Shown here one piece after another: positions 1 to 64,000 of a DNA stretch of 64,000 bases. This DNA is from Escherichia coli (GTDB lineage: Bacteria > Pseudomonadota > Gammaproteobacteria > Enterobacterales > Enterobacteriaceae). How positions within the stretch are numbered: the stretch's first letter is position 1; the number at the start of each line of letters is the position of its first letter. The notes under the pieces were generated by a model. The model saw only the letters and a program-made list of their open reading frames with translations, made no database searches and was not told the DNA's origin. The stretch is from NCBI RefSeq assembly GCF_003334355.1, contig NZ_QOWP01000009.1. One strand, 5' to 3'. Both the position numbers and the translations under genes were made by a program.

Positions 1-7859: not shown

Positions 7860-8855
7860 ATGAAAAAGAAAAGACCCGTACTTCAGGATGTGGCTGACCG
7901 TGTAGGCGTGACCAAAATGACGGTCAGCCGTTTTTTACGCAACCCGGAGCAGGTTTCCGTCGCTCTACGCGGCAAGATTGCCGCGGCTCTTGATGAACTG
8001 GGCTATATTCCCAATCGTGCGCCCGATATCCTCTCTAACGCCACCAGCCGGGCGATTGGCGTCCTGTTACCTTCTCTCACCAACCAGGTTTTCGCGGAAG
8101 TATTACGCGGAATCGAAAGCGTCACCGACGCGCACGGTTATCAGACCATGCTGGCGCACTACGGTTATAAACCGGAAATGGAGCAAGAACGCCTCGAATC
8201 CATGCTCTCCTGGAATATCGACGGCCTGATCCTCACCGAACGTACCCACACGCCGCGCACCTTAAAGATGATTGAAGTGGCGGGTATTCCCGTGGTGGAA
8301 CTGATGGACAGCAAGTCGCCATGCCTTGATATCGCCGTCGGTTTTGATAACTTTGAAGCAGCACGCCAGATGACCACTGCCATTATTGCTCGCGGGCATC
8401 GCCACATTGCCTATCTCGGCGCACGTCTCGACGAACGTACTATCATCAAACAGAAGGGATACGAACAGGCGATGCTGGATGCAGGCCTGGTGCCATATAG
8501 CGTGATGGTTGAGCAATCTTCTTCTTACTCTTCCGGTATTGAACTGATTCGCCAGGCGCGGCGGGAATATCCGCAGCTGGATGGCGTGTTCTGTACGAAT
8601 GATGACCTGGCGGTCGGCGCGGCGTTTGAATGTCAGCGTCTGGGGTTAAAAGTTCCTGACGATATGGCGATTGCCGGTTTCCACGGTCATGACATTGGTC
8701 AGGTGATGGAGCCACGACTTGCGAGCGTGCTGACGCCGCGTGAGCGGATGGGCAGTATTGGCGCTGAACGCCTGCTGGCGCGTATTCGTGGCGAATCTGT
8801 GACACCGAAAATGTTAGATTTAGGTTTCACCTTGTCACCGGGCGGATCTATTTAA
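7860..8855 (+). CDS. gntR: gluconate repressor GntR (LacI family, 331 aa)
   Basis: ORF track; N-terminal HTH MKKKRPVLQDVADRVGVTKMTVSRFL; synteny with gntK/gntU. Confidence 0.96.
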   Translation: MKKKRPVLQDVADRVGVTKMTVSRFLRNPEQVSVALRGKIAAALDELGYIPNRAPDILSNATSRAIGVLLPSLTNQVFAEVLRGIESVTDAHGYQTMLAHYGYKPEMEQERLESMLSWNIDGLILTERTHTPRTLKMIEVAGIPVVELMDSKSPCLDIAVGFDNFEAARQMTTAIIARGHRHIAYLGARLDERTIIKQKGYEQAMLDAGLVPYSVMVEQSSSYSSGIELIRQARREYPQLDGVFCTNDDLAVGAAFECQRLGLKVPDDMAIAGFHGHDIGQVMEPRLASVLTPRERMGSIGAERLLARIRGESVTPKMLDLGFTLSPGGSI

Positions 8856-8934
8856 GCCCACAAATTTGAAGTAGCTCACACTTATACACTTAAGGCATGG
8901 ATGGATATTGCTTCTGATATTGTCCGGCTGGACA

Positions 8935-8963
8935 ATGTTACCGATAACAGTTACCCGTAACAT
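8935..8963 (+). promoter_or_regulatory. two overlapping GntR operator palindromes in the gntKU promoter (ATGTTACCGATAACA / TGTTACCCGTAACAT)
   Basis: Matches the ATGTTA-N4-TAACAT GntR operator consensus, about 30-60 bp upstream of the gntK start; coordinates approximate. Confidence 0.6.
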
Positions 8964-8993
8964 TTTTAATTCTTGTATTGTGGGGGCACCACT

Positions 8994-9521
8994 TTGAGCA
9001 CGACTAACCATGATCACCACATTTACGTCTTGATGGGCGTATCGGGCAGCGGCAAATCTGCGGTCGCCAGTGAAGTGGCGCATCAACTTCATGCCGCGTT
9101 TCTTGATGGCGATTTCCTCCATCCACGGCGCAATATCGAAAAAATGGCGTCTGGCGAACCACTGAATGACGACGATCGCAAACCGTGGTTGCAGGCGCTG
9201 AACGACGCCGCGTTTGCTATGCAGCGCACTAATAAAGTGTCGCTGATCGTCTGTTCTGCATTGAAAAAACACTATCGCGACTTGCTGCGTGAAGGTAATC
9301 CGAATCTCTCTTTCATCTATTTGAAAGGCGATTTTGATGTGATTGAAAGCCGCCTGAAAGCGCGCAAAGGCCATTTCTTTAAAACCCAAATGTTGGTGAC
9401 GCAGTTTGAAACGCTGCAGGAGCCGGGTGCGGACGAAACCGATGTACTGGTGGTGGATATCGATCAACCGCTGGAAGGTGTTGTGGCAAGCACCATTGAG
9501 GTTATTAAAAAAGGCAAATAA
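8994..9521 (+). CDS. gntK: gluconokinase (thermoresistant), 175 aa, TTG start
   Basis: ORF track 8973..9521; the remembered GntK N-terminus MSTTNHDHHIYVLMGVSGSGKS (P-loop) begins at the in-frame TTG at 8994. Confidence 0.92.
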   Translation: MSTTNHDHHIYVLMGVSGSGKSAVASEVAHQLHAAFLDGDFLHPRRNIEKMASGEPLNDDDRKPWLQALNDAAFAMQRTNKVSLIVCSALKKHYRDLLREGNPNLSFIYLKGDFDVIESRLKARKGHFFKTQMLVTQFETLQEPGADETDVLVVDIDQPLEGVVASTIEVIKKGK

Positions 9522-9524
9522 GTA

Positions 9525-10865
9525 GTGACTACATTAACGCTTGTTTTAACAGCAGTAGGGTCTGTTTTACTGCTGCTGTTTTTAGTCATGAAGGCGCGTA
9601 TGCACGCTTTCCTGGCTTTAATGGTGGTGTCCATGGGGGCTGGCCTTTTTTCCGGTATGCCGCTCGATAAAATCGCAGCGACGATGGAAAAAGGGATGGG
9701 AGGCACCCTCGGCTTCCTGGCGGTGGTTGTCGCCCTGGGAGCTATGTTTGGCAAGATCTTACATGAAACCGGCGCAGTCGATCAGATTGCCGTCAAAATG
9801 CTCAAATCCTTCGGTCACAGCCGCGCGCATTATGCCATCGGCCTTGCGGGGCTGGTCTGTGCGCTACCGCTGTTCTTTGAAGTGGCGATTGTTCTGCTGA
9901 TTAGCGTTGCTTTCTCAATGGCGCGCCACACCGGTACGAACCTGGTGAAGCTGGTAATCCCATTATTCGCAGGCGTGGCGGCAGCGGCGGCGTTCCTGGT
10001 GCCAGGGCCAGCGCCAATGCTGCTGGCATCGCAGATGAACGCCGATTTTGGCTGGATGATCCTGATTGGCCTGTGTGCGGCAATTCCGGGAATGATTATT
10101 GCCGGGCCGCTGTGGGGTAATTTCATCAGCCGTTACGTGGAGTTGCATATTCCTGACGACATCAGCGAACCGCATCTCGGCGAAGGCAAAATGCCGTCCT
10201 TCGGATTCAGCCTGTCGCTGATCCTGTTGCCGCTGGTGCTGGTGGGGCTGAAAACCATTGCCGCGCGTTTTGTGCCAGAAGGCTCTACCGCTTACGAATG
10301 GTTCGAGTTTATTGGTCATCCGTTTACCGCGATTCTGGTTGCTTGTCTGGTGGCGATTTATGGCCTGGCGATGCGTCAGGGCATGCCAAAAGACAAAGTG
10401 ATGGAGATTTGCGGTCACGCGCTGCAACCGGCGGGGATCATTCTGCTGGTGATTGGTGCGGGCGGCGTGTTCAAACAGGTGCTGGTTGACTCTGGCGTAG
10501 GTCCGGCACTGGGCGAAGCGTTAACCGGCATGGGCCTGCCGATTGCTATCACCTGCTTCGTGCTGGCCGCTGCAGTGCGCATCATTCAGGGGTCTGCCAC
10601 CGTAGCCTGTTTAACGGCGGTGGGACTGGTGATGCCAGTCATTGAACAACTGAACTACTCTGGTGCGCAAATGGCGGCACTGTCGATTTGTATCGCTGGT
10701 GGTTCGATTGTTGTCAGCCACGTTAACGACGCTGGTTTCTGGTTGTTCGGTAAATTTACCGGCGCGACCGAAGCCGAAACGCTGAAAACCTGGACCATGA
10801 TGGAAACCATTCTCGGCACTGTCGGTGCCATCGTTGGGATGATTGCGTTCCAGCTGTTGAGTTAA
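9525..10865 (+). CDS. gntU: low-affinity gluconate:H+ symporter (GntP family, 446 aa), GTG start
   Basis: ORF track; polytopic membrane protein immediately downstream of gntK. Confidence 0.94.
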   Translation: MTTLTLVLTAVGSVLLLLFLVMKARMHAFLALMVVSMGAGLFSGMPLDKIAATMEKGMGGTLGFLAVVVALGAMFGKILHETGAVDQIAVKMLKSFGHSRAHYAIGLAGLVCALPLFFEVAIVLLISVAFSMARHTGTNLVKLVIPLFAGVAAAAAFLVPGPAPMLLASQMNADFGWMILIGLCAAIPGMIIAGPLWGNFISRYVELHIPDDISEPHLGEGKMPSFGFSLSLILLPLVLVGLKTIAARFVPEGSTAYEWFEFIGHPFTAILVACLVAIYGLAMRQGMPKDKVMEICGHALQPAGIILLVIGAGGVFKQVLVDSGVGPALGEALTGMGLPIAITCFVLAAAVRIIQGSATVACLTAVGLVMPVIEQLNYSGAQMAALSICIAGGSIVVSHVNDAGFWLFGKFTGATEAETLKTWTMMETILGTVGAIVGMIAFQLLS

Positions 10866-10921
10866 GTTTGTTCGCCCGGTAGTTGTGACGCTACCGGGTT
10901 CTTTTCGAAAAACTCTCCTCG

Positions 10922-11515
10922 TTACCCCTTCATCCACATTCGAATGCCGTCGAGGAACATCTGGGTTGCCATCATCACCAGAATCAATCCCATCAGGCGT
11001 TCAAGTGCGTTCACCCCTTTCTCGCCCAGCAGACGTAAAAATAGCGAAGACTGTAGCAGGATGACAAAGGTGCCGCCCCAGGCCAGCAGCAGAGCAATCA
11101 CCAGATGCCCCATCTGATTCGGGTACTGATGAGACAACAACATCAGCGTGGCGAGAATAGTCGGCCCGGCGACTAACGGAATTGCCAACGGCACGATAAA
11201 TGGCTCTTCACCTGCAGGAAGCCCGCTGCTATTTCCTGAAGCGCTGGGGAAAATCATCTTAATGGCGATCAGAAACAGAATGATGCCGCCAGAAATGGAG
11301 ACGGTTTCTGCTCGCAGGCTGAGAAATGCCAGAATTTTCTCACCCGCAAACAGGAACACCAGCATCACCAGGAGAGCAATAAGCAACTCTCGCACCATGA
11401 TTGCCCGCCGTCTTTTCGGTTCAGTATGTTTCAGTACGGACATGAAAATAGGCAGGTTTCCGAGCGGATCCATAATCAGGATCAATAAAACTGCTGCAGA
11501 AATGATTTCATTCAT
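10922..11515 (-). CDS. yhgN: MarC-family inner-membrane protein (197 aa)
   Basis: ORF track; hydrophobic multi-TM sequence; synteny between gntU and asd. Confidence 0.88.
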   Translation of the reverse strand: MNEIISAAVLLILIMDPLGNLPIFMSVLKHTEPKRRRAIMVRELLIALLVMLVFLFAGEKILAFLSLRAETVSISGGIILFLIAIKMIFPSASGNSSGLPAGEEPFIVPLAIPLVAGPTILATLMLLSHQYPNQMGHLVIALLLAWGGTFVILLQSSLFLRLLGEKGVNALERLMGLILVMMATQMFLDGIRMWMKG

Positions 11516-11706
11516 AACTCAAATTCCCTGATAATTGCCGCGGACTTTCTGCGTGCTAACAAAGCAGGATAAGTCGCATTACTGATGGCTTCGCTATCAT
11601 TGATTAATTTCACTTGCGACTTTGGCTGCTTTTTGTATGGTGAAAGATGTGCCAAGAGGAGACCGGCACATTTATACAGCACACATCTTTGCAGGAAAAA
11701 ACGCTT

Positions 11707-12810
11707 ATGAAAAATGTTGGTTTTATCGGCTGGCGCGGTATGGTCGGCTCCGTTCTCATGCAACGCATGGTTGAAGAGCGCGACTTCGACGCCATTCGCC
11801 CTGTCTTCTTTTCTACTTCTCAGCTTGGCCAGGCTGCGCCGTCTTTTGGCGGAACCACTGGCACACTTCAGGATGCCTTTGATCTGGAGGCGCTAAAGGC
11901 CCTCGATATTATTGTGACCTGTCAGGGCGGCGATTATACCAACGAAATCTATCCAAAGCTTCGTGAAAGCGGATGGCAAGGTTACTGGATTGACGCAGCA
12001 TCGTCTCTGCGCATGAAAGATGACGCCATCATCATTCTTGACCCCGTCAATCAGGACGTCATTACCGACGGATTAAATAATGGCATCAGGACTTTTGTTG
12101 GCGGTAACTGTACCGTAAGCCTGATGTTGATGTCGTTGGGTGGTTTATTCGCCAATGATCTTGTTGATTGGGTGTCCGTTGCAACCTACCAGGCCGCTTC
12201 CGGCGGTGGTGCGCGACATATGCGTGAGTTATTAACCCAGATGGGCCATCTGTATGGCCATGTGGCAGATGAACTCGCGACCCCGTCCTCTGCTATTCTC
12301 GATATCGAACGCAAAGTCACAACCTTAACCCGTAGCGGTGAGCTGCCGGTGGATAACTTTGGCGTGCCGCTGGCGGGTAGCCTGATTCCGTGGATCGACA
12401 AACAGCTCGATAACGGTCAGAGCCGCGAAGAGTGGAAAGGGCAGGCGGAAACCAACAAGATCCTCAACACATCTTCCGTAATTCCGGTAGATGGTTTATG
12501 TGTGCGTGTCGGGGCATTGCGCTGCCACAGCCAGGCATTCACTATTAAATTGAAAAAAGATGTGTCTATTCCGACCGTGGAAGAACTGCTGGCTGCGCAC
12601 AATCCGTGGGCGAAAGTCGTTCCGAACGATCGGGAAATCACTATGCGTGAGCTAACCCCAGCTGCCGTTACCGGCACGCTGACCACGCCGGTAGGCCGCC
12701 TGCGTAAGCTGAATATGGGACCAGAGTTCCTGTCAGCCTTTACAGTGGGCGACCAGCTGCTGTGGGGGGCCGCGGAGCCGCTGCGTCGGATGCTTCGTCA
12801 ACTGGCGTAA
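11707..12810 (+). CDS. asd: aspartate-semialdehyde dehydrogenase (367 aa)
   Basis: ORF track 11647..12810; internal ATG at 11707 gives [27 protein letters not shown]. Confidence 0.96.
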
Positions 12811-12828
12811 TCTTTATTCATTAAATCT

Positions 12829-12850
12829 GGGGCGCGATGCCGCCCCTGTT
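12829..12850 (+). terminator. GC hairpin (GGGGCG-CGATGC-CGCCCC) after asd; candidate terminator
   Basis: Read from the sequence; short T-tract only. Confidence 0.4.
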
Positions 12851-13082
12851 AGTGCGTAATACAGGAGTAAGCGCAGATGTTTCATGATTTACCGGGAGTT
12901 AAATAGAGCATTGGCTATTCTTTAAGGGTGGCTGAATACATGAGTATTCACAGCCTTACCTGAAGTGAGGACGACGCAGAGAGGATGCACAGAGTGCTGC
13001 GCCGTTCAGGTCAAAAAAATGTCACAACCAGAAGTCAAAAATCCAATTGGATGGGGTGACACAATAAAACAGGAAGACAAGC

Positions 13083-15269
13083 ATGTCCGATCGTATCGAT
13101 AGAGACGTGATTAACGCGCTAATTGCAGGCCATTTTGCGGATCCTTTTTCCGTACTGGGAATGCATAAAACCACCGCGGGACTGGAAGTCCGTGCCCTTT
13201 TACCCGACGCTACCGATGTGTGGGTGATTGAACCGAAAACCGGGCGCAAACTCGCAAAACTGGAGTGTCTCGACTCACGGGGATTCTTTAGCGGCGTCAT
13301 TCCGCGACGTAAGAATTTTTTCCGCTATCAGTTGGCTGTTGTCTGGCATGGTCAGCAAAACCTGATTGATGATCCTTACCGTTTTGGTCCGCTAATCCAG
13401 GAAATGGATGCCTGGCTATTATCTGAAGGTACTCACCTGCGCCCGTATGAAACCTTAGGCGCGCATGCAGATACTATGGATGGCGTCACAGGTACGCGTT
13501 TCTCTGTCTGGGCTCCAAACGCCCGTCGGGTCTCGGTGGTTGGGCAATTCAACTACTGGGACGGTCGCCGTCACCCGATGCGCCTGCGTAAAGAGAGCGG
13601 CATCTGGGAACTGTTTATCCCTGGGGCGCATAACGGTCAGCTCTATAAATACGAGATGATTGATGCCAATGGCAACTTGCGTCTGAAGTCCGACCCTTAT
13701 GCCTTCGAAGCGCAAATGCGCCCGGAAACCGCGTCTCTTATTTGCGGGCTGCCGGAAAAGGTTGTACAGACTGAAGAGCGCAAAAAAGCGAATCAGTTTG
13801 ATGCGCCAATCTCTATTTATGAAGTTCACCTGGGTTCCTGGCGTCGCCACACCGACAACAATTTCTGGTTGAGCTACCGCGAGCTGGCCGATCAACTGGT
13901 GCCTTATGCTAAATGGATGGGCTTTACCCACCTCGAACTACTGCCCATTAACGAGCATCCCTTCGATGGCAGTTGGGGTTATCAGCCAACCGGCCTGTAT
14001 GCACCAACCCGCCGTTTTGGTACTCGCGACGACTTCCGTTATTTCATTGATGCCGCACACGCAGCTGGTCTGAACGTGATTCTCGACTGGGTGCCAGGCC
14101 ACTTCCCGACTGATGACTTTGCGCTTGCCGAATTTGATGGCACGAACTTGTATGAACACAGCGATCCGCGTGAAGGCTATCATCAGGACTGGAACACGCT
14201 GATCTACAACTATGGTCGCCGTGAAGTCAGTAACTTCCTCGTCGGTAACGCGCTTTACTGGATTGAACGTTTTGGTATTGATGCGCTGCGCGTCGATGCG
14301 GTGGCGTCAATGATTTATCGCGACTACAGCCGTAAAGAGGGGGAGTGGATCCCGAACGAATTTGGCGGGCGCGAGAATCTTGAAGCGATTGAATTCTTGC
14401 GTAATACCAACCGTATTCTTGGTGAGCAGGTTTCCGGTGCGGTGACAATGGCTGAGGAGTCTACCGATTTCCCTGGCGTTTCTCGTCCGCAGGATATGGG
14501 CGGTCTGGGCTTCTGGTACAAGTGGAACCTCGGCTGGATGCATGACACCCTGGACTACATGAAGCTCGACCCGGTTTATCGTCAGTATCATCACGATAAA
14601 CTGACCTTCGGGATTCTCTACAACTACACTGAAAACTTCGTCCTGCCGTTGTCGCATGATGAAGTGGTCCACGGTAAAAAATCGATTCTCGACCGCATGC
14701 CGGGCGACGCATGGCAGAAATTCGCGAACCTGCGCGCCTACTATGGCTGGATGTGGGCATTCCCGGGCAAGAAACTACTGTTCATGGGTAACGAATTTGC
14801 CCAGGGCCGCGAGTGGAACCATGACGCCAGCCTCGACTGGCATCTGTTGGAAGGCGGCGATAACTGGCACCACGGTGTCCAGCGTCTGGTGCGCGATCTG
14901 AACCTCACCTACCGCCACCATAAAGCAATGCATGAACTGGATTTTGACCCGTACGGCTTTGAATGGCTGGTGGTGGATGACAAAGAACGCTCGGTGCTGA
15001 TCTTTGTGCGTCGCGATAAAGAGGGTAACGAAATCATCGTTGCCAGTAACTTTACGCCGGTACCGCGTCATGATTATCGCTTCGGCATTAATCAGCCGGG
15101 CAAATGGCGTGAAATCCTCAATACCGATTCCATGCACTATCACGGCAGTAATGCAGGCAATGGCGGCACGGTACACAGCGATGAGATTGCCAGCCACGGT
15201 CGTCAGCATTCACTAAGCCTGACGCTACCACCGCTGGCCACTATCTGGCTGGTTCGGGAGGCAGAATGA
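13083..15269 (+). CDS. glgB: 1,4-alpha-glucan branching enzyme (728 aa)
   Basis: ORF track; [28 protein letters not shown]...; first gene of glgBXCAP. Confidence 0.98.
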
Positions 15270-17239
15270 CACAACTCGCCATTGGCAAACCCGCTCCCCT
15301 CGGCGCGCATTACGACGGTCAGGGCGTCAACTTCACACTTTTCTCCGTTCATGCCGAGCGGGTAGAACTGTGTGTCTTTGACGCCAATGGCCAGGAACAT
15401 CGCTATGACTTGCCAGGGCACAGTGGCGACATTTGGCACGGTTATCTGCCGGATGCGCGCCCGGGTTTGCGTTATGGTTATCGCGTTCATGGCCCCTGGC
15501 AACCCGCCGAGGGGCATCGCTTTAACCCGGCGAAGTTGTTGATTGATCCTTGCGCGCGGCAAATTGACGGGGAGTTTAAAGATAACCCGCTGCTGCACGC
15601 CGGTCATAATGAACCTGACTATCGCGACAACGCCGCCATTGCGCCGAAATGCGTAGTGGTGGTTGATCACTATGACTGGGAAGATGATGCCCCGCCGCGC
15701 ACGCCGTGGGGCAGCACCATCATTTATGAAGCCCATGTCAAAGGATTAACGTACTTGCACCCGGAGATCCCGGTCGAGATCCGTGGCACTTATAAAGCCC
15801 TCGGGCATCCGGTGATGATCAACTATTTGAAACAATTGGGCATTACCGCGCTGGAACTGCTGCCAGTGACGCAGTTTGCCAGTGAACCACGTCTGCAACG
15901 CATGGGGCTAAGTAACTACTGGGGTTACAACCCGGTGGCGATGTTTGCGCTGCATCCGGCGTATGCCTGCTCGCCAGAAACGGCGCTGGATGAGTTTCGC
16001 GATGCAATCAAAGCACTGCATAAAGCGGGTATCGAAGTCATTCTTGATATCGTGCTCAACCATAGTGCGGAACTGGACCTCGACGGCCCGTTATTCTCGC
16101 TGCGTGGGATCGATAACCGTAGCTATTATTGGATAAGAGAAGACGGCGATTATCACAACTGGACCGGTTGCGGCAACACGCTCAATTTGAGTCATCCGGC
16201 GGTGGTGGATTATGCCAGCGCCTGCCTGCGTTATTGGGTAGAAACCTGCCACGTCGATGGTTTCCGCTTTGATCTGGCGGCAGTCATGGGCCGTACGCCA
16301 GAGTTCCGTCAGGATGCGCCGTTGTTTACCGCTATCCAGAACTGCCCGGTGCTCTCGCAGGTGAAGTTAATTGCTGAACCGTGGGATATCGCTCCTGGTG
16401 GTTATCAGGTGGGAAATTTCCCGCCGCTGTTTGCCGAGTGGAACGATCATTTCCGCGATGCTGCCCGTCGTTTCTGGCTGCATTATGATTTGCCTCTGGG
16501 GGCGTTTGCCGGGCGTTTTGCTGCCTCCAGCGATGTTTTTAAACGTAATGGTCGTCTGCCGAGTGCCGCGATTAATCTCGTCACCGCACATGACGGTTTT
16601 ACGCTTCGCGACTGCGTTTGCTTCAACCATAAACACAATGAAGCAAACGGAGAAGAAAATCGCGACGGGACCAACAACAATTACAGTAACAATCATGGTA
16701 AAGAAGGGTTAGGCGGTACTCTTGATCTGGTTGAACGGCGGCGCGACAGCATTCATGCCCTGTTAACAACGTTGTTGCTCTCCCAGGGCACGCCGATGTT
16801 ACTGGCCGGTGACGAACATGGTCACAGCCAGCATGGCAATAACAATGCCTACTGTCAGGATAACCAATTAACCTGGTTGGACTGGTCGCAGGCAAGCAGT
16901 GGTTTAACCGCATTTACCGCCGCGTTAATCCATCTGCGCAAGCGTATTCCCGCTTTGGTGGAGAATCGCTGGTGGGAAGAAGGCGACGGCAATGTCCGTT
17001 GGCTAAATCGATATGCTCAACCTTTAAGCACGGATGAGTGGCAAAACGGGCCGAAACAGCTGCAAATTCTGCTCTCGGATCGCTTTTTGATCGCAATTAA
17101 CGCCACGCTTGAGGTAACAGAGATTGTTTTACCTGCTGGGGAGTGGCACGCCATTCCCCCATTCGCTGGAGAGGATAACCCAGTGATTACGGCTGTCTGG
17201 CAGGGACCTGCACACGGATTGTGTGTGTTCCAGAGATGA
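15266..17239 (+). CDS. glgX: glycogen debranching enzyme (657 aa)
   Basis: ORF track; start overlaps the glgB stop by 4 nt; GH13 motifs. Confidence 0.98.
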
Positions 17240-17256
17240 TAAAAAAGGAGTTAGTC

Positions 17257-18552
17257 ATGGTTAGTTTAGAGAAGAACGATCACTTAATGTTGGCGCGCCA
17301 GCTGCCATTGAAATCTGTTGCCCTGATACTGGCGGGAGGACGTGGTACCCGCCTGAAGGATTTAACCAATAAGCGAGCAAAACCGGCCGTACACTTCGGC
17401 GGTAAGTTCCGCATTATCGACTTTGCGCTGTCTAACTGCATCAACTCCGGGATCCGTCGTATGGGCGTGATCACCCAGTACCAGTCCCACACTCTGGTGC
17501 AGCACATTCAGCGCGGCTGGTCATTCTTTAATGAAGAAATGAACGAGTTTGTCGATCTGCTGCCAGCGCAGCAGAGAATGAAAGGGGAAAACTGGTATCG
17601 CGGCACCGCAGATGCGGTCACCCAAAACCTCGATATTATCCGCCGTTATAAAGCGGAATACGTGGTGATCCTGGCGGGCGACCATATCTACAAGCAAGAT
17701 TACTCGCGTATGCTTATCGATCACGTCGAAAAAGGCGCACGTTGCACCGTTGCTTGTATGCCAGTACCGATTGAAGAAGCCTCCGCATTTGGCGTTATGG
17801 CGGTTGATGAGAACGATAAAATTATCGAATTCGTTGAAAAACCTGCTAACCCACCGTCAATGCCGAACGATCCGAGCAAATCTCTGGCGAGTATGGGTAT
17901 CTACGTCTTTGACGCCGACTATCTGTATGAACTGCTGGAAGAAGACGATCGTGATGAGAACTCCAGCCACGACTTTGGCAAAGATTTGATTCCCAAGATC
18001 ACCGAAGCCGGTCTGGCCTATGCGCACCCGTTCCCGCTCTCTTGCGTACAATCCGACCCGGATGCCGAGCCGTACTGGCGCGATGTGGGTACGCTGGAAG
18101 CTTACTGGAAAGCGAACCTCGATCTGGCCTCTGTGGTGCCGGAACTGGATATGTACGATCGCAATTGGCCAATTCGCACCTACAATGAATCATTACCGCC
18201 AGCGAAATTCGTGCAGGATCGCTCCGGTAGCCACGGGATGACCCTTAACTCACTGGTATCCGGCGGCTGTGTGATCTCCGGTTCGGTGGTGGTGCAGTCC
18301 GTTCTGTTCTCGCGCGTTCGCGTGAATTCATTCTGCAACATTGATTCCGCCGTATTGTTACCGGAAGTATGGGTAGGTCGCTCGTGCCGTCTGCGCCGCT
18401 GCGTCATCGATCGTGCTTGTGTTATTCCGGAAGGCATGGTGATTGGTGAAAACGCAGAGGAAGATGCACGTCGTTTCTATCGTTCAGAAGAAGGCATCGT
18501 GCTGGTAACGCGCGAAATGCTACGGAAGTTAGGGCATAAACAGGAGCGATAA
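17257..18552 (+). CDS. glgC: glucose-1-phosphate adenylyltransferase (431 aa)
   Basis: ORF track 17221..18552; ATG at 17257 ([33 protein letters not shown]) preceded by AAAAAGGAG. Confidence 0.97.
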
Positions 18553-19985
18553 TGCAGGTTTTACATGTATGTTCAGAGATGTTCCCGCTGCTTAAAACCG
18601 GCGGTCTGGCTGATGTTATTGGGGCATTACCCGCAGCACAAATCGCAGACGGCGTTGACGCTCGCGTACTGTTGCCTGCATTTCCCGATATTCGCCGTGG
18701 CGTGACCGATGCGCAAGTAGTATCCCGTCGTGATACCTTCGCCGGACATATCACGCTGTTGTTCGGTCATTACAACGGGGTTGGCATATACCTGATTGAC
18801 GCGCCGCATCTCTATGATCGTCCGGGAAGCCCGTATCACGATACCAACTTATTTGCCTATACCGACAACGTATTGCGTTTTGCGCTGCTGGGGTGGGTTG
18901 GGGCAGAAATGGCCAGCGGGCTTGACCCATTCTGGCGTCCTGATGTGGTGCATGCGCACGACTGGCATGCAGGCCTTGCGCCTGCGTATCTGGCGGCGCG
19001 CGGGCGTCCGGCGAAGTCGGTGTTTACTGTGCACAACTTGGCCTATCAAGGCATGTTTTATGCACATCACATGAATGACATCCAATTGCCATGGTCATTC
19101 TTTAATATTCATGGGCTGGAATTCAACGGACAAATCTCTTTCCTGAAGGCCGGTCTGTACTATGCCGATCACATTACGGCGGTCAGTCCAACCTACGCTC
19201 GCGAGATCACCGAACCGCAGTTTGCCTACGGTATGGAAGGTCTGTTGCAACAGCGTCACCGTGAAGGGCGTCTTTCCGGCGTACTGAACGGCGTGGACGA
19301 GAAAATCTGGAGTCCTGAGACGGACTTACTGTTGGCCTCGCGTTACACCCGCGATACGTTGGAAGATAAAGCGGAAAATAAGCGCCAGTTACAAATCGCA
19401 ATGGGGCTTAAGGTTGACGATAAAGTGCCGCTTTTTGCAGTGGTGAGCCGTCTGACCAGCCAGAAAGGTCTCGACCTGGTGCTGGAAGCCTTACCGGGCC
19501 TTCTGGAGCAGGGCGGGCAGCTGGCGCTACTCGGCGCGGGCGATCCGGTGCTGCAGGAAGGTTTCCTTGCGGCGGCAGCGGAATACCCCGGTCAGGTGGG
19601 CGTTCAGATTGGCTATCACGAAGCATTTTCGCATCGCATTATGGGCGGCGCGGACGTCATTCTGGTGCCCAGCCGTTTTGAACCGTGCGGCTTAACGCAA
19701 CTTTATGGATTGAAGTACGGTACGCTGCCGTTAGTGCGGCGCACCGGTGGGCTTGCTGATACGGTTTCTGACTGTTCTCTTGAGAACCTTGCAGATGGCG
19801 TCGCCAGTGGGTTTGTCTTTGAAGATAGTAATGCCTGGTCGCTGTTACGGGCTATTCGGCGTGCTTTTGTACTGTGGTCCCGTCCTTCACTGTGGCGGTT
19901 TGTGCAACGTCAGGCTATGGCAATGGATTTTAGCTGGCAGGTCGCGGCGAAGTCGTACCGTGAGCTTTACTATCGCTTGAAATAG
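18552..19985 (+). CDS. glgA: glycogen synthase (477 aa)
   Basis: ORF track; [22 protein letters not shown]...; start overlaps the glgC stop (TAATG). Confidence 0.98.
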
Positions 19986-22451
<2,466 letters not shown>

Positions 22452-22465
22452 TTTCACTAATAAAT

Positions 22466-22497
22466 AGAACGGGGCCAAAGGGTCCCGTTTTTTTCGC
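22466..22497 (+). terminator. intrinsic terminator of the glg operon (AACGGGGCCAAAGGGTCCCGTT + T7)
   Basis: Hairpin plus run of 7 T immediately after the glgP stop. Confidence 0.7.
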
Positions 22498-22566
22498 CAT
22501 CATTTCGGAAAAGTGTCCAGAAGGGGCAAGGGGACTCGGGGAGTATAATTTCGCCATTCAGAAAGA

Positions 22567-22983
22567 ATGGAAAGAATAATGCAAAACAGAAAATGGATTT
22601 TGACCTCGCTGGTAATGACTTTTTTCGGCATCCCCATTCTGGCGCAGTTTTTGGCGGCGGTTATTGCCATGCTGGGTGTCGGACTTGCCGGTATTATTGA
22701 AGTTTGTAATATCTTTATCACGCCAACAATTTACCTTCTGCTCAACGTCTTTATGCTGACGCTGGGGGCGATAATAATATTTTTCTCTGGTCGCGTGTGG
22801 GCCGGTGATAGCGCGCCAGAAAACAGAGAAATAGCCGTCTGGCGGCAATGCTTTTTTCTCTTACCCGCGCTATTAACCCTGGTTGGCTGGATAATCACGC
22901 TACATCTGGCAGATTATCAATTTCGCCAGATGGGAGCTGGTTGGTTGGCAAACCTTATGCTTCCCTGGTTGGCGTTTTTTTAG
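22567..22983 (+). CDS. hypothetical small polytopic membrane protein (138 aa, about 4 predicted TM segments)
   Basis: ORF track; strongly hydrophobic helices (ILTSLVMTFFGIPILAQFLAAVIAMLGVGLAGII...); ends at TAG 22981-22983; not recognised as a named family. Confidence 0.5.
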   Translation: MERIMQNRKWILTSLVMTFFGIPILAQFLAAVIAMLGVGLAGIIEVCNIFITPTIYLLLNVFMLTLGAIIIFFSGRVWAGDSAPENREIAVWRQCFFLLPALLTLVGWIITLHLADYQFRQMGAGWLANLMLPWLAFF

Positions 22984-23012
22984 TCTCATTAGTGGGTGGT
23001 GAGTACTGGTGG

Positions 23013-24083
23013 ATGGTCATTATTCCCGTTGGGGCGCATATCAGTTTTTCGCTGGGATACGCCTGGCCGACCAGATATCCTTTATCCGGCACGTCCGGAC
23101 TACGTTGCCGTAACTTACTCCTGTTTCTACTTCTCTTACTTGGTATTGTCGCCGGGTATCAGGCCCATTTATATAAGCAGCAAAATCCTGGTGTCGGTGT
23201 ACGCGAAAATATTGATATCTGGGCCTGGCGACCCGATAAACTCAATAATCGACTGACGCCGCTGCGTGGCAAACCGCAAATTCAGTTTAGGCAAAACTGG
23301 CCGCGAATCGATGGCGCCACGGCTGCGTACCCAATTTATGCTTCTGCATTTTATGCATTAAGTGTAATACCAGAGGATTTTCACGTTTGGGATTATCTGG
23401 AAAACTCTCGTACGCCAGAAGCATATAACAAAATCGTTAAGGGCGATGCTGATATTATTTTCGTGGCGCAACCTTCCGGTGGGCAAAAAAAACGTGCAAA
23501 GGAATCTGGTGTCACTTTGCTGTACACCCCCTTTGCCCGTGAAGCATTCGTTTTCATCGTCAATGCGGATAATCCGGTTAATTCCCTGACTGAACAACAG
23601 GTGCGTGACATTTTCAGTGGTGCAATTACCAATTGGCGTGCTGTTGGCGGTAACGATCAGGAGATCCAGACCTGGCAGCGCCCGGAAGACTCTGGCAGCC
23701 AGACAGTGATGCAATCACAGGTCATGAAAAATGTCCGCATGATCTCGCCGCAGGAAACGAAAGTGGCAAGCGTGATGGAGGGAATGATTAAAGTCGTTGC
23801 CGAATACCGTAATACAAACAACGCAATAGGCTATACCTTCCGCTATTACGCGACGCAAATGAATGCTGATAAAAATATAAAATTGCTAGCGATTAACGGT
23901 ATTACACCGACGGCGGAAAACATTCGCAACGGCAAATATGCGTACATCGTCGATGCATTTATGGTGACGAGAGAAAATACAACGTCAGAAACACAAAAAC
24001 TGGTCGAATGGTTTTTAACGCCGCAGGGGCAGAGTCTGGTAGAAGATGTGGGATATGTGCCGCTGTATCCAACAATGGAATAA
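23013..24083 (+). CDS. PstS-family (phosphate-binding-protein-like, PBP_like_2) periplasmic binding protein with N-terminal hydrophobic anchor; start uncertain (ATG 23013 or GTG 22992)
   Basis: ORF track 22848..24083 (its first ~48 codons overlap the upstream membrane ORF out of frame and are discounted). Motifs DGATAAYPIYASAFYAL, RPEDSGSQ, AIGYTFRYYA, LLAINGITPTAENIRNG parallel PstS GAGATFPAPVY / RADGSGTS / AIGYVEYAYA / PTEENF. Confidence 0.7.
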   Translation: MVIIPVGAHISFSLGYAWPTRYPLSGTSGLRCRNLLLFLLLLLGIVAGYQAHLYKQQNPGVGVRENIDIWAWRPDKLNNRLTPLRGKPQIQFRQNWPRIDGATAAYPIYASAFYALSVIPEDFHVWDYLENSRTPEAYNKIVKGDADIIFVAQPSGGQKKRAKESGVTLLYTPFAREAFVFIVNADNPVNSLTEQQVRDIFSGAITNWRAVGGNDQEIQTWQRPEDSGSQTVMQSQVMKNVRMISPQETKVASVMEGMIKVVAEYRNTNNAIGYTFRYYATQMNADKNIKLLAINGITPTAENIRNGKYAYIVDAFMVTRENTTSETQKLVEWFLTPQGQSLVEDVGYVPLYPTME

Positions 24084-24108
24084 CGCTCGAGAGAAAGGAA
24101 TCAGCGAG

Positions 24109-25101
24109 ATGAATAAATTCACCGGTGTTTTACTATTAGGCACGGCGTTACTGGCGGGATGTGTCGACCGGGAAGGGTACTATAACAGCGTTAGGGAAGA
24201 AGAGAGCCATGGACTGACGTCTCTGCGGGGGCAACCTGCATTACGTTACAGCGATGATTGGTCAAGATGGCCGAGAGTGTACGGCGCTACAGCCTTATAC
24301 CCGCTGTATGCCTCCGCGTATTATAAATTAGTACCCGAGCCAAAAGATAAGGATCGAACCTCGCTGGCCTGGCAGGCGTATGGTTTGCAGCAAACCCGAA
24401 CAGCTGAAGCCTACGATAGTCTGATTAAAGGTTCCGCGACGGTTATTTTTGTTGCACAACCGTCGGAAGGACAGAAAAAACGTGCAGAAGAAGCGGGTGT
24501 TAAACTGAAATATACCGCTTTCGCCCGCGAAGCCTTTGTCTTTATCGTTGATATTAATAACCCGGTAAATTCTCTCTCTGAGCACCAGGTTAAAGATATT
24601 TTTAGCGGCAAAACTAGCCGCTGGAATAAAGTAGGTGGTAGTGACGAACATATAAAAGTCTGGCAGCGCCCTGAAGATTCTGGAAGCCAAACGATTATGA
24701 AGGGGTTGGTTATGCAAGACACCCCAATGCTGCCAGCTAAAAAATCCACTGTGATTGATCTTATGGGCGGTTTAATTACTGAAGTTGCCGACTATCAAAA
24801 CACGCCATCTTCCATTGGGTACACCTTCCACTATTACGTCACTCGTATGAATGACAATATGCTCAAAATGCGCAAGCAGATTAAACTTTTGGCTATAAAT
24901 GGCGTTGCGCCTACCGAGGAAAATATCCGCAACGGCACTTATCCATACATTGTGGATGCCTATATGGTGACGCGTGAAAATCCCACGCCGGAAACGCAGA
25001 AATTTGTTGACTGGTTTATAAGTCAGCAGGGGCAACAGTTGGTAGAGGATGTGGGGTATGTGCCGCTGTATGAAGCATCCCCCGAATCATCAGGACAATA
25101 A
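24109..25101 (+). CDS. PstS-family binding-protein paralog, predicted lipoprotein (330 aa)
   Basis: ORF track 24046..25101; ATG at 24109 gives MNKFTGVLLLGTALLAGC (lipobox LAGC); roughly 60% identical by eye to the upstream paralog across the mature domain. Confidence 0.75.
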   Translation: MNKFTGVLLLGTALLAGCVDREGYYNSVREEESHGLTSLRGQPALRYSDDWSRWPRVYGATALYPLYASAYYKLVPEPKDKDRTSLAWQAYGLQQTRTAEAYDSLIKGSATVIFVAQPSEGQKKRAEEAGVKLKYTAFAREAFVFIVDINNPVNSLSEHQVKDIFSGKTSRWNKVGGSDEHIKVWQRPEDSGSQTIMKGLVMQDTPMLPAKKSTVIDLMGGLITEVADYQNTPSSIGYTFHYYVTRMNDNMLKMRKQIKLLAINGVAPTEENIRNGTYPYIVDAYMVTRENPTPETQKFVDWFISQQGQQLVEDVGYVPLYEASPESSGQ

Positions 25102-25388
25102 TGATGAATATAATCAGACTTTATATTTATCCGTTATTTCTCGGCTTTGTTATTGTGCCGTTGTTGGTGTGGCCGATGGTGGTTGCGCTGGCTGCTTGTA
25201 TTATCACGCTGAGTTTTCTGGGGGAAATGCTGTTCTCAATCCCGCTCATGATCAGGCGTATTTCACTTCTGCAATTACAACTTTGGTTATCGGCTGAATA
25301 TGCGCTTTTCTTCTGTGTAATGTGTTGCGTTGGTTGGCAATTTACTCGTAGAACTCAATCTGAATTGAAAAGCAGGCTCCATTGTTGA
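25101..25388 (+). CDS. hypothetical small membrane protein (95 aa); may be the N-terminal part of a gene interrupted by an in-frame stop
   Basis: ORF track; ATG overlaps the stop of the preceding gene (TAATG); hydrophobic helices. Confidence 0.4.
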   Translation: MMNIIRLYIYPLFLGFVIVPLLVWPMVVALAACIITLSFLGEMLFSIPLMIRRISLLQLQLWLSAEYALFFCVMCCVGWQFTRRTQSELKSRLHC

Positions 25389-25703
25389 TTGGTATTCGCA
25401 CCGATCTATTTATGGTTGATCCTCTGGAATATCATTTTTTACATCGCGCCAGCGAAAATTGCGTTGCTGGAAAGTATCCGCAATTTCTTTCTGCTTGTTG
25501 TCTGGCTACCCCTGAATTTTTCGCCATTTTGGCCTCAGCCGTGGACGGATTTTATCGGTCCAATAAGCGCACAGCTTGGTTTTGCGTTGGGATATTATTG
25601 CCAGTGGTGCAGCAAAAATAGATGCCAGATACGGAAGTTGAGTGAGTGGGGAACGTGCTTAAGTTTTGTTACGTTGGGTATGATGGCGTGGGCTTTGCGG
25701 TAA
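25389..25703 (+). CDS. hypothetical small membrane protein (104 aa); same frame as 25101..25388, separated from it by a single stop codon
   Basis: ORF track; both ORFs are in frame 0 and contiguous, so one stop codon splits a roughly 199-codon membrane-protein reading frame. Confidence 0.4.
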   Translation: MVFAPIYLWLILWNIIFYIAPAKIALLESIRNFFLLVVWLPLNFSPFWPQPWTDFIGPISAQLGFALGYYCQWCSKNRCQIRKLSEWGTCLSFVTLGMMAWALR

Positions 25704-25754
25704 TTCCCTGAATCAAAAAGTAGGTCAGATTGTTGACAACGTGGCGCTTTGTTC

Positions 25755-25860
25755 ATGCCTGATGCGGCGCGAACGCCTTATCAGGCCTACAAAATCATGC
25801 AAATTCAATATATTGTATAAACAACGTAGGCCAGATAAGCGTAGCGCATCTGGCAGTTTT
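25755..25860. repeat. REP/BIME-type palindromic units (GCCTGATGCGGCGCGAACGCCTTATCAGGCCTAC; GTAGGCCAGATAAGCGTAGCGCATCTGGC)
   Basis: Typical enterobacterial REP sequences read from the intergenic region downstream of convergent genes; coordinates approximate. Confidence 0.6.
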
Positions 25861-25918
25861 TTGGTTTGTCATCAGTCTCAGGTCAGATTGAAATCTGACC
25901 TGGCCACCTTACATTAAA

Positions 25919-27424
25919 TCACGACGCCAGCGACAGCTTCTGCTGCGTATACTCCACCAGCCACTGACTCACACGAGATTGTTGATCCGCATTTAGCCAC
26001 ATGCCTTGTTTTGTGCGACGCCACAGGGCGTCGTCGGCGCGGCGGACCCATTCGTGATCCACCAGGTATTTCAGCTCCGCTTCGTAGAACTCATGACCGA
26101 AATCTTCCCCGAGATCGCTTACCGTTCCCGCATTGCCGAGCAGCAGCTCGCTGTTGCTGCCGTAAGTGCGAGCGTAATGACGCGCCAGCGATTCAGTCAG
26201 GAACGGATAGCGGCGGCGCAGGCGAGCGGCATAATCGTCGCGGTCGCCTTCAATGGCGCCACCCGGTAGCACACTCTCTTTCGTCCATGCCGGGCCAATA
26301 CCCTGATAATACGGCGTTAGTTTTTCCAGCGCATGTTCCGCCAGTTTTCGGTAGGTGGTCAGCTTACCGCCGAATACCGACAGCAGCGGTGCTTTGCCAT
26401 TTTCATCATGAATATCAAGGGTGTAATCACGGGTAATAGCCTGCGGCGAGTCGGACTCATCATCACACAGCGGACGCACACCGGAGTAGGTCCAGACGAT
26501 ATCGTCACGGCTTAACTGCTTTTTAAAGTGCGTGTTATACACATTCAGCAGGTAATTGATTTCACTCTCTTCAATCTTCACCGCTTTCGGATCGCCTTTG
26601 TACTCGACATCGGTAGTGCCGATGATGGAAAACTCGTCCATCCACGGGATCACGAACACAATACGTTTATCTTCGTTTTGCAGAATGTAGGCTTGCTTCT
26701 GGGTATGCACGCGCGGCACCACAATATGGCTGCCTTTGATCAGGCGAATGCCATAAGGCGAAGGCAGATGCATCCCGTCGTCGAAGAACTGTTTCACCCA
26801 CGGGCCGGTGGCGTTAACCAAGCCGCGCGCTTGCCAGCTATATTTTTTGCCGGTATCGATATCTTCCGCTTCCACAATCCACAGGCCGTTTTCGCGGCGA
26901 GCAGAGGTGGCGCGAGTCCGAGTAAGCACTTCGCCGCCTTTACGCACCACCATCTGGGCGTTGGCGAGTACCAGACGGGCGTCGTCTACCCAACAGTCAG
27001 AATATTCGAATCCGCGCTTAATTTCCGGTTTTAACACTGAATTTGCGCCAAAACGCAAACCAGTTGATCCCGGCAAGCTGGTGCGTTTACCCAGATGATC
27101 GTACATAAACAGACCAATGCGAATCATCCACGCCGGGCGCAGATGCGGACGATGTGGCAGGCGAAAACGCATCGGGAAGGCGATATGCGGGGCCATTTTC
27201 AGCAGCACTTCACGTTCAGCCAGCGCCTCGCTGACCAGGCGGAATTCATAGTGCTCAAGGTAGCGCAGGCCACCGTGAATGAGTTTTGAACTGGCGGAAG
27301 AGGTCGCGCAAGCGAGATCCTGCGCCTCCAGCATCAGCACGGATAAACCGCGTCCAGCGGCGTCTGCCGCGATACCAGCACCATTGATGCCGCCCCCTAT
27401 CACAATCAGATCTTTGGTTTCCAT
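25919..27424 (-). CDS. glpD: aerobic sn-glycerol-3-phosphate dehydrogenase (501 aa)
   Basis: ORF track 25919..27439; ATG at 27424 gives METKDLIVIGGGINGAGIAADAAGRGLSV (FAD-binding fold). Confidence 0.97.
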   Translation of the reverse strand: METKDLIVIGGGINGAGIAADAAGRGLSVLMLEAQDLACATSSASSKLIHGGLRYLEHYEFRLVSEALAEREVLLKMAPHIAFPMRFRLPHRPHLRPAWMIRIGLFMYDHLGKRTSLPGSTGLRFGANSVLKPEIKRGFEYSDCWVDDARLVLANAQMVVRKGGEVLTRTRATSARRENGLWIVEAEDIDTGKKYSWQARGLVNATGPWVKQFFDDGMHLPSPYGIRLIKGSHIVVPRVHTQKQAYILQNEDKRIVFVIPWMDEFSIIGTTDVEYKGDPKAVKIEESEINYLLNVYNTHFKKQLSRDDIVWTYSGVRPLCDDESDSPQAITRDYTLDIHDENGKAPLLSVFGGKLTTYRKLAEHALEKLTPYYQGIGPAWTKESVLPGGAIEGDRDDYAARLRRRYPFLTESLARHYARTYGSNSELLLGNAGTVSDLGEDFGHEFYEAELKYLVDHEWVRRADDALWRRTKQGMWLNADQQSRVSQWLVEYTQQKLSLAS

Positions 27425-27535
27425 GCTGCCCTCATTCACTTTCGTTAAAGCTCATAAATGTTCGTTATCGAACATATTAGCAAAGAATCGCGCTTTAGGT
27501 AACATTGAAAAAACATTTTAGAGTGATATGTATAA

Positions 27536-27940
<405 letters not shown>

Positions 27941-27972
27941 CGCTTTATACTGTCCCCTTTTGTGTGGAATAA

Positions 27973-28815
<843 letters not shown>

Positions 28816-28831
28816 TTCCAGGGATTTATAA

Positions 28832-29590
28832 ATGAAACAAACACAACGTCACAACGGTATTATCGAACTGGTTAAACAGCAGGGTTATGTCAGTACCGAA
28901 GAGCTGGTAGAGCATTTCTCCGTCAGCCCGCAGACTATTCGCCGCGACCTCAATGAGCTGGCGGAGCAAAACCTGATCCTGCGCCATCATGGCGGTGCGG
29001 CGCTGCCTTCCAGTTCGGTTAACACGCCGTGGCACGATCGCAAGGCCACCCAGACCGAAGAAAAAGAGCGCATCGCCCGCAAAGTGGCGGAGCAAATCCC
29101 CAATGGCTCGACGCTGTTTATCGATATCGGCACCACGCCGGAAGCGGTAGCGCACGCACTGCTCAATCACAGCAATTTGCGCATTGTCACCAACAATCTC
29201 AACGTTGCTAACACGTTGATGGTAAAAGAAGATTTTCGCATCATTCTCGCCGGTGGCGAATTACGCAGCCGCGATGGCGGGATCATTGGCGAAGCGACGC
29301 TCGATTTTATCTCCCAGTTCCGCCTTGATTTCGGCATTCTGGGGATAAGCGGCATCGATAGCGACGGCTCGCTGCTGGAGTTCGATTACCACGAAGTTCG
29401 CACCAAACGCGCCATTATTGAGAACTCGCGCCACGTTATGCTGGTTGTCGATCACTCGAAATTTGGCCGTAACGCGATGGTCAATATGGGCAGCATCAGC
29501 ATGGTAGATGCCGTCTACACCGACGCCCAGCCGCCAGTAAGCGTGATGCAGGTGCTGACGGACCACCATATTCAACTGGAGCTGTGCTGA
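28832..29590 (+). CDS. glpR: glycerol-3-phosphate regulon repressor (DeoR family, 252 aa)
   Basis: ORF track; DeoR-type HTH; synteny. Confidence 0.97.
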   Translation: MKQTQRHNGIIELVKQQGYVSTEELVEHFSVSPQTIRRDLNELAEQNLILRHHGGAALPSSSVNTPWHDRKATQTEEKERIARKVAEQIPNGSTLFIDIGTTPEAVAHALLNHSNLRIVTNNLNVANTLMVKEDFRIILAGGELRSRDGGIIGEATLDFISQFRLDFGILGISGIDSDGSLLEFDYHEVRTKRAIIENSRHVMLVVDHSKFGRNAMVNMGSISMVDAVYTDAQPPVSVMQVLTDHHIQLELC

Positions 29591-31170
29591 TCCTGCAATG
29601 CTTCCCAGGTCAGACCAAAACGCGCCAGGTATTTGCGTAGCCGATCCGCGTCATTGACGCTGGCTTTGCCCTGGCGCGAAACATCAAAAAGCTGTCGTCC
29701 GGCAGCAGAAAGCGACTTTGCCTGGCGGCAGATAGCGATAACGTGTTCCAGTTGCATACGGTCGAAGAGATCGATGTTTTCTGCCTCTGCGCCCAGCAGT
29801 TGCGTAAGCGCGGAGGGACGGCTCTCCTGCCAGTTATAGCGCAGACGGTTTATCTCATCTTCAACCACGTCCAGAGTGATGCGTCCGCTAGTGGCAAAGG
29901 TTGCCATCCGCGTGACGCTGGCAGAAAGCTCGCGAAAGTTACCGCGCCATGTCGCCTGAGGAGATGTTGCAAAGGCCAGCCAGGCACGCCGCGCTTCGGT
30001 GTTAAAACGCACGCTGTCGCCGGTGAGTGAGGCGTGGCGCTCCACTTCATAATCCAGGTTAGGTTCAATATCTTCCTGGCGCTGGCGTAGCCCCGGCAGG
30101 GTGAAGGTCCAGAGATTGATCCGCGCGTACAGATCTTCGCGGAATTTGCCTTCGGCAACCAGCTGGCGCAAATCGCGCACCGTTCCGGCGATAAGCTGAA
30201 AATCACTGCTCACCTGGCGATCGCTGCCAAACGGGTAAAAGGTTTTCTCTTCAATGGCTTTTAGCAGCATTGCTTGTTCGTCTGCGCCCAGTTCGCCAAT
30301 CTCATCAAGAAACAACATTCCGCCGTTGGCGCTGCGTAATAAACCTTCACGAGATTCCCGCGCCCCGGTAAACGCGCCTTTTACATGACCAAACAGCGTC
30401 GACATGGCGGTATCGCCGCGCAGGGTGGCGCAGTTCACTTCCACAAACGCGCCGCTAAACTGACGCCGCGCCTGTTTTAACTCGAAGATGCGTCGCGCCA
30501 GAAATGACTTGCCCGCGCCGGTTGGACCGTTAAGCAGAATCGGCGCGCGGGATTTGATCGCCACTTTTTCGATCTGCTCAATCATGCGGTTGAAGTGGGG
30601 GTTACGCGTGGCAATGCCGGACTTAAGAAAATCAAGCGTTTGCTGGCGTTCCTCGGCAAAGCGGCTGGCGATGGCGTTATAACGGCTTAAATCGAGATCG
30701 ATAATCGTCACTTCACCTGCGCCGCGCGGCTGTTCTTTTTTGCGCGGAGGTGAAGATTGTATCAGCCGGGCGGGCAGGTAACGCGCTTCCGCCAGCAGAA
30801 ACCAGCAAATCTGCGCGACGTGGGTGCCGGTGGTAATGTGAATTAAATAGTCTTCTTTTTCTGGCTGAAACTCGTAACCACGGGCGAAATCATGCAGGCA
30901 AGCGTAAACCTCTTCGAAATCCCACGGGTTATGCAGTTCAATCTCAACGCTCACCACTTCTGTTTCTGGCGAAACGCTGGCGATATCGCGTTTAAGCGTT
31001 TCAAATAGCGAGCGCGAGCGGGCGTCATGCAATAATTCCAGTCGATCGATGACCAACGATTCTTGCTGGCATAAACAGAGTGTCGGAAGCCATTTCGACC
31101 AGCGCTGACTGCCGCGCCCGGCATAATCCAGCACGGTACCGACAAAGCCAAAAGCCACTGTTTTACGCAT
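29572..31170 (-). CDS. rtcR: sigma-54-dependent transcriptional activator of rtcBA (532 aa)
   Basis: ORF track; AAA+ sigma-54 activator motifs ([14 protein letters not shown]); divergent from rtcB; 3' end overlaps glpR by 19 nt. Confidence 0.97.
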
Positions 31171-31304
31171 CTTAGATATCCTTATAAAAGACGATATTTC
31201 ATTATCGGTGAATTGGTTTTGTGGAAAATCTCCGTTTACGGACGTAAAGATTTAACCTATTTAAAAACAATGAATTAAAAAATTAATCTGCTTATTTAAT
31301 TTTC

Positions 31305-31320
31305 TGGCACGACGGTTGCA
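31305..31320 (+). promoter_or_regulatory. sigma-54 (RpoN) promoter of rtcBA: TGGCAC-N5-TTGCA
   Basis: Exact match to the -24 GG / -12 GC consensus about 40 bp upstream of the rtcB start; consistent with adjacent RtcR. Confidence 0.75.
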
Positions 31321-31358
31321 ATTATCACGACAGCAAACAACGAAAAGAGAAAAACAAA

Positions 31359-32585
31359 ATGAATTACGAATTACTGACCACTGAAAATGCCCCGGTAAAA
31401 ATGTGGACCAAAGGCGTGCCGGTAGAAGCCGATGCGCGTCAGCAACTTATTAATACGGCGAAGATGCCGTTTATTTTCAAACACATTGCGGTAATGCCTG
31501 ATGTACACCTGGGTAAAGGTTCCACCATTGGTAGCGTGATCCCGACCAAAGGGGCGATTATTCCGGCGGCGGTGGGCGTGGATATTGGCTGTGGAATGAA
31601 CGCGCTGCGTACCGCGTTAACGGCGGCAGACCTGCCTGAAAACCTGGCAGAGCTGCGTCAGGCGATTGAAACGGCCGTGCCGCACGGGCGTACCACTGGC
31701 CGTTGTAAACGTGATAAAGGCGCATGGGAAAACCCGCCTGTTAACGTCGATGCGAAATGGGCTGAGCTTGAAGCCGGTTATCAGTGGTTAACGCAAAAAT
31801 ATCCCCGTTTCCTGAATACCAATAACTATAAACACCTGGGAACGCTGGGAACCGGTAACCACTTTATTGAAATCTGCCTTGATGAGTCGGAGCAGGTGTG
31901 GATTATGCTGCACTCCGGTTCACGCGGAATTGGTAACGCCATCGGGACTTACTTTATCGATCTGGCACAAAAAGAGATGCAGGAAACGCTTGAGACGTTG
32001 CCGTCGCGTGATCTGGCGTACTTTATGGAAAGTACGGAATACTTTGATGATTACCTGAAAGCCGTGGCCTGGGCGCAGCTTTTTGCCAGCCTTAACCGCG
32101 ATGCGATGATGGAAAACGTGGTAACGGCATTGCAGAGCATTACGCAGAAAACGGTCAGACAGCCACAAACGCTGGCGATGGAAGAGATCAACTGTCACCA
32201 CAACTATGTGCAAAAAGAACAGCACTTTGGTGAAGAGATCTACGTGACGCGTAAAGGCGCGGTGTCTGCGCGTGCTGGTCAATATGGAATTATTCCCGGT
32301 TCGATGGGAGCGAAAAGCTTTATCGTCCGTGGGTTGGGAAATGAAGAGTCGTTCTGTTCGTGCAGCCACGGTGCCGGGCGGGTAATGAGCCGTACTAAAG
32401 CGAAAAAACTGTTCAGCGTGGAAGATCAAATTCGTGCCACCGCGCATGTGGAATGCCGTAAAGATGCCGAAGTGATCGACGAAATCCCGATGGCGTATAA
32501 AGATATTGATGCGGTGATGGCGGCACAAAGCGATCTGGTGGAAGTTATCTACACCCTGCGTCAGGTGGTGTGCGTAAAAGGATAA
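31359..32585 (+). CDS. rtcB: RNA-splicing ligase RtcB (408 aa)
   Basis: ORF track; MNYELLTTENAPVKMWTKGVPVEADARQQL... Confidence 0.98.
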   Translation: MNYELLTTENAPVKMWTKGVPVEADARQQLINTAKMPFIFKHIAVMPDVHLGKGSTIGSVIPTKGAIIPAAVGVDIGCGMNALRTALTAADLPENLAELRQAIETAVPHGRTTGRCKRDKGAWENPPVNVDAKWAELEAGYQWLTQKYPRFLNTNNYKHLGTLGTGNHFIEICLDESEQVWIMLHSGSRGIGNAIGTYFIDLAQKEMQETLETLPSRDLAYFMESTEYFDDYLKAVAWAQLFASLNRDAMMENVVTALQSITQKTVRQPQTLAMEEINCHHNYVQKEQHFGEEIYVTRKGAVSARAGQYGIIPGSMGAKSFIVRGLGNEESFCSCSHGAGRVMSRTKAKKLFSVEDQIRATAHVECRKDAEVIDEIPMAYKDIDAVMAAQSDLVEVIYTLRQVVCVKG

Positions 32586-33605
<1,020 letters not shown>

Positions 33606-33618
33606 TGCAGAGATGTAA

Positions 33619-33642
33619 GCCGGATCTGGCGCGTTATCCGGC
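33619..33642. terminator. REP-like hairpin (GCCGGATCTGGCGCGTTATCCGGC) between convergent rtcA and malT; probable bidirectional terminator
   Basis: Inverted repeat read from the sequence; approximate coordinates. Confidence 0.45.
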
Positions 33643-33647
33643 TAAAC

Positions 33648-36359
<2,712 letters not shown>

Positions 36360-36848
36360 TCACTTCACTGTGGAAAATGAGGAAATATTATTTTTTTTGC
36401 GCTTCGTAATTAATGGTTATAAGGTCGGCCAGAAACCTTTCTAATGCAAGCGATGACGTTTTTTTATGTGTCTGAATTTGCACTGTGTCACAATTCCAAA
36501 TCTTTATTAACAACTCACCTAAAACGACGCTGATCCAGCGTGAATACTGGTTTCCCTTATGTTCATCAGATTCATTTAAGCAAGGGTTTCTTCTTCATTC
36601 CTGATGAAAGTGCCATCTAAAAAGATGATCTTAATAAATCTATTAAGAATGAGATGGAGCACACTGGATATTTTACTTATGAAACTGTTTCACTCCTTTA
36701 CTTAATTTATAGAGTTACCTTTCGCTTTTTGAAAATACGCAACGGCCATTTTTTGCACTTAGATACAGATTTTCTGCGCTGTATTGCATTGATTTGCTGC
36801 TAATCCTGTGGTTTGCACTAGCTTTAAGTGGTTGAGATCACATTTCCT

Positions 36849-36897
36849 TGCTCATCCCCGCAACTCCTCCCTGCCTAATCCCCCGCAGGATGAGGAA
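36849..36897 (+). promoter_or_regulatory. malPQ promoter MalT boxes (GGGGATGAG on the bottom strand near 36851-36859; GGATGAGG on the top strand near 36888-36895)
   Basis: Matches the MalT box consensus GGGGA(T/G)GAGG, about 70-115 bp upstream of the malP start; coordinates approximate. Confidence 0.6.
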
Positions 36898-36940
36898 GGT
36901 CAACATCGAGCCTGGCAAACTAGCGATAACGTTGTGTTGA

Positions 36941-39358
<2,418 letters not shown>

Positions 39359-39367
39359 GGAAGCTCG

Positions 39368-41452
39368 ATGGAAAGCAAACGTCTGGATAATGCCGCGCTG
39401 GCGGCGGGGATTAGCCCCAATTACATCAATGCCCACGGTAAACCGCAGTCGATTAGCGCCGAAACCAAACGGCGTTTGCTTGACGCGATGCATCAACGTA
39501 CCGCCACGAAAGTGGCGGTAACGCCAGTCCCGAATGTCATGGTTTATACCAGCGGCAAAAAAATGCCGATGGTGGTGGAGGGCAGCGGCGAATATAGCTG
39601 GCTGCTGACCACCGAAGAAGGAACACAGTACAAAGGCCATGTAACGGGGGGCAAAGCGTTCAATCTACCGACGAAGCTGCCGGAAGGTTATCACACGCTG
39701 ACACTCACCCAGGACGACCAGCGCGCGCATTGCCGGGTGATTGTCGCCCCGAAGCGCTGTTACGAACCGCAGGCGTTGCTGAATAAACAAAAGCTGTGGG
39801 GTGCCTGCGTCCAGCTTTATACGCTGCGATCGGAAAAAAACTGGGGTATTGGGGATTTTGGCGATCTCAAAGCGATGCTGGTGGATGTGGCAAAACGTGG
39901 CGGGTCGTTCATCGGCCTGAACCCGATTCATGCGCTCTATCCGGCAAATCCGGAGAGTGCCAGCCCATACAGCCCGTCTTCTCGCCGTTGGCTGAATGTG
40001 ATTTATATCGACGTTAACGCCGTTGAAGATTTCCATCTTAGCGAAGAGGCTCAGGCCTGGTGGCAGTTGCCGACCACGCAACAGACGCTGCAACAGGCGC
40101 GCGATGCCGACTGGGTCGATTACTCCACGGTTACCGCCCTAAAAATGACAGCATTACGAATGGCGTGGAAAGGTTTCGCGCAACGTGATGATGAGCAGAT
40201 GACCGCGTTTCGCCAGTTTGTTGCAGATCAAGGCGACAGCCTGTTCTGGCAGGCAGCCTTTGATGCGCTACATGCCCAGCAAGTGAAAGAGGACGAAATG
40301 CGCTGGGGCTGGCCTGCATGGCCAGAGATGTATCAGAACGTGGATTCACCAGAAGTGCGTCAGTTCTGCGAAGAACATCGTGATGACGTCGATTTTTATC
40401 TCTGGTTGCAGTGGCTGGCTTACAGCCAGTTTGCCGCCTGCTGGGAGATAAGCCAGGGCTATGAAATGCCGATTGGCTTGTATCGTGATCTGGCGGTTGG
40501 CGTAGCGGAAGGTGGGGCGGAAACCTGGTGCGACCGTGAACTGTATTGCCTGAAAGCGTCGGTTGGCGCGCCGCCGGATATCCTCGGCCCGTTGGGGCAG
40601 AACTGGGGATTACCGCCAATGGACCCGCATATCATCACCGCGCGTGCCTATGAACCGTTTATCGAGCTGTTGCGTGCCAATATGCAAAACTGCGGCGCAT
40701 TACGAATTGACCATGTGATGTCGATGCTGCGTTTGTGGTGGATACCGTATGGCGAGACGGCAGATCAGGGCGCGTATGTTCACTATCCGGTGGATGATCT
40801 GCTCTCGATTCTGGCACTCGAAAGTAAACGTCATCGCTGTATGGTGATTGGTGAAGATCTCGGTACCGTACCGGTAGAGATTGTCGGTAAGCTGCGCAGC
40901 AGCGGTGTGTACTCCTACAAAGTGCTCTATTTCGAAAACGACCACGAGAAGACGTTCCGTGCACCGAAAGCGTATCCGGAGCAGTCGATGGCGGTTGCGG
41001 CGACACATGACCTGCCTACGCTACGCGGTTACTGGGAGAGCGGGGATCTAACGCTGGGCAAAACCCTGGGGCTGTATCCGGATGAAGTGGTACTGCGCGG
41101 TCTGTATCAGGATCGCGAACTGGCGAAGCAAGGGCTGCTGGATGCACTGCATAAATATGGTTGTCTGCCAAAACGTGCCGGGCATAAGGCATCGTTGATG
41201 TCGATGACGCCGACGCTGAACCGTGGTTTGCAGCGCTACATTGCCGACAGTAACAGTGCTCTGTTAGGACTACAGCCGGAAGACTGGCTGGATATGGCCG
41301 AACCGGTGAATATTCCTGGCACCAGTTACCAGTATAAAAACTGGCGACGCAAGCTTTCCGCAACGCTTGAGACGATGTTTGCCGATGATGGCGTGAACAA
41401 GTTGCTGAAGGATTTGGACAGACGGCGCAGAGCTGCAGCGAAGAAGAAGTAG
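39368..41452 (+). CDS. malQ: 4-alpha-glucanotransferase / amylomaltase (694 aa)
   Basis: ORF track; MESKRLDNAALAAGISPNYINAHGKPQ... Confidence 0.98.
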   Translation: MESKRLDNAALAAGISPNYINAHGKPQSISAETKRRLLDAMHQRTATKVAVTPVPNVMVYTSGKKMPMVVEGSGEYSWLLTTEEGTQYKGHVTGGKAFNLPTKLPEGYHTLTLTQDDQRAHCRVIVAPKRCYEPQALLNKQKLWGACVQLYTLRSEKNWGIGDFGDLKAMLVDVAKRGGSFIGLNPIHALYPANPESASPYSPSSRRWLNVIYIDVNAVEDFHLSEEAQAWWQLPTTQQTLQQARDADWVDYSTVTALKMTALRMAWKGFAQRDDEQMTAFRQFVADQGDSLFWQAAFDALHAQQVKEDEMRWGWPAWPEMYQNVDSPEVRQFCEEHRDDVDFYLWLQWLAYSQFAACWEISQGYEMPIGLYRDLAVGVAEGGAETWCDRELYCLKASVGAPPDILGPLGQNWGLPPMDPHIITARAYEPFIELLRANMQNCGALRIDHVMSMLRLWWIPYGETADQGAYVHYPVDDLLSILALESKRHRCMVIGEDLGTVPVEIVGKLRSSGVYSYKVLYFENDHEKTFRAPKAYPEQSMAVAATHDLPTLRGYWESGDLTLGKTLGLYPDEVVLRGLYQDRELAKQGLLDALHKYGCLPKRAGHKASLMSMTPTLNRGLQRYIADSNSALLGLQPEDWLDMAEPVNIPGTSYQYKNWRRKLSATLETMFADDGVNKLLKDLDRRRRAAAKKK

Positions 41453-41464
41453 AGTGCGGTTGAT

Positions 41465-41485
41465 GCCGGATGCGATGCATCCGGC
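41465..41485. terminator. hairpin GCCGGATGC-GATG-CATCCGGC between convergent malQ and gntT
   Basis: Perfect inverted repeat read from the sequence. Confidence 0.5.
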
Positions 41486-41496
41486 AGTCAGTGTTA

Positions 41497-42813
41497 TCAA
41501 ATCACCATATTCAGCAGCAGACAGCCTACCAGACCGCACACCGAGATAATGGTTTCCAGCATCGACCAGGATTTGATGGTCTCGCCGATAGTCAGGTTAA
41601 AGTACTCTTTGAACAGCCAGAAGCCCGGATCGTTCACATGAGAGAAAATCACACTACCGGAACCAACCGCAATAACCATCAGCTCCGGGCTAACACCCGT
41701 CGTTGCAATCAGCGGTGCCGCGATACCACCCGCAGTGATTGCCGCAACGGTTGCGGAACCCAGCGCGATACGCAGTACGGCAGCAATCGACCAGGCCATC
41801 AGCAGCGGAGAAATGTTGGTTTCGTGCATCATGGAAGCAATGTATTTGTCCACGCCGCTGTCTACCAGCACCTGCTTGAACGCACCGCCACCACCGATGA
41901 TCAACAGCATCATCGCAATGATTTTGATGGAAGAAACCAGCGTGTCGTTAATCTGATCCATTGAACGACCACGGTTTAGACCAAAGGTGAACATCGCAAT
42001 CAGCACGGCAATCAGCGTAGCCATTACCGGGTCACCGAGGAACTCCGCTACCGGCAGGAAAGCGTGACCTTTCGGCAGGATCATTTCGGCAATCGCACGC
42101 ATCGCCATCAGTACTACCGGCACCAGAGAGGTCCAGACGCTGACGCCAAAGCTCGGCATCTCTTCTTCGCTGAAGGTTTTCGCGCTGTAGAGACCTTCCG
42201 GGATTGGCTTATCGATACCTTTCAACACGCGAGCGTAAACCGGACCGGCGAGAATCACGGTCGGGATTGCCAGAATAGTACCGTACAGCAGGGTTTTACC
42301 CATGTCGGCATTGAAAATGGTGGCAATCGCAGTCGGGCCCGGATGCGGTGGCAGGAAGCCGTGGGTCACAGACAGTGCAGCCGCCATTGGTACACCAACA
42401 TACAGCAGTGGAATATTCGCAGAAGCCGCGATGGTAAACACCAGCGGCAGCATCAGCACAAAGCCCACTTCATAGAACAGGGCAAAACCAACGGTAAAAC
42501 CGGTCAGTACCACCGCCCACTGGATGTGTTTTTTACCAAATTTGGCAATCAGCGTGGTGGCGATACGTTGTGCGCCACCGCAGTCTGCCAGCATTTTGCC
42601 CAGCATTGCGCCAAAACCCATGATCAGGGCAAGGCTACCGAGCGTCCCGCCGACACCGGCTTTGATGGAGCCAATAACTTTATCCAGCGGCATTCCTTGC
42701 ATTAATCCAACAGCAAGCGCCACGAGGACGAGAGCGATGAAGCCGTTCATTTTGAAGCGGATCATCAGGAGCAACAACAAGATTACACCGATAGCAACAA
42801 TGACTAATGGCAT
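41497..42813 (-). CDS. gntT: high-affinity gluconate transporter (GntP family, 438 aa)
   Basis: ORF track; MPLVIVAIGVILLLLLMIRFKMNGFIAL... Confidence 0.97.
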   Translation of the reverse strand: MPLVIVAIGVILLLLLMIRFKMNGFIALVLVALAVGLMQGMPLDKVIGSIKAGVGGTLGSLALIMGFGAMLGKMLADCGGAQRIATTLIAKFGKKHIQWAVVLTGFTVGFALFYEVGFVLMLPLVFTIAASANIPLLYVGVPMAAALSVTHGFLPPHPGPTAIATIFNADMGKTLLYGTILAIPTVILAGPVYARVLKGIDKPIPEGLYSAKTFSEEEMPSFGVSVWTSLVPVVLMAMRAIAEMILPKGHAFLPVAEFLGDPVMATLIAVLIAMFTFGLNRGRSMDQINDTLVSSIKIIAMMLLIIGGGGAFKQVLVDSGVDKYIASMMHETNISPLLMAWSIAAVLRIALGSATVAAITAGGIAAPLIATTGVSPELMVIAVGSGSVIFSHVNDPGFWLFKEYFNLTIGETIKSWSMLETIISVCGLVGCLLLNMVI

Positions 42814-42970
42814 GATTTACCTGGCCTTTCATTTGTTATGGGTAACGTCAATTTTCTGACGACAAACTCTAATTATCCCAATCGGGAACAGAGATATTGC
42901 GGCACCACGACTGATACCCACTAAAACTAATTATTGTAGTCAGATGTCAGGAGTATGTTTGGTACCCATG

Positions 42971-42989
42971 TGAATGATACGGGTAACAT
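42971..42989 (-). promoter_or_regulatory. GntR operator in the gntT promoter/leader (ATGTTACCCGTATCATTCA on the gntT-sense strand)
   Basis: Same palindrome family as the gntK operators; lies about 160 bp upstream of the gntT start; coordinates approximate. Confidence 0.6.
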
Positions 42990-43117
42990 CTGGCGTTTGA
43001 GAATCACCAGAGCGGGGTAAATTTAAATTATGAGAGGTTGGTCATATTATCGCGGGGAAACGAAGGGAGGGATTTGCCAAAGCAATGCTGCGCCAACGTC
43101 TGGCACATGTTCAATGT

Positions 43118-43173
<56 letters not shown>

Positions 43174-43749
43174 TTAGTAGTAGGAGTGTTCGCCGCGCTG
43201 GTGTTCGGTGAGATCGCGCACACCTTTCAGCTCCGGGAATTCGTTTAGCAGCTGCTTCTCGATCCCTTCTTTCAGCGTCACATCCACCATGGAACAACCG
43301 TTACAGCCGCCGCCAAATTGCAGAATGGCGTAACCGTCTTCGGTGATTTCCATCAGCGAAACGCGACCACCGTGACCAGCAAGTTGCGGGTTGATCTGCG
43401 ACTGTAGCATATACTCCACGCGCTCCATCAGCGGTGCATCGTCTGCCACTTTACGCATTTTGGCGTTCGGGGCTTTCAGCGTTAACTGGGAACCCAACTG
43501 GTCGGTAACAAAATCGATCTCTGCATCTTCCAGGTATGGTGCGCTTAACTCATCAACATACGCGGTCAGCAGGTCAAATTTCAGGGCGGTGTCGGTGGCT
43601 TCCACGGCATCCGGCGGACAATAAGAAACACCACATTCAGCGTTAGGCGTGCCAGGGTTAATCACAAATACGCGGATTTGTGTCCCTTCTTCCTGATTTG
43701 CCAGCAGTTTGGCAAAGTGCGCTTGTGCAGCATCGGAAATACGGATCAT
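43174..43749 (-). CDS. nfuA: Fe-S cluster carrier protein NfuA (191 aa)
   Basis: ORF track; [29 protein letters not shown]... with C-terminal CxxC. Confidence 0.97.
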
Positions 43750-43807
43750 AGTAATGGCCTAATAGTTGACTATTTTAGTTGGTTATAATACGCCCATCAT
43801 CGAGGCT

Positions 43808-45299
<1,492 letters not shown>

Positions 45300-45325
45300 G
45301 CACTTTTGAATGGCGAGACAGAACT

Positions 45326-46204
45326 TTACTGACTCGCCGCAGCCAACTCTTCTTCTGACAGCCCGGTAAAGCGCATGATGTCTGCAAGAGGGACTCCGGA
45401 TTCAAGCATTATTTTGGCTATATGCAAGGCTTTGGATTGTTCCCCCTCCTGCCGCAATCTTTCCGCAATAGTCATTAAACTCTCCTTGTGTTTCGGTGAA
45501 CGTTCGGCAACGCCGTCGATAAAATCGTTAAAACGTACCGCATCGCCGGTTTGCAAGATGTAATTAAACAGCCCTTTGATTTGTCTGTCATTAGCGTATC
45601 CACTACTTAATAAGCAGGCCATTTGTTCTACCAGCCCCATCAGATCGCGTTGACGAATATGTTTTTGAATTAACTCCAGCAGCGCCATACGTCGGTGCTG
45701 CATGATTTCATCATCAGGCATGACGGTGACATCAATCAGCGGAAATGCGGAGGCATAAAGCTGCCTTGCCAGTTTGGGATCGGCGAAACAATCCAGCCAA
45801 CACAGCGAATAGGGATAGGGGCTTTCAATACCGTGGTAAAACAACAATGGCACCACCATCGGCAACGTTTTGTATCCGGCATCAAGGTGATTTTGCATTG
45901 CGGCAATAGCGTAACGCATCATGCGAAATGCGATCAGTTTGTTTGAGGTGCTTTGATGTTCAATCAGACAATAGATGTATCCTGGTCCTTGTTCTGTTTT
46001 CACCGACCACAGCACATCGGAATAGCTTTCACGCAGATCGTCATCAATAAAGCTGCTCGACTCCAGCTTGAGGGTTTTCATATCACAGAGCGCGTGAATG
46101 GGTGCCGGTAAATGAAACGCAAGAAAATCGCGTGCCGTCTCCGGTTGGCGTAAAAAGAGTTTGAACAGCGCATCGTGTGGGGTGGAACTCTGCTTTTTGC
46201 TCAT
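45326..46204 (-). CDS. rpnA: recombination-promoting nuclease RpnA (YhgA; transposase_31-like, 292 aa)
   Basis: ORF track; [28 protein letters not shown]...; matches remembered YhgA. Confidence 0.88.
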
Positions 46205-46406
46205 GGCGTTCCTTCACCTGTTGTTTGAATGCCGCGACTCTACGCGCCACTCCACACCTGTGCATTAGCCAGTTTTCATCCCTGCGAGACGCTTTCAGAG
46301 GAACTTACGTCGCGCTGCAAGAATTGCATTTTTATGGAAAGCCGCACGCAAAAAAGCCCGGATGCAGACGCATACCGGGCTTTTCAAAACAGGCGATGGA
46401 GTATGG

Positions 46407-46643
46407 TTAACGCAGCGCCCACCACTCGCGCAGACAGGCTTTTCCTTCCGGGCAGCTTTTACAACTGCCGGAGAGGCAGCCGTCAGGTTCTTCCTGAATC
46501 CGCACGGCTTTGCCCATACTTTCCAGTTGTTGCAGCATGGCGTTAATCATTGGCTGCGGAGTGTGCAATGTCTGGCTTATCTGGGCCGCTTCCATACGGC
46601 CCCGTAACGCCAGCAAATCACGCACCTGAATAAGTGAAGCCAT
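46407..46643 (-). CDS. feoC: FeoC, small winged-helix protein of the ferrous iron uptake operon (78 aa)
   Basis: ORF track 46407..46652; ATG at 46643 gives [27 protein letters not shown]...; start overlaps the feoB stop by one nucleotide. Confidence 0.9.
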
Positions 46644-48964
46644 TAATGGCAATCACCGGTGGTGCTGGCTGCGCAGCAACTACTTACCGACTTGCGGGTT
46701 GCCAGCAGTTCGATATCCACCCGGCTACGCGCGCGGCGCAGCAGACCGATAACCACGATGTTAAACAGGATAACCGCCAGAATGCACACCAGGCTGTAAG
46801 TTGGGTGCTGACTGTAGCTGGCGACCTGATAGAACAATGTTGCCAGCGAGTAAGCGATATTCAGCCCCCACAGGATGGAGAAGCCCATCCAGCCACGGCT
46901 TGATTCACGGGCGATGGCTCCCATCACCGAGATACATGGTACATACAGCAGGACGAAAATCAGGTAGCTGTAAGCTGCTGCTGCGCTACCGAATTTCTGA
47001 TCCATCACGCCCATCGCCCCGGTACCCATTTCGCCGTCGCCTTTGCTGGCTTCAATGGGGTTCATCAGTACGCTAAGGCTGAAGGTGTCTTTCAGGCTCT
47101 GCCAGGTTTCATCTATCGCACTGAACAGCTCTTCACCGAGGTTAAACTCTGCCGGATTGAACTCTTCGTCCTGAATATTTTCTGCGGTGTAGAGGGTGTT
47201 GAGCGTACCCACTACCACTTCTTTCGCCATGGCACCTGTAAACAGGCCAACCGTTGCCTGCCAGTTATCTTCATGCACGCCAATTGGCTTGAAGACCGGG
47301 GTGATCACCCGGCTGACGGACGCCAGCGCCGAGTCGTTGATGTTATCGACGATTTTCCCGCTCAGCGAGAAGCTGTTGAAAGCGCTCAGGAAAATGCTGA
47401 CGATGATGATCACTTTACCAGCACGCAGAACGAAGCCTTTCAGACGCTGCCAGGTCTGGATAATCAGGCTTTTAACGTGTGGTACATGATAGACCGGCAA
47501 CTCCATGACAAACGGCGTCGCTTCACCGCGCATGATGGTGTACTTGAGCATCAGGCCAGTCAGCACCGCCATCACAATACCCAGCATATACAGCGAGAAG
47601 ACCGCCAGCGCACCGTTCTGCCCGAAGAAGGCAGCCGCGAATACTGCGAAGATAGCCAGACGCGCGCCGCAGGACATAAACGGTGCCATCATGATGGTCA
47701 TCAGACGTTCACGCGGTGCATCAAGCGTACGTGCACCCATTACCGACGGTACGTTACAACCGAAACCGACGATCAGCGGCACAAAGGATTTCCCCGGCAA
47801 GCCCAGCGCCTGCATCAGACGGTCCATCACAAACGCCGCACGCGCCATATACCCGGAGTCCTCAAGGAAGGAGAGGAACAGGTACATCATGCCAATCTGC
47901 GGCACCAGTGGCAGCACGGTGTTAATGCCGCCACCCAGGCCCTGGGCGAGGAAGATAGTCAGCCAGTCCGGGAAGTGGAGCGTGTAGCCAATCCATTGAA
48001 TACCATGCACAAATAGCGCCACGGAGCCGACGTCAAACAGCGGCTGTAACGCCCCGCCGATGTTGATAGCCAGCAGGAACATCAGGTACATCACAAAGAG
48101 GAAAATCGGCAGACCGAGGAAACGGTTGAGCACGATTTTATCTACCGCAGTGGTGAAACGGCTGGGTTCTGCCGTCAGGGTGTTGCTTACCACATCACAG
48201 ATGGCAGCAATGCACTGGTAACGCGCATCGGCAATGTGCAGCGCCGGATCGTCCATCTCATTACGCAGACGGGCGAGGGCGGCATCCAGATGCTGCGACG
48301 CTTCACCGGCGTAGGCGCGGCTGTAGATATCGCCTTCCAGCATTTGCAGGCCCAGCCAGCGACGTTGTTTCAGCGGGATGTCGGAAGGCATCACTTTTGC
48401 CAGTGAATCTGCTTCGTTGAGCAGCGGCTGTGCGTAATGCACCAGTTCCACATTCTCGTTAGCTTTATAGCGATCAATCGCCAGCTTGAGCGCTTCAATA
48501 CCGCGACCACGGGTTGAAACCAGCGGGATCACCGGACAGCCCAGACGCGCCGACAGAGCATCAATTTCAATACGAATATTTTGCTTCTCGGCAATGTCGA
48601 GCATGTTCAGTGCCACAATGCAGGGAATGCCGAGTTCCAGCAGTTGTAGCGTCAGGTACAGGTTACGCTCAAGGTTAGACGCATCCACCACGTTAATCAG
48701 CAGGTCGGCGTCGCCACTCAAAATGTAGTGACAGGCGATTTGCTCATCGAGCGAGGTCTGCGATGAGATGGTGGTCAGAGAATAGGTGCCGGGCAGGTCC
48801 ACCAGCGTGACCTGATGATCGGTGGTGGAGAATTGCCCTTCTTTACGTTCGACGGTAACGCCAGCCCAGTTACCTACACGCTGACGTGCGCCAGTGAGCT
48901 GGTTAAATAAGGTTGTCTTGCCAGAATTTGGATTACCAATTAAGCCTATGGTTAATTTTTTCAT
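46643..48964 (-). CDS. feoB: ferrous iron transporter FeoB (GTPase plus permease, 773 aa)
   Basis: ORF track 46643..48976; ATG at 48964 gives [25 protein letters not shown]. Confidence 0.97.
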
Positions 48965-48980
48965 TGTTGTTATCACCGTA

Positions 48981-49208
48981 TTAACAGGAAACCGCTTCCA
49001 CTTCTAATAAGGCCAGATCTTTTTTGCGTAATACCAGGCTCACACGACGGGTTTCGATATGAATGGGGTCGCCGAGTGGAGCGACGCGCACCACATTAAA
49101 AGAGGAGCCAGGTAACATGCCAAGAGAAAGCAGTTTTTGGCGATATGCCGGGCTGATTTCACGGGAAAAGCCAGTGATTTTCCACGCAGTATCTGGAGTG
49201 TATTGCAT
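48981..49208 (-). CDS. feoA: FeoA (75 aa)
   Basis: ORF track; [34 protein letters not shown]... Confidence 0.95.
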
Positions 49209-49315
49209 AGGTGCCTACTTGTTTCTCATTAACTGGATAACTACCTCATGGGGCGTTTGACAGCGACATGAGACCAGATGATTTGCCAACAAAGGAGAGA
49301 TTAAATAATCAACAA

Positions 49316-49345
49316 CACAATGATAATGAGAATGGTTTCTATCAG
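49316..49345. promoter_or_regulatory. candidate Fur-binding site in the feoABC promoter region (CAATGATAATGAGAATGG)
   Basis: Partial match to the Fur box consensus about 110-140 bp upstream of the feoA start; approximate coordinates. Confidence 0.35.
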
Positions 49346-49537
49346 CAATACTTAAAATGTGTGCGAATGTTGGTTTGAATAATAATCTGACTCAATGTTG
49401 ATGTGGCTCAAGGTTATATCGCAGCGAAAATATAATTCGAATAGTGAATTACCCGGACTGGCTAATGTTTAATTAAGGTTTCAGTTGTTAATGAAGTGAT
49501 AAATATTGCCGGAATATATTATGAGTTTGGTTGTGGA

Positions 49538-49566
49538 ATAAAAAGGCCGGAGATATTCTCCGGCAC
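49538..49566 (-). terminator. intrinsic terminator downstream of tex (GCCGGAGAATATCTCCGGC + T-run on the minus strand)
   Basis: Perfect hairpin followed by CCTTTTTATT on the minus strand; a REP-like element lies between it and the tex stop. Confidence 0.55.
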
Positions 49567-49572
49567 TTTTAT

Positions 49573-49620
49573 GTCAGGCAAAGCGTTCGTTGCCAGATGC
49601 GGCGTGAACGCCTTATCGCG
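49573..49620. repeat. REP element (GCCAGATGCGGCGTGAACGCCTTATC-like)
   Basis: Typical REP sequence read from the sequence; approximate coordinates. Confidence 0.5.
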
Positions 49621-49645
49621 CAGGTTTAGGGGCCAGTCCGGGCGT

Positions 49646-51967
49646 TTAACGTTTTTTGCCCATTGCCGCCGCCAGCGCATCCATCATCGCGCTATTACCG
49701 GCAGGCTGCGCTTCACGACCGCGTGGTTTGGCTGCCGGGCGGTTGTTTTGCGGGCGTTCATTACCGCCGCCGCGACGGGCGTTGGTTTCGCCAGGCTGCT
49801 CGTCCAGACGCATAGTCAGGGCGATACGTTTACGCTGAAGATCCACTTCCAGCACTTTCACCTTCACAATGTCGCCCGCTTTCACCACGGTATGCGGATC
49901 TTCCACAAACTTGTTCGACAATGAAGAGATGTGAACCAGGCCGTCCTGATGCACGCCGATATCGACAAACGCGCCAAAGTTGGTGACGTTGGTCACCGCA
50001 CCTTCGAGGATCATACCCGGTTGCAGGTCGTTCATTGTCTCGACGCCATCGGCAAACTGAGCGGTTTTAAATTCCGGACGCGGATCGCGACCCGGTTTTT
50101 CCAGCTCTTTGATGATGTCAGTTACTGTCGGCACACCGAATTTTTCATCAGTAAAGTCAGACGCTTTCAGGTTACGCAGTTCGCTGCTGTTACCCATCAG
50201 ATCTTTCAGTGCCTGCTGTGTTGCTGCCAGAATGCGTTCCACCACCGGATAGGCTTCCGGGTGGACGGTAGAAGCATCCAGCGGGTTATCACCGTGGTTA
50301 ATGCGCAAGAAGCCCGCGCACTGCTCGAAGGCTTTCGGCCCCAGACGGCTGACTTTCAGCAGTTGCTGACGGTTCTGGAACTGGCCGTTCTCATCGCGCC
50401 AGGCCACGATGTTTTGCGCCATCATGCGCGTCAGGCCCGCCACGCGGGTTAACAGCGGAACAGAAGCAGTGTTGAGATCGACGCCAACGGCGTTTACGCA
50501 GTCTTCTACTACTGCGTCCAGTTTGCGGGCCAGTTGCGTCTGGCTGACGTCATGCTGATACTGACCTACGCCGATAGATTTCGGATCGATTTTCACCAGC
50601 TCCGCCAGCGGATCCTGCAAACGGCGGGCGATAGACACCGCGCCACGCAGCGAAACGTCGAGATCCGGGAACTCCTGCGCTGCCAGCTCGGAAGCTGAGT
50701 AAACCGACGCGCCAGCTTCGCTGACGATCACTTTCTGTGCGGTCACTTTCGGGAACTGCTTCTGCACGTCGAGATAGAAACGTTCAGTTTCGCGGGAAGC
50801 TGTACCGTTGCCGATCGCCACCAGTTCAACGTTATGTTTTTCACACAAGGCAGCAACGGTCATCGCTGCTTTTGCGGCTTGTCCGGTGTGCGGGTAAATG
50901 GTATCGGTCGCTACCAGTTTGCCAGTGGCATCGACCACCGCCACTTTTACCCCAGTACGCAGACCCGGATCGAGGCCCATCGTTGCACGCAGTCCGGCAG
51001 GGGCCGCCATCAGCAGATCGTGCAGGTTACGGGCAAAGACGTTGATTGCTTCATCTTCCGCGCGTTCGCGCACGGTACCCATCAGTTCGGTTTCCAGATG
51101 CATCAGCACCTTGATGCGCCAGGTCCAGCTCACTACGCCTTTGCGCCAGCTATCCGCCGGGGCATTGTTCAGGCGCAGGCCAAGGTGATCCATGATGATT
51201 TGCTCGCAATAGCTCTCTTTGGGCGGCTCATCGAACTGCGGATCGGCATTCAGCGAAAGCTGGAGTACGCCTTCGTTACGCCCACGGAACATCGCCAGCG
51301 CGCGGTGAGAAGGCACCGTGGACAACGGTTCGTGATGATCGAAATAGTCGCGGAATTTCGCCCCTTCCTCTTCTTTACCGCTCACCACCGTAGAAACCAA
51401 ATGCGCGTTCTTCCACAGATAATCACGCACTTTCGCCAGCAGCGCGGCATCTTCGGCAAACCGTTCCATCAGGATATAGCGCGCGCCATCCAGCGCGGCT
51501 TTGGTATCTGCCACGCCTTTATCGGCATCAACATATTGTGCAGCGGCGACTTCTGGCGTGTGTGACGGATCGCTCCACAGCAGGTCAGCCAACGGCTCAA
51601 GCCCTGCTTCAATGGCGATTTGCCCGCGGGTGCGGCGTTTAGGTTTGTAGGGCAGGTAGAGGTCTTCGAGTTCGGTTTTGCTTAGGGTGGCGTTGATGGC
51701 CTTCGCCAGATCATCGGTGAGTTTGCCTTGCTCGGAAATGGACTTGAGGATCGCCTGACGTCTCTCTTCCAGCTCGCGCAGATAGCTCAGACGCGTTTCC
51801 AGATTACGCAGCTGCGTGTCATCCAGACCGCCGGTGATTTCCTTACGATAACGTGCGATAAACGGCACGGTATTCCCTTCGTCAAGCAGGCGAACGGCAG
51901 CGTCAACCTGTTCCGGGCGCGCCTGAATTTCACCCGCAATAATGCGGCAGAACGAATCATTCATCAT
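49646..51967 (-). CDS. tex: Tex/YhgF, S1-domain RNA-binding transcription accessory protein (773 aa)
   Basis: ORF track; [43 protein letters not shown]... Confidence 0.96.
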
Positions 51968-52063
51968 GGTTTGAGTTCATCTTTTCGGATCAAAAATCAG
52001 GGGATAGTTATACGGACTGGCTGGCAAAAATGCCAGCCATCGGCAGGAGGTTAAGACTCTTCC

Positions 52064-52540
52064 TTACGGTTTCACGTACTCGATAGCATTAACATACCAG
52101 CTCGCTTCCCCGGCAGGGGTATTCACCACCGCCAGATCGCCGACTTCTTTTTTCAGCAATGCGCGGGCCATCGGGGAATCGATAGAGATGTAATCTTTAC
52201 GGCCAAAAATTTCATCGTAGCCGACAATACGGAAACGGTGAGTCACGCCATCGTCGTTTTCAATCTCCACCCACGCGCCAAAAAAGACTTTGCCTTCCTG
52301 CTGAGGGGAGTAATCGACGATTTTGAGATTTTCCAGGCATTTAGTGAGATAGCGCACGCGACGGTCGATTTCACGCAGACGCTTTTTATTATACTGATAG
52401 TCAGCATTTTCGCTGCGGTCGCCCAGACTTGCGGCCCAGGTCACCTTTTTTGTGACCTCCGGGCGTTCTTCACGCCAGAGATAATTAAGCTCTTGTTTGA
52501 GTTTTTCATACCCTTCCCGGGTAACCAGGGGCGTTTTCAT
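52064..52540 (-). CDS. greB: transcript cleavage factor GreB (158 aa)
   Basis: ORF track 52064..52576; ATG at 52540 gives MKTPLVTREGYEKLKQELNYLW. Confidence 0.95.
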   Translation of the reverse strand: MKTPLVTREGYEKLKQELNYLWREERPEVTKKVTWAASLGDRSENADYQYNKKRLREIDRRVRYLTKCLENLKIVDYSPQQEGKVFFGAWVEIENDDGVTHRFRIVGYDEIFGRKDYISIDSPMARALLKKEVGDLAVVNTPAGEASWYVNAIEYVKP

Positions 52541-52767
52541 CTCGTTGATTCCCTTTGTCTGTTTGATAATGCGCACATTGGGTATAACGTGATCATATCA
52601 ACAGAATCAATAATGTTTCGCCGAATAAATTGTATACTTAAGCTGCTGTTTAATATGCTTTGTAACAATTTAGGCTGAAATTCATACCAGATTTAGCTGG
52701 TGACGAACGTGAGCTTTTTTAAGAATACACGCTTACAAATTGTTGCGAACCTTTGGGAGTACAAACA

Positions 52768-54836
<2,069 letters not shown>

Positions 54837-54840
54837 ATAA

Positions 54841-54870
54841 ACGGGAGGCGAAGGTGCCTCCCGTTTTGCT
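54841..54870. terminator. hairpin ACGGGAGGC-GAAGGT-GCCTCCCGT plus T-run between convergent envZ and pck; bidirectional terminator candidate
   Basis: Read from the sequence; approximate coordinates. Confidence 0.6.
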
Positions 54871-54911
54871 TTCTATAAGATACTGGATAGATATTCTCCA
54901 GCTTCAAATCA

Positions 54912-64000: not shown

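Follow-up and report, generated by a model that had tools for sequence, protein, structure and literature searches.

The window analyzed here, a stretch of 64,000 nucleotides (64 kb), is Escherichia coli chromosome, with strain HS as its best likeness. The interval 7600-11200, which carries gntRKU, matches several E. coli chromosomes at 100% identity and was found in 5,414 of 5,426 complete genomes. The annotation of a near-identical record gives the gene order yhhW, gntR, gntK, gntU, asd, glg, glp, rtc, mal, gntT, nfuA and gntX. The open reading frames (ORFs) of the window match the annotated coordinates of gntR, gntK, gntU and gntT (Table 1), and all four proteins score above the curated cut-offs of their NCBIfam equivalog models. 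An earlier, sequence-only reading of this DNA had placed the gene for the repressor together with its two GntI target promoters in one window; this stands, with gntR, gntK and gntT confirmed by annotation or profile. The distance between gntRKU and gntT is ~34 kb in E. coli, so that the E. coli map alone accounts for both GntI loci falling in a single 64-kb window.

Table 1. Coordinates of the gluconate genes, control elements and predicted leader helices in the window.
Feature	Position	Strand	Basis
gntR, gluconate repressor, 331 aa	7860-8855	+	ORF; annotation of the record identical over 7600-11200
gntK-gntU regulated operon	8994-10865	+	ORFs, annotation, NCBIfam equivalogs
gntK	8994-9521	+	TTG start; NCBIfam gluconokinase equivalog, 373.6 bits
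gntU	9525-10865	+	NCBIfam gluconate transporter equivalog, 915.8 bits
gntK CRP-like site, TTTGA-N6-TCACA, center 8872.5	8865-8880	+	Conserved block in 8-genus alignment
gntK core promoter, inferred: -35-like TTGCTT (8908-8913), 17-bp spacer, -10-like GACAAT (8931-8936)	8908-8936	+	
gntK operator O1, ATGTTACCGATAACAG	8935-8950	.	1 mismatch to ATGTTA-N4-TAACAT; PWM; conservation
gntK operator O2, CAGTTACCCGTAACAT	8948-8963	.	2 mismatches; PWM; conservation
gntT, high-affinity gluconate transporter	41497-42813	-	NCBIfam NF011560, 931 bits (cut-off 744)
gntT proximal operator, TTGTTATGGGTAACGT (gene strand ACGTTACCCATAACAA)	42833-42848	.	Consensus and PWM scans; conservation
gntT 5' leader, ~155 nt, predicted helices P1-P4	42814-42967	-	14-sequence consensus fold; 5' end inferred from -10
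Leader helix P4	42863-42860 with 42850-42847	-	Predicted
Leader helix P3	within 42892-42868	-	Predicted
Leader helix P2	within 42944-42917	-	Predicted
Leader helix P1	42966-42961 with 42906-42901	-	Predicted
gntT distal operator, + strand ATGATACGGGTAACAT (gene strand ATGTTACCCGTATCAT)	42974-42989	.	1 mismatch; PWM; conservation
gntT -35-like hexamer TTCTCA	42998-43003	-	Promoter scan; conserved block GATTCTCA in 16-genus alignment
gntT CRP-like site, TATGA-N6-TCTCA, center 43038.5	43031-43046	-	~-71.5 from inferred start
nfuA-gntT spacer: terminator-like hairpin (43107-43089) and REP element (43120-43159)	43089-43159	-	Terminator scan, Rfam

The repressor scores 776 bits against the NCBIfam equivalog NF011563 (cut-off 433), and the solved structures nearest to it are LacI-family regulators. 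Despite its name, E. coli GntR is a member of the LacI/GalR family. With the GntR of B. subtilis it shares the name and the role of a gluconate-responsive repressor of a gnt operon; the B. subtilis protein and the 'GntR family', however, have a FadR-type fold with a winged helix and recognize another operator, and the common name is therefore misleading. The alignment of E. coli GntR with LacI covers residues 4-316 of the 360 in LacI, and GntR ends 14 residues further on, which indicates that it is without the C-terminal tetramerization helix of LacI. Reviews describe constitutive GntR as a repressor of gntK, gntU and gntT and cAMP-CRP as an activator of these genes, and in PgntK, PgntT and PidnK reporters repression by GntR was more than 5-fold (PMC13386637). 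A position weight matrix (PWM) scan of the window found no GntR-type site upstream of gntR itself.

Palindromes of the type ATGTTA-N4-TAACAT had been proposed upstream of both gntK and gntT in the sequence-only reading. Four such 16-bp palindromes, each with 1-2 mismatches, outrank every other motif match in the 64 kb; two are upstream of gntK and two upstream of gntT. At <=2 mismatches the consensus has 6 matches in the window against 1.74 expected, a count reached by 0 of 100 shuffled sequences, and 4 of the 6 fall inside ~500 bp of gnt promoter DNA. With the full PWM the four operators score 19.3-23.7 bits, the next best position in the window reaching 11.05, and in leave-one-out scans each omitted operator ranks within the top 4 of ~64,000 positions; the gntK pair and the upstream gntT site that had been proposed are all among these four. 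The remaining consensus or PWM matches, among them those at 2822, 3660, 27523 and 29729, score <=12.5 bits and were treated as chance. The three weak matches that were placed lie inside the ggt or rtcR genes or in the glpD-glpE spacer, and 3660 and 27523 are the two extra two-mismatch matches to the consensus.

The two palindromes upstream of gntK, O1 and O2, overlap, as had been claimed: they have 3 bp in common, their centers are 13 bp apart, and together they span 31-59 nt upstream of the TTG start at 8994. Just upstream, TTGCTT and GACAAT, separated by 17 bp, may constitute the gntK promoter, to judge from conservation and spacing only; a stringent consensus promoter scan called no promoter on the gntK strand. 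With these hexamers as the promoter, transcription of gntK would start near 8943, which places the CRP-like site near -71 and the operators at roughly -9 to +20. The element at 8865-8880, ~-71 from this predicted start, would, given its fit to the consensus and the literature on CRP control, be the CRP site of the gntK promoter. In such an arrangement O1 and O2 would cover the end of the -10 hexamer, the start site and the first ~20 transcribed bases, so that bound GntR would block RNA polymerase.

Footprinting by alignment of seven orthologous loci, from Salmonella, [Enterobacter] lignolyticus, Cedecea, Cronobacter, Buttiauxella, Erwinia and Pantoea (an 8-genus alignment), showed the same elements. 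A LacI-family gntR lies directly upstream of gntK in all seven of these loci, a flanking pirin was called in five of the seven and gntU in six. In the alignment the CRP-like site, TTGCTT, GACAAT, O1 and O2 are conserved blocks amid variable DNA; the 6 Enterobacteriaceae genera conserve both operators and have an identical O2 core, GTTACCCGTAACA.

For gntT, the sequence-only reading had described a single operator at 42971-42989, ~160 bp upstream of the gene, and had taken this distance from the ATG to imply a long leader. The distance is correct (the near edge is 161 nt and the center 168.5 nt upstream of the ATG at 42813) and a leader of ~155 nt is borne out, but the coordinates of the site are 42974-42989, and it is not the only one: a proximal operator, 19-34 nt before the ATG and inside the leader, had been missed. 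The last six gene-strand bases of the distal operator, TATCAT (42979-42974), are the -10 hexamer of gntT, and a promoter scan of the gntT strand returned TTCTCA-18-TATCAT with its -10 within this operator. From this promoter the gntT start should be 42967-42969, which yields the leader of ~155 nt and places the center of the CRP-like site at ~-71.5 and the proximal operator at ~+127. Two genome-wide TSS papers gave no usable entry for gntT or gntK, and the start points of both genes are predictions from their -10 hexamers. In 1998 Peekhaus and Conway reportedly found two gntT operators bound by GntR, the first over the -10 and the second centered near +120, with CRP at -71; the computed position of the proximal operator, ~+127, and the reported +120 are a few bases apart.

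The gntK and gntT promoters both have a conserved CRP-like site centered ~71 bp upstream of the predicted start. This common position makes them promoters of one design, namely class I CRP, a weak -35 and operators over -10/+1. The combination of a CRP-like site and a weak -35 at both promoters would fit activation by cAMP-CRP, with gluconate releasing GntR; CRP activation of gntT has been reported (PMC2230225, PMC12002343). A second promoter at the proximal operator, where TTGACG stands just before the site, was considered and rejected, as it has no matching -10 and no match in the promoter scan. On the other side of the control region, the terminator-like hairpin and the REP element of the spacer, the latter a sub-threshold match to Rfam naRNA4/REP (27.5 bits), probably separate the control of gntT from nfuA transcription.

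Conservation at gntT was followed by scanning one genome per species, which gave 80 gntT loci from the order Enterobacterales. Among these, 29 species of Enterobacteriaceae have one and the same distal operator sequence, ATGTTACCCGTATCAT, and a proximal operator at a fixed -26.5/-27.5 from the ATG. In a 16-genus alignment the two operators have column identities of 1.00 (distal) and 0.99 (proximal), the intervening DNA one of 0.52, and GTTACCCATAACAA of the proximal operator is invariant in all 16 genera. Further invariant blocks of this alignment are GATTCTCA, at the -35, and the CRP-like site at 43031-43046, in which the TGAC and TC.CA columns are invariant in the 16 genera. All four operators, those of gntK included, stand out as almost fully conserved islands among the Enterobacteriaceae genera, in surrounding DNA that varies.

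The arrangement of the gntT operators differs between the families of the order. Tandem operators with centers 14 bp apart, the same design as O1/O2 of E. coli gntK, are present in 40 of 79 Enterobacterales species (Erwiniaceae, Yersiniaceae, Pectobacteriaceae and relatives); in Dickeya the tandem forms a perfect 30-bp palindrome, ATGTTACCGGTATCATGATACCGGTAACAT. Five species have one operator site and four have none. Split pairs in the Enterobacteriaceae have spacings of 65, 133, 136, 139, 140, 141, 143, 144, 147 or 148 bp, the 65-bp spacing occurring in Pseudescherichia vulneris and Escherichia sp. ESNIH1. Operator architecture has been switched between enterobacterial families. Every locus class has gntT operators >90 nt from the ATG, beside the proximal site of the Enterobacteriaceae at -26.5/-27.5, and a long gntT leader is thus general.

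A matrix built from the four window sites only was applied to other promoters of the K-12 GntR regulon. At edd it found ATGTTACCGGTAAAAT (20.3 bits), 195-210 nt upstream of the ATG and just after zwf, and a second site, TTGTTACGCGTAACAA (20.5 bits), inside codons 5-10; in the idnD-idnK intergenic region it found ATGTTACGCATAACGT (20.9 bits). The two edd operators have the split layout seen at gntT, 222 bp from center to center. Two of the window sequences have already been used as operators in published work. The O1 16-mer, ATGTTACCGATAACAG, is the GntR recognition site in PMC10450161, which gives the consensus ATGTTACCCGTAACAT; with this site control responded to gluconate, and function was lost when the site was deleted or received a 2-bp insertion at its center. 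A cell-free biosensor took the distal gntT sequence, ATGTTACCCGTATCAT, as its E. coli GntR operator and TATCAT as the -10; in it GntR repressed the promoter carrying this sequence and gluconate relieved the repression (bioRxiv 10.1101/2023.01.10.523462). GntR operator sequences thus already serve as parts in synthetic biology.

Taken together, these results indicate that the four palindromes are almost certainly operators of the GntR encoded at 7860-8855, through which it controls both GntI transcription units. The present analysis supplies the operator sequences and their statistical excess, shows where they lie with respect to the genes and how extremely they are conserved, and gives the family of the repressor; GntR binding to these sequences, gluconate induction and CRP dependence are taken from the literature. 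The system is that of the K-12 GntI regulon (Tong 1996; Porco 1997; Izu 1997; Peekhaus and Conway 1998), with the same genes, organism and operator sequences, two operators per promoter and a CRP site ~71 bp upstream; nothing of substance differs in the window, which comes from another strain. Work from the 1990s had described the operators, the presence of two of them at both gntT and gntK, and the short map distance between the loci; all of this is already known, and the original finding, K-12 GntI control in another strain, adds nothing to E. coli biology. The gain of the check is a clean confirmation together with one correction, the missed proximal gntT operator. The unphased spacing of the split operators, the tandem and split architectures and the structured leader may be new, as modest findings from computation only.

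At gntT, GntR bound to the distal operator, which has the -10 inside it, would exclude RNA polymerase and block initiation. The proximal operator, ~127 nt into the ~155-nt leader and just before the ribosome-binding site, would then add a second layer of repression. It is most likely an independently bound roadblock or second clamp, rather than the end of a strictly phased loop, because the spacing between the operators varies with helical phases over a whole turn, because the distance from the proximal site to the ATG is fixed, because GntR is without the LacI C-terminal tetramerization segment and because half of the order has no distant site. The placing of the proximal gntT site in the leader (~127 nt from the predicted start), and that of the K-12 edd site in codons 5-10, is roadblock-like and resembles PurR at purB and the cre sites of CcpA, where a dimeric LacI-family repressor is likewise bound far downstream of the start, within the transcribed region. 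In contrast to PurR at purB, the downstream gntT site does not stand alone but accompanies a site that overlaps the promoter, and elongation block by GntR is putative.

A loop of ~141 bp, closed by touching GntR dimers on the distal and proximal operators and trapping the promoter, is a rather unlikely alternative to the roadblock. The two operators are equally conserved and ~141 bp apart in most genera (140, 141 or 144 bp in 21 of 30 species), but spacings of 65 and 133-148 bp also occur, and helical phasing between the split operators is not kept, with phases of 0.0-0.95 turn across the 30 species, which argues against an obligatory phased loop. The LacI family has classic looping repressors among its members. 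In lac (O1/O2/O3) and gal (OE/OI), as at gntT, a LacI-family repressor has an operator in the core promoter and an auxiliary operator >100 bp downstream in the transcribed region, and K-12 edd has the same split arrangement (222 bp center to center). GntR differs from these in that it is without the LacI tetramerization helix, in that the gntT spacing is unphased across genera and in that many relatives have adjacent operators, 40 of 79 Enterobacterales species using such operators with no distant site; moreover, the proximal site is fixed to the ATG and not to the promoter. The unphased spacing weakens a rigid loop in particular; flexible or protein-assisted loops are possible, as is a GalR-like dimer-dimer contact by GntR. 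That the spacing is not phase-locked bears on whether GntR acts at the proximal site by DNA looping or by blocking elongation.

The sites may additionally, or instead, be used by IdnR (GntH), the paralogous LacI-family regulator of the GntII system with the same palindrome type, a reading that we regard as improbable, even though Tsunedomi et al. reportedly described cross-control of GntI genes by GntH in 2003. Deletion of gntR alone was reportedly found by Peekhaus and Conway in 1998 to make the GntI genes constitutive. The DNA-binding domains of the two regulators must be close, as the score of GntR against the IdnR equivalog model is 402 bits, and the idnD-idnK site ATGTTACGCATAACGT fits the window matrix (20.9 bits); PidnK is in turn repressed by GntR (PMC13386637). 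Against a leading role for IdnR, idnR is absent from the 64-kb window and the literature (including PMC13386637) has the GntI genes constitutive on loss of gntR alone, and IdnR would in any case add to the explanation by GntR, not replace it. That the palindromes are chance matches of no regulatory role has a negligible probability and is already refuted by conservation and published functional use: the two other two-mismatch matches in the window (3660 and 27523) do look random, but the four sites exceed the shuffles, stand >8 bits above the next PWM match, all lie within gnt promoter DNA, are invariant across genera amid variable flanks, and include two exact 16-mers already used as operators (PMC10450161; bioRxiv 10.1101/2023.01.10.523462).

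The gntT leader that carries the proximal operator has a predicted structure of its own. The consensus fold of a 14-sequence subset contains four helices, P1-P4, with 95% paired cells against 27-45% with slid partners. Helix P1, found by eye in E. coli, pairs GGGUACC (42966-42961) with UGGUGCC (42906-42901), ~60 nt downstream, and starts at 42966, ~1-3 nt from the predicted 5' end (42967-42969). Its pairing is kept with other sequences in Enterobacter (GCACU/AGUGC), Klebsiella (GGCGCC/GGCGUC), Kluyvera (ACGCCAUCG/CGGUGGCGU), Pseudocitrobacter (GCGUCG/CGACGC) and Trabulsiella (GCGCU/AGCGC); it is maintained by compensatory changes in at least 6 lineages and is present in the minimum-energy fold of most of 29 species. 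The ~60-nt domain enclosed by P1 contains a hairpin and unpaired bases that hardly vary (AUAACAGCC.GCUA); two more hairpins come after it.

In an unrefined alignment, 75% of P1 cells are paired against 65% in shuffles, cells with a double change number 24 against 10.3, and the covariation score is 0.328 against 0.196, a level reached by 0 of 500 shuffles, with slid controls at 0.04-0.15. An alignment-free test, in which the 5' arm of each of 14 genus representatives was paired with its own 3' arm or with that of another species, gave a cognate P1 pairing of -13.1 against -9.05 +/- 0.70 kcal/mol (z -5.8; 0 of 20,000 permutations) and z of -3.1 for P2 and -3.6 for P3, with three control segment pairs at z 0 to +1.3, values to be read with the relatedness of the species, which inflates such pairing tests, and with the partial derivation of the structure from the same sequences. 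In this test P4 had no cognate advantage (z -1.1), and P2 is too different between clades for one consensus. Folded alone, the E. coli leader is unremarkable (z -0.8), and RNAalifold on the 29-species MAFFT alignment returned only a trivial operator hairpin; the structure emerged only with the well-aligned 14-sequence subset and the alignment-free test. The leader has no match in Rfam 15, either at the gathering threshold or at E up to 10, and our search found no relevant literature on the gntT leader or on control at the RNA level; the covarying fold is unlisted in any RNA database.

The conserved P1 near the predicted 5' end is reminiscent of the 5'-terminal stabilizing stem-loops of the ompA 5' UTR type; it is more than a simple hairpin of that kind, however, as it closes a ~60-nt domain with conserved unpaired bases. 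Our best guess is that the leader would serve as a 5'-terminal stabilizing, insulating fold, and a binding site for some factor is a possible alternative. That the gntT leader is a functional structured cis-acting RNA, and that the operators were in addition rebuilt from tandem to split in the Enterobacteriaceae lineage, is a tentative proposal, to which we give somewhat less than an even chance. In the rebuilding, the tandem pair with its 14-bp spacing may have been split, its second operator becoming fixed beside the ribosome-binding site. The leader would travel with PgntT, so the fold, if true, could matter to users of PgntT sensor parts. At the start of the leader, an ORF of 9 codons (42940-42967, - strand, ATG at 42967; ATG GGT ACC AAA CAT ACT CCT GAC ATC TGA in E. 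coli) was also considered and rejected: its ATG is absent in E. albertii and in most other genera, and the ORF is probably meaningless.

Some other features of the window were noted alongside the GntI loci. The gene gntX (43808-44491, - strand) is annotated as a DNA utilization protein, and the PWM scan of the window found no GntR-type site in its upstream region, nor any of >=12 bits in the window beyond the four gnt operators; the 'gnt' in its name is historical and not the mark of a GntR target. Between glgP and glpD (window ~22576-25700, + strand), the record of strain 127 has two PstS-family phosphate-binding genes, one of them frameshifted in that record, and a hypothetical gene; the same interval of K-12 presumably contains only a pseudogene remnant. 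At 2320-4723 (- strand) the window has intact yrhB and yrhA and a 392-aa gene annotated as an Hcp1-family type VI secretion effector (tssD), the product of which has a C-terminal VHH...EPYH stretch that looks nuclease-like. The yrhB/yrhA/tssD arrangement is as in strain HS. Strain 127, otherwise near-identical, has an IS1 and a truncated yhhY there, and 2320-4723 does not align to it; the HS-like or strain 127-like content marks the first 5 kb of the window as a variable spot. The gene for the small RNA RyhB (Rfam RF00057, 83 bits) lies at 5599-5663 (+ strand) between yhhY and yhhX, the position expected for this known RNA.

Follow-up and report, generated by a model that had tools for sequence, protein, structure and literature searches.

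A strain-variable cassette between glgP and glpD of Escherichia coli encodes two copies of a PstS-like binding domain paired with a six-helix membrane domain

In the Escherichia coli DNA analysed here (64,000 nucleotides, hereafter the window), the 3.4-kb interval between the end of glgP (22451) and the end of the minus-strand gene glpD (25919) carries a cassette of three genes that is variable between strains and encodes two copies of one two-part device (Table 1). The device consists of a PstS-like periplasmic oxyanion-binding domain and a family-specific six-helix inner-membrane domain. The two parts are fused in gene 1 and split in the second copy, where gene 2 encodes the binding domain as a lipoprotein and gene 3 encodes the membrane domain alone. 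We hold this anatomy as a whole with high confidence. In the window, genes 1 and 3 are disrupted by inactivating lesions and only gene 2 is certainly intact, so the device is largely inactivated in this genome. An earlier sequence-only reading of the locus overlooked that the membrane and binding parts form one device, which is the most informative feature of the locus.

Table 1. Features of the interval between glgP and glpD (window coordinates).
Feature	Position	Strand	Description	Source
Terminator-like hairpin 3' of glgP	22468..22494	+	9-bp stem AACGGGGCC/GGGTCCCGTT, one G-U pair, then T run	Sequence inspection
Candidate promoter -10 hexamer TATAAT (perfect)	22544..22549	+	No good -35; 30 nt 5' of gene 1 start	
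Gene 1	22579..24083	+	Fusion of six-helix membrane domain and PstS-like periplasmic binding domain; intact length 501-502 aa	PGAP CDS in ATCC 8739
Gene 1 membrane domain	22579..23214	+	Residues 1 to ~212; six long helices; P19 invariant, W104 near-invariant	
Gene 1 PBP_like_2 (PstS-like) domain	23304..24020	+	Pfam PF12849, E 1.3e-29	
Gene 2	24109..25101	+	330-aa PstS-like lipoprotein, signal MNKFTGVLLLGTALLAGC; intact in window	
Gene 3	25101..25703	+	200-aa membrane protein; free-standing paralogue of gene 1 membrane domain	PGAP CDS in ATCC 8739
REP element pair	25751..25833	.	Between gene 3 and glpD 3' end	Sub-threshold Rfam matches and sequence

Gene structure and lesions were defined by aligning the window with the 99.9% identical record of strain ATCC 8739 (CP022959), in which PGAP annotates three CDS (502, 330, and 200 aa). 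The five plus-strand ORFs reported earlier are present at their positions (22567-22983, 22848-24083, 24046-25101, 25101-25388, and 25389-25703), but the real count is three genes. A 1-bp deletion (GGG>GG) in a G run at about 22970 shifts the frame of gene 1 and yields two ORFs, one of 138 aa (membrane) and one of 411 aa (binding protein with hydrophobic anchor). The supposedly separate 138-aa polytopic membrane protein is actually the N-terminal domain of the first binding protein. Gene 3 is cut by a TGG>TGA change at 25386-25388, and what had been taken for two small membrane ORFs is one gene split by this premature TGA. Gene 2 starts at ATG 24109 (MNKFTG...LLAGC), not at the ORF start 24046, and its product has the same sequence as WP_001032214.1, found in strain B and O157:H7.

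Both lesions are private to this genome. The gene 1 deletion is absent from all 685 complete E. coli genomes matching that stretch, and the gene 3 TGA is absent from all 226 matching its stretch. Pseudogenization in all strains, which the sequence-only reading had envisaged as a possible outcome, was not found; intact copies of the cassette occur in ATCC 8739, strain B, ST648, and O157:H7. In K-12-type strains the interval is reduced to the yzgL stub, which corresponds to the first 74 codons of gene 1, in agreement with the statement of the sequence-only reading that K-12 has a short spacer with this pseudogene.

Intact E. coli alleles are under purifying selection, with dN/dS of 0.1-0.3 over dS of 0.3-0.8 (0.10-0.14 for gene 1, 0.105 for gene 2, and 0.17-0.33 for gene 3). 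The range of 0.10-0.33 indicates that these are real genes, not chance ORFs. Functionless, decaying remnants of a former transporter operon have been suggested for the Salmonella orthologues, where SL1344_3494/3495 were termed "remnants of a transporter complex" (PMC12445098). Consistent with decay are the yzgL reduction, a gene 1 frameshift in E2348/69, and the two broken genes in the window. However, the low dN/dS at this level of divergence, the conservation of the architecture across five phyla-level groups, and the invariance of binding-site residues make it very improbable that the cassette is such a remnant. A defense or immunity island was also considered because of the variability of the cassette; PADLOC gave no match for any of the six proteins that the two main cassette types encode. 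In the alternative cassette, the proteins of 236 aa and 255 aa have no NCBIfam or Pfam match, and PHROGs matches were confined to a cyanophage-type PstS auxiliary gene family.

Both binding proteins are divergent members of the PstS family. PBP_like_2 (PF12849) matches the two large ORFs with E values of 1.3e-29 and 1.1e-29 and the intact gene 1 product with 2.2e-29, and the gene 1 binding domain and gene 2 share 57% identity over 292 aa. Scores against the NCBIfam PstS subfamily TIGR02136 (122.6 and 118.9 bits) are both under its curated cut-off of 206.6 bits. The AF2 model of gene 1 (pLDDT 84.8) has the two-lobe PstS fold; all of the top 40 Foldseek matches in the PDB are phosphate-binding proteins (E down to 1.7e-15), led for the gene 1 binding domain by 9l8j, 4gd5, 4q8r, and 1twy. 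The proposal of tandem PstS-family paralogues is thus supported for both proteins by Pfam, PDB profile matches, fold search, and invariant anion-contact residues.

The closest solved relatives are PBP-1 of Clostridium perfringens and other "ptsS_2"-type PstS proteins (4q8r and 4gd5; also the Sll0540 structure 9l8j and 1twy), with E values of about 1e-26 and TM-scores of 0.78-0.80. PBP-1 contacts phosphate through S11, T12, S13, S41, S59, R125, S129, G130, and T131 (PMC5381212). These residues correspond to A247, T248, A249, T279, the Q298-P299-S300 turn, R368, S372, G373, and S374; the HMMER alignment is explicit for the R..SGS block and T279, and the other correspondences come from AF2 secondary structure and motif positions. 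A247, T248, A249, S300, R368, S372, and S374 do not vary among 38 family members, and T279 and G373 are at least 90% conserved. The window proteins resemble PBP-1-type PstS in that the selectivity position is probably Ser and not Asp, and in sharing the R..SG(T/S) block. They differ in the first motif (A-T-A versus S-T-S in PBP-1) and in carrying an extra membrane domain, and they score under the TIGR02136 cut-off. PBP-1 serves a genuine ABC transporter as its binding component.

E. coli PstS of the PstSCAB-PhoU system (PDB 1ixh, 2abh, and 9k3x) has the same Venus-flytrap fold, at about 16% identity to the window proteins. Its contacts Thr10, Ser38, Arg135, and Ser139-Gly140-Thr141 would match T248, T279, R368, and S372-G373-S374, judging from AF2 secondary structure, motifs, and established knowledge of PstS. 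PstS is a free periplasmic protein, whereas the window proteins have a six-helix membrane domain or a lipid anchor and lack pstCAB linkage, a Pho box, and an equivalent of Asp56. The position of Asp56 (Ser59 in PBP-1) is taken by Q298 or S300. Classical PstS owes its selectivity for phosphate to the acidic Asp56, and the ligand here could therefore be another oxyanion.

The missing Asp would also suit a binding domain that recognizes, instead of free phosphate, the phosphate moiety of some envelope constituent (lipid-linked phosphate, LPS, teichoic acid, or a phospholipid head group) that the six-helix domain presents at the membrane surface. A short conserved linker places the binding domain right above the membrane domain, and the family has Gram-negative as well as Gram-positive members. 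However, solved PstS proteins bury the anion fully and leave no space for an ester substituent (PMC5381212). The window proteins have contact residues of the same kind, and no envelope-biogenesis genes recur beside the family. We regard an envelope ligand as most unlikely.

The six-helix membrane domain is confidently folded in the predicted model and would cross the membrane six or seven times. It has no match among solved structures and no similarity to ABC permeases or their fold, and it has neither a cytoplasmic module nor conserved charged residues inside its helices. With the domain profile as query, 65 of 70 matches of at least 400 aa carried the binding-domain motifs, so the domain occurs almost only fused to the PstS-like binding domain. 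The family signature is an N-terminal multi-helix domain, a conserved linker, and a binding domain with REAFVF, QRPxxSGSQ, and GY(T/S)FRYY. Intact gene 1 fits this signature, and its product and 37 relatives align over their full lengths. Among relatives from many phyla, almost every one has three to seven N-terminal transmembrane segments, and the combined architecture is found across Proteobacteria, Firmicutes, Campylobacterota, Spirochaetes, and Synergistetes.

Gene 3 has no NCBIfam or Pfam match, and its homologues were seen in Escherichia only. Its product matches the gene 1 membrane domain over the full length by hhalign (probability 97.6%, E 3.5e-12), and Foldseek with the gene 1 membrane model as query recovers an Escherichia stand-alone protein. 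Direct BLASTP of gene 3 against the gene 1 membrane domain was marginal (E 0.033), and the relationship emerged only from profile comparison and fold search. Because both proteins are hydrophobic, compositional bias may have raised the hhalign score, but the fold search points the same way.

As the sequence-only reading had it, the second binding protein carries a lipobox: LLAGC, of the L-[AS]-[GA]-C type, ends the gene 2 signal peptide, and lipidation is predicted. By the Lol-avoidance +2 rule, the Val after the lipidated Cys suggests sorting to the outer membrane. A lipoprotein at this predicted location could not easily dock on a partner in the inner membrane. The membrane domain is folded, nearly exclusive to the family, and kept as a selected gene beside a lipoprotein that needs no further anchor; we infer from this that it is a functional partner of the binding domain and not a mere anchor.

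An intrinsic-terminator-like hairpin follows glgP, which suggests that the cassette is transcribed from its own promoter and not by read-through from glgP; the TATAAT hexamer upstream of gene 1 may serve as its -10 element. A consensus scan for promoters and terminators gave results no better than shuffled sequence and failed to list this hairpin. Rfam gave only sub-threshold matches, to the REP-derived families naRNA4 and ES036. No Pho box (CTGTCATAWAWCTGTCAY, up to three mismatches) was found in the whole window by a consensus scan of limited sensitivity, nor by eye in 22452-22578.

No gene for a PstC/PstA permease or PstB ATPase lies between glgP and glpD, as had been remarked before, and the absence extends to the neighborhoods of 79 related loci from many phyla. 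Clustering of the neighbors of these loci gave no conserved partner family, and the immediate neighbors are unrelated housekeeping genes. In several bacteria more than one PstS is served by one translocator, and E. coli encodes pstSCAB elsewhere in the genome, outside the window. The window proteins could accordingly be accessory binding proteins that capture phosphate at the membrane surface and hand it over to PstC/PstA, with the six-helix domain as an elaborate anchor, and the PstS fold and conserved anion site agree with such a role. We think this unlikely, however. The family never adjoins pstCAB in the 79 loci, PstS-type scavenging is Pho-regulated whereas no Pho box was found here, and the membrane domain is family-specific and well folded. 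A lipid anchor would be enough for gene 2, yet a separate membrane-domain gene is under purifying selection.

Our preferred but tentative interpretation is an orphan oxyanion receptor of the periplasm whose effects pass through its own membrane domain and more likely serve signaling than uptake. In the periplasm, the binding domain would capture phosphate or a closely similar tetrahedral oxyanion, and the loaded domain would act on its cognate membrane domain instead of a PstCAB-type ABC translocator. Rather than bulk uptake, the more likely output would be a signal, or a regulatory contact, that reaches a partner protein within the membrane; signaling is favored because the membrane domain has no cytoplasmic module or conserved intrahelical charges. 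In five Paenibacillus species, there is a 4-nt overlap between the family gene and the stop of a gene for an orphan membrane histidine kinase, and in six Sporosarcina, Psychrobacillus, and Oscillospiraceae loci a gene for an XRE-type HTH protein lies directly upstream. These associations and the absent Pho box are hints of signaling; each of the two gene associations, kinase and HTH, occurs only in a small number of related lineages, however, and could reflect a single event. Neither a kinase nor any other signaling gene is present at the enterobacterial loci.

Binding-protein-dependent sensors include the PstS-CtpL chemoreceptor, LuxP-LuxQ, and TorT-TorS (reviewed in PMC8050422). The proposed logic would be the same, in that ligand occupancy is reported to a membrane protein and not to a transporter, and the kinase translationally coupled to the family member in Paenibacillus adds to the likeness. 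Unlike the partners in those systems, the six-helix domain has no recognizable signaling module, so a sensor of this kind would require a third component. OpuA/GlnPQ-type ABC importers likewise join a binding domain covalently to a polytopic membrane domain and exist in fused and split versions, but here the membrane domain has no ABC-permease similarity and no ATPase gene is associated. By analogy with TRAP/TTT systems, the device might instead be a self-contained ATPase-independent transporter, in which the six-helix domain (perhaps as a dimer) would form the path and the tethered domain would deliver the anion. The exclusive one-to-one pairing of the two domains, fused and split, fits this idea, and the genes stand alone in most genomes, which indicates that no dedicated neighbor is needed. 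We nevertheless consider such a transporter doubtful.

The orthologous TM-PstS gene of Salmonella Typhimurium, SL1344_3495, lies at the same glgP-glpD junction and encodes a protein of about 50% identity. It is called enigmatic and its function is acknowledged as unknown (PMC12445098), in line with the sequence-only reading, which likewise took the function as not known; no function has been published. The Salmonella gene is co-transcribed with an Fe-alcohol dehydrogenase gene, is repressed by the IclR-like SL1344_3500, and belongs to a xylonate-utilization island; the gene downstream of it encodes a YbbD_head lipoprotein, whereas here a PstS paralogue and a membrane protein follow. The Fe-alcohol dehydrogenase adjoins the family in Salmonella, Klebsiella, and one Clostridia MAG, but no joint cluster was formed and the adjacency was treated as coincidence.

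For annotation, this genome has three genes rather than five at the locus, and two of them are pseudogenes. The annotation "phosphate ABC transporter substrate-binding protein", which family members carry everywhere, is probably misleading, and the design of a membrane domain with a PstS-like domain is widespread and unstudied. In enterobacteria, PstSCAB-PhoU-PhoR and Pit are regarded as the routes of phosphate sensing and uptake. It is conceivable, though on balance we doubt it, that the cassette represents a previously unrecognized binding-protein-dependent membrane device of many phyla, with deeply diverged alleles at an E. coli recombination hotspot, that acts either as a phosphate sensor independent of PstSCAB-PhoU-PhoR, reporting to intramembrane-sensing kinases or other membrane proteins, or as an ATPase-free transporter. 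If the family does sense or move phosphate by another route, it would be a new component of phosphate homeostasis in E. coli O157:H7, strain B, Salmonella, Klebsiella, and many Firmicutes, and this would explain the place of the Salmonella copy in an operon important for gut colonization.

In the window, glgP ends at 22451 and glpD (minus strand) ends at 25919, and the interval between them has a G+C content of 43-50%, compared with 50-59% for the two flanking genes. The window is 99.9% identical to the E. coli ATCC 8739 record NZ_CP022959, in which PGAP annotates three CDS in the interval (502, 330, and 200 aa). Base-by-base comparison with this record identified three differences within the interval (table). 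The sequence-only reading had described five plus-strand ORFs here. All five were found where they had been placed, but comparison with NZ_CP022959 indicates that they represent three genes. The "138-aa polytopic membrane protein" and the "411-aa binding protein with a hydrophobic anchor" are one gene cut by the 1-bp deletion (gene 1, encoding a membrane domain followed by a PstS-like domain, TM-PstS), and the "two small membrane ORFs" are a single 200-aa gene cut by a TGA stop codon (gene 3). The interval and the family assignment of that reading were correct, and its gene structure was not. The true start of the lipoprotein gene (gene 2) is the ATG that opens it in the table. For gene 1, the PGAP CDS begins at an ATA codon (22576 in window coordinates) directly followed by the ATG at 22579. 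GGAAAG precedes this ATG, and a further in-frame ATG upstream, at 22567, is likewise open. No Pho box was found upstream of gene 1 or elsewhere in the window.

Features of the glgP-glpD interval, with pairwise dN/dS among intact alleles
Feature	Position	Location	Basis	dN/dS
Hairpin and T run	22468-22494	downstream of glgP	read in sequence	
Perfect TATAAT	22544-22549	between glgP hairpin and gene 1	read in sequence	
Gene 1, whole	22579-24083			0.10-0.14
Gene 1, membrane domain				0.17-0.24
Gene 1, binding domain				0.07-0.08
1-bp deletion	~22970	gene 1, G run	vs NZ_CP022959	
Gene 2	24109-25101			0.105
Gene 3	25101-25703			0.17-0.33
G>A, TGG to TGA	25388	gene 3	vs NZ_CP022959	
G>A, Val to Ile	25404		vs NZ_CP022959	
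REP element pair	25751-25833	between gene 3 and glpD	below-threshold matches to REP-derived Rfam families naRNA4 and ES036	

Among complete E. coli genomes, the 685 that match the 60 bases around the deletion site all lack the deletion, and the 226 that match the 61 bases around the stop all lack the G>A substitutions of the window. Thus, both lesions are either private to the window genome or assembly errors, and gene 2 is the only gene certainly intact there. Two more single-base differences from NZ_CP022959 flank the interval, at 21496 and 27897; glgP and glpE have one each. Of the five differences counted over 9.5 kb, the 3.4-kb cassette accounts for three, two of them inactivating. The window genome is therefore a close relative of ATCC 8739 or another assembly of it, rather than NZ_CP022959 itself.

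Strain B, an ST648 isolate, and O157:H7 have annotated intact copies of the genes. By pairwise Nei-Gojobori estimation, intact alleles are under purifying selection, and these are real genes. The only paper found on any orthologue of the cassette genes reports that SL1344_3494-3496 of Salmonella Typhimurium make up an operon under repression by the IclR-like SL1344_3500; it describes SL1344_3495 as PstS-like and considers the pair enigmatic, "remnants of a transporter complex" (PMC12445098). That the cassette proteins are non-functional remnants is highly improbable given the purifying selection on intact alleles. The gene 3' of the Salmonella TM-PstS gene (L007 9564-10109, the SL1344_3494 equivalent) looks fusion-like. 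Its first ~45 residues match the N-terminus of a 236-aa family, and the remainder is a lipoprotein-like segment followed by a YbbD_head (PF26610) domain, which is a separate gene in Klebsiella.

The full three-gene form is present at ≥80% query coverage in 883 of 5,426 complete E. coli genomes. Other forms of the junction were seen in evenly spaced rows of the coverage ranking and in fetched examples. STEC1590 has gene 1, then unrelated 236-aa and 255-aa proteins, then a gene 3 homologue; E2348/69 has a frameshifted gene 1 with the 255-aa protein and a gene 3 homologue; and in LF82 and KE55, gene 1 is replaced by a fimbrial operon. The K-12-type junction is a stub in which yzgL comprises only the first 74 codons of gene 1, so the sequence-only reading was right that K-12 has only a short spacer with a yzgL pseudogene. 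K-12-type strains retain the first ~370 bases of the interval and the REP part. The alternative cassette (L005 5148-6628; L101 2564-4044; L008 9838-10542 in comparison loci) encodes the 236-aa and 255-aa proteins, which are cytoplasmic and have no match in Pfam, NCBIfam, or PADLOC. The 236-aa protein is also conserved in Klebsiella after the TM-PstS gene, and both genes persist in LF82-type strains despite the fimbrial operon in place of gene 1.

The glgP-glpD locus is mosaic: in a comparison of ATCC 8739 with strain B, dS is 0.31 for gene 1 and 0.003 for neighbouring glgP, with genes 2 and 3 identical or almost identical. Gene 1 alleles from the window and four comparison loci (L001, L002, L003, L005) differ by dS 0.26-0.43, with flanking glgP at 0.003-0.13. 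The E. coli gene 1 alleles are very old, and recombination breakpoints lie within the cassette.

Both binding domains belong to the PstS family by fold and motif. They match Pfam PBP_like_2 (E ~1e-29), score 119-123 bits against TIGR02136 (under its 206.6-bit cut-off), and share 57% identity with each other. A 38-member family profile searched against the PDB retrieved phosphate-binding proteins only (best 4q8r and 4gd5, E ~1e-26). Foldseek with the AlphaFold2 model of the intact gene 1 product (pLDDT 84.8) returned only PstS-type structures at the top (9l8j, 4gd5, 4q8r, 1twy, then E. coli PstS). In Clostridium perfringens PBP-1, phosphate is contacted by S11, T12, S13, S41, S59, R125, S129, G130, and T131, with Ser59 in place of the classical selectivity Asp (PMC5381212). 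The gene 1 counterparts are A247-T248-A249, T279, the Q298-P299-S300 turn after strand 3, R368, and S372-G373-S374; the R..SGS block and T279 come from an explicit HMMER alignment, and the other correspondences from AlphaFold2 secondary structure and motif positions. Most of these anion-contact positions are invariant across the 38 members. The binding domains therefore very probably bind a tetrahedral oxyanion, judging from these residues; phosphate is the obvious candidate, perhaps with lower selectivity than in classical PstS. Recognition of an envelope phosphate ester is the least probable reading of the cassette.

Residues 1 to ~212 of gene 1 are predicted to form six long helices. Modelled alone, this domain is well folded (pLDDT 89, pTM 0.86). 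Gene 3 is homologous to it: hhalign gave a full-length match (probability 97.6%, E 3.5e-12), and Foldseek with the gene 1 membrane model retrieved an Escherichia stand-alone protein. The gene 2 signal peptide, VLLLGTALLAGC, looks by eye like the final helix of gene 1, LLLLLGIVAGYQ. The cassette thus carries one pair twice over, as a fusion in gene 1 and as separate proteins in genes 2 and 3. The membrane gene occurs in stand-alone form only within the genus Escherichia. All significant AFDB50 matches to the membrane domain are of the same family, and this structure search found no known relative outside it. Its profile matched 194 cluster representatives among 1.84 billion proteins, and binding-domain motifs were present in 65 of 70 matches of ≥400 aa. 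The domain is poorly conserved (mean column identity 29%); P19 is invariant and W104 almost so.

Full-length relatives occupy the same glgP-glpD junction in Salmonella and Klebsiella, and others are found in the ruvC/yebB-like peptidase-ruvA gap of Salmonella enterica, in Leclercia, and in a Budviciaceae island. Second-site paralogues lie at L019 7001-8497 and L020/L021 7001-8497 (Salmonella enterica ruvC site; Leclercia PPK2 site). In Leclercia, a polyphosphate kinase 2 (PPK2) gene directly follows the paralogue, which may point to phosphate metabolism. With one genome scanned per species, >571 family loci were found, in Firmicutes, Campylobacterota, Betaproteobacteria, Pasteurellaceae, Cardiobacterium, Treponema, Synergistaceae, and others, and 3-7 N-terminal membrane segments are predicted for almost all members. 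A termite-gut Helicobacteraceae MAG (L044 55-6891) has four tandem members on the same strand, of which three have 5-6 TM segments and the fourth is a short form, so tandem amplification of the family is not peculiar to E. coli.

Neighbouring ORFs of 79 family loci were clustered; no gene family recurred beyond local synteny, and PstC, PstA, and PstB were absent. The earlier interpretation, PstS-family binding proteins with no ABC partners, was to this extent supported. Hand-off of ligand to PstCAB is an unlikely role for the cassette. By NCBIfam search, 20 immediate neighbours are unrelated housekeeping genes. Two associations are exceptions to the lack of recurrent neighbours. Five Paenibacillus species have an orphan membrane histidine kinase that overlaps the start of the family member by 4 nt, and at six loci in Sporosarcina, Psychrobacillus, and Oscillospiraceae the family member is directly preceded by an XRE-type HTH gene. 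The Paenibacillus kinase (L047, L050, L052, L067, and L089, ~4620-7110, with htpG downstream) spans the membrane several times in its N-terminal region and has no response regulator next to it.

The membrane domain is specific to the family, hardly ever occurs apart from the binding domain, and persists under selection as a gene of its own. Six helices are needless for anchoring alone, as the lipid anchor of gene 2 suffices, yet the domain is kept, suggesting that the binding domain may act on its own membrane domain. Signalling is tentatively favoured over transport as the output because the helices have no conserved charged residues, their number differs between phyla, there is no transporter-like fold, and regulatory genes are the only recurrent neighbours. 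A self-contained transporter operating without an ATPase is, like hand-off, rather doubtful. A review on signalling roles of binding proteins includes PstS-CtpL and nothing resembling the architecture of this family (PMC8050422). In the cassette, a PstS-family binding protein is joined to a membrane domain of its own and has no ABC transport partner. Its proteins were already annotated, and the window copy, mostly inactivated, represents a widespread family.

Follow-up and report, generated by a model that had tools for sequence, protein, structure and literature searches.

Some sigma-70 promoters have no −35 hexamer and depend on an activator, among them the PhoB-dependent pstS promoter and promoters of the MalT-dependent malP type. 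A −10 box accompanied neither by a −35 hexamer nor by the TGn of an extended −10 generally makes a poor promoter when unaided. Within the −10 box itself, it is on positions 1, 2, 3 and 6 that region 2 of the sigma-70 family depends most.

We analysed a stretch of 64,000 nucleotides of Escherichia coli DNA (contig NZ_QOWP01000009.1), called the window below, in which a TATAAT hexamer lies between glgP and a gene encoding a membrane-anchored PstS-like protein. Because its position is conserved across four genera, the hexamer very probably serves that gene as the −10 box of an ordinary promoter. Taken by itself, this would be one more bacterial promoter, previously uncharacterised and of a known kind.

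Predicted promoter elements downstream of the glgP terminator

The elements found between glgP and the start of the downstream gene (gene 1) are the following.

22466..22494, + strand: intrinsic terminator of glgP, a hairpin (22466-22491) running into a T7 run (22488-22494), identified by folding and conservation
22503..22512, + strand: upstream block TTTCGGAAAA, of the form TTTCnGA(A/T)AA, predicted to span −53..−44; candidate site for an activator or for alpha-CTD (UP-like)
22513..22543, + strand: G-rich spacer over the −35 region, unconserved except for G22520 (invariant) and for G22524 and G22526 (at least 90% conserved)
22544..22549, + strand: −10 hexamer TATAAT, predicted to span −12..−7; 6/6 match to consensus, with T22544, A22545, T22546 and T22549 invariant
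22555..22558, + strand: predicted transcription start, A22556 being 7 nt past the hexamer, as placed by the standard −10-to-start spacing
22579..22581, + strand: start codon conserved across genera, an ATG invariant in 14 sequences and the annotated start of K-12 yzgL

The first-pass annotation of this DNA had placed a consensus −10 hexamer near 22544-22549, just 3′ of the glgP terminator. Both statements hold: the stretch reads GGAGTATAATTTCGCC, with TATAAT at 22544-22549 on the + strand, and the hairpin and T7 run that follow glgP (20004..22451, + strand) end at 22494, with the hexamer beyond. The hairpin folds at −17.1 kcal/mol (z = −3.5), a stability that 200 shuffled sequences all failed to reach. 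Since it leads into the T7 run, the hexamer sits just past a canonical intrinsic terminator, starting 50 nt after the T run. The terminator stem is kept in Escherichia and Klebsiella while its loop is variable, and in E. albertii a T-to-C change in the stem converts a G-U pair into a G-C pair. No entry for the glgP 3′ end was found in the one Term-seq table searched (PMC7815308).

The bare hexamer is not enriched in the window, where 17 copies were counted on both strands against 22 +/− 4.5 expected from shuffled sequences, and taken alone it is therefore weak evidence. On the sense strand of the 115-nt intergenic region, 0.02 to 0.04 copies are expected, a rarity that is suggestive, not compelling. 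What lifts the hexamer above chance is its conservation across genera, described below.

The first-pass annotation had also noted the lack of a good −35 hexamer, and we found the same: TTGACA is matched at 3/6 positions at most, with a spacer of 15 nt, and at only 0 to 1/6 with spacers of 16 to 18 nt. No TTGACA-like sequence was present 16 to 18 nt 5′ of the −10 in any genus aligned. As far as the aligned sequences go, the missing −35 is thus a conserved trait of the promoter, not a flaw of the copy in the window. An extended −10 was not found either, positions −15/−14 being GA in the window and TGn occurring in none of the 14 aligned sequences. TATAAT at 22544-22549 was not called by a consensus promoter scan. 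The only + strand promoter that the scan proposed, TCGCCA-18-AATAAT at 22551-22580, was discarded, its −10 overlapping the conserved start codon.

The predicted start A22556 corresponds to position 3564028 of the K-12 chromosome (NC_000913.3, − strand) and to about 4367456 in EDL933 (NZ_CP008957.1, − strand); the predicted 5′ untranslated region up to ATG 22579 measures about 23 nt. A distance of about 18 bp had been given from the hexamer to the first ATG, in good agreement with the 17 nt that we measured to ATG 22567. That ATG had been taken as the start of the open reading frame, a choice that the comparison overturns, as the start conserved across genera is ATG 22579, which puts the hexamer 29 nt from the real start. 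ATG 22567 is found only in Escherichia, in frame and 12 nt 5′ of ATG 22579; the Klebsiella ATG aligned to it runs into a stop after 3 codons. RefSeq places the start of gene 1 in an ATCC 8739 derivative (L001 1677, equivalent to 22576) at an ATA codon, which is ATG in O157.

Gene 1 and the variable module downstream

Three genes make up the module that follows the promoter region in the window.

22579..24083, + strand: gene 1, with an N-terminal multi-pass membrane domain and a PBP_like_2 (PstS-family) domain, about 500 aa if intact
24109..25101, + strand: gene 2, PstS-family lipoprotein-like, 330 aa, with an LAGC lipobox
25101..25703, + strand: gene 3, hypothetical membrane protein of 200 aa, interrupted by a TGA at 25386-25388

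The gene next to the hexamer had been described as a membrane open reading frame of 138 aa (22567..22983). This frame proved to be merely the front of a gene of about 500 aa that is split in the window: a 1-bp deletion at 22971 (GG versus GGG) separates gene 1 into open reading frames 22567..22983 and 22848..24083, and in the nearest genome an extra G at this position joins the two into a protein of 502-505 aa. Exact matches to the surrounding 61 nt are absent from all 5,426 complete E. coli genomes, so that the deletion is shared by none of them; the best matches to these 61 nt are 98.4% identical, which corresponds to one gap. Either the mutation is private to this strain or the assembly is wrong at this position. 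The gene model is improved accordingly, with a start at 22579 and one gene of about 500 aa, and the small membrane open reading frame disappears.

Gene 3 carries a comparable lesion. The TGA at 25386-25388, which is TGG in the nearest genome, divides it into open reading frames of 95 and 104 aa, and a second G-to-A change, at 25404, 16 nt past this TGA, replaces Val by Ile. No other genome was found with the gene 3 alleles at 25386-25388 and 25404. Two private inactivating changes in one small operon suggest that its function was lost in this strain, or that the sequence contains errors.

The product of gene 1 matches Pfam PF12849 (PBP_like_2) over residues 247-485 with E = 2e-29. It scores 122 bits against NCBIfam TIGR02136, for which the curated cut-off is 206.6, so that, on these matches, it is a PstS protein in the broad sense only, a family-level relative. 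In K-12, yzgL (b3427) is the 5′ remnant of gene 1, the rest of the module having been deleted. The K-12 locus resembles that of the window in its promoter, where 87 nt align at 97.7% identity and hexamer, upstream block and ATG are all preserved, and differs in that a gene stub is all that remains of the module.

The gap between glgP and glpD is a variable hotspot, in which gene 1 is kept and the cargo differs (loci L005, L006, L016-L019 and L022-L026). Here the cargo consists of the second PstS-like gene and the gene for the 200-aa protein; in other E. coli it encodes hypothetical proteins of 236, 255 and 201 aa, and in Klebsiella and Salmonella DUF4279 and YbbD_head genes are found. At one Klebsiella sp. 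locus, no fewer than three complete TM-PstS paralogues stand in tandem, and an uncalled open reading frame (L025 4011-5081) resembles a fourth TM-PstS paralogue. Eight module proteins submitted to PADLOC gave no match to a defence system. The sequence past glgP in E. coli HH97 (L007) consists of long A/G-rich runs of low complexity with fragmentary fimbrial gene calls, and looks more like an assembly artefact than like a genuine alternative locus.

For K-12 yzgL, no curated promoter or mapped start was found, and our search of the literature with yzgL, b3427 and the locus tags returned incidental mentions alone. The accessible portions of the Cappable-seq (PMC4782308), SMRT-Cappable-seq (PMC6131387) and in vitro ROSE (PMC10301672) data hold no entry for a K-12 start near the predicted position. 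In EDL933, the accessible portion of the Cappable-seq data (PMC10469882) places a start at 4365869 (− strand), inside gene 2, under most conditions, and further starts inside gene 3, at 4364842 and 4364848. Position 4365869 is equivalent to about 24142 in the window, 33 nt inside gene 2, and the sequence TACTAT (24131-24136) lies 5 nt 5′ of it. From these EDL933 entries, the module may therefore have internal promoters. For this region the portion comprises the starts located 3′ of annotated start codons and those compared with K-12, and lists none for gene 1; since glpD, which does have starts in that study, is likewise missing among the canonical starts, the lack of a gene 1 entry carries no information. 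An array signal of −2.0 for yzgL upon NlpE overproduction (Cpx pathway) in K-12 (PMC2639726) is consistent with transcription of the K-12 stub. In Salmonella, STM3527, a putative member of the homologous module, is among the genes co-regulated with SPI-2 (PMC2731931).

Conservation of the hexamer and of an upstream block

Conservation was examined among close relatives in an alignment of the glgP-to-gene junction comprising 12 Escherichia sequences, which took in seven E. coli lineages, two cryptic-clade genomes, E. albertii and E. whittamii. The stretch GGAGTATAATT is invariant in all 12. Just 5′ of it, positions 22523-22541 show many substitutions, and a 1-bp indel in one sequence; further upstream, TTTCGGAAAAGTGTCCAG (22503-22520) is nearly invariant. 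Of the 5,426 complete E. coli genomes, 4,637 contain an 87-nt promoter segment (1,835 of them at an identity of at least 99%), with variable cargo behind it; the full 3.5-kb module occurs in only 883 genomes. Over these 3.5 kb, the window is 99.9% identical to the ATCC 8739 derivative. A promoter region that hardly differs from that of K-12 yzgL stands on a 477-nt contig labelled Terrisporobacter mayombei (L013, coverage 0.78); E. coli DNA has almost certainly contaminated that assembly.

Homologues of the gene 1 protein, at about 50% identity, occur in Klebsiella, Salmonella, Phytobacter, Intestinirhabdus and other genera, and eleven such loci outside Escherichia were compared. The arrangement TTTCnGA(A/T)AA-N30(+/−1)-TAT(A/C)(A/C)T precedes the first gene in a K. 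oxytoca-like genome, in Phytobacter and at four Salmonella loci. A cross-genus alignment was then built from 14 sequences of four genera (Escherichia, Klebsiella, Salmonella and Phytobacter), 8 of them from Escherichia. Hexamer positions 1, 2, 3 and 6 (TATnnT; −12, −11, −10 and −7) are invariant in this alignment, including the A−11 and T−7 typical of sigma-70 promoters; at positions 4 and 5 either A or C is found, A22547 being at least 90% conserved. The variants of the −10 in other genera are TATACT, which is that of the Klebsiella and Salmonella versions, and TATCAT; TATAAT is also found in Phytobacter. The other invariant intergenic columns are the TTT at 22503-22505, A22512, G22520 and two A's in the leader. 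Four of the six hexamer columns are invariant, against 11 of 80 intergenic columns (hypergeometric P = 2.7e-3 for at least 4 of 6, a value that ignores the phylogenetic non-independence of a sample in which 8 of 14 sequences are from Escherichia).

In the upstream block, besides the invariant TTT and A22512, positions 22508-22511 are at least 90% conserved among the 14 sequences. The distance between block and −10 is fixed at 30 +/− 1 nt in Escherichia, Klebsiella, Salmonella and Phytobacter. In Intestinirhabdus a similar block lies just 18 nt from its TATACT, so this spacing is not universal. While the first-pass annotation had rightly seen that the −35 is lacking, it had missed this conserved block at the predicted positions −53..−44.

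The two blocks do not depend on glgP as a neighbour. At Salmonella locus L017 both precede the gene and the 5′ neighbour is an Fe-ADH gene; at locus L022 both precede it as well, behind a 174-aa open reading frame followed by an unrelated gap of 185 nt. In the tandem arrays of L018, L022 and L024, the paralogues further along have no copy of the motif. Given these differing 5′ contexts and the lack of copies at later paralogues, the promoter appears, from sequence comparison, to travel with the first gene. In the stretch 3501-3580 of L017, the GTG called as start of the 517-aa Salmonella homologue lies 5′ of the conserved −10, so that the gene as called includes its own promoter; about 57 nt further 3′ comes the conserved ATG.

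These comparisons bear on two explanations in which TATAAT does not act as a promoter for the module. According to one, the hexamer arose by chance or is a relic, and expression of the module relies on glg transcripts that pass a leaky terminator. In most genomes gene 1 does lie on the same strand as glgP, only about 125 nt further on; TATAAT is not enriched in the window and has no −35, and the start-site data covered contain no start for gene 1. We nevertheless regard this explanation as very unlikely: the terminator is strong and conserved, the positions critical for a −10 are invariant across genera whereas the adjoining spacer is variable, and the two blocks precede the gene also where its neighbour is not glgP. 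The proposal of the first-pass annotation that the module has its own promoter thus gains from the conservation, the terminator and the contexts without glgP; these remain compatible with some read-through from glgP, and the gene model that came with the proposal was wrong.

According to the other explanation, the blocks act in RNA, as a processing site or an sRNA target within a glgP read-through transcript, and not as promoter DNA. One computational study lists yzgL among the predicted targets of OmrA (PMC6127932), as would suit such a role. RNAalifold applied to the cross-genus alignment returned 0 conserved pairs, and no Rfam family matched 22300-23100. Moreover, TATnnT, in which positions 4 and 5 vary, follows the way a −10 is recognised, and the blocks also occur behind genes other than glgP. 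We hold an action at the RNA level to be highly improbable.

A search for the block sequence TTTCnGA(A/T)AA in the 64-kb window gave only two places (three strand matches). Besides the block itself, the window's only other TTTCnGAAAA, at 56842-56882 and on both strands, is intergenic and is followed after 25 nt by a GATAAT and after about 70 nt by a 574-aa open reading frame starting at 56913. It is probably a coincidence, its spacing being unlike that of the site studied here. In the upstream block, the arms TTTC-n-GAAA make up a short inverted repeat whose centre varies. No pho box (two CTGTCAT repeats, 4 nt apart) was found within 3 mismatches in 22480-22545, nor a CRP site (TGTGA-N6-TCACA) within 3 mismatches in 22463-22704. 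The sequence TGTCCA at 22514-22519 is specific to Escherichia. Nine further motifs, those of CpxR, GlpR, Cra, MalT, CsgD, marbox, sigma-E, sigma-32 and sigma-54, were compared informally, by eye; none fits the block across genera.

Proposed mechanism and known promoter classes

A −10 without −35 or TGn is weak, the absence of a −35 is conserved, and the distance to the block is fixed; the promoter is therefore most likely, as read from these alignments, assisted from the block at −53..−44. From the sequence we infer that transcription proceeds from this site, which sigma factor is used, and what the upstream block does. In the mechanism that we propose, transcription of glgP would mostly end at the hairpin and T7 run (22466-22494). 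RNA polymerase holoenzyme would then bind the −10 and initiate about 7 nt past the hexamer, near A22556, so that about 23 nt of leader would precede the conserved ATG 22579. Having neither a −35 nor an extended −10, the promoter would depend on the TTTCnGA(A/T)AA block, which may be the binding site of an activator or a UP-like contact for the alpha subunit (alpha-CTD). Against the proposal speak the weakness of a −10 that has neither −35 nor TGn, the unusually G-rich spacer, the lack of a match between the block and the regulator motifs tried, and the different spacing in Intestinirhabdus. We consider it probable that the account is right as a whole, namely a −10 of the sigma-70 family, initiation around A22556 and a −35-less promoter leaning on the block.

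It might instead be that the −10 is real and belongs to a weak constitutive promoter that needs no activator, the block serving some other purpose or providing the usual kind of A/T-rich UP-like contact. In favour of this, Escherichia and Phytobacter have a −10 that matches the consensus perfectly, the block is A/T-rich and falls within the zone of UP elements (−53..−44), and no known regulator motif was found there (pho box and CRP site searched). Such a promoter is nonetheless improbable here, as the block fits the UP consensus only in part, its invariant TTT and its GAAA arm, around a variable centre, resemble the operator of a protein, and promoters lacking both −35 and TGn are generally poor when unaided.

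Returning to assistance from the block, we can put forward, as a tentative suggestion, that it is the operator of an unrecognised activator for the family of membrane-anchored PstS-like proteins encoded at the glgP-glpD hotspot of Enterobacteriaceae. This activator might, equally speculatively, serve a family whose genes often stand in tandem arrays, with DUF4279 or YbbD_head genes as partners. The block would then offer a handle on the regulator, and subsequently on the function, of a widespread and uncharacterised family. In addition, a promoter at this site would make glgP the last gene of the glg operon and the adjoining variable module a separate transcription unit, and it would explain a transcribed yzgL stub retained by K-12.

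Compared with known classes, the promoter has features in common with those dependent on sigma-S, which tolerate a missing −35, and the orthologous promoters of Klebsiella and Salmonella carry TATACT, a −10 preferred by sigma-S. This raises the question of whether the promoter is read by the RpoS holoenzyme instead of that of sigma-70, which would make the module one of stationary phase or stress, as would suit the adjoining glycogen genes, themselves tied to stationary phase. The diagnostic C at −13 is absent, however, with G in its place in Escherichia and T in the other genera, and the window has the sigma-70 consensus TATAAT; we judge reading by sigma-S to be unlikely.

The sigma-70-family promoter that we favour also recalls extended −10 promoters, which work without a −35 hexamer, and differs from them by the GA at −15/−14 and by the lack of TGn in all 14 sequences. 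From activator-dependent promoters without a −35 it is set apart by the absence, in 22480-22545, of a pho box or CRP site within 3 mismatches and of a MalT box as judged by eye, and by the position of the block, which at −53..−44 lies off the −35 region. Like them, it combines a good −10 with a conserved element placed at a fixed distance upstream and has no −35 that can be recognised; with the PhoB-dependent pstS promoter in particular, it also shares a downstream gene of the PstS family.

Follow-up and report, generated by a model that had tools for sequence, protein, structure and literature searches.

PstS, the binding protein of the PstSCAB transporter (PF12849, TIGR02136; PDB 4GD5, 4Q8R, 1TWY, 1IXH), has a fold that is common to the C-terminal 260 residues encoded by the gene described here, an accessory gene of Escherichia coli that we call gene 1. 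The two also have in common an Arg...Ser-Gly-Ser/Thr anion-binding motif. Unlike PstS, however, the gene 1 product carries its binding domain fused to a polytopic membrane domain of 200 residues, and not behind a signal peptide or lipobox. It also scores below the family cutoff for NCBIfam PstS (TIGR02136; 122.1 bits against 206.6), reads 'AQP' in the stretch aligned to the family-2 'ASR' of 4Q8R and 4GD5, and is encoded without adjacent pstCAB genes and without an upstream Pho box; at up to three mismatches, no Pho box was found anywhere in the 64,000 nucleotides of E. coli DNA that were analysed (hereafter the window). A binding domain that is covalently tethered to a polytopic membrane domain is found in OpuABC of Lactococcus lactis and in GlnPQ, where the membrane partner is an ABC permease. 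The closest relative by position is yzgL (b3427) of E. coli K-12, which, like the window copy, is an inactivated remnant of the same gene at the same glgP-glpD locus. On the one hand, K-12 has lost most of the gene together with the rest of the island; on the other hand, the window gene is whole and disabled by a single-base deletion. Literature searches on yzgL, ybl140-142 and fused PstS proteins turned up no function.

The window is 99.67% identical over 59.6 kb to NZ_CP022959.1, the genome of an ATCC 8739 derivative. Gene 1 sits in an accessory island between glgP (20004-22451) and glpD (from 25919, minus strand), with glgP, a PstS-like paralogue (gene 2), a membrane protein (gene 3) and glpD as neighbours and no pstC, pstA or pstB adjacent. 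The order glgP-gene 1-glpD is kept across genera of the Enterobacteriaceae. The features of the island are:

22579..22983, plus strand: 5' fragment of gene 1, encoding helices 1-4 and part of helix 5, then three wrong residues (AFF) and the stop.
22848..22970, plus strand: out-of-frame stretch upstream of the shift point, open by accident; a noncoding reading of the membrane domain.
22971..22972, plus strand: deletion site, a GG run (GGG in all other genomes); loss of one nucleotide causes the frameshift.
22971..24083, plus strand: 3' fragment of gene 1 in the -1 frame, residues 132-501 of the intact protein and the stop; it encodes the rest of helix 5, helices 6 and 7, a linker and the PstS-like domain.
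22975..22981, plus strand: T7 run, immediately before the premature stop, which it overlaps; contracted to T6 in a frameshift allele of separate origin.
22981..22983, plus strand: premature TAG resulting from the frameshift.
23013..24083, plus strand: longest ATG-started remnant ORF, 356 aa with two helices and the binding domain, predicted by gene callers as a gene of its own.
24109..25101, plus strand: gene 2, a 330-aa PstS-like paralogue with a lipoprotein-type signal (LLAGC).
25101..25703, plus strand: gene 3, a 200-aa membrane protein and stand-alone paralogue of the gene 1 membrane domain, with TGG changed to TGA at 25386-25388.

No Rfam family was detected between 22300 and 26000, and a promoter and terminator scan returned no more sites than shuffled sequence did. 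Two minus-strand ORFs over the break site (22558-22848 and 22500-22721) were considered and discarded as unsupported; they are antisense to a conserved coding region.

The two overlapping reading frames were as the initial annotation had described them, and its ORF ends, stop, open second frame, hydrophobic segments and candidate starts were all confirmed in the sequence. The upstream ORF (22567-22983, 138 aa) is very hydrophobic and terminates at TAG 22981-22983. Another reading frame stays open between 22848 and 24083 (411 aa) and includes GTG 22992 as well as ATG 23013, the latter 30 nt downstream of the premature stop. Two hydrophobic segments, MVIIPVGAHISFSLGYAW and LLLFLLLLLGIVAGY, are encoded in this downstream frame, and behind them lies a PstS-type domain (Pfam PBP_like_2, E 2e-29, residues 243-481 of the gene 1 product). 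Judged from the alignment, the upstream ORF more likely starts at ATG 22579 than at ATG 22567, 12 nt upstream, because MQNRKW is the N-terminus common to the homologues; its product would then have 134 aa, not 138. The intact CDS in RefSeq starts at an ATA codon (window 22576), one codon ahead of ATG 22579.

We consider it very probable that both ORFs belong to a single gene of which each is one half, a frameshift pseudogene in this E. coli lineage. Where all comparators read CTGGTTGGGCGTTTTTTTAG, the window reads CTGGTTGGCGTTTTTTTAG, a GGG run short by one G, and this missing G is the sole difference in gene 1 between the window and the ATCC 8739 derivative. The frame shifts after Trp130-Leu131, inside helix 5, and the product ends in ...LPWLAFF* with the stop three codons on. 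One G added at 22971-22972 joins both frames into a protein of 501 aa that is present, exactly and intact, on at least 1000 public contigs. The juxtaposition of the two ORFs is therefore not a matter of chance. The loss of one G from GGG moves translation out of frame in helix 5 and into the TAG at 22981-22983. Read this way, the strain would make no more than a membrane stub of 134 aa, from which the binding domain would be missing.

The same gene is a single 502-aa CDS, spanning both window ORFs, in NZ_CP022959.1 (where it is annotated by RefSeq), in STEC1590 and in ST648, and it is still one CDS in the latter two even though they are only about 90% identical to the window. When one genome per species was scanned, 18 loci matched over the full length; a weak second copy in Superficieibacter electus, without a continuous ORF, was left out of the count, giving 17. 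Among the protein searches, full-length matches came from exact look-up and the representative search, and only fragments from a word-indexed search. An uninterrupted ORF of about 490-545 aa, with five to eight hydrophobic segments ahead of the binding domain, was present in 16 of the 17 loci, the exception being E. albertii NBRC 107761, where codon 215 is a stop. The uninterrupted loci belong to Escherichia (four), Pseudocitrobacter, Superficieibacter, Phytobacter (two), Klebsiella spallanzanii, Intestinirhabdus, Limnobaculum (two), two further Enterobacteriaceae and a Burkholderiaceae MAG. Metagenomic relatives with 34-38% identity in the membrane domain are likewise fused, and one genome has two tandem fused copies. 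In a genome matching the Intestinirhabdus alba locus by sequence, two fused copies in tandem lie directly after T6SS genes (PAAR, DUF6708, tssM) and before glpD.

Comparison with homologous loci, which the initial annotation had proposed as the way to look for one fused ORF, thus bore out its suggestion of a single ancestral protein (a polytopic anchor plus a periplasmic PstS-like domain) broken by a frameshift, in that intact single ORFs exist in E. coli and also in seven or more further genera. Homologues consistently encoded as two proteins, the binding protein bearing a cleaved signal peptide, were not what we found. Among intact alleles of E. coli and other Escherichia, dN/dS was 0.15-0.31 in the membrane domain and 0.05-0.12 in the binding domain, and by these ratios the intact alleles are under purifying selection. 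The dS values between intact gene 1 alleles of E. coli and close Escherichia are themselves very high (0.23-0.53), with flanking glgP proteins about 98% identical, which suggests old allelic lineages or frequent recombination at the island.

The window allele is private to one lineage. A 61-nt query over the site matched 685 complete E. coli genomes, none of them at 100% and every match one base longer, and in a gene-length query against complete E. coli genomes the deletion was absent from all sampled rows. The exact 134-aa truncated product was found on Logan contig ERR4578542_9, which is common to five runs and has two further similar places. Over 8405 nt this contig agrees with the window at 100% identity, and it also has the gene 3 change of TGG to TGA at 25386-25388. 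The runs with the allele may all represent re-sequencing of one strain, so that the 'lineage' may be a single clone.

Could gene 1 nonetheless work at a low level through a leaky or compensated frameshift? We regard this as very unlikely. The presumed route would be a -1 slip of tRNA-Phe on U7 with UAG in the A site, or the addition of one U by RNA polymerase. The T7 run at 22975-22981, from its sequence a possible site of -1 slippage, overlaps the stop, the shift needed is -1, and the product would read LPWLAFFLVSL in place of LPWLGVFLVSL, with only two residues changed. The run has itself been altered in length in another lineage. However, the arrangement is the recent product of a mutation and lacks conservation, all other genomes being in frame; RNA folding beyond the stop is no more stable than in shuffled sequence (z = 0.37); a second gene of the island is also disabled by mutation, which speaks for relaxed selection; and seven T is at the lower limit for efficient transcriptional slippage. 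As in programmed -1 frameshifting or slippage (dnaX A AAA AAG; T/A runs), there is a homopolymer (T7) at the gene 1 shift point and a -1 shift would restore the frame, but the gene 1 shift is not conserved, lacks a stimulatory element and comes from a recent deletion. The programmed frameshift that the initial annotation had offered as an alternative is accordingly abandoned, given a shift that is absent from all other genomes and no RNA structure downstream: the gene 1 shift arose by mutation and is not programmed. A full-length or re-initiated protein may still be made to some extent, because T7 abuts the stop and ATG 23013 lies shortly beyond it; such low-level leakiness would be accidental.

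A sequencing or assembly error, with the organism really having GGG and an intact gene 1, is extremely unlikely. Although the lesion is a one-nucleotide length change in a short homopolymer, and no complete RefSeq genome shares the deletion, a run of three G is not error-prone. Moreover, the same allele recurs, along with the nonsense codon in gene 3, in independent assemblies from at least five public runs, and we conclude for this reason that the deletion is real. Over the 64 kb, the window and NZ_CP022959.1 differ by six indels, of which the gene 1 deletion is the only coding one; since the other five are intergenic, this is an assembly without scattered frameshifts in genes.

That the ORFs are instead two functional genes with overlapping ends, a small membrane protein and a two-helix-anchored binding protein starting at GTG 22992 or ATG 23013, is also extremely unlikely: gene callers do call products of 134 aa and 356 aa, a weak purine-rich GGTGAG lies about 10 nt ahead of ATG 23013 and a natural split of both modules adjoins as gene 2 and gene 3, but the break falls within a conserved membrane helix (helix 5), directly after Pro129-Trp130 and not at a domain boundary (in an alignment of 21 sequences Pro129 is invariant and Trp130 is replaced in three), no homologue is split at that point, the allele is limited to one clone, and the upstream product ends in three out-of-frame residues.

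The feature is thus an ordinary, lineage-specific frameshift pseudogene of an annotated but uncharacterised gene. Of 5426 complete E. coli genomes, 3343 (about 62%) carry gene 1 at a coverage of at least 80%. K-12-type genomes retain only its first 223 nt, annotated as yzgL and 92% identical to the window gene. Independent inactivations include a T7 to T6 contraction 4-10 nt downstream of the window deletion, which falls in the same 12-nt stretch, leads to the same TAG and was seen in 204 collection blocks (a lineage that the source labels Shigella dysenteriae, for instance CP061527.1, where gene 1 is further cut by IS1), a TAG after residue 143 where intact alleles have Trp, and internal deletions in gene 1. 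Such repeated loss is what is commonly seen for a dispensable accessory gene. Between 14 and 40 kb of the window there are eight differences from the reference (seven substitutions and the gene 1 deletion), and two of these eight disable genes of the 3-kb island. We infer that the island is decaying in the window strain, as it is in K-12, Shigella and E. albertii, because gene 3 has a nonsense codon too.

Gene 3 is a 200-aa ORF in other strains, and the window copy is interrupted by TGA; at 25404 it also has Ile substituted for Val. TGA is more widespread as an allele than the gene 1 frameshift, occurring on at least 15 contigs, including short contigs of other runs and assemblies. The gene 2 product is 58% identical to the gene 1 binding domain. 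Gene 3 aligns collinearly with the gene 1 membrane domain over 182 columns (hhalign probability 96.5%, E 8e-10), a homology shown by this profile-profile comparison, BLASTP of the membrane domain against gene 3 having found merely a 12-residue motif (E 0.03). Genes 2 and 3, whose stop and start overlap in ATGA at 25098-25101, are a naturally split, order-reversed version of the modules that are fused in gene 1. We rejected the idea that they arose by the splitting of a 536-aa fusion from another genus, since the 536-aa call is an over-extended start of a normal 501-aa copy with an N-terminal membrane domain. Gene 2 is missing from many strains and genera, which instead have a cassette for two soluble hypothetical proteins (236 and 255 aa) in the space that separates gene 1 from the homologue of gene 3; the first gene of the island is thus constant and its middle variable.

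Elsewhere in the window, substitutions relative to NZ_CP022959.1 are concentrated in 10000-12000, 40000-48000 and 62000-64000 (19, about 120 and 29 differences, respectively), with the remainder near-identical, and these three blocks look like recombination tracts. At 3054-4723 on the minus strand, the window encodes an Hcp/TssD-like protein that is intact (392 aa) and extended at its C-terminus by an HNH-like segment, and a 164-aa ORF downstream; the two are possibly a toxin with its immunity protein. At the equivalent place in the ATCC 8739 derivative, tssD is truncated and an IS1 is present.

What might the intact protein do? AlphaFold gave confident models of the membrane domain (pLDDT 84, pTM 0.81) and of the full length (pLDDT 79), placing AF2 helices at 5-43, 49-77, 83-110, 120-140, 145-165 and 173-202. 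The N-terminal domain would have six or seven membrane helices, the last of which leads directly into the binding domain. The C-terminal domain has a PstS fold, both by sequence matches to PDB entries (E 1e-18) and by Foldseek (E about 1e-13). Across the homologue alignment, Arg368, Ser372 and Ser374 are invariant and Thr248 and Gly373 nearly so; we take Thr248, Arg368 and Ser372-Gly-Ser374 to be the equivalents of Thr10, Arg135 and Ser139-Gly140-Thr141 of E. coli PstS. The binding domain would accordingly be a periplasmic one of the PstS type (type II) that retains part of the PstS anion-binding core. The membrane domain would act as its export and anchor signal, so that no cleaved signal peptide would be needed.

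Domain and fold searches revealed no homology between the gene 1 membrane domain and ABC permeases, and the protein is probably not part of a Pst ABC transporter. Among AFDB50 entries with as little as 15-25% identity, the membrane fold is still seen almost solely on the N-terminal side of PBP domains. Because fused and split versions adjoin, residues are conserved and purifying selection is evident, the membrane domain most likely works together with the binding domain and does more than anchor it. The module could then be a small binding-protein-dependent sensor or transporter for phosphate or a phosphorylated compound. More tentatively, and with appreciable doubt, we propose that the intact protein represents an uncharacterised class of binding-protein-dependent membrane module, a sensor or small transporter independent of any ABC system.

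For annotation, the two ORFs should be treated as one frameshifted pseudogene, not as a membrane protein and a PstS-family binding protein, and the window allele as one more case of how the glgP-glpD island has decayed time and again in E. coli and Shigella. The conserved family that combines a polytopic membrane domain with a PstS-like domain has never been studied and is of more interest than the pseudogene. That its fused and split versions adjoin, and that natural null alleles exist, provides material for such study. If the proposed sensor or small transporter is real, the window allele, like the many independent knock-outs known from E. coli and Shigella, would amount to a loss-of-function mutant of the module supplied by nature.

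Follow-up and report, generated by a model that had tools for sequence, protein, structure and literature searches.

The closest described relatives of the gene analysed here are the ybl142 genes of E. coli B, HS, ATCC 8739 and other strains, which share with it the position between glgP and glpD, the operon and the length of the reading frame. RefSeq gives the corresponding 603 nt as a single unbroken CDS encoding a 200-aa 'hypothetical protein', called Ybl142 in some sources (WP_000981057.1 in E. coli B-DolR, WP_000981056.1 in HS and WP_000981061.1 in O157:H7 PV15-279), and the orthologues in MS1718 and AZ162 are also single intact CDSs of 199-201 aa. The yzgL pseudogene of K-12 occupies the same chromosomal locus and presents the same theme of decay. 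Whereas the Ybl142 reference proteins are intact, the gene studied here has a TGA at codon 96 and a Val to Ile change at 25404. We put the probability at roughly 90% that a recent, strain-level TGG to TGA nonsense mutation has made this copy of ybl142 a pseudogene, in an operon that in this strain also carries a frameshift.

The window, by which we mean the whole 64,000-nucleotide stretch of DNA that was analysed, is E. coli chromosome containing the glgP to glpD region and is 99.6-99.96% identical to HS. Over the aligned positions 5015-45707, identity to HS was 99.96% up to 22886 and 99.61% beyond 22963. The genes run in the order glgB-glgX-glgC-glgA-glgP, three accessory genes, the convergent glpD and glpE-glpG, and the features of the accessory cluster and its surroundings are collected in Table 1. 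In other strains the product of gene 1 is 502 aa long and combines a membrane domain at its N-terminus with a PstS-like (PBP_like_2) domain at its C-terminus. The start of ybl142, the third accessory gene, overlaps the stop of gene 2 (TAATGATG), which argues that ybl142 is the translationally coupled last gene of the operon. The repeats in the spacer downstream of ybl142 scored 34.6 bits against Rfam ES036 (gathering threshold 37.6) and 32 bits against naRNA4. Elsewhere in the window, positions 40202-45626 (malQ-gntT-nfuA-gntX-bioH) held about 70 of the 95 differences from HS, compared with only 6 in 5015-22886, and are probably a recombination tract. Relative to HS there is also an in-frame insertion of 6 bp (GCGAGC) at 31008-31013, which maps into rtcR.

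Table 1. Features of the accessory gene cluster between glgP and glpD and of its flanks (window coordinates).
Feature	Coordinates	Strand	Evidence
Gene 1, full-length form of the K-12 yzgL remnant, frameshifted	22576..24083	+	Aligned with B, O157 and HS; translated in three frames
Gene 2, intact 330-aa PstS-family (PBP_like_2) protein with lipoprotein-type signal (LLAGC)	24109..25101	+	
AGGA Shine-Dalgarno of ybl142	25092..25095	+	Direct sequence reading
Disrupted ybl142-type gene (199/200-codon polytopic membrane protein, Escherichia only)	25101..25703	+	Colinear with intact CDSs
Premature stop TGA; G>A transition at 25388 in the Trp96 codon TGG	25386..25388	+	Orthologue alignment
C-terminal half, presumably untranslated or at most weakly reinitiated	25389..25703	+	TTG 25389 is the Leu97 codon
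Palindromic repeats of REP type between ybl142 and the convergent glpD	25719..25833	.	Sub-threshold Rfam matches
glpD, convergent downstream neighbour	25919..27424	-	

The reading frame of ybl142 runs on the + strand from the ATG at 25101 to the TAA at 25701-25703, a length of 200 codons, with the TGA as its sole internal stop. The ORF listing divides it into 25101..25388 (95 aa) and 25389..25703 (104 aa), which lie in one frame and directly abut, just as the original prediction had described them with a single TGA at about 25386-25388. That both halves are hydrophobic, a further part of the prediction, was borne out by GRAVY values of +1.13 for the N-terminal half and +0.72 for the C-terminal half. 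About 6-7 helices were predicted over the whole frame using hydropathy and a low-confidence AlphaFold model. In the nucleotide alignment the first codon of ybl142 was AAG in MS1718 and was absent in AZ162, which makes the ATG at 25104, the second in the frame, the probable conserved initiator. Initiation there would give an intact protein of 199 aa, in agreement with the roughly 199 codons first proposed.

Three readings of the split frame had been offered at the outset, namely a recent nonsense mutation, stop-codon readthrough or recoding, and two tightly packed small genes. Alignment with orthologues, the check that had been suggested, showed TGG in place of the stop and revealed no two-gene arrangement, so that the nonsense reading stands, the recoding reading falls and the two-gene reading is not supported. 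Compared base by base, the window gene was colinear with the CDSs of WP_000981057.1 (B) and WP_000981056.1 (HS) without indels and 99.5-99.7% identical to them, with two mismatches against HS and three against B within the 603 nt. At 25388 the window has A in place of G, and TGG (Trp96) becomes TGA. At 25404 A in place of G changes Val to Ile, and among the compared sequences this A was found only in the window and in the contig ERR4578542_9. At 25608 the window and HS have T and B has C. The three G:C to A:T changes relative to E. coli B were considered as a mutagen-type cluster, and this idea was dropped because the T at 25608 is common to HS and is ordinary polymorphism. Codon 96 was TGG in all five aligned E. 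coli alleles (B, O157:H7, MS1718, AZ162 and HS), and Trp96 did not vary among the 13 full-length homologues aligned (E. coli, E. albertii, E. marmotae and Escherichia sp.). As expected for a pseudogene, the stop aligns with a sense codon in the orthologues, and the rest of the frame is colinear with theirs. As other E. coli have one annotated CDS over the same 603 nt, the ORF pair is one gene and not a chance arrangement.

The family to which this gene belongs was surveyed by searching 1.84 billion cluster representatives with a sequence profile. The search returned only 43 hits, all of them Escherichia-type sequences or fragments together with one distant metagenomic sequence, P0130, and apart from fragments the matches amounted to one full-length Escherichia cluster and P0130. 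This most distant homologue found (184 aa) is one continuous ORF with Gly at the site equivalent to Trp96. The window gene was placed in the Ybl142 family by full-length similarity and by the conserved synteny glgP-pbp-pbp-ybl142-glpD. Numerous database entries of the family were fragments or looked frameshifted (e.g. P0084, P0095, P0124, P0128). These fragmentary entries suggest frequent disruption of ybl142 across Escherichia, and partial contigs contribute to them too.

Selection on the gene was assessed between divergent E. coli allelic groups (dS 0.24-0.86), where dN/dS was 0.20-0.28 for the whole of ybl142, 0.20-0.39 for codons 1-95 and 0.20-0.24 from codon 97 to the end. Purifying selection therefore acts on both halves of ybl142 in one frame, and the intact frame is a real gene that codes for protein across the position of the stop. 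The constraint was moderate, dN/dS of the neighbouring glpD being 0.02-0.05. The three-gene cluster was also unusually divergent and mosaic among E. coli when the window was compared with the loci L001-L004. Between E. coli alleles dS was 0.24-0.86 for gene 3, 0.11-0.39 for gene 1 and 0.09-0.23 for the adjacent glpD, and gene 2 was nearly identical in B and O157:H7 (dS 0.005), whereas genes 1 and 3 differed between them. In AZ162 the place of gene 2 is taken by a 255-aa protein that is annotated as hypothetical and not as PstS family.

The idea of two small genes can also take the form of a split protein, in which the 95-aa N-terminal fragment and a 104-aa C-terminal fragment reinitiated at TTG 25389 assemble and function together. 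Split polytopic membrane proteins sometimes reassemble, the TGA directly adjoins the TTG in a geometry that can permit termination-reinitiation, and the break lies between helices, just past the charged loop 83-92. However, a two-gene organisation was found in no orthologue, the distant P0130 included, every orthologue having a single ORF. The 'start' at TTG 25389 arises from the mechanical ORF rule, which takes the first ATG, GTG or TTG after a stop, and the Leu97-Val98-Phe99 residues beside Trp96 are invariant too, which identifies this TTG as an internal Leu codon. Reading of the second half found no in-frame ATG before the vicinity of the C-terminus and no well-placed Shine-Dalgarno; the only purine-rich motif upstream of the TTG is the AGG at 25374-25376, which is 12 nt away and beyond the usual optimal spacing. 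BLASTP of the N-terminal half against the C-terminal half gave E = 17, and with the halves non-homologous the protein is not a duplicated-domain protein able to work as a dimer of its halves; an internal duplication of that kind was rejected on the same result. We therefore consider two functional half-genes very unlikely.

Decoding of the UGA, either by near-cognate tRNA-Trp or as selenocysteine, would leave the gene partly or fully functional. UGA is the leakiest E. coli stop codon and its misreading by tRNA-Trp inserts Trp, which here would restore exactly the ancestral residue, and the TGA allele persists in several public assemblies. Against this reading, the stop is not conserved: the E. 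coli orthologues have TGG, and the stop was absent from all orthologues examined, which does not fit programmed readthrough. The residue aligned with the UGA is Trp (Gly in P0130) and not the Cys or Sec expected of a selenoprotein. The original prediction had also called for inspection for a SECIS-like hairpin downstream of the UGA, and none was found by Rfam search or folding. When positions 24900-25950 were scanned against Rfam at E <= 10, neither a SECIS nor another cis-element was detected within ybl142 or downstream of it beyond the REP-type repeats of the spacer, the only match inside the gene being an unrelated weak antisense match at the 5' end. The 65 nt beginning at the UGA folded no more stably than shuffled versions of the sequence (MFE -10.9 kcal/mol, z = -0.21). 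The base following the UGA is U, which published work on the fourth-base effect in E. coli describes as an efficient termination context, and readthrough would be expected only at the usual background, in percent or trace amounts. Functional decoding of the stop is thus highly improbable, and a nonsense mutation is again the better account of the TGA.

To place the TGA allele in the E. coli population we searched complete genomes and public assemblies. A 59-nt probe bearing the TGA matched exactly in none of 5,426 complete E. coli genomes, and with one mismatch (58 of 59 bases) in 226 of them; the best whole-gene matches among the complete genomes were 99.7% identical. In public assemblies the intact protein occurred on at least 1,000 contigs and the exact 95-aa product on 15. 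The TGA was confirmed in three of these 15 contigs, and five others that we examined stop just before the codon. These five short metagenome contigs (L009-L013), which end within 3 nt before the TGA, were considered as TGA/TGG mixtures and rejected as uninformative, because look-up by exact protein sequence selects contigs that end exactly there. The stop allele is thus derived and rare in the E. coli population.

The TGA differs by a single base from the nearest complete genomes, as a sequencing or assembly error in the window also would, and this is not specific support for an error. The contig ERR4578542_9 (82 kb, reported in 5 samples) matched the window at every one of the 6,288 nt compared (100% identity), the TGA included. 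Two further assemblies carried the TGA on other haplotypes: in the SRR33405499 contig it was the sole difference from HS, and the SRR36641858 contig was E. coli B-like with 3 mismatches in 4,100 nt, the TGA among them. An independent identical assembly and two others with the TGA show that the allele is genuine, and an error in the sequence is effectively refuted.

The TGA was found on three flanking haplotypes, B-like, HS-like and the window's own. The site pairs 24974/25388 and 25388/25608 both failed the four-gamete test, all four allele combinations being present, which indicates that the TGA arose more than once or was moved by short-tract recombination. With E. coli sequenced in such great numbers, a recurrent single transition in a dispensable gene is unremarkable.

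Other lesions were evident in the cluster, both in the window and in related strains. In the window, the frame of gene 1 is shifted by the loss of 1 bp from a run of G at about 22969-22971, and in the identical contig ERR4578542_9 the gene caller splits gene 1 into 134 + 356 aa. HS gene 1 is annotated as frameshifted and has an 86-bp deletion nearly coincident with the frameshift site of the window. Annotated IS1 copies lie in gene 1 and gene 3 of BKQ37E. Positions 1-27 of the SRR36641858 contig (at about window 24289, inside gene 2) are the reverse complement of a sequence that we take to be the IS1 terminal inverted repeat, so the operon of this TGA-carrying strain, too, seems to contain an inserted IS1. 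In K-12 the segment corresponding to window 22800-25644 (2.84 kb) is missing as one deletion with about 8 nt of alignment overlap at the junction, and what is left is the yzgL remnant, 222 nt from the 5' end of gene 1, joined to the final 60 nt of ybl142. Of 5,426 complete E. coli genomes, only 2,052 retained 80% or more of gene 3. The cluster between glgP and glpD is accessory and repeatedly lost. With TGG in the orthologues, a rare derived allele and other lesions in the operon, a recent nonsense mutation was the one of the early proposals that the evidence strongly favoured.

In the lineage of the strain of the window, on a chromosome close to that of HS, a single G to A change at 25388 turned the conserved Trp96 codon from TGG into TGA. 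Translation would then end after 95 (or 94) residues and yield a three-helix N-terminal fragment; the last four or so helices of Ybl142 would not be made, leaving the gene a pseudogene. Such a loss fits the general decay of the operon, as seen in the gene 1 frameshift and in the independent deletions and IS1 insertions of relatives. We infer that the function of ybl142 has been lost and that the loss was neutral or tolerated. The N-terminal fragment may retain residual function, and low-level UGA readthrough or reinitiation may occur. Downstream of the stop there was one substitution only (25404 G>A), which is too few to demonstrate relaxed constraint.

The three TGA haplotypes, together with the independent IS1, frameshift and deletion lesions in relatives, could also reflect positive selection for repeated loss of an envelope system peculiar to Escherichia, for instance to escape a phage or colicin that uses it, and leaky decoding of the UGA by tRNA-Trp might still yield a little wild-type protein. 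The presence of TGA on three haplotypes might hint at selection instead of drift, and the relatives with operon lesions appear to belong mainly to phylogroup A. We regard selected inactivation as unlikely, and a nonsense mutation that was neutral or tolerated is the reading that we retain.

Several searches addressed the function of intact Ybl142. Pfam held no family for it, the only match being DUF6768 with an i-E of 1.1, and NCBIfam held no family above cutoff, with a 19-bit match to a septation-inhibitor model whose cutoff is 120. PADLOC and PHROGs held no family for Ybl142, a PDB profile search returned no relative, and nothing was found in the literature under the name 'ybl142'. AlphaFold2 run on a 13-sequence alignment produced a model with a pLDDT of 45.8 and a pTM of 0.28, values too poor for the model to be used in a fold search. 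Judged only by operon structure and hydrophobicity, Ybl142 may best be viewed as a small, polytopic protein of the inner membrane that partners the two upstream PstS-like proteins in an Escherichia-specific envelope system.

For annotation, these data mean that 25101-25703 should be described as one pseudogene and neither as two small genes nor as a recoding site. The locus adds one more example of the ongoing decay of the accessory cluster between glgP and glpD in E. coli, and the ybl142 nonsense allele is an ordinary instance of a well-known kind. Intact ybl142 represents a tiny, genus-restricted and repeatedly lost family, and it could be a candidate in work on envelope genes that are dispensable or counter-selected. 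Like bacterial selenoprotein genes such as fdhF, this ybl142 copy has an in-frame UGA within a conserved frame; unlike those genes, which have a SECIS hairpin, it shows no SECIS-like hairpin, its orthologues have Trp at the site and the UGA is limited to rare alleles. The comparison with K-12 differs in the manner of the loss: K-12 lost 2.84 kb at once, whereas the strain of the window retains all three genes of the cluster, two of them broken by point lesions.

Follow-up and report, generated by a model that had tools for sequence, protein, structure and literature searches.

In the stretch of Escherichia coli DNA analyzed here, referred to throughout as the window (64,000 nt in its entirety), the sequence next to the 3' end of glpD is a BIME-1 beside a glpD 3' hairpin, that is, an ordinary and already catalogued kind of E. 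coli repeat. We consider it quite probable that this region is the 3' untranslated end of glpD, which is encoded on the minus strand, and that its components are a stem-loop specific to this locus and a single canonical BIME-1; this degree of confidence applies to the explanation as a whole, that is, to the BIME-1 and the glpD 3' UTR stem-loop, including the inferred splitting of an older terminator. The element does not delimit the neighboring accessory genes. The kind of element is known, and only a footprint of hairpin copies that flank BIME-1 units might be new. The locus comprises the following features (window coordinates):

20004-22451, plus strand: glgP, upstream of the accessory module in the gene order.
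Between glgP and the feature: accessory module of three genes, annotated in RefSeq as two "PstS family" proteins and a 200-aa hypothetical protein.
25101-25703, plus strand: last gene of the accessory module, encoding the 200-aa hypothetical membrane protein; a pseudogene in the window.
25710-25721, minus strand: T-rich tract, ACTTTTTGATTC in the glpD sense, now 158 nt from the hairpin.
25722-25732, unstranded: AGGTCAGATTG, left member of the 11-nt direct repeat, in which the 3' arm of the hairpin recurs.
25726-25879, plus strand: complete BIME-1 unit of 154 nt, CAGATTGTTGACAA...CATCAGTCTC; homology to paralogous copies ends at its limits.
25756-25790, plus strand: REP1, Y type, an iREP ending in CTAC (25787-25790), TGCCTGATGCGGCGCGAACGCCTTATCAGGCCTAC.
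25791-25825, plus strand: L linker of 35 nt, with an IHF-consensus-like site, ATTCAATATATTG, at 25803-25815.
25826-25855, plus strand: REP2, Z1 type, in the orientation opposite to REP1 and starting with GTAG (25826-25829), GTAGGCCAGATAAGCGTAGCGCATCTGGCA.
25879-25902, minus strand: perfect stem-loop with a 10-bp stem and a UUCA loop, 17 nt past the glpD stop codon; presumed old terminator stem.
25919-27424, minus strand: glpD coding sequence, with the stop codon TGA at 25919-25921.

Beyond glpD, the window continues with glpE, glpG and glpR, and its junction is 100% identical to that of ATCC 8739 and of HS-like strains of phylogroup A. Of the three accessory-module genes, two have become pseudogenes in the window strain: compared with ATCC 8739, the first PstS-like gene (22576-24083) is frameshifted by a 1-bp deletion near 22970, and the gene for the 200-aa protein carries a G-to-A change at 25388 that converts W96 into a stop codon (25386-25388). 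The preliminary description of this DNA placed the repeats between the accessory module and the 3' end of glpD, and they are indeed found there, with the last module gene on one side and the glpD stop codon on the other.

The two BIME-like REPs in opposite orientation that had been noticed there are present, at 25756-25790 and 25826-25855. The internal arms of REP1 are 85% complementary, and REP1 and REP2 are complementary to each other over two segments, 25777-25790 with 25826-25839 (93%) and 25756-25766 with 25845-25855 (91%). From their core sequences, we take REP1 to be a Y REP, with the GCGGCG-YGAA-CGCC core (GCGGCGYGAACGCC), and REP2 to be a Z1 REP, with the short core GCGCTACGC. From left to right, the unit comprises a left flank motif, the Y REP, the L linker, the Z1 REP and a right flank motif. 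The REP tail CTTATCAGGCCTAC, with up to two mismatches allowed, occurs twice in the 64 kb, both times within the BIME-1 (0.2 occurrences expected), and a search with this tail motif found no further REPs elsewhere in the 64 kb, so that the unit is single and non-tandem. The L core occurs once in the window, and the 35-nt linker can be aligned with its counterparts in the fepA-entD and yqjF-yqjG copies. The IHF site predicted from the sequence of this linker, ATTCAATATATTG, has one mismatch to the consensus WATCAANNNNTTR. The region folds with z-scores of -5.2 on the minus strand and -4.6 on the plus strand, and no shuffled sequence folded as well. In Rfam, the ES036/CssrF family matches the L linker (25791-25833) with 34.6 bits, below the gathering threshold of 37.6, and the REP-derived RNA naRNA4 gives a sub-threshold match on the Y REP. 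The Rfam family ES036 (CssrF sRNA) seems to be modeled on the BIME-1 linker rather than on a locus-specific sRNA.

When the segment 25662-25918 was searched against 5,426 complete E. coli genomes, the whole block was found at glpD in 2,130 of them; in the remaining genomes, the best match was located at fepA-entD or yqjF-yqjG and covered only 25724-25879, at ~86% identity. Every genome contains multiple places that match the BIME-1 query (at least 17-48 per genome), and the full-length unit is also present at 11 further loci in metagenome contigs. Its sequence places the 154-nt unit in the dispersed BIME-1 family. Its two REPs are imperfect palindromes of ~30-35 nt with a GTAG/CTAC foot that occur in high copy number and, in this case, between genes, in agreement with the published definition of REPs; BIME-1 is defined there by z1 and y REPs, a single copy and a long conserved L linker (PMC3333891), and the unit contains one Y and one Z1 REP, inverted, in a single 154-nt copy with the conserved L linker. 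Elements of this kind, also called RIP (repetitive IHF-binding palindromic element) or RIB, are ~140 bp long, frequently carry an IHF site in the L linker, and are present or absent depending on the isolate (PMC1187871; definition also in PMC3333891). The glpD copy shares with them the Y and inverted Z1 REPs, the single long L linker with a predicted IHF-consensus site, the occurrence as a single element of ~150 bp between convergent genes, where a transcription unit has its 3' end, and the presence or absence among strains, with nothing essential different (PMC3333891, PMC1187871). In the glpD copy, the L core (..ATATTGTA) has T in place of C, and the REP loops carry a T/A variant. No repeat feature is annotated in the glpD-yzgL gap of the RefSeq K-12 record, and a literature search for glpD with REP returned nothing relevant.

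The second component of the region is the hairpin. It had been described with a 9-bp stem near 25880-25901 but is slightly longer, extending over 25879-25902, with complementary arms of 11 nt (25879-25889 and 25892-25902) that in practice form a 10-bp stem with a 4-nt loop (-15.9 kcal/mol, z = -3.4). The window contains four perfect hairpins of at least 10 bp, compared with ~0.5 in first-order Markov simulations. The other three are at 41464-41486, 54839-54866 and 58668-58691; the first of these is REP-like (TGCCGGATGCG-A-TGCATCCGGCA), and the second resembles a bidirectional terminator (AAACGGGAGGC...GCCTCCCGTTT). The 43-nt sequence that comprises the glpD hairpin and its spacer was found in 2,376 of the 5,426 genomes, at a median of 1 place in each; being single-copy and locus-specific, the hairpin is not a dispersed repeat. 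A consensus scan of the window made no terminator call at the hairpin because the stem is followed by GAGACUGAUG, without a U tract; of the two hallmarks of an intrinsic terminator, the stable stem-loop is present in the window and the U tract is missing. The consensus scan also gave a weak promoter-like match at 25888-25915 on the plus strand, within chance expectation.

Mapped RNA ends and sequence variation both bear on the role of this hairpin. In Term-seq data from K-12 MG1655, a different strain with the same arrangement, in which termination and exonucleolytic trimming look alike, the "primary" 3' end of glpD is located at 3563562 (+), corresponding by alignment to ~25875 in the window, 4 nt past the hairpin stem, and a second glpD 3' end is at 3563685 (+), corresponding to ~25751, 5 nt past the distal Y REP (PMC7815308, supplementary file 1; judging by their position in the file, the entries apparently belong to the LB OD 0.4 sheet). 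No 3' end in this K-12 list falls at the displaced T tract (PMC7815308). Among four hairpin alleles that we collected from 17 loci, all 40 pair cells are paired in the glpD sense, including three G.U pairs, and two pairs changed on both sides; in the plus sense, 37 of the 40 are paired and three become A.C mismatches. Thus, each of the three single stem substitutions turns a pair into G.U when read in the glpD sense but into A.C when read in the opposite sense, a strand asymmetry that agrees with the mapped RNA 3' end, although, consisting of three transitions only, it would arise by chance about once in eight. The hairpin is presumed to be the present primary determinant of the glpD 3' end.

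REP stem-loops of the malE-malF type block 3'-5' exonucleases and stabilize mRNA 3' ends. The K-12 end that lies 5 nt past the distal glpD REP is at the position expected for a stalled exonuclease; unlike REP-stabilized ends, however, the primary glpD 3' end is presumably determined by the hairpin, which is specific to the locus, is not a REP and lies upstream of the BIME. The earlier remark that REP clusters often stabilize upstream mRNA stands in part, as a role at the 3' end of glpD that is supported by the K-12 Term-seq ends (PMC7815308).

That the hairpin is instead an incomplete second end of a BIME-1 or a further dispersed palindrome, or else the operator of a dimeric regulator, and not an RNA element of glpD, appears hardly likely. 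Its left arm does contain TCAGATTG, identical to the BIME-1 terminus, and a perfect 11-bp inverted repeat is of the kind bound by dimeric proteins. However, such a reading is at odds with the single-copy, locus-specific occurrence of the hairpin in E. coli, with the presence of the hairpin without BIME-1 in another Escherichia lineage (L016, see below), with the different locus-specific hairpins that flank other BIME-1 copies, with stem substitutions that keep pairing only in the glpD-sense RNA, and with the RNA 3' end mapped to the hairpin foot in K-12. FadR-like and GlpR-like operators were also considered for this palindrome; no consensus matched it, and the substitutions follow RNA pairing.

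The view that the hairpin belongs to the glpD transcript, and was once followed by a U tract, can be examined in relatives of E. coli. A scan with the GlpD C-terminus, with one genome per species, yielded four non-coli Escherichia lineages (L014-L017), of which two (L014 and L017) have a glpD 3' region like that of the window. In L016, the hairpin, GGGTCGGATTTCGATCTGACCC, is directly followed by ACTCTTT...ATTCAGGGAATTAC, without a BIME-1, and this T-rich sequence is homologous to the tract beyond the far BIME-1 end in the window. In the glpD sense, the empty allele (L016) consists of the stop codon, 17 nt, the hairpin and ACTCTTT..., and the filled allele consists of the stop codon, 17 nt, the hairpin, the 154-nt BIME-1, AATCTGACCT and then the T tract ACTTTTTGATTC; in the window, with its BIME-1, AATCTGACCT after the unit is followed by ACTTTTTGATTCAGGGAATTAC. 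Escherichia whittamii (L015:6447-6700) shows a third allelic state, in which BIME-1 is present and the 22-nt hairpin is absent (GGGCTGG joined to ACTGATGACAA). Hairpin and BIME-1 are each polymorphic among Escherichia, the BIME-1 as a whole element, which is absent from L016 and from 3,018 E. coli genomes with a different glpD 3' end (type II, see below). A reconstructed E. coli empty site, in which the hairpin is joined to ACUUUUUG, has the form of an intrinsic terminator (-12.6 kcal/mol, with 5 U in the 8 nt after the stem). In the window, with BIME-1 in between, this T tract, ACUUUUUG, lies 158 nt away, and the stem-plus-U-tract arrangement is broken.

The stem-loop located 17 nt after the glpD stop codon resembles an intrinsic terminator in having an adjoining T-rich tract in the BIME-free allele and in the reconstruction, and type II genomes have a canonical terminator at this position; in K-12, an RNA 3' end that may come from termination or from trimming lies at its foot. 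Unlike an intrinsic terminator, it has its U tract 158 nt away in the window, beyond BIME-1. Among the best 25-30 E. coli matches listed for the synthetic empty site and for the L016 junction, there was no BIME-free hairpin allele, and the empty allele of L016 could be the product of precise excision between the 11-nt repeats rather than ancestral. The 11-mer AGGTCAGATTG occurs exactly twice in the 64 kb, at 25722 and 25880, on the two sides of BIME-1, where 0.03 occurrences are expected. The last 7-8 nt of its left copy are also the first bases of the BIME-1 unit, and since 8 of its 11 bases belong to the element's own terminus, the repeat may in part reflect chance or microhomology and not a target duplication. 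BIME-1 shares with MITEs and REPINs the imperfect terminal inverted repeats (25727-25739 and 25866-25878; 85%), the potential to form a long stem-loop, and the polymorphic insertion between direct repeats. DDE transposons, however, generate target duplications of a fixed length, whereas the repeats that flank BIME-1 are 10-25 nt long and represent hairpin arms without copied loops. Terminal inverted repeats combined with a target-site duplication of fixed length, as in a MITE, were not found for BIME-1, and according to a review, REPs do not show MITE signatures (PMC3184786).

Other BIME-1 loci show a similar arrangement of unit and hairpin. At yqjF-yqjG, the element has one and the same 25-nt terminator hairpin on either side (L098:278-479, L012:1477-1678), and nearly all E. 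coli genomes have an empty site with a single hairpin at this locus (L097:240-335, L099), with ~95 filled genomes against more than 5,300 empty ones. At lpdA-yacH (L101, L220:140-260), ~470 genomes are filled, against ~4,880 that carry the empty site with one hairpin. When metagenomes were scanned with the L core, 120 loci were obtained, which were reduced to 11 distinct full-length BIME-1 sites; these, together with yqjF-yqjG and fepA-entD, make up the 13 sites that we compared. At 6 of the 13, copies of a local GC-rich terminator hairpin abut both unit ends exactly, with left-right flank alignment scores of 11-21, whereas cross-locus controls (n=156) average 5.7 and reach at most 10. The loci with direct hairpin copies abutting the unit include L109, L111, L120 and L125. 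The units at hairpin-flanked loci are 151-153 nt long, and, in all cases, the arms of the hairpin copies are near-identical and the loops differ. Several models for the loop differences were tried, namely, an inverted copy of the other strand, fold-back synthesis and mirror substitutions, and none fits all loci. A 100%-identical donor of the yqjF-yqjG BIME-1 was not found, the best paralogue being 93.5% identical.

These flanks might be explained if BIME-1 integrates at the bases of local terminator hairpins and leaves a second arm copy, without the loop, across the element, an idea that we put forward tentatively and with less than even confidence. The glpD hairpin and the 11-nt repeat would be one partly eroded example of this footprint. 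The left glpD hairpin copy would have lost 18 nt by slippage between the CAGATTG repeats in the arm and at the unit start; the modeled product of such an 18-nt slippage, AGGTCAGATTGTTGACAA, is exactly the window sequence at 25722-25739. A published description of the flanking-hairpin footprint was not found in the searchable literature, a search that extended to sources other than the older BIME papers.

With regard to glpD itself, these observations suggest a history in which the hairpin and the T tract formed the former intrinsic terminator of the gene. BIME-1 would have integrated at the base of the hairpin, duplicating part of it and parting the stem from the T tract. Today, the hairpin would act mainly as a structure that defines the 3' end and blocks exonucleases, and read-through RNA would end at, or be trimmed back to, the REP stems of BIME-1; on the DNA, the L linker may offer a binding site for IHF. 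The splitting of hairpin and T tract is suggested by their adjacency in L016, the non-random 11-nt flanking repeat and the same architecture elsewhere, whereas the role of the hairpin and BIME-1 in RNA is suggested by the K-12 3' ends, the stem substitutions, the fold energies and the type II terminator at the same position.

A different origin was implied by the preliminary description, which took the repeats to mark the indel junction of the accessory module, so that the REP cluster and hairpin would be a recombination or insertion scar of that module next to glpD. We consider this very unlikely. The repeats do sit in the variable glgP-glpD spacer, at a place where most Enterobacteriaceae lack the module, and sequences of BIME-1 length are reportedly enriched in strain-specific loops (PMC1187871). 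However, when the junction was aligned with genomes that lack the insert, the edges in three types of variants missed the REPs, and no deletion or replacement edge coincides with them. In the K-12-type deletion, which left the yzgL remnant, the first module gene matches the window up to ~22801, and the match is taken up again at ~25644-25650, within the last module gene, ~105 nt to the left of REP1; the junction is a GTG(G/T)GGG microhomology, and BIME-1 and the hairpin are both kept. In the fimbrial-operon variant, the first 68 codons of the last module gene are retained, to 25308, and the sequence rejoins at ~25744-25751 through a GCGCTTT microhomology. This edge, 5 nt from REP1, is the one that comes closest to the scar interpretation, but it lies inside the left flank of BIME-1, at the microhomology and not in the REP.

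The third variant, type II, replaces 25661-25918 as a whole: its left break, at ~25661, falls in the final 14-21 codons of the module's last gene, and homology resumes exactly at the glpD stop codon. Accordingly, the repeats are inside the variable block and not at its edge. Type II genomes (3,018 of the 5,426; L004:3880-4005) end in an unrelated, REP-free spacer of 53 nt, which contains a textbook glpD terminator, GCCCGGTTG-loop-CAACCGGGC followed by TATTTGGATT. The glpD 3' end is therefore dimorphic in E. coli, with 2,376 genomes of the hairpin type, most of them with BIME-1, against 3,018 of type II. This type I/II replacement has one end at the glpD stop codon and the other within the last module gene, and the same module family is found both with and without BIME-1. 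The junction alignments already largely refute the interpretation of the repeats as a module scar. The only indel with ends that coincide with these sequences is BIME-1 itself.

Across the family, glpD and glgP are direct convergent neighbors in most other Enterobacteriaceae, 44-250 nt apart and without a module, and the spacer between them contains a bidirectional terminator, species-specific REPs, or both. At the family level, the accessory module is an insertion, with no known boundary at the REPs. A terminator hairpin is located after glgP in the window, at 22468-22495 (AACGGGGCC-AAA-GGGTCCCGTT followed by a T run), and resembles the single bidirectional glpD-glgP terminator of Kluyvera, Klebsiella and Raoultella, which suggests that the module was inserted between that terminator and glpD. 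The glgP-glpD spacer (22452-25918; L003, L013, L095) is a hot spot that contains a 3-gene or 4-gene PstS-like module, a fimbrial operon, the yzgL remnant, or insertions of IS1 or IS4. Related PstS-like modules occupy the same site in Pseudocitrobacter, Phytobacter, Superficieibacter and Klebsiella spallanzanii. In Lelliottia sp. (L081:6450-6941) and Pseudenterobacter timonensis (L092:6450-6719), the spacer is filled by another palindromic repeat, in tandem copies of ~70 nt of the CCCTCACCC...GGGAGAGGG type, so that this convergent spacer was colonized independently by different repeat families.

Finally, it is highly improbable that the structures serve the plus strand, where they would provide the accessory module operon, and not glpD, with its 3' end or terminator: the region also lies downstream of the convergent module genes, and the plus strand folds as well as the minus strand, but no T tract follows the hairpin on the plus strand (GGCCACCTTAC), the allele variants give A.C mismatches there, the K-12 3' ends listed for 35635xx-35637xx are all on the glpD strand, and the hairpin is kept although the module is pseudogenized in the window and deleted in K-12.

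As a BIME-1 next to the 3' hairpin of glpD, the feature is present at the same place in K-12, and little is at stake for it as such. The annotation of the glpD 3' UTR gains from the recognition of the hairpin as a probable 3'-end determinant and of yzgL as a deletion remnant. The split of E. coli between two unrelated glpD 3' ends, 44% against 56%, lets a broken terminator plus BIME be compared in nature with a canonical terminator. REP-associated transposases are the proposed agent of BIME-1 spread. If the footprint reading is true, the polymorphisms at yqjF-yqjG and lpdA-yacH are natural before-and-after pairs of insertion, and if the footprint is both true and undescribed, it would provide the first sequence-level handle on how BIME-1 copies spread.

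Follow-up and report, generated by a model that had tools for sequence, protein, structure and literature searches.

The genes glpR and rtcR of Escherichia coli are read towards each other, and their coding sequences overlap at the 3′ ends. The question raised by this locus is whether such an overlap reflects a regulatory link between the two genes or only the way in which two convergent genes meet, and how two transcripts are ended when nothing separates the genes from which they come. From the evidence set out below, we consider glpR/rtcR to be two real genes that overlap tail to tail in a genuine but unexceptional manner, with a probability of roughly 80%. The overlap itself is already known, being present in every standard annotation; that a single base in the stop codon of the partner gene (TGA versus TAA or TAG) decides between a length of 4 and 19 nt may be previously unremarked.

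The glpR/rtcR Overlap

In the window (the whole stretch of 64,000 nucleotides of E. coli DNA that was analysed) the gene order around the junction is glpE-glpG-glpR on the plus strand, rtcR on the minus strand, rtcB-rtcA on the plus strand and malT on the minus strand. The glpR coding sequence occupies positions 28832–29590 of the plus strand and encodes 252 amino acid residues, as given by both the list of open reading frames and the RefSeq annotation. The rtcR gene, which codes for the sigma-54-dependent activator of rtcBA (532 residues; open reading frame list, RefSeq annotation and Pfam domains), is read on the minus strand from 31170 to 29572. The sequence and the translations place the segment shared by the two genes at 29572–29590, and the 19-nt overlap of convergent genes described in the initial annotation was thus confirmed by the sequence, the open reading frame list and RefSeq. 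It is the sole overlap among the nine convergent pairs of coding sequences of the window, the other pairs being separated by gaps of 28–215 nt.

Each of the two stops lies inside the coding sequence of the partner, as seen from the sequence and the open reading frame list. The glpR stop codon TGA (29588–29590, plus strand) falls across the rtcR codons for Asp527 and Gln528 and is read on the other strand, in the rtcR frame, as part of CAG (Gln528), so that rtcR is not stopped there. The rtcR stop codon TGA, the reverse complement of TCA at 29572–29574 (minus strand; sequence and open reading frame list), is made of the third base of the glpR codon for Ile247 and the first two bases of that for Gln248. 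The shared 19 nt are read as (Ile)-Gln-Leu-Glu-Leu-Cys-stop in GlpR on the plus strand, the preceding residue being His, and as (Asp)-Gln-His-Ser-Ser-Ser-stop in RtcR on the minus strand, with another Gln before the Asp. In 29572–29590 both frames have their third codon positions at the same bases, so that most synonymous changes in glpR are synonymous in rtcR too.

Length of the Overlap in Enterobacteriaceae

A GlpR scan with one genome per species gave 80 Enterobacteriaceae loci. Wherever rtcR stood beside glpR the two genes overlapped, in every locus examined, by 4, 19, 35 or 38 nt. Examination of other enterobacteria, which the initial annotation had proposed as a check on conservation, showed in this way that the overlap recurs across genera with a length that varies between 4 and 38 nt. 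The 19-nt state was present in five Escherichia lineages, two Klebsiella species and Phytobacter (E. whittamii, Escherichia sp. E1V33, E. albertii, K. oxytoca, K. spallanzanii and Phytobacter are listed with it), with TGA as the glpR stop. An overlap of 4 nt was found in a Salmonella-type locus, in which glpR ends in TAA and RtcR has 527 residues, and in Superficieibacter electus and a metagenome locus, both with TAG. The two longest overlaps, of 35 nt in Intestinirhabdus alba and of 38 nt in a Salmonella enterica variant with an RtcR of 536 residues, are each accompanied by an indel that shifts the frame of the RtcR tail.

The triplet that decides between the two shorter states, as it is read from the opposite strand, combines the final base of the GlpR Cys codon with the initial two of the glpR stop. 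The triplet C/T-T-A gives TAG or TAA, a stop in the rtcR frame, whereas C-T-G gives CAG, that is Gln. In the loci with TAA or TAG at the glpR stop (L083, L034 and L093) rtcR stops at that point and the overlap is 4 nt; when glpR ends in TGA, rtcR runs through Gln-His-Ser-Ser-Ser to the TGA supplied by the glpR codons ATT-CAA/G, which adds 15 nt and makes the overlap 19 nt. In Phytobacter glpR uses the synonymous codons CTT and TGT, and the RtcR tail is still QHSSS. As read from the compared sequences, rtcR has no stop of its own before that of glpR wherever it adjoins this gene, so its stop comes from the reverse strand of glpR. The length of 19 nt needs no special explanation, since, with the first possible stop missing, five codons to the next one in the reverse frame are unremarkable.

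The protein sequences on both sides of the junction are in agreement with this description. GlpR ends in QLELC in 81 of the 83 sequences, and the overlapped DNA is kept constant by this C-terminus. In the RtcR family the conserved part ends in ...ARFGLxW and is followed by 6–22 variable residues; the overlapped RtcR residues accordingly belong to the variable tail beyond the last conserved block, after the DNA-binding domain. This tail is presumably a functionless passenger of the glpR sequence. The rtcR gene of Ralstonia has a gap of 181 nt downstream.

The lengths of the overlap are accounted for in this way. With TAA or TAG at the end of glpR the two stops interlock in 4 nt; with TGA, RtcR is five residues longer and the overlap has 19 nt; and small indels in the RtcR tail change its frame and lead to the 35 or 38 nt found elsewhere. 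In Enterobacter sp. kpr-6 (L027), which lacks the rtc genes, it is the stops of glpR and malT that share 4 nt (TTAA), and interlocked stops thus arise at the locus even without rtcR.

Overlaps of this kind form a known class. In E. coli 663 overlapping pairs of adjacent genes have been counted, 75 of them convergent (Huvet & Stumpf 2014, PMC4161906), and gene overlaps, of which the convergent ones make up 7%, have been described as originating by loss or movement of a stop codon (Palleja et al. 2008, PMC2478687), with stop-codon loss as the standard model. The glpR/rtcR pair shares with the convergent pairs of these two studies that both genes are real and conserved, that the overlap is short and that its length is set by the next stop. 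The minimal state of such pairs is the interlocked stop-stop arrangement of 4 nt, and glpR/rtcR differs from them in nothing essential. It illustrates clearly, on a small scale, how overlaps between convergent genes come about and vary in length. The arrangement has a practical side as well: editing the 3′ end of glpR, or deleting glpR, also alters the C-terminus of RtcR, a deletion of rtcR removes the last six glpR codons, and even a clean rtcR deletion changes the sequence downstream of glpR.

Ends of the glpR and rtcR Transcripts

There is no intergenic DNA between glpR and rtcR. In a consensus scan of positions 28700–31400, neither the junction nor its surroundings contained a terminator-like hairpin with a downstream U tract; the scan gave five weak terminator-like sites in 2.7 kb, against 4.2 expected by chance, none of them at the junction, and no promoter-like site. 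Likewise, an Rfam scan of 27000–33000 at E ≤ 1 gave no match. The junction, with no intergenic DNA and no site in the scan, does not correspond to the definition of an intrinsic or bidirectional terminator. In agreement with the initial annotation, there is thus no room for terminators between the two genes, and both mRNAs must cross the stop codon of the partner.

For the glpR strand, an end of transcription has been mapped in published data from K-12 MG1655. Adams et al. (2021; PMC7815308, supplementary file 2) reported a bicyclomycin-sensitive region of Rho termination on this strand, antisense to rtcR, with a score of 8.9 (p = 2.7e-27) and with upstream/downstream coverages of 154/29 without bicyclomycin and 153/256 with it (PMC7815308). 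The best position of this region, MG1655 3,559,514 (minus strand), corresponds to 29924 on the plus strand of the window, 334 nt past the glpR stop; the score is calculated from 800-nt windows and the resolution of this position is coarse. Bicyclomycin-dependent read-through, the mark of a Rho terminator, is therefore seen downstream of glpR in MG1655, and the signal belongs to the "antisense" class of Rho terminators of Adams et al. (2021, PMC7815308), with the particularity that glpR is frameshifted in this strain. The MG1655 gene is a pseudogene (locus L086, 3349–4106) in which a 1-nt deletion near nucleotide 150 leads to a premature stop at about codon 106. About 440 nt of the glpR RNA are thus already untranslated, and the point of Rho action could differ in a glpR+ strain, which matters for any use of MG1655 transcript data at this locus.

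Mapping of 3′ ends by Term-seq had been proposed in the initial annotation as a check on both transcripts. The published MG1655 data set lists no curated Term-seq 3′ end in 3,559,400–3,560,599 and no entry for glpR (PMC7815308), and no discrete ends could be set beside the Rho region. This absence is consistent with diffuse ends or with low expression. The base composition downstream of either stop did not show an apparent C-rich, G-poor signature of Rho loading: in 78-nt windows past the glpR stop the C/G ratio was 0.74–1.37, for a background with a median of 1.0 and a 90th percentile of 1.53.

For the rtcR-sense RNA, the only trace found was a 22-nt RNase III duplex captured with p19 and located at 29123–29144, inside glpR and about 430–450 nt past the rtcR stop (PMC7373196, Table S3). 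Each of its strands was recovered at about 1.1–1.5 reads per million (PMC7373196, Table S3), and this one low-abundance duplex weakly suggests rtcR-sense RNA running into glpR. The statement that the two transcripts are antisense to each other at their 3′ ends consequently holds for the glpR-sense RNA, for which the Rho region lies inside rtcR, while for the rtcR-sense RNA the single duplex gives it weak support. In MG1655, glpEGR transcripts thus continue antisense into rtcR and are ended by Rho a few hundred nucleotides downstream; in the mechanism that we propose, rtcR transcripts would likewise extend antisense into glpR, to be ended by Rho or degraded. The pair could serve as a natural test case for the ending of transcripts of convergent E. 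coli genes that have no intergenic terminator.

A Possible Excludon-Like Coupling

A regulatory reading of the same arrangement is that the glpEGR and rtcR mRNAs, being mutually antisense, affect each other's level, one lowering the other by collision of polymerases or by RNase III cleavage of the duplex. Such a coupling, similar to that of an excludon, would link repression of the glycerol regulon to activation of RNA repair. The layout of the locus agrees with it in several respects, since no terminator lies between the genes, the glpR-sense RNA reaches hundreds of nucleotides into rtcR, an RNase III duplex was captured inside glpR, and every examined locus with rtcR next to glpR has the overlap. 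As the glpEGR RNA must cross, in antisense, the rtcR codons of the DNA-binding domain, and the rtcR RNA must do the same in glpR, the two regulators might dampen each other in cis; if true, this would connect the control of carbon-source use with the response of RNA repair. For convergent genes without terminators such a concept is established (PMC7154746). With the excludon, or overlapping 3′ UTRs of convergent genes (Sesto et al. 2013, reviewed in PMC7154746), glpR/rtcR shares the missing terminator and at least one transcript that reaches far into the partner as antisense RNA; it differs in being often missing in relatives, in its variable length and in double-stranded RNA at the detection floor.

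Several observations make this coupling improbable. The length of the overlap is not conserved (4, 19, 35 or 38 nt), and rtc genes are absent beside glpR from about 70 of the 80 species, some of which keep 3′ remnants of rtcR, which is unexpected for a link of value to the cell. Both glpR and rtcR encode low-abundance regulators, which also counts against it. The duplex signal is at the floor of 1 read per million, and 3′ overlaps averaged 37.9-fold fewer double-stranded RNA reads than 5′ overlaps (PMC7373196). A search of the literature found no paper that treats glpR and rtcR together in such a sense; where both genes are named the overlap is not discussed, and a paper on glpEGR does not mention rtc. 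The resemblance to an excludon is one of layout only, no reciprocal effect being known. Regulatory coupling is not needed to explain either the overlap or the transcript ends, and nothing in the data points to a special mechanism.

A Stem-Loop inside rtcR

The explanation by an ordinary overlap leaves one feature unaccounted for, a stable hairpin in the glpR-sense RNA at 29621–29678 (plus strand), 31–88 nt past the glpR stop, with an outer stem of 9 bp (CGCGCCAGG/CCUGGCGCG). It is located where rtcR encodes the C-terminal DNA-binding helix region (Ser-Arg-Gln-Gly...Tyr-Leu-Ala-Arg). The 140-nt RNA 29551–29690 folds with −56 kcal/mol (z = −4.8), and none of 200 shuffled sequences folded as well, an exceptional value that is due to this long stem-loop. 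On the glpR strand the stem-loop is followed not by a U tract but by AAACAUCAAAAA, and on the rtcR strand it precedes the rtcR stop. Conservation of the stem-loop is confined to Escherichia, in which there is hardly any sequence variation (one G-U change). No covariation supports it, and the pairing is degraded in Klebsiella, Salmonella, I. alba and S. electus.

On the folding predictions, the stem-loop is a candidate for a structure that protects the 3′ end or causes pausing. It might form the functional 3′ end of the glpEGR mRNA, either as a site of pausing or collision or as a block to 3′ exonucleases after termination by Rho, and a structure-based end of this type would amount to a substitute for a terminator hidden in a coding region. 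Its z value of −4.8, its place in the top 0.7% of the 140-nt windows of the 64 kb by stability relative to G+C, and its position 31–88 nt past the glpR stop speak for such a role, and termination by collision assisted by hairpins has been proposed for convergent E. coli genes (bioRxiv 10.1101/2022.10.23.513370). We nevertheless regard this role as unlikely, because the glpR strand has no U tract after the stem, the pairing decays in other genera that have the same gene arrangement, no Term-seq 3′ end is reported at the equivalent MG1655 positions, and about 24 further windows of the 64 kb match it in stability. Moreover, both arms encode conserved residues (SRQG and YLAR), and their partial complementarity, and with it the stem-loop, may be a by-product of the RtcR protein sequence.

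In bidirectional or collision terminators such as ynaJ-uspE (Ju et al. 2019, as presented in bioRxiv 10.1101/2022.10.23.513370) the transcripts also overlap and a hairpin lies near the zone where they meet. As they are presented there, sites of the ynaJ-uspE type are intergenic, with uniform 3′ ends, and Rho-independent, whereas the only termination mapped at glpR/rtcR is Rho-dependent, about 0.3 kb inside the partner gene, and no discrete ends are reported. The combined proposal, in which the two regulators dampen each other in cis and the Escherichia-specific hairpin is an element for the 3′ end of glpEGR embedded in a coding region, is very doubtful.

The Junction in E. coli

The 19-nt overlap is also annotated by RefSeq in strains 214-4, K-12 W3110 and MG1655, in the latter with rtcR at 3558268–3559866 and glpR at 3559848–3560605. 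The window is 100% identical to the locus of strain 214-4 (NZ_CP025840.1, 2,093,870–2,157,869; a 7.2-kb locus was compared), and the annotation coordinates coincide. Part of the region was matched in all the 5,426 complete E. coli genomes, and the 43-nt glpR/rtcR junction was found in 5,424 of them. GlpR orthologues from the 80 Enterobacteriaceae species are 88–98% identical over all 252 residues, and for RtcR there are full-length homologues by the thousand, in which the Pfam domains RtcR and Sigma54_activat are precomputed. That the overlap is an annotation or sequencing error, one of the coding sequences truly ending earlier, is hardly credible. Some long convergent overlaps in databases are misannotated through 3′ extensions (PMC2478687), but no support specific to this locus was found, both stops are read directly from the sequence, the junction is repeated in 5,424 independent complete genomes, full-length orthologues confirm both frames and other genera share the overlap.

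A shorter real C-terminus for one of the proteins, which the initial annotation had considered, was rejected: the first in-frame stops are unambiguous, and both frames agree with those of the orthologues. An RtcR of 527 residues is known in relatives only where glpR ends in TAA, and in that case a 4-nt overlap with glpR remains.

The junction also outlives the rtcR gene itself, since an rtcR 3′ stub that keeps the 19-nt overlap with glpR survives in strains with internal rtc deletions. In E. coli G749 (L087, 2013–2799) the rtcR 3′ stub is fused to an rtcA 3′ stub, and in E. coli 19KM1831 (L089, 2013–2330) rtcR is reduced to a stub and rtcB and rtcA are intact. E. coli RtcR variants of 486–507 residues were numerous in the protein search.

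The rtc Genes between glpR and malT

In 64 loci without rtc genes the 3′ end of malT follows directly after glpR, an order that looks ancestral; the gap between them has a median of about 46 nt and frequently contains a hairpin, REP-like or of another type. In the window, the spacer between rtcA (plus strand) and malT (minus strand) at 33606–33647 has 42 nt and contains a REP-like hairpin (GCCGGATctggcgcgttATCCGGC). This spacer is probably a remnant of the ancestral glpR-malT spacer, situated beyond the rtc genes; given the similar hairpin spacer between rtcA and malT, the rtc genes sit between glpR and that spacer. The block rtcR-rtcB-rtcA thus separates the convergent glpR and malT and immediately adjoins the glpR stop.

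As mentioned above, the rtc genes are not found beside glpR in about 70 of the 80 Enterobacteriaceae species sampled. An rtcR 3′ remnant next to glpR was detected in Enterobacteriaceae UBA5654 (L024) as a tblastn match, and rtcR 3′ remnants after the glpR stop are suggested in K. michiganensis (L048) and K. grimontii (L064) by similarity seen by eye. Together with the deletion variants of E. coli, these remnants indicate that the rtc genes were lost repeatedly and independently. As to their origin, RtcR proteins of betaproteobacteria (Chitinimonas, Chitinolyticbacter, Ralstonia and others) share 70–75% of their residues with the E. coli protein along its full length; this identity, high for the phylogenetic distance, hints at a horizontal acquisition of the rtc genes.

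The rtc cluster is not uniform in its content. In Salmonella-type, Phytobacter and related loci (L083, L092 and L093) a Ro60/TROVE gene (rsr) follows the rtcR promoter region, and in E. coli rtcB is found directly there instead of rsr (window 31170–31359). The content of the cluster varies in this way while the junction with glpR stays.

Other Features of the Window

Between glgP and glpD, within positions 20026–24083 of the window, the IS66-family element ISEc43, with transposase genes at 20472–22897, splits a gene for a PstS-family phosphate-binding protein into two annotated pseudogene halves. Next to it come another gene of the PstS family, which is intact, and one for a hypothetical protein. 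At 995–2173, on the minus strand, tssD is annotated as a "Hcp1 family type VI secretion system effector". Its product of 392 residues is far longer than plain Hcp, perhaps because a domain extends the Hcp at its C-terminus; the gene overlaps the downstream yrhA by 4 nt.

Follow-up and report, generated by a model that had tools for sequence, protein, structure and literature searches.

The divergent rtcR/rtcBA control region of Escherichia coli: a known sigma-54 promoter and a predicted RtcR enhancer

The 188 bp that separate the divergent genes rtcR and rtcB on this stretch of E. coli chromosome (31171–31358 of the window, the whole 64 kb that was analysed; ORF list and profile matches) are, with a probability of roughly 0.95, the native control region of the RNA-repair operon rtcBA, a switch worked by sigma-54 and RtcR. 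The rtcBA promoter itself is already known and published; it is a textbook sigma-54 promoter and there is nothing new in it. What is new is confined to predicted coordinates for the RtcR enhancer, which is likely to lie at 31182–31207 rather than in the AT-rich sequence adjoining the promoter, and for an IHF box at 31265–31285.

The rtc locus and its gene products

Along the window the locus reads glpG (27985–28815, + strand), glpR (28832–29590, +), rtcR (29572–31170, −), rtcB (31359–32585, +), rtcA (+) and malT (33648–36353, −). The open reading frame of rtcA runs from 32586 to 33605, with the RefSeq start one codon later at 32589, and rtcB and rtcA form the promoter-driven operon (31359–33605, +). 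The products of the locus genes are all far above the curated NCBIfam cut-offs; rtcB was assigned from its ORF and NCBIfam, and rtcR, which encodes the sigma-54 enhancer-binding activator, from its ORF, NCBIfam, Pfam and sequence motifs. The convergent genes glpR and rtcR share 19 nt at their 3′ ends (29572–29590).

RtcR matches the NCBIfam equivalog NF038308 over its full length with a score of 847.7 bits (cut-off 650). Pfam places the CARF-type RtcR domain (PF06956) at the N-terminus (residues 2–185), followed by Sigma54_activat (187–354) and an AAA lid (362–442). The Walker A motif GPTGAGKS is found at residue 215 and GAFTGA at residue 265; the gene beside the promoter thus encodes a cognate AAA+ activator that has the GAFTGA loop. 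No Pfam helix-turn-helix matches the C-terminus (residues 443–532, window 29572–29840), and the DNA-binding domain has therefore been taken from the general architecture of bEBPs: it is presumed to be the C-terminal ~90 residues, within which a helix-turn-helix-like stretch seems to hold an insertion.

A 351-nt query over the region (window 31100–31450) has matches in 4857 of 5426 complete E. coli genomes at megablast sensitivity. At least 80% of the query is covered in 4840 genomes, where the RefSeq flanking genes are rtcR and rtcB. The other 569 genomes have no match to the rtcR/rtcB junction at this sensitivity, so about one strain in ten lacks the locus or its control region or has it in disrupted form. 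In E. coli AMSCJX03 an IS1B element (4057–4820 of its locus, approximately window 31150–31900) has replaced the intergenic control DNA together with the 5′ portion of rtcB; rtcR and rtcA are retained, and the annotation gives rtcB as a pseudogene truncated at its N-terminus. The rtcB of Escherichia albertii NBRC 107761 is broken into ORFs of 262 and 143 aa and is probably a pseudogene; the promoter and the dyad described below are intact there. A search of 28000–35000 against Rfam (E ≤ 1) found no known RNA element in the control region.

The sigma-54 promoter and the start of transcription

The sequence TGGCACGACGGTTGCA (31305–31320, + strand) matches TGGCAC-N5-TTGCA, and it is the single exact match in the 64 kb with both strands searched. 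Taken alone the match is only mildly improbable: the chance expectation is 0.11 exact matches per window, at least one is present in 11 of 100 dinucleotide shuffles, and matches with up to two mismatches are about as frequent as chance predicts (24 against an expected 26.7). The motif is convincing because of its context, as it is intergenic, is aimed at rtcB, belongs to a fuller consensus and adjoins the gene of a sigma-54 activator. Its last base is 38 nt ahead of the rtcB ATG on the same strand. The match widens to the fuller consensus CTGGCACG-N4-TTGCAA, and CTGGCACGACGGTTGCA (31304–31320) matches YTGGCACG-N4-TTGCW perfectly. Within the complete core CTGGCACGACGGTTGCAA (31304–31321, +) the GG of the −24 element (31306–31307) and the GC of the −12 element (31318–31319) are correctly spaced. 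Nine enteric lineages all have TGGCAC and TTGCA without change (the flanking spacer has a majority fraction of ~0.58), the core is unchanged in four further E. coli alleles with identity down to 94.6%, and it is also present in distant taxa at the same distance from rtcR. The GC content of the DNA upstream (31171–31304) is 0.26, compared with 0.515 over the whole window.

The original paper on the rtcBA promoter is reportedly that of Genschik et al. in 1998. Table 1 of Bonocora et al. (2015; PMC4591121) lists CTGGCACGACGGTTGCA, upstream of MG1655 rtcB, as sigma-54 ChIP-seq site OS35, with a ‘Distance’ of 28 to rtcB and the flag ‘C’ in the EcoCyc column; we read the flag as marking one of the experimentally confirmed EcoCyc promoters that the paper says were recovered. 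The promoter has been described as dependent on both RtcR and sigma-54 (PMC5175333; PMC9650030). The promoter sequence, its conservation, its occupancy by sigma-54 in vivo and its dependence on RtcR are established, either by the present analysis or by the papers cited, for this identical sequence. K-12 rtcBp has the same core, the same 188-bp gap and flanking genes, and the same distance of 28 nt to rtcB. MG1655 and the window differ at 11 single intergenic bases, none of which falls in the core or the candidate enhancer; among them is position −3, where the window has C and MG1655 has G.

A sequence-only reading of this DNA had proposed a sigma-54 promoter at 31305–31320 beside the sigma-54 activator gene rtcR. 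The position is exact, and the motif is both the sole exact match in the window and identical to a published ChIP-seq site; the identity of rtcR is confirmed by the NF038308 score, Sigma54_activat and GAFTGA. The limits given for the region (31171–31358) are exactly those of the intergenic DNA, the sequence upstream of the promoter is indeed AT-rich, and the comparison with published promoter work that it recommended returns the identical 17-mer as OS35, with RtcR and sigma-54 dependence already described.

If C31319 of the GC element is taken as −12, +1 falls at C31331 (+ strand), following A31330, and we infer that this is the start site of rtcBA. The step A31330–C31331 fits the dinucleotide ApC (−1/+1) used by Kotta-Loizou et al. 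(PMC9650030) to prime transcription from the native promoter, and MG1655 has no other AC in this stretch. The resulting 28-nt leader (31331–31358, +) equals the ‘Distance’ of 28 in PMC4591121, and contains a conserved AACGRAA block (31339–31345) and a Shine–Dalgarno-like AGAGA (31346–31350). A 15-nt direct repeat, AAAAACAATGAATTA / AAACAAAATGAATTA, is present at 31263–31277 and 31352–31366. The first copy, 89 nt before the second and ahead of the sigma-54 promoter, reproduces the rtcB ribosome site and the start context ATGAATTA, reading there ATG-AAT-TAA. The repeat is Escherichia-specific and overlaps the IHF-like box.

A candidate RtcR enhancer and an IHF-like box

For phylogenetic footprinting, rtcR loci were gathered from species-representative genomes and from contigs encoding RtcR homologues. 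The alignment of nine enteric lineages contains four conserved islands amid diverged DNA: the enhancer candidate [31182–31207, majority fraction 0.88–0.90, the highest of the non-coding islands], the IHF-like box [31265–31285, 0.75], the −24/−12 core [31304–31321, 0.89] and the rtcB leader [31338–31358, 0.81]. The spacers between them (31208–31264 and 31286–31303) have majority fractions of 0.58–0.59.

The candidate RtcR enhancer (UAS) consists of TTATA-N6-GATAT (31182–31197), which overlaps CGATA-N6-TATCG (31192–31207). The latter is a perfect inverted repeat, of which the window has no second exact copy. The centres of the two elements would be ~141.5 and ~131.5 bp upstream of the start site proposed above; the centre of CGATA-N6-TATCG is ~107 bp from the GG, within the roughly 80–200 bp upstream of −24/−12 that is typical of bEBPs. 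None of the intergenic substitutions of MG1655 falls in the element. The RtcR-dependent reporter of PMC5175333 was made from 175 nt upstream of rtcB, a fragment that begins at window 31184 and has the dyad inside it. In E. coli ST95-32 the left arm of the dyad has a T>G change (CGAGA, equivalent to window 31195); the enteric lineage P0028 has the same variant, therefore this position of the dyad tolerates change.

In nine rtcR loci of non-enteric beta- and gamma-proteobacteria the dyad TTATC-N6-GATAA is matched at 9–10 of 10 positions, 4–10 nt from the rtcR start codon. Counting both dyads, 18 RtcR loci match one or the other at 9–10 of 10 positions. A scan of metagenome contigs with CTGGCACGBNNGTTGCAA, aimed at further enteric rtc promoters, gave 120 environmental loci, none of which encodes RtcR; useless for footprinting, they were used as the negative control. 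The best matches in 115 sigma-54 promoters that share this core and are unlinked to RtcR score no higher than 7/10 for TTATC-N6-GATAA and 8/10 for CGATA-N6-TATCG, and GATA/TATC occurs there on average 0.45 times per 80 nt, compared with 2–5 times in RtcR loci. In 14 loci, 41 GATA/TATC are found in the 60 nt beside rtcR and five in the longer distal part. Shuffled sequences have a mean of 10 (sd 3) and a count of 41 was not attained in any of 2000, a statistic that, like those on phasing, overstates independence because the loci are phylogenetically related. The distances from dyad to GG cluster at ~116, 128–129 and 137–141 bp. The dyad and IHF-box distances step by about one helical turn (R = 0.65–0.78). 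Given the relatedness of the lineages and a test picked once the data had been seen, this pattern is no more than suggestive. The half-sites of the enteric GATA-N6-TATC and the non-enteric TTATC-N6-GATAA are oppositely oriented, therefore one binding mode does not explain both dyads.

In a 2016 review the entry for the RtcR enhancer sequence is ‘NK’ (PMC4987338), and no binding-site sequence, footprint or structure for RtcR was found in the accessible literature. The in vitro transcription of PMC9650030 used the rtc UAS and ‘the rtc IHF binding site’, and its supplements name a UAS/nifH hybrid plasmid without giving the sequence. The enhancer may be a helically phased array of TTATC/GATAA half-sites that covers the leader and ribosome-binding-site DNA of rtcR, with CGATA-N6-TATCG as its core in E. 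coli and TTATC-N6-GATAA in the beta- and gamma-proteobacteria, and active RtcR bound there would probably autoregulate its own gene; for this fuller description the odds appear to us about even.

A second possibility is that 31182–31207 is a signal for the expression of rtcR (a sigma-70 −10-like or a leader/ribosome-binding element) or the operator of another regulator. The element is 12–37 bp from the rtcR start codon, and on the rtcR strand its palindrome reads CGATAATGAAATATCG, in which GATAAT matches TATAAT at five of six positions. A likely Shine–Dalgarno sequence, AAGGA (31179–31183, −), is 8 nt ahead of the ATG, the rtcR leader (31171–31181) is itself conserved (majority fraction 0.85), and the array abuts or overlaps this Shine–Dalgarno region, an overlap that could be the source of part of its conservation. 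In Chitinimonas, where no sigma-54 promoter diverges from rtcR, a weaker array (8/10) is present upstream of the gene, and there a role in the control of rtcR itself fits at least as well as activation of rtcBA. Binding of another regulator, AtoC, to this intergenic region in vivo has been reported (PMC3118216); the 20-mer CGGAGATTTCCCGCAAAGCC (minus strand), AtoC-bound by ChIP in K-12, corresponds to window 31215–31234. It is part of a block (31215–31242) that, among the nine enteric lineages aligned, is conserved solely within Escherichia and that contains a small palindrome, TCCGTTTACGGA, at 31231–31242. However, no conserved −35 element accompanies the GATAAT of the dyad. A sigma-70 consensus scan of 31000–31500 found no promoter, and so none for rtcR. 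The clean TTATC-N6-GATAA dyad of the beta- and gamma-proteobacteria is typical of a dimeric DNA-binding protein and not of a promoter, the distance from the element to −24 is kept in steps of a helical turn, and no DNA-binding protein other than RtcR accompanies the locus in these taxa. We therefore regard an exclusive role in rtcR expression, or in binding another regulator, as unlikely. The two roles are moreover compatible, since an enhancer that covers the leader could also autoregulate rtcR.

Between the enhancer candidate and the promoter (31207 and 31304) is the IHF-like box (31265–31285, +), centred at ~−52 to −60. It consists of two overlapping one-mismatch matches to WATCAANNNNTTR, namely AAACAATGAATTA (31265–31277, +) and AATTAAAAAATTA (31273–31285, +). 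There are 79 such one-mismatch matches in the window, so the E. coli box is weak on its own. The aligned columns hold a perfect IHF consensus in four enteric lineages (Salmonella, Superficieibacter and two others), and a perfect consensus is also found between rtcR and the promoter in five non-enteric loci. These perfect sites are 25.5–26.5 bp (enterics) or 36.5–37.5 bp (others) from the GG. The AT-rich DNA that adjoins the promoter looks like an IHF or bending segment and not like an activator site.

This bears on where RtcR binds. The sequence-only reading had expected RtcR sites within 31180–31300; the range does contain a conserved inverted repeat, the candidate at 31182–31207, whereas the AT-rich, promoter-proximal DNA resembles an IHF or bending segment. 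If the sites were instead in the AT-rich stretch just upstream of the promoter, with 31182–31207 being something else, they would be represented by the inverted repeats AATTAAAAAA/TTATTTAATT (I3, 31273–31301, 90% complementary) and AAAATTAA/TTAATTTT (I7, 31279–31303, 100% complementary), which fall in the suggested range. Both are low-complexity A/T and are not conserved outside Escherichia (31286–31303, majority fraction 0.59), and were taken as chance or low-complexity repeats. Their centres are only ~40–45 bp from the start, in the zone expected for polymerase or IHF and not at looping distance, and the columns of the relatives aligned to them hold IHF consensus sites, which makes this placement improbable. 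A further inverted repeat, I1 (31195–31218 / 31254–31277, 71% complementary), is likewise non-conserved and was also put down to chance or low complexity.

That TGGCAC-N5-TTGCA is a chance match and rtcBA is driven by another promoter would accord with the shuffled windows that contain the motif, the very weak activity of the native promoter in vitro and the RtcR-independent rtcBA expression noted in Salmonella (PMC9650030), but it is hardly credible given a core that is invariant in nine enteric lineages and keeps its distance from rtcR in distant taxa, and a sigma-54 ChIP-seq occupancy of the identical sequence (PMC4591121) that is joined by reporter and RNA-seq evidence.

Proposed mechanism, relatives and significance

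In the mechanism that we propose, sigma-54 RNA polymerase rests as a closed complex on CTGGCACG-N4-TTGCAA (31304–31321), unable to open the DNA alone. RtcR is the product of the divergent gene, and a damage signal would relieve its CARF domain. It would then oligomerise on the enhancer ~130–140 bp upstream, which we place at the TTATA/GATAT/TATCG half-site array (31182–31207). The AT-rich spacer with its IHF-like box (31265–31285) would allow IHF or an intrinsic bend to bring the ATPase of RtcR to the polymerase, and ATP hydrolysis would open the promoter, with transcription beginning at about C31331 and giving the 28-nt leader ahead of rtcB. By covering the leader DNA of rtcR, bound RtcR may in addition lower the transcription of its own gene.

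The orthologous locus of Salmonella Typhimurium, rsr-yrlBA-rtcBA (STM3521), has the core TGGCACGCTGGTTGCAAT and a divergent rtcR, and is sigma-54-bound and RtcR-dependent; the orthologue was bound by sigma-54 in ChIP-chip and active in a reporter (PMC3844500). Enteric loci that carry rsr have the enhancer candidate, the IHF box and the leader in common with E. coli. Unlike E. coli, in which rtcB is the first gene, these relatives have rsr (Ro60) first and then YrlA Y-RNA genes. In Intestinirhabdus and Superficieibacter the promoter is followed by rsr, two or three YrlA Y-RNA genes and then rtcB; rsr is also the first gene in the Enterobacter, Phytobacter and P0028 loci, where the flank examined ends inside rsr. 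The rtcB ATG of E. coli shares its alignment column with the rsr ATG and has the same leader, and Klebsiella oxytoca has a 12-codon rsr-like remnant (MANLLQFRSAVM*) and ~130 extra nt ahead of rtcB. The shared column and the remnant suggest that rsr-yrl was deleted in the E. coli and K. oxytoca lineages. Downstream of the sigma-54 promoter the rtc loci of Pseudomonas (2137–2209 of the locus, −) and Accumulibacter (1784–1851 of the locus, −) have an Rfam tRNA-like element, preceded by a GC-rich segment common to both; it is possibly a Y-RNA-like or tRNA-like component of the operon.

In pspF/pspA and xylR/Ps the activator gene is also divergent and the upstream activating site overlaps the promoter or leader of the activator gene. 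An IHF site is located between the enhancer and the sigma-54 promoter in both systems, and negative autoregulation results. The layout proposed for the rtcR region is similar; here the binding of RtcR to the dyad and the autoregulation of rtcR are predictions, the latter from the position of the candidate enhancer over the rtcR leader DNA.

The value of these assignments is modest and of specialist interest, as they predict precise coordinates for the start site, the IHF box and the dyad of the enhancer. Tolerance to antibiotics that target the ribosome is affected by the Rtc system. Current quantitative models of Rtc, including a recent one (PMC12606134), assume that rtcR is expressed constitutively and have no defined RtcR site. 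If the prediction is true, the overlap between enhancer and rtcR leader would add a feedback loop that is absent from these models.
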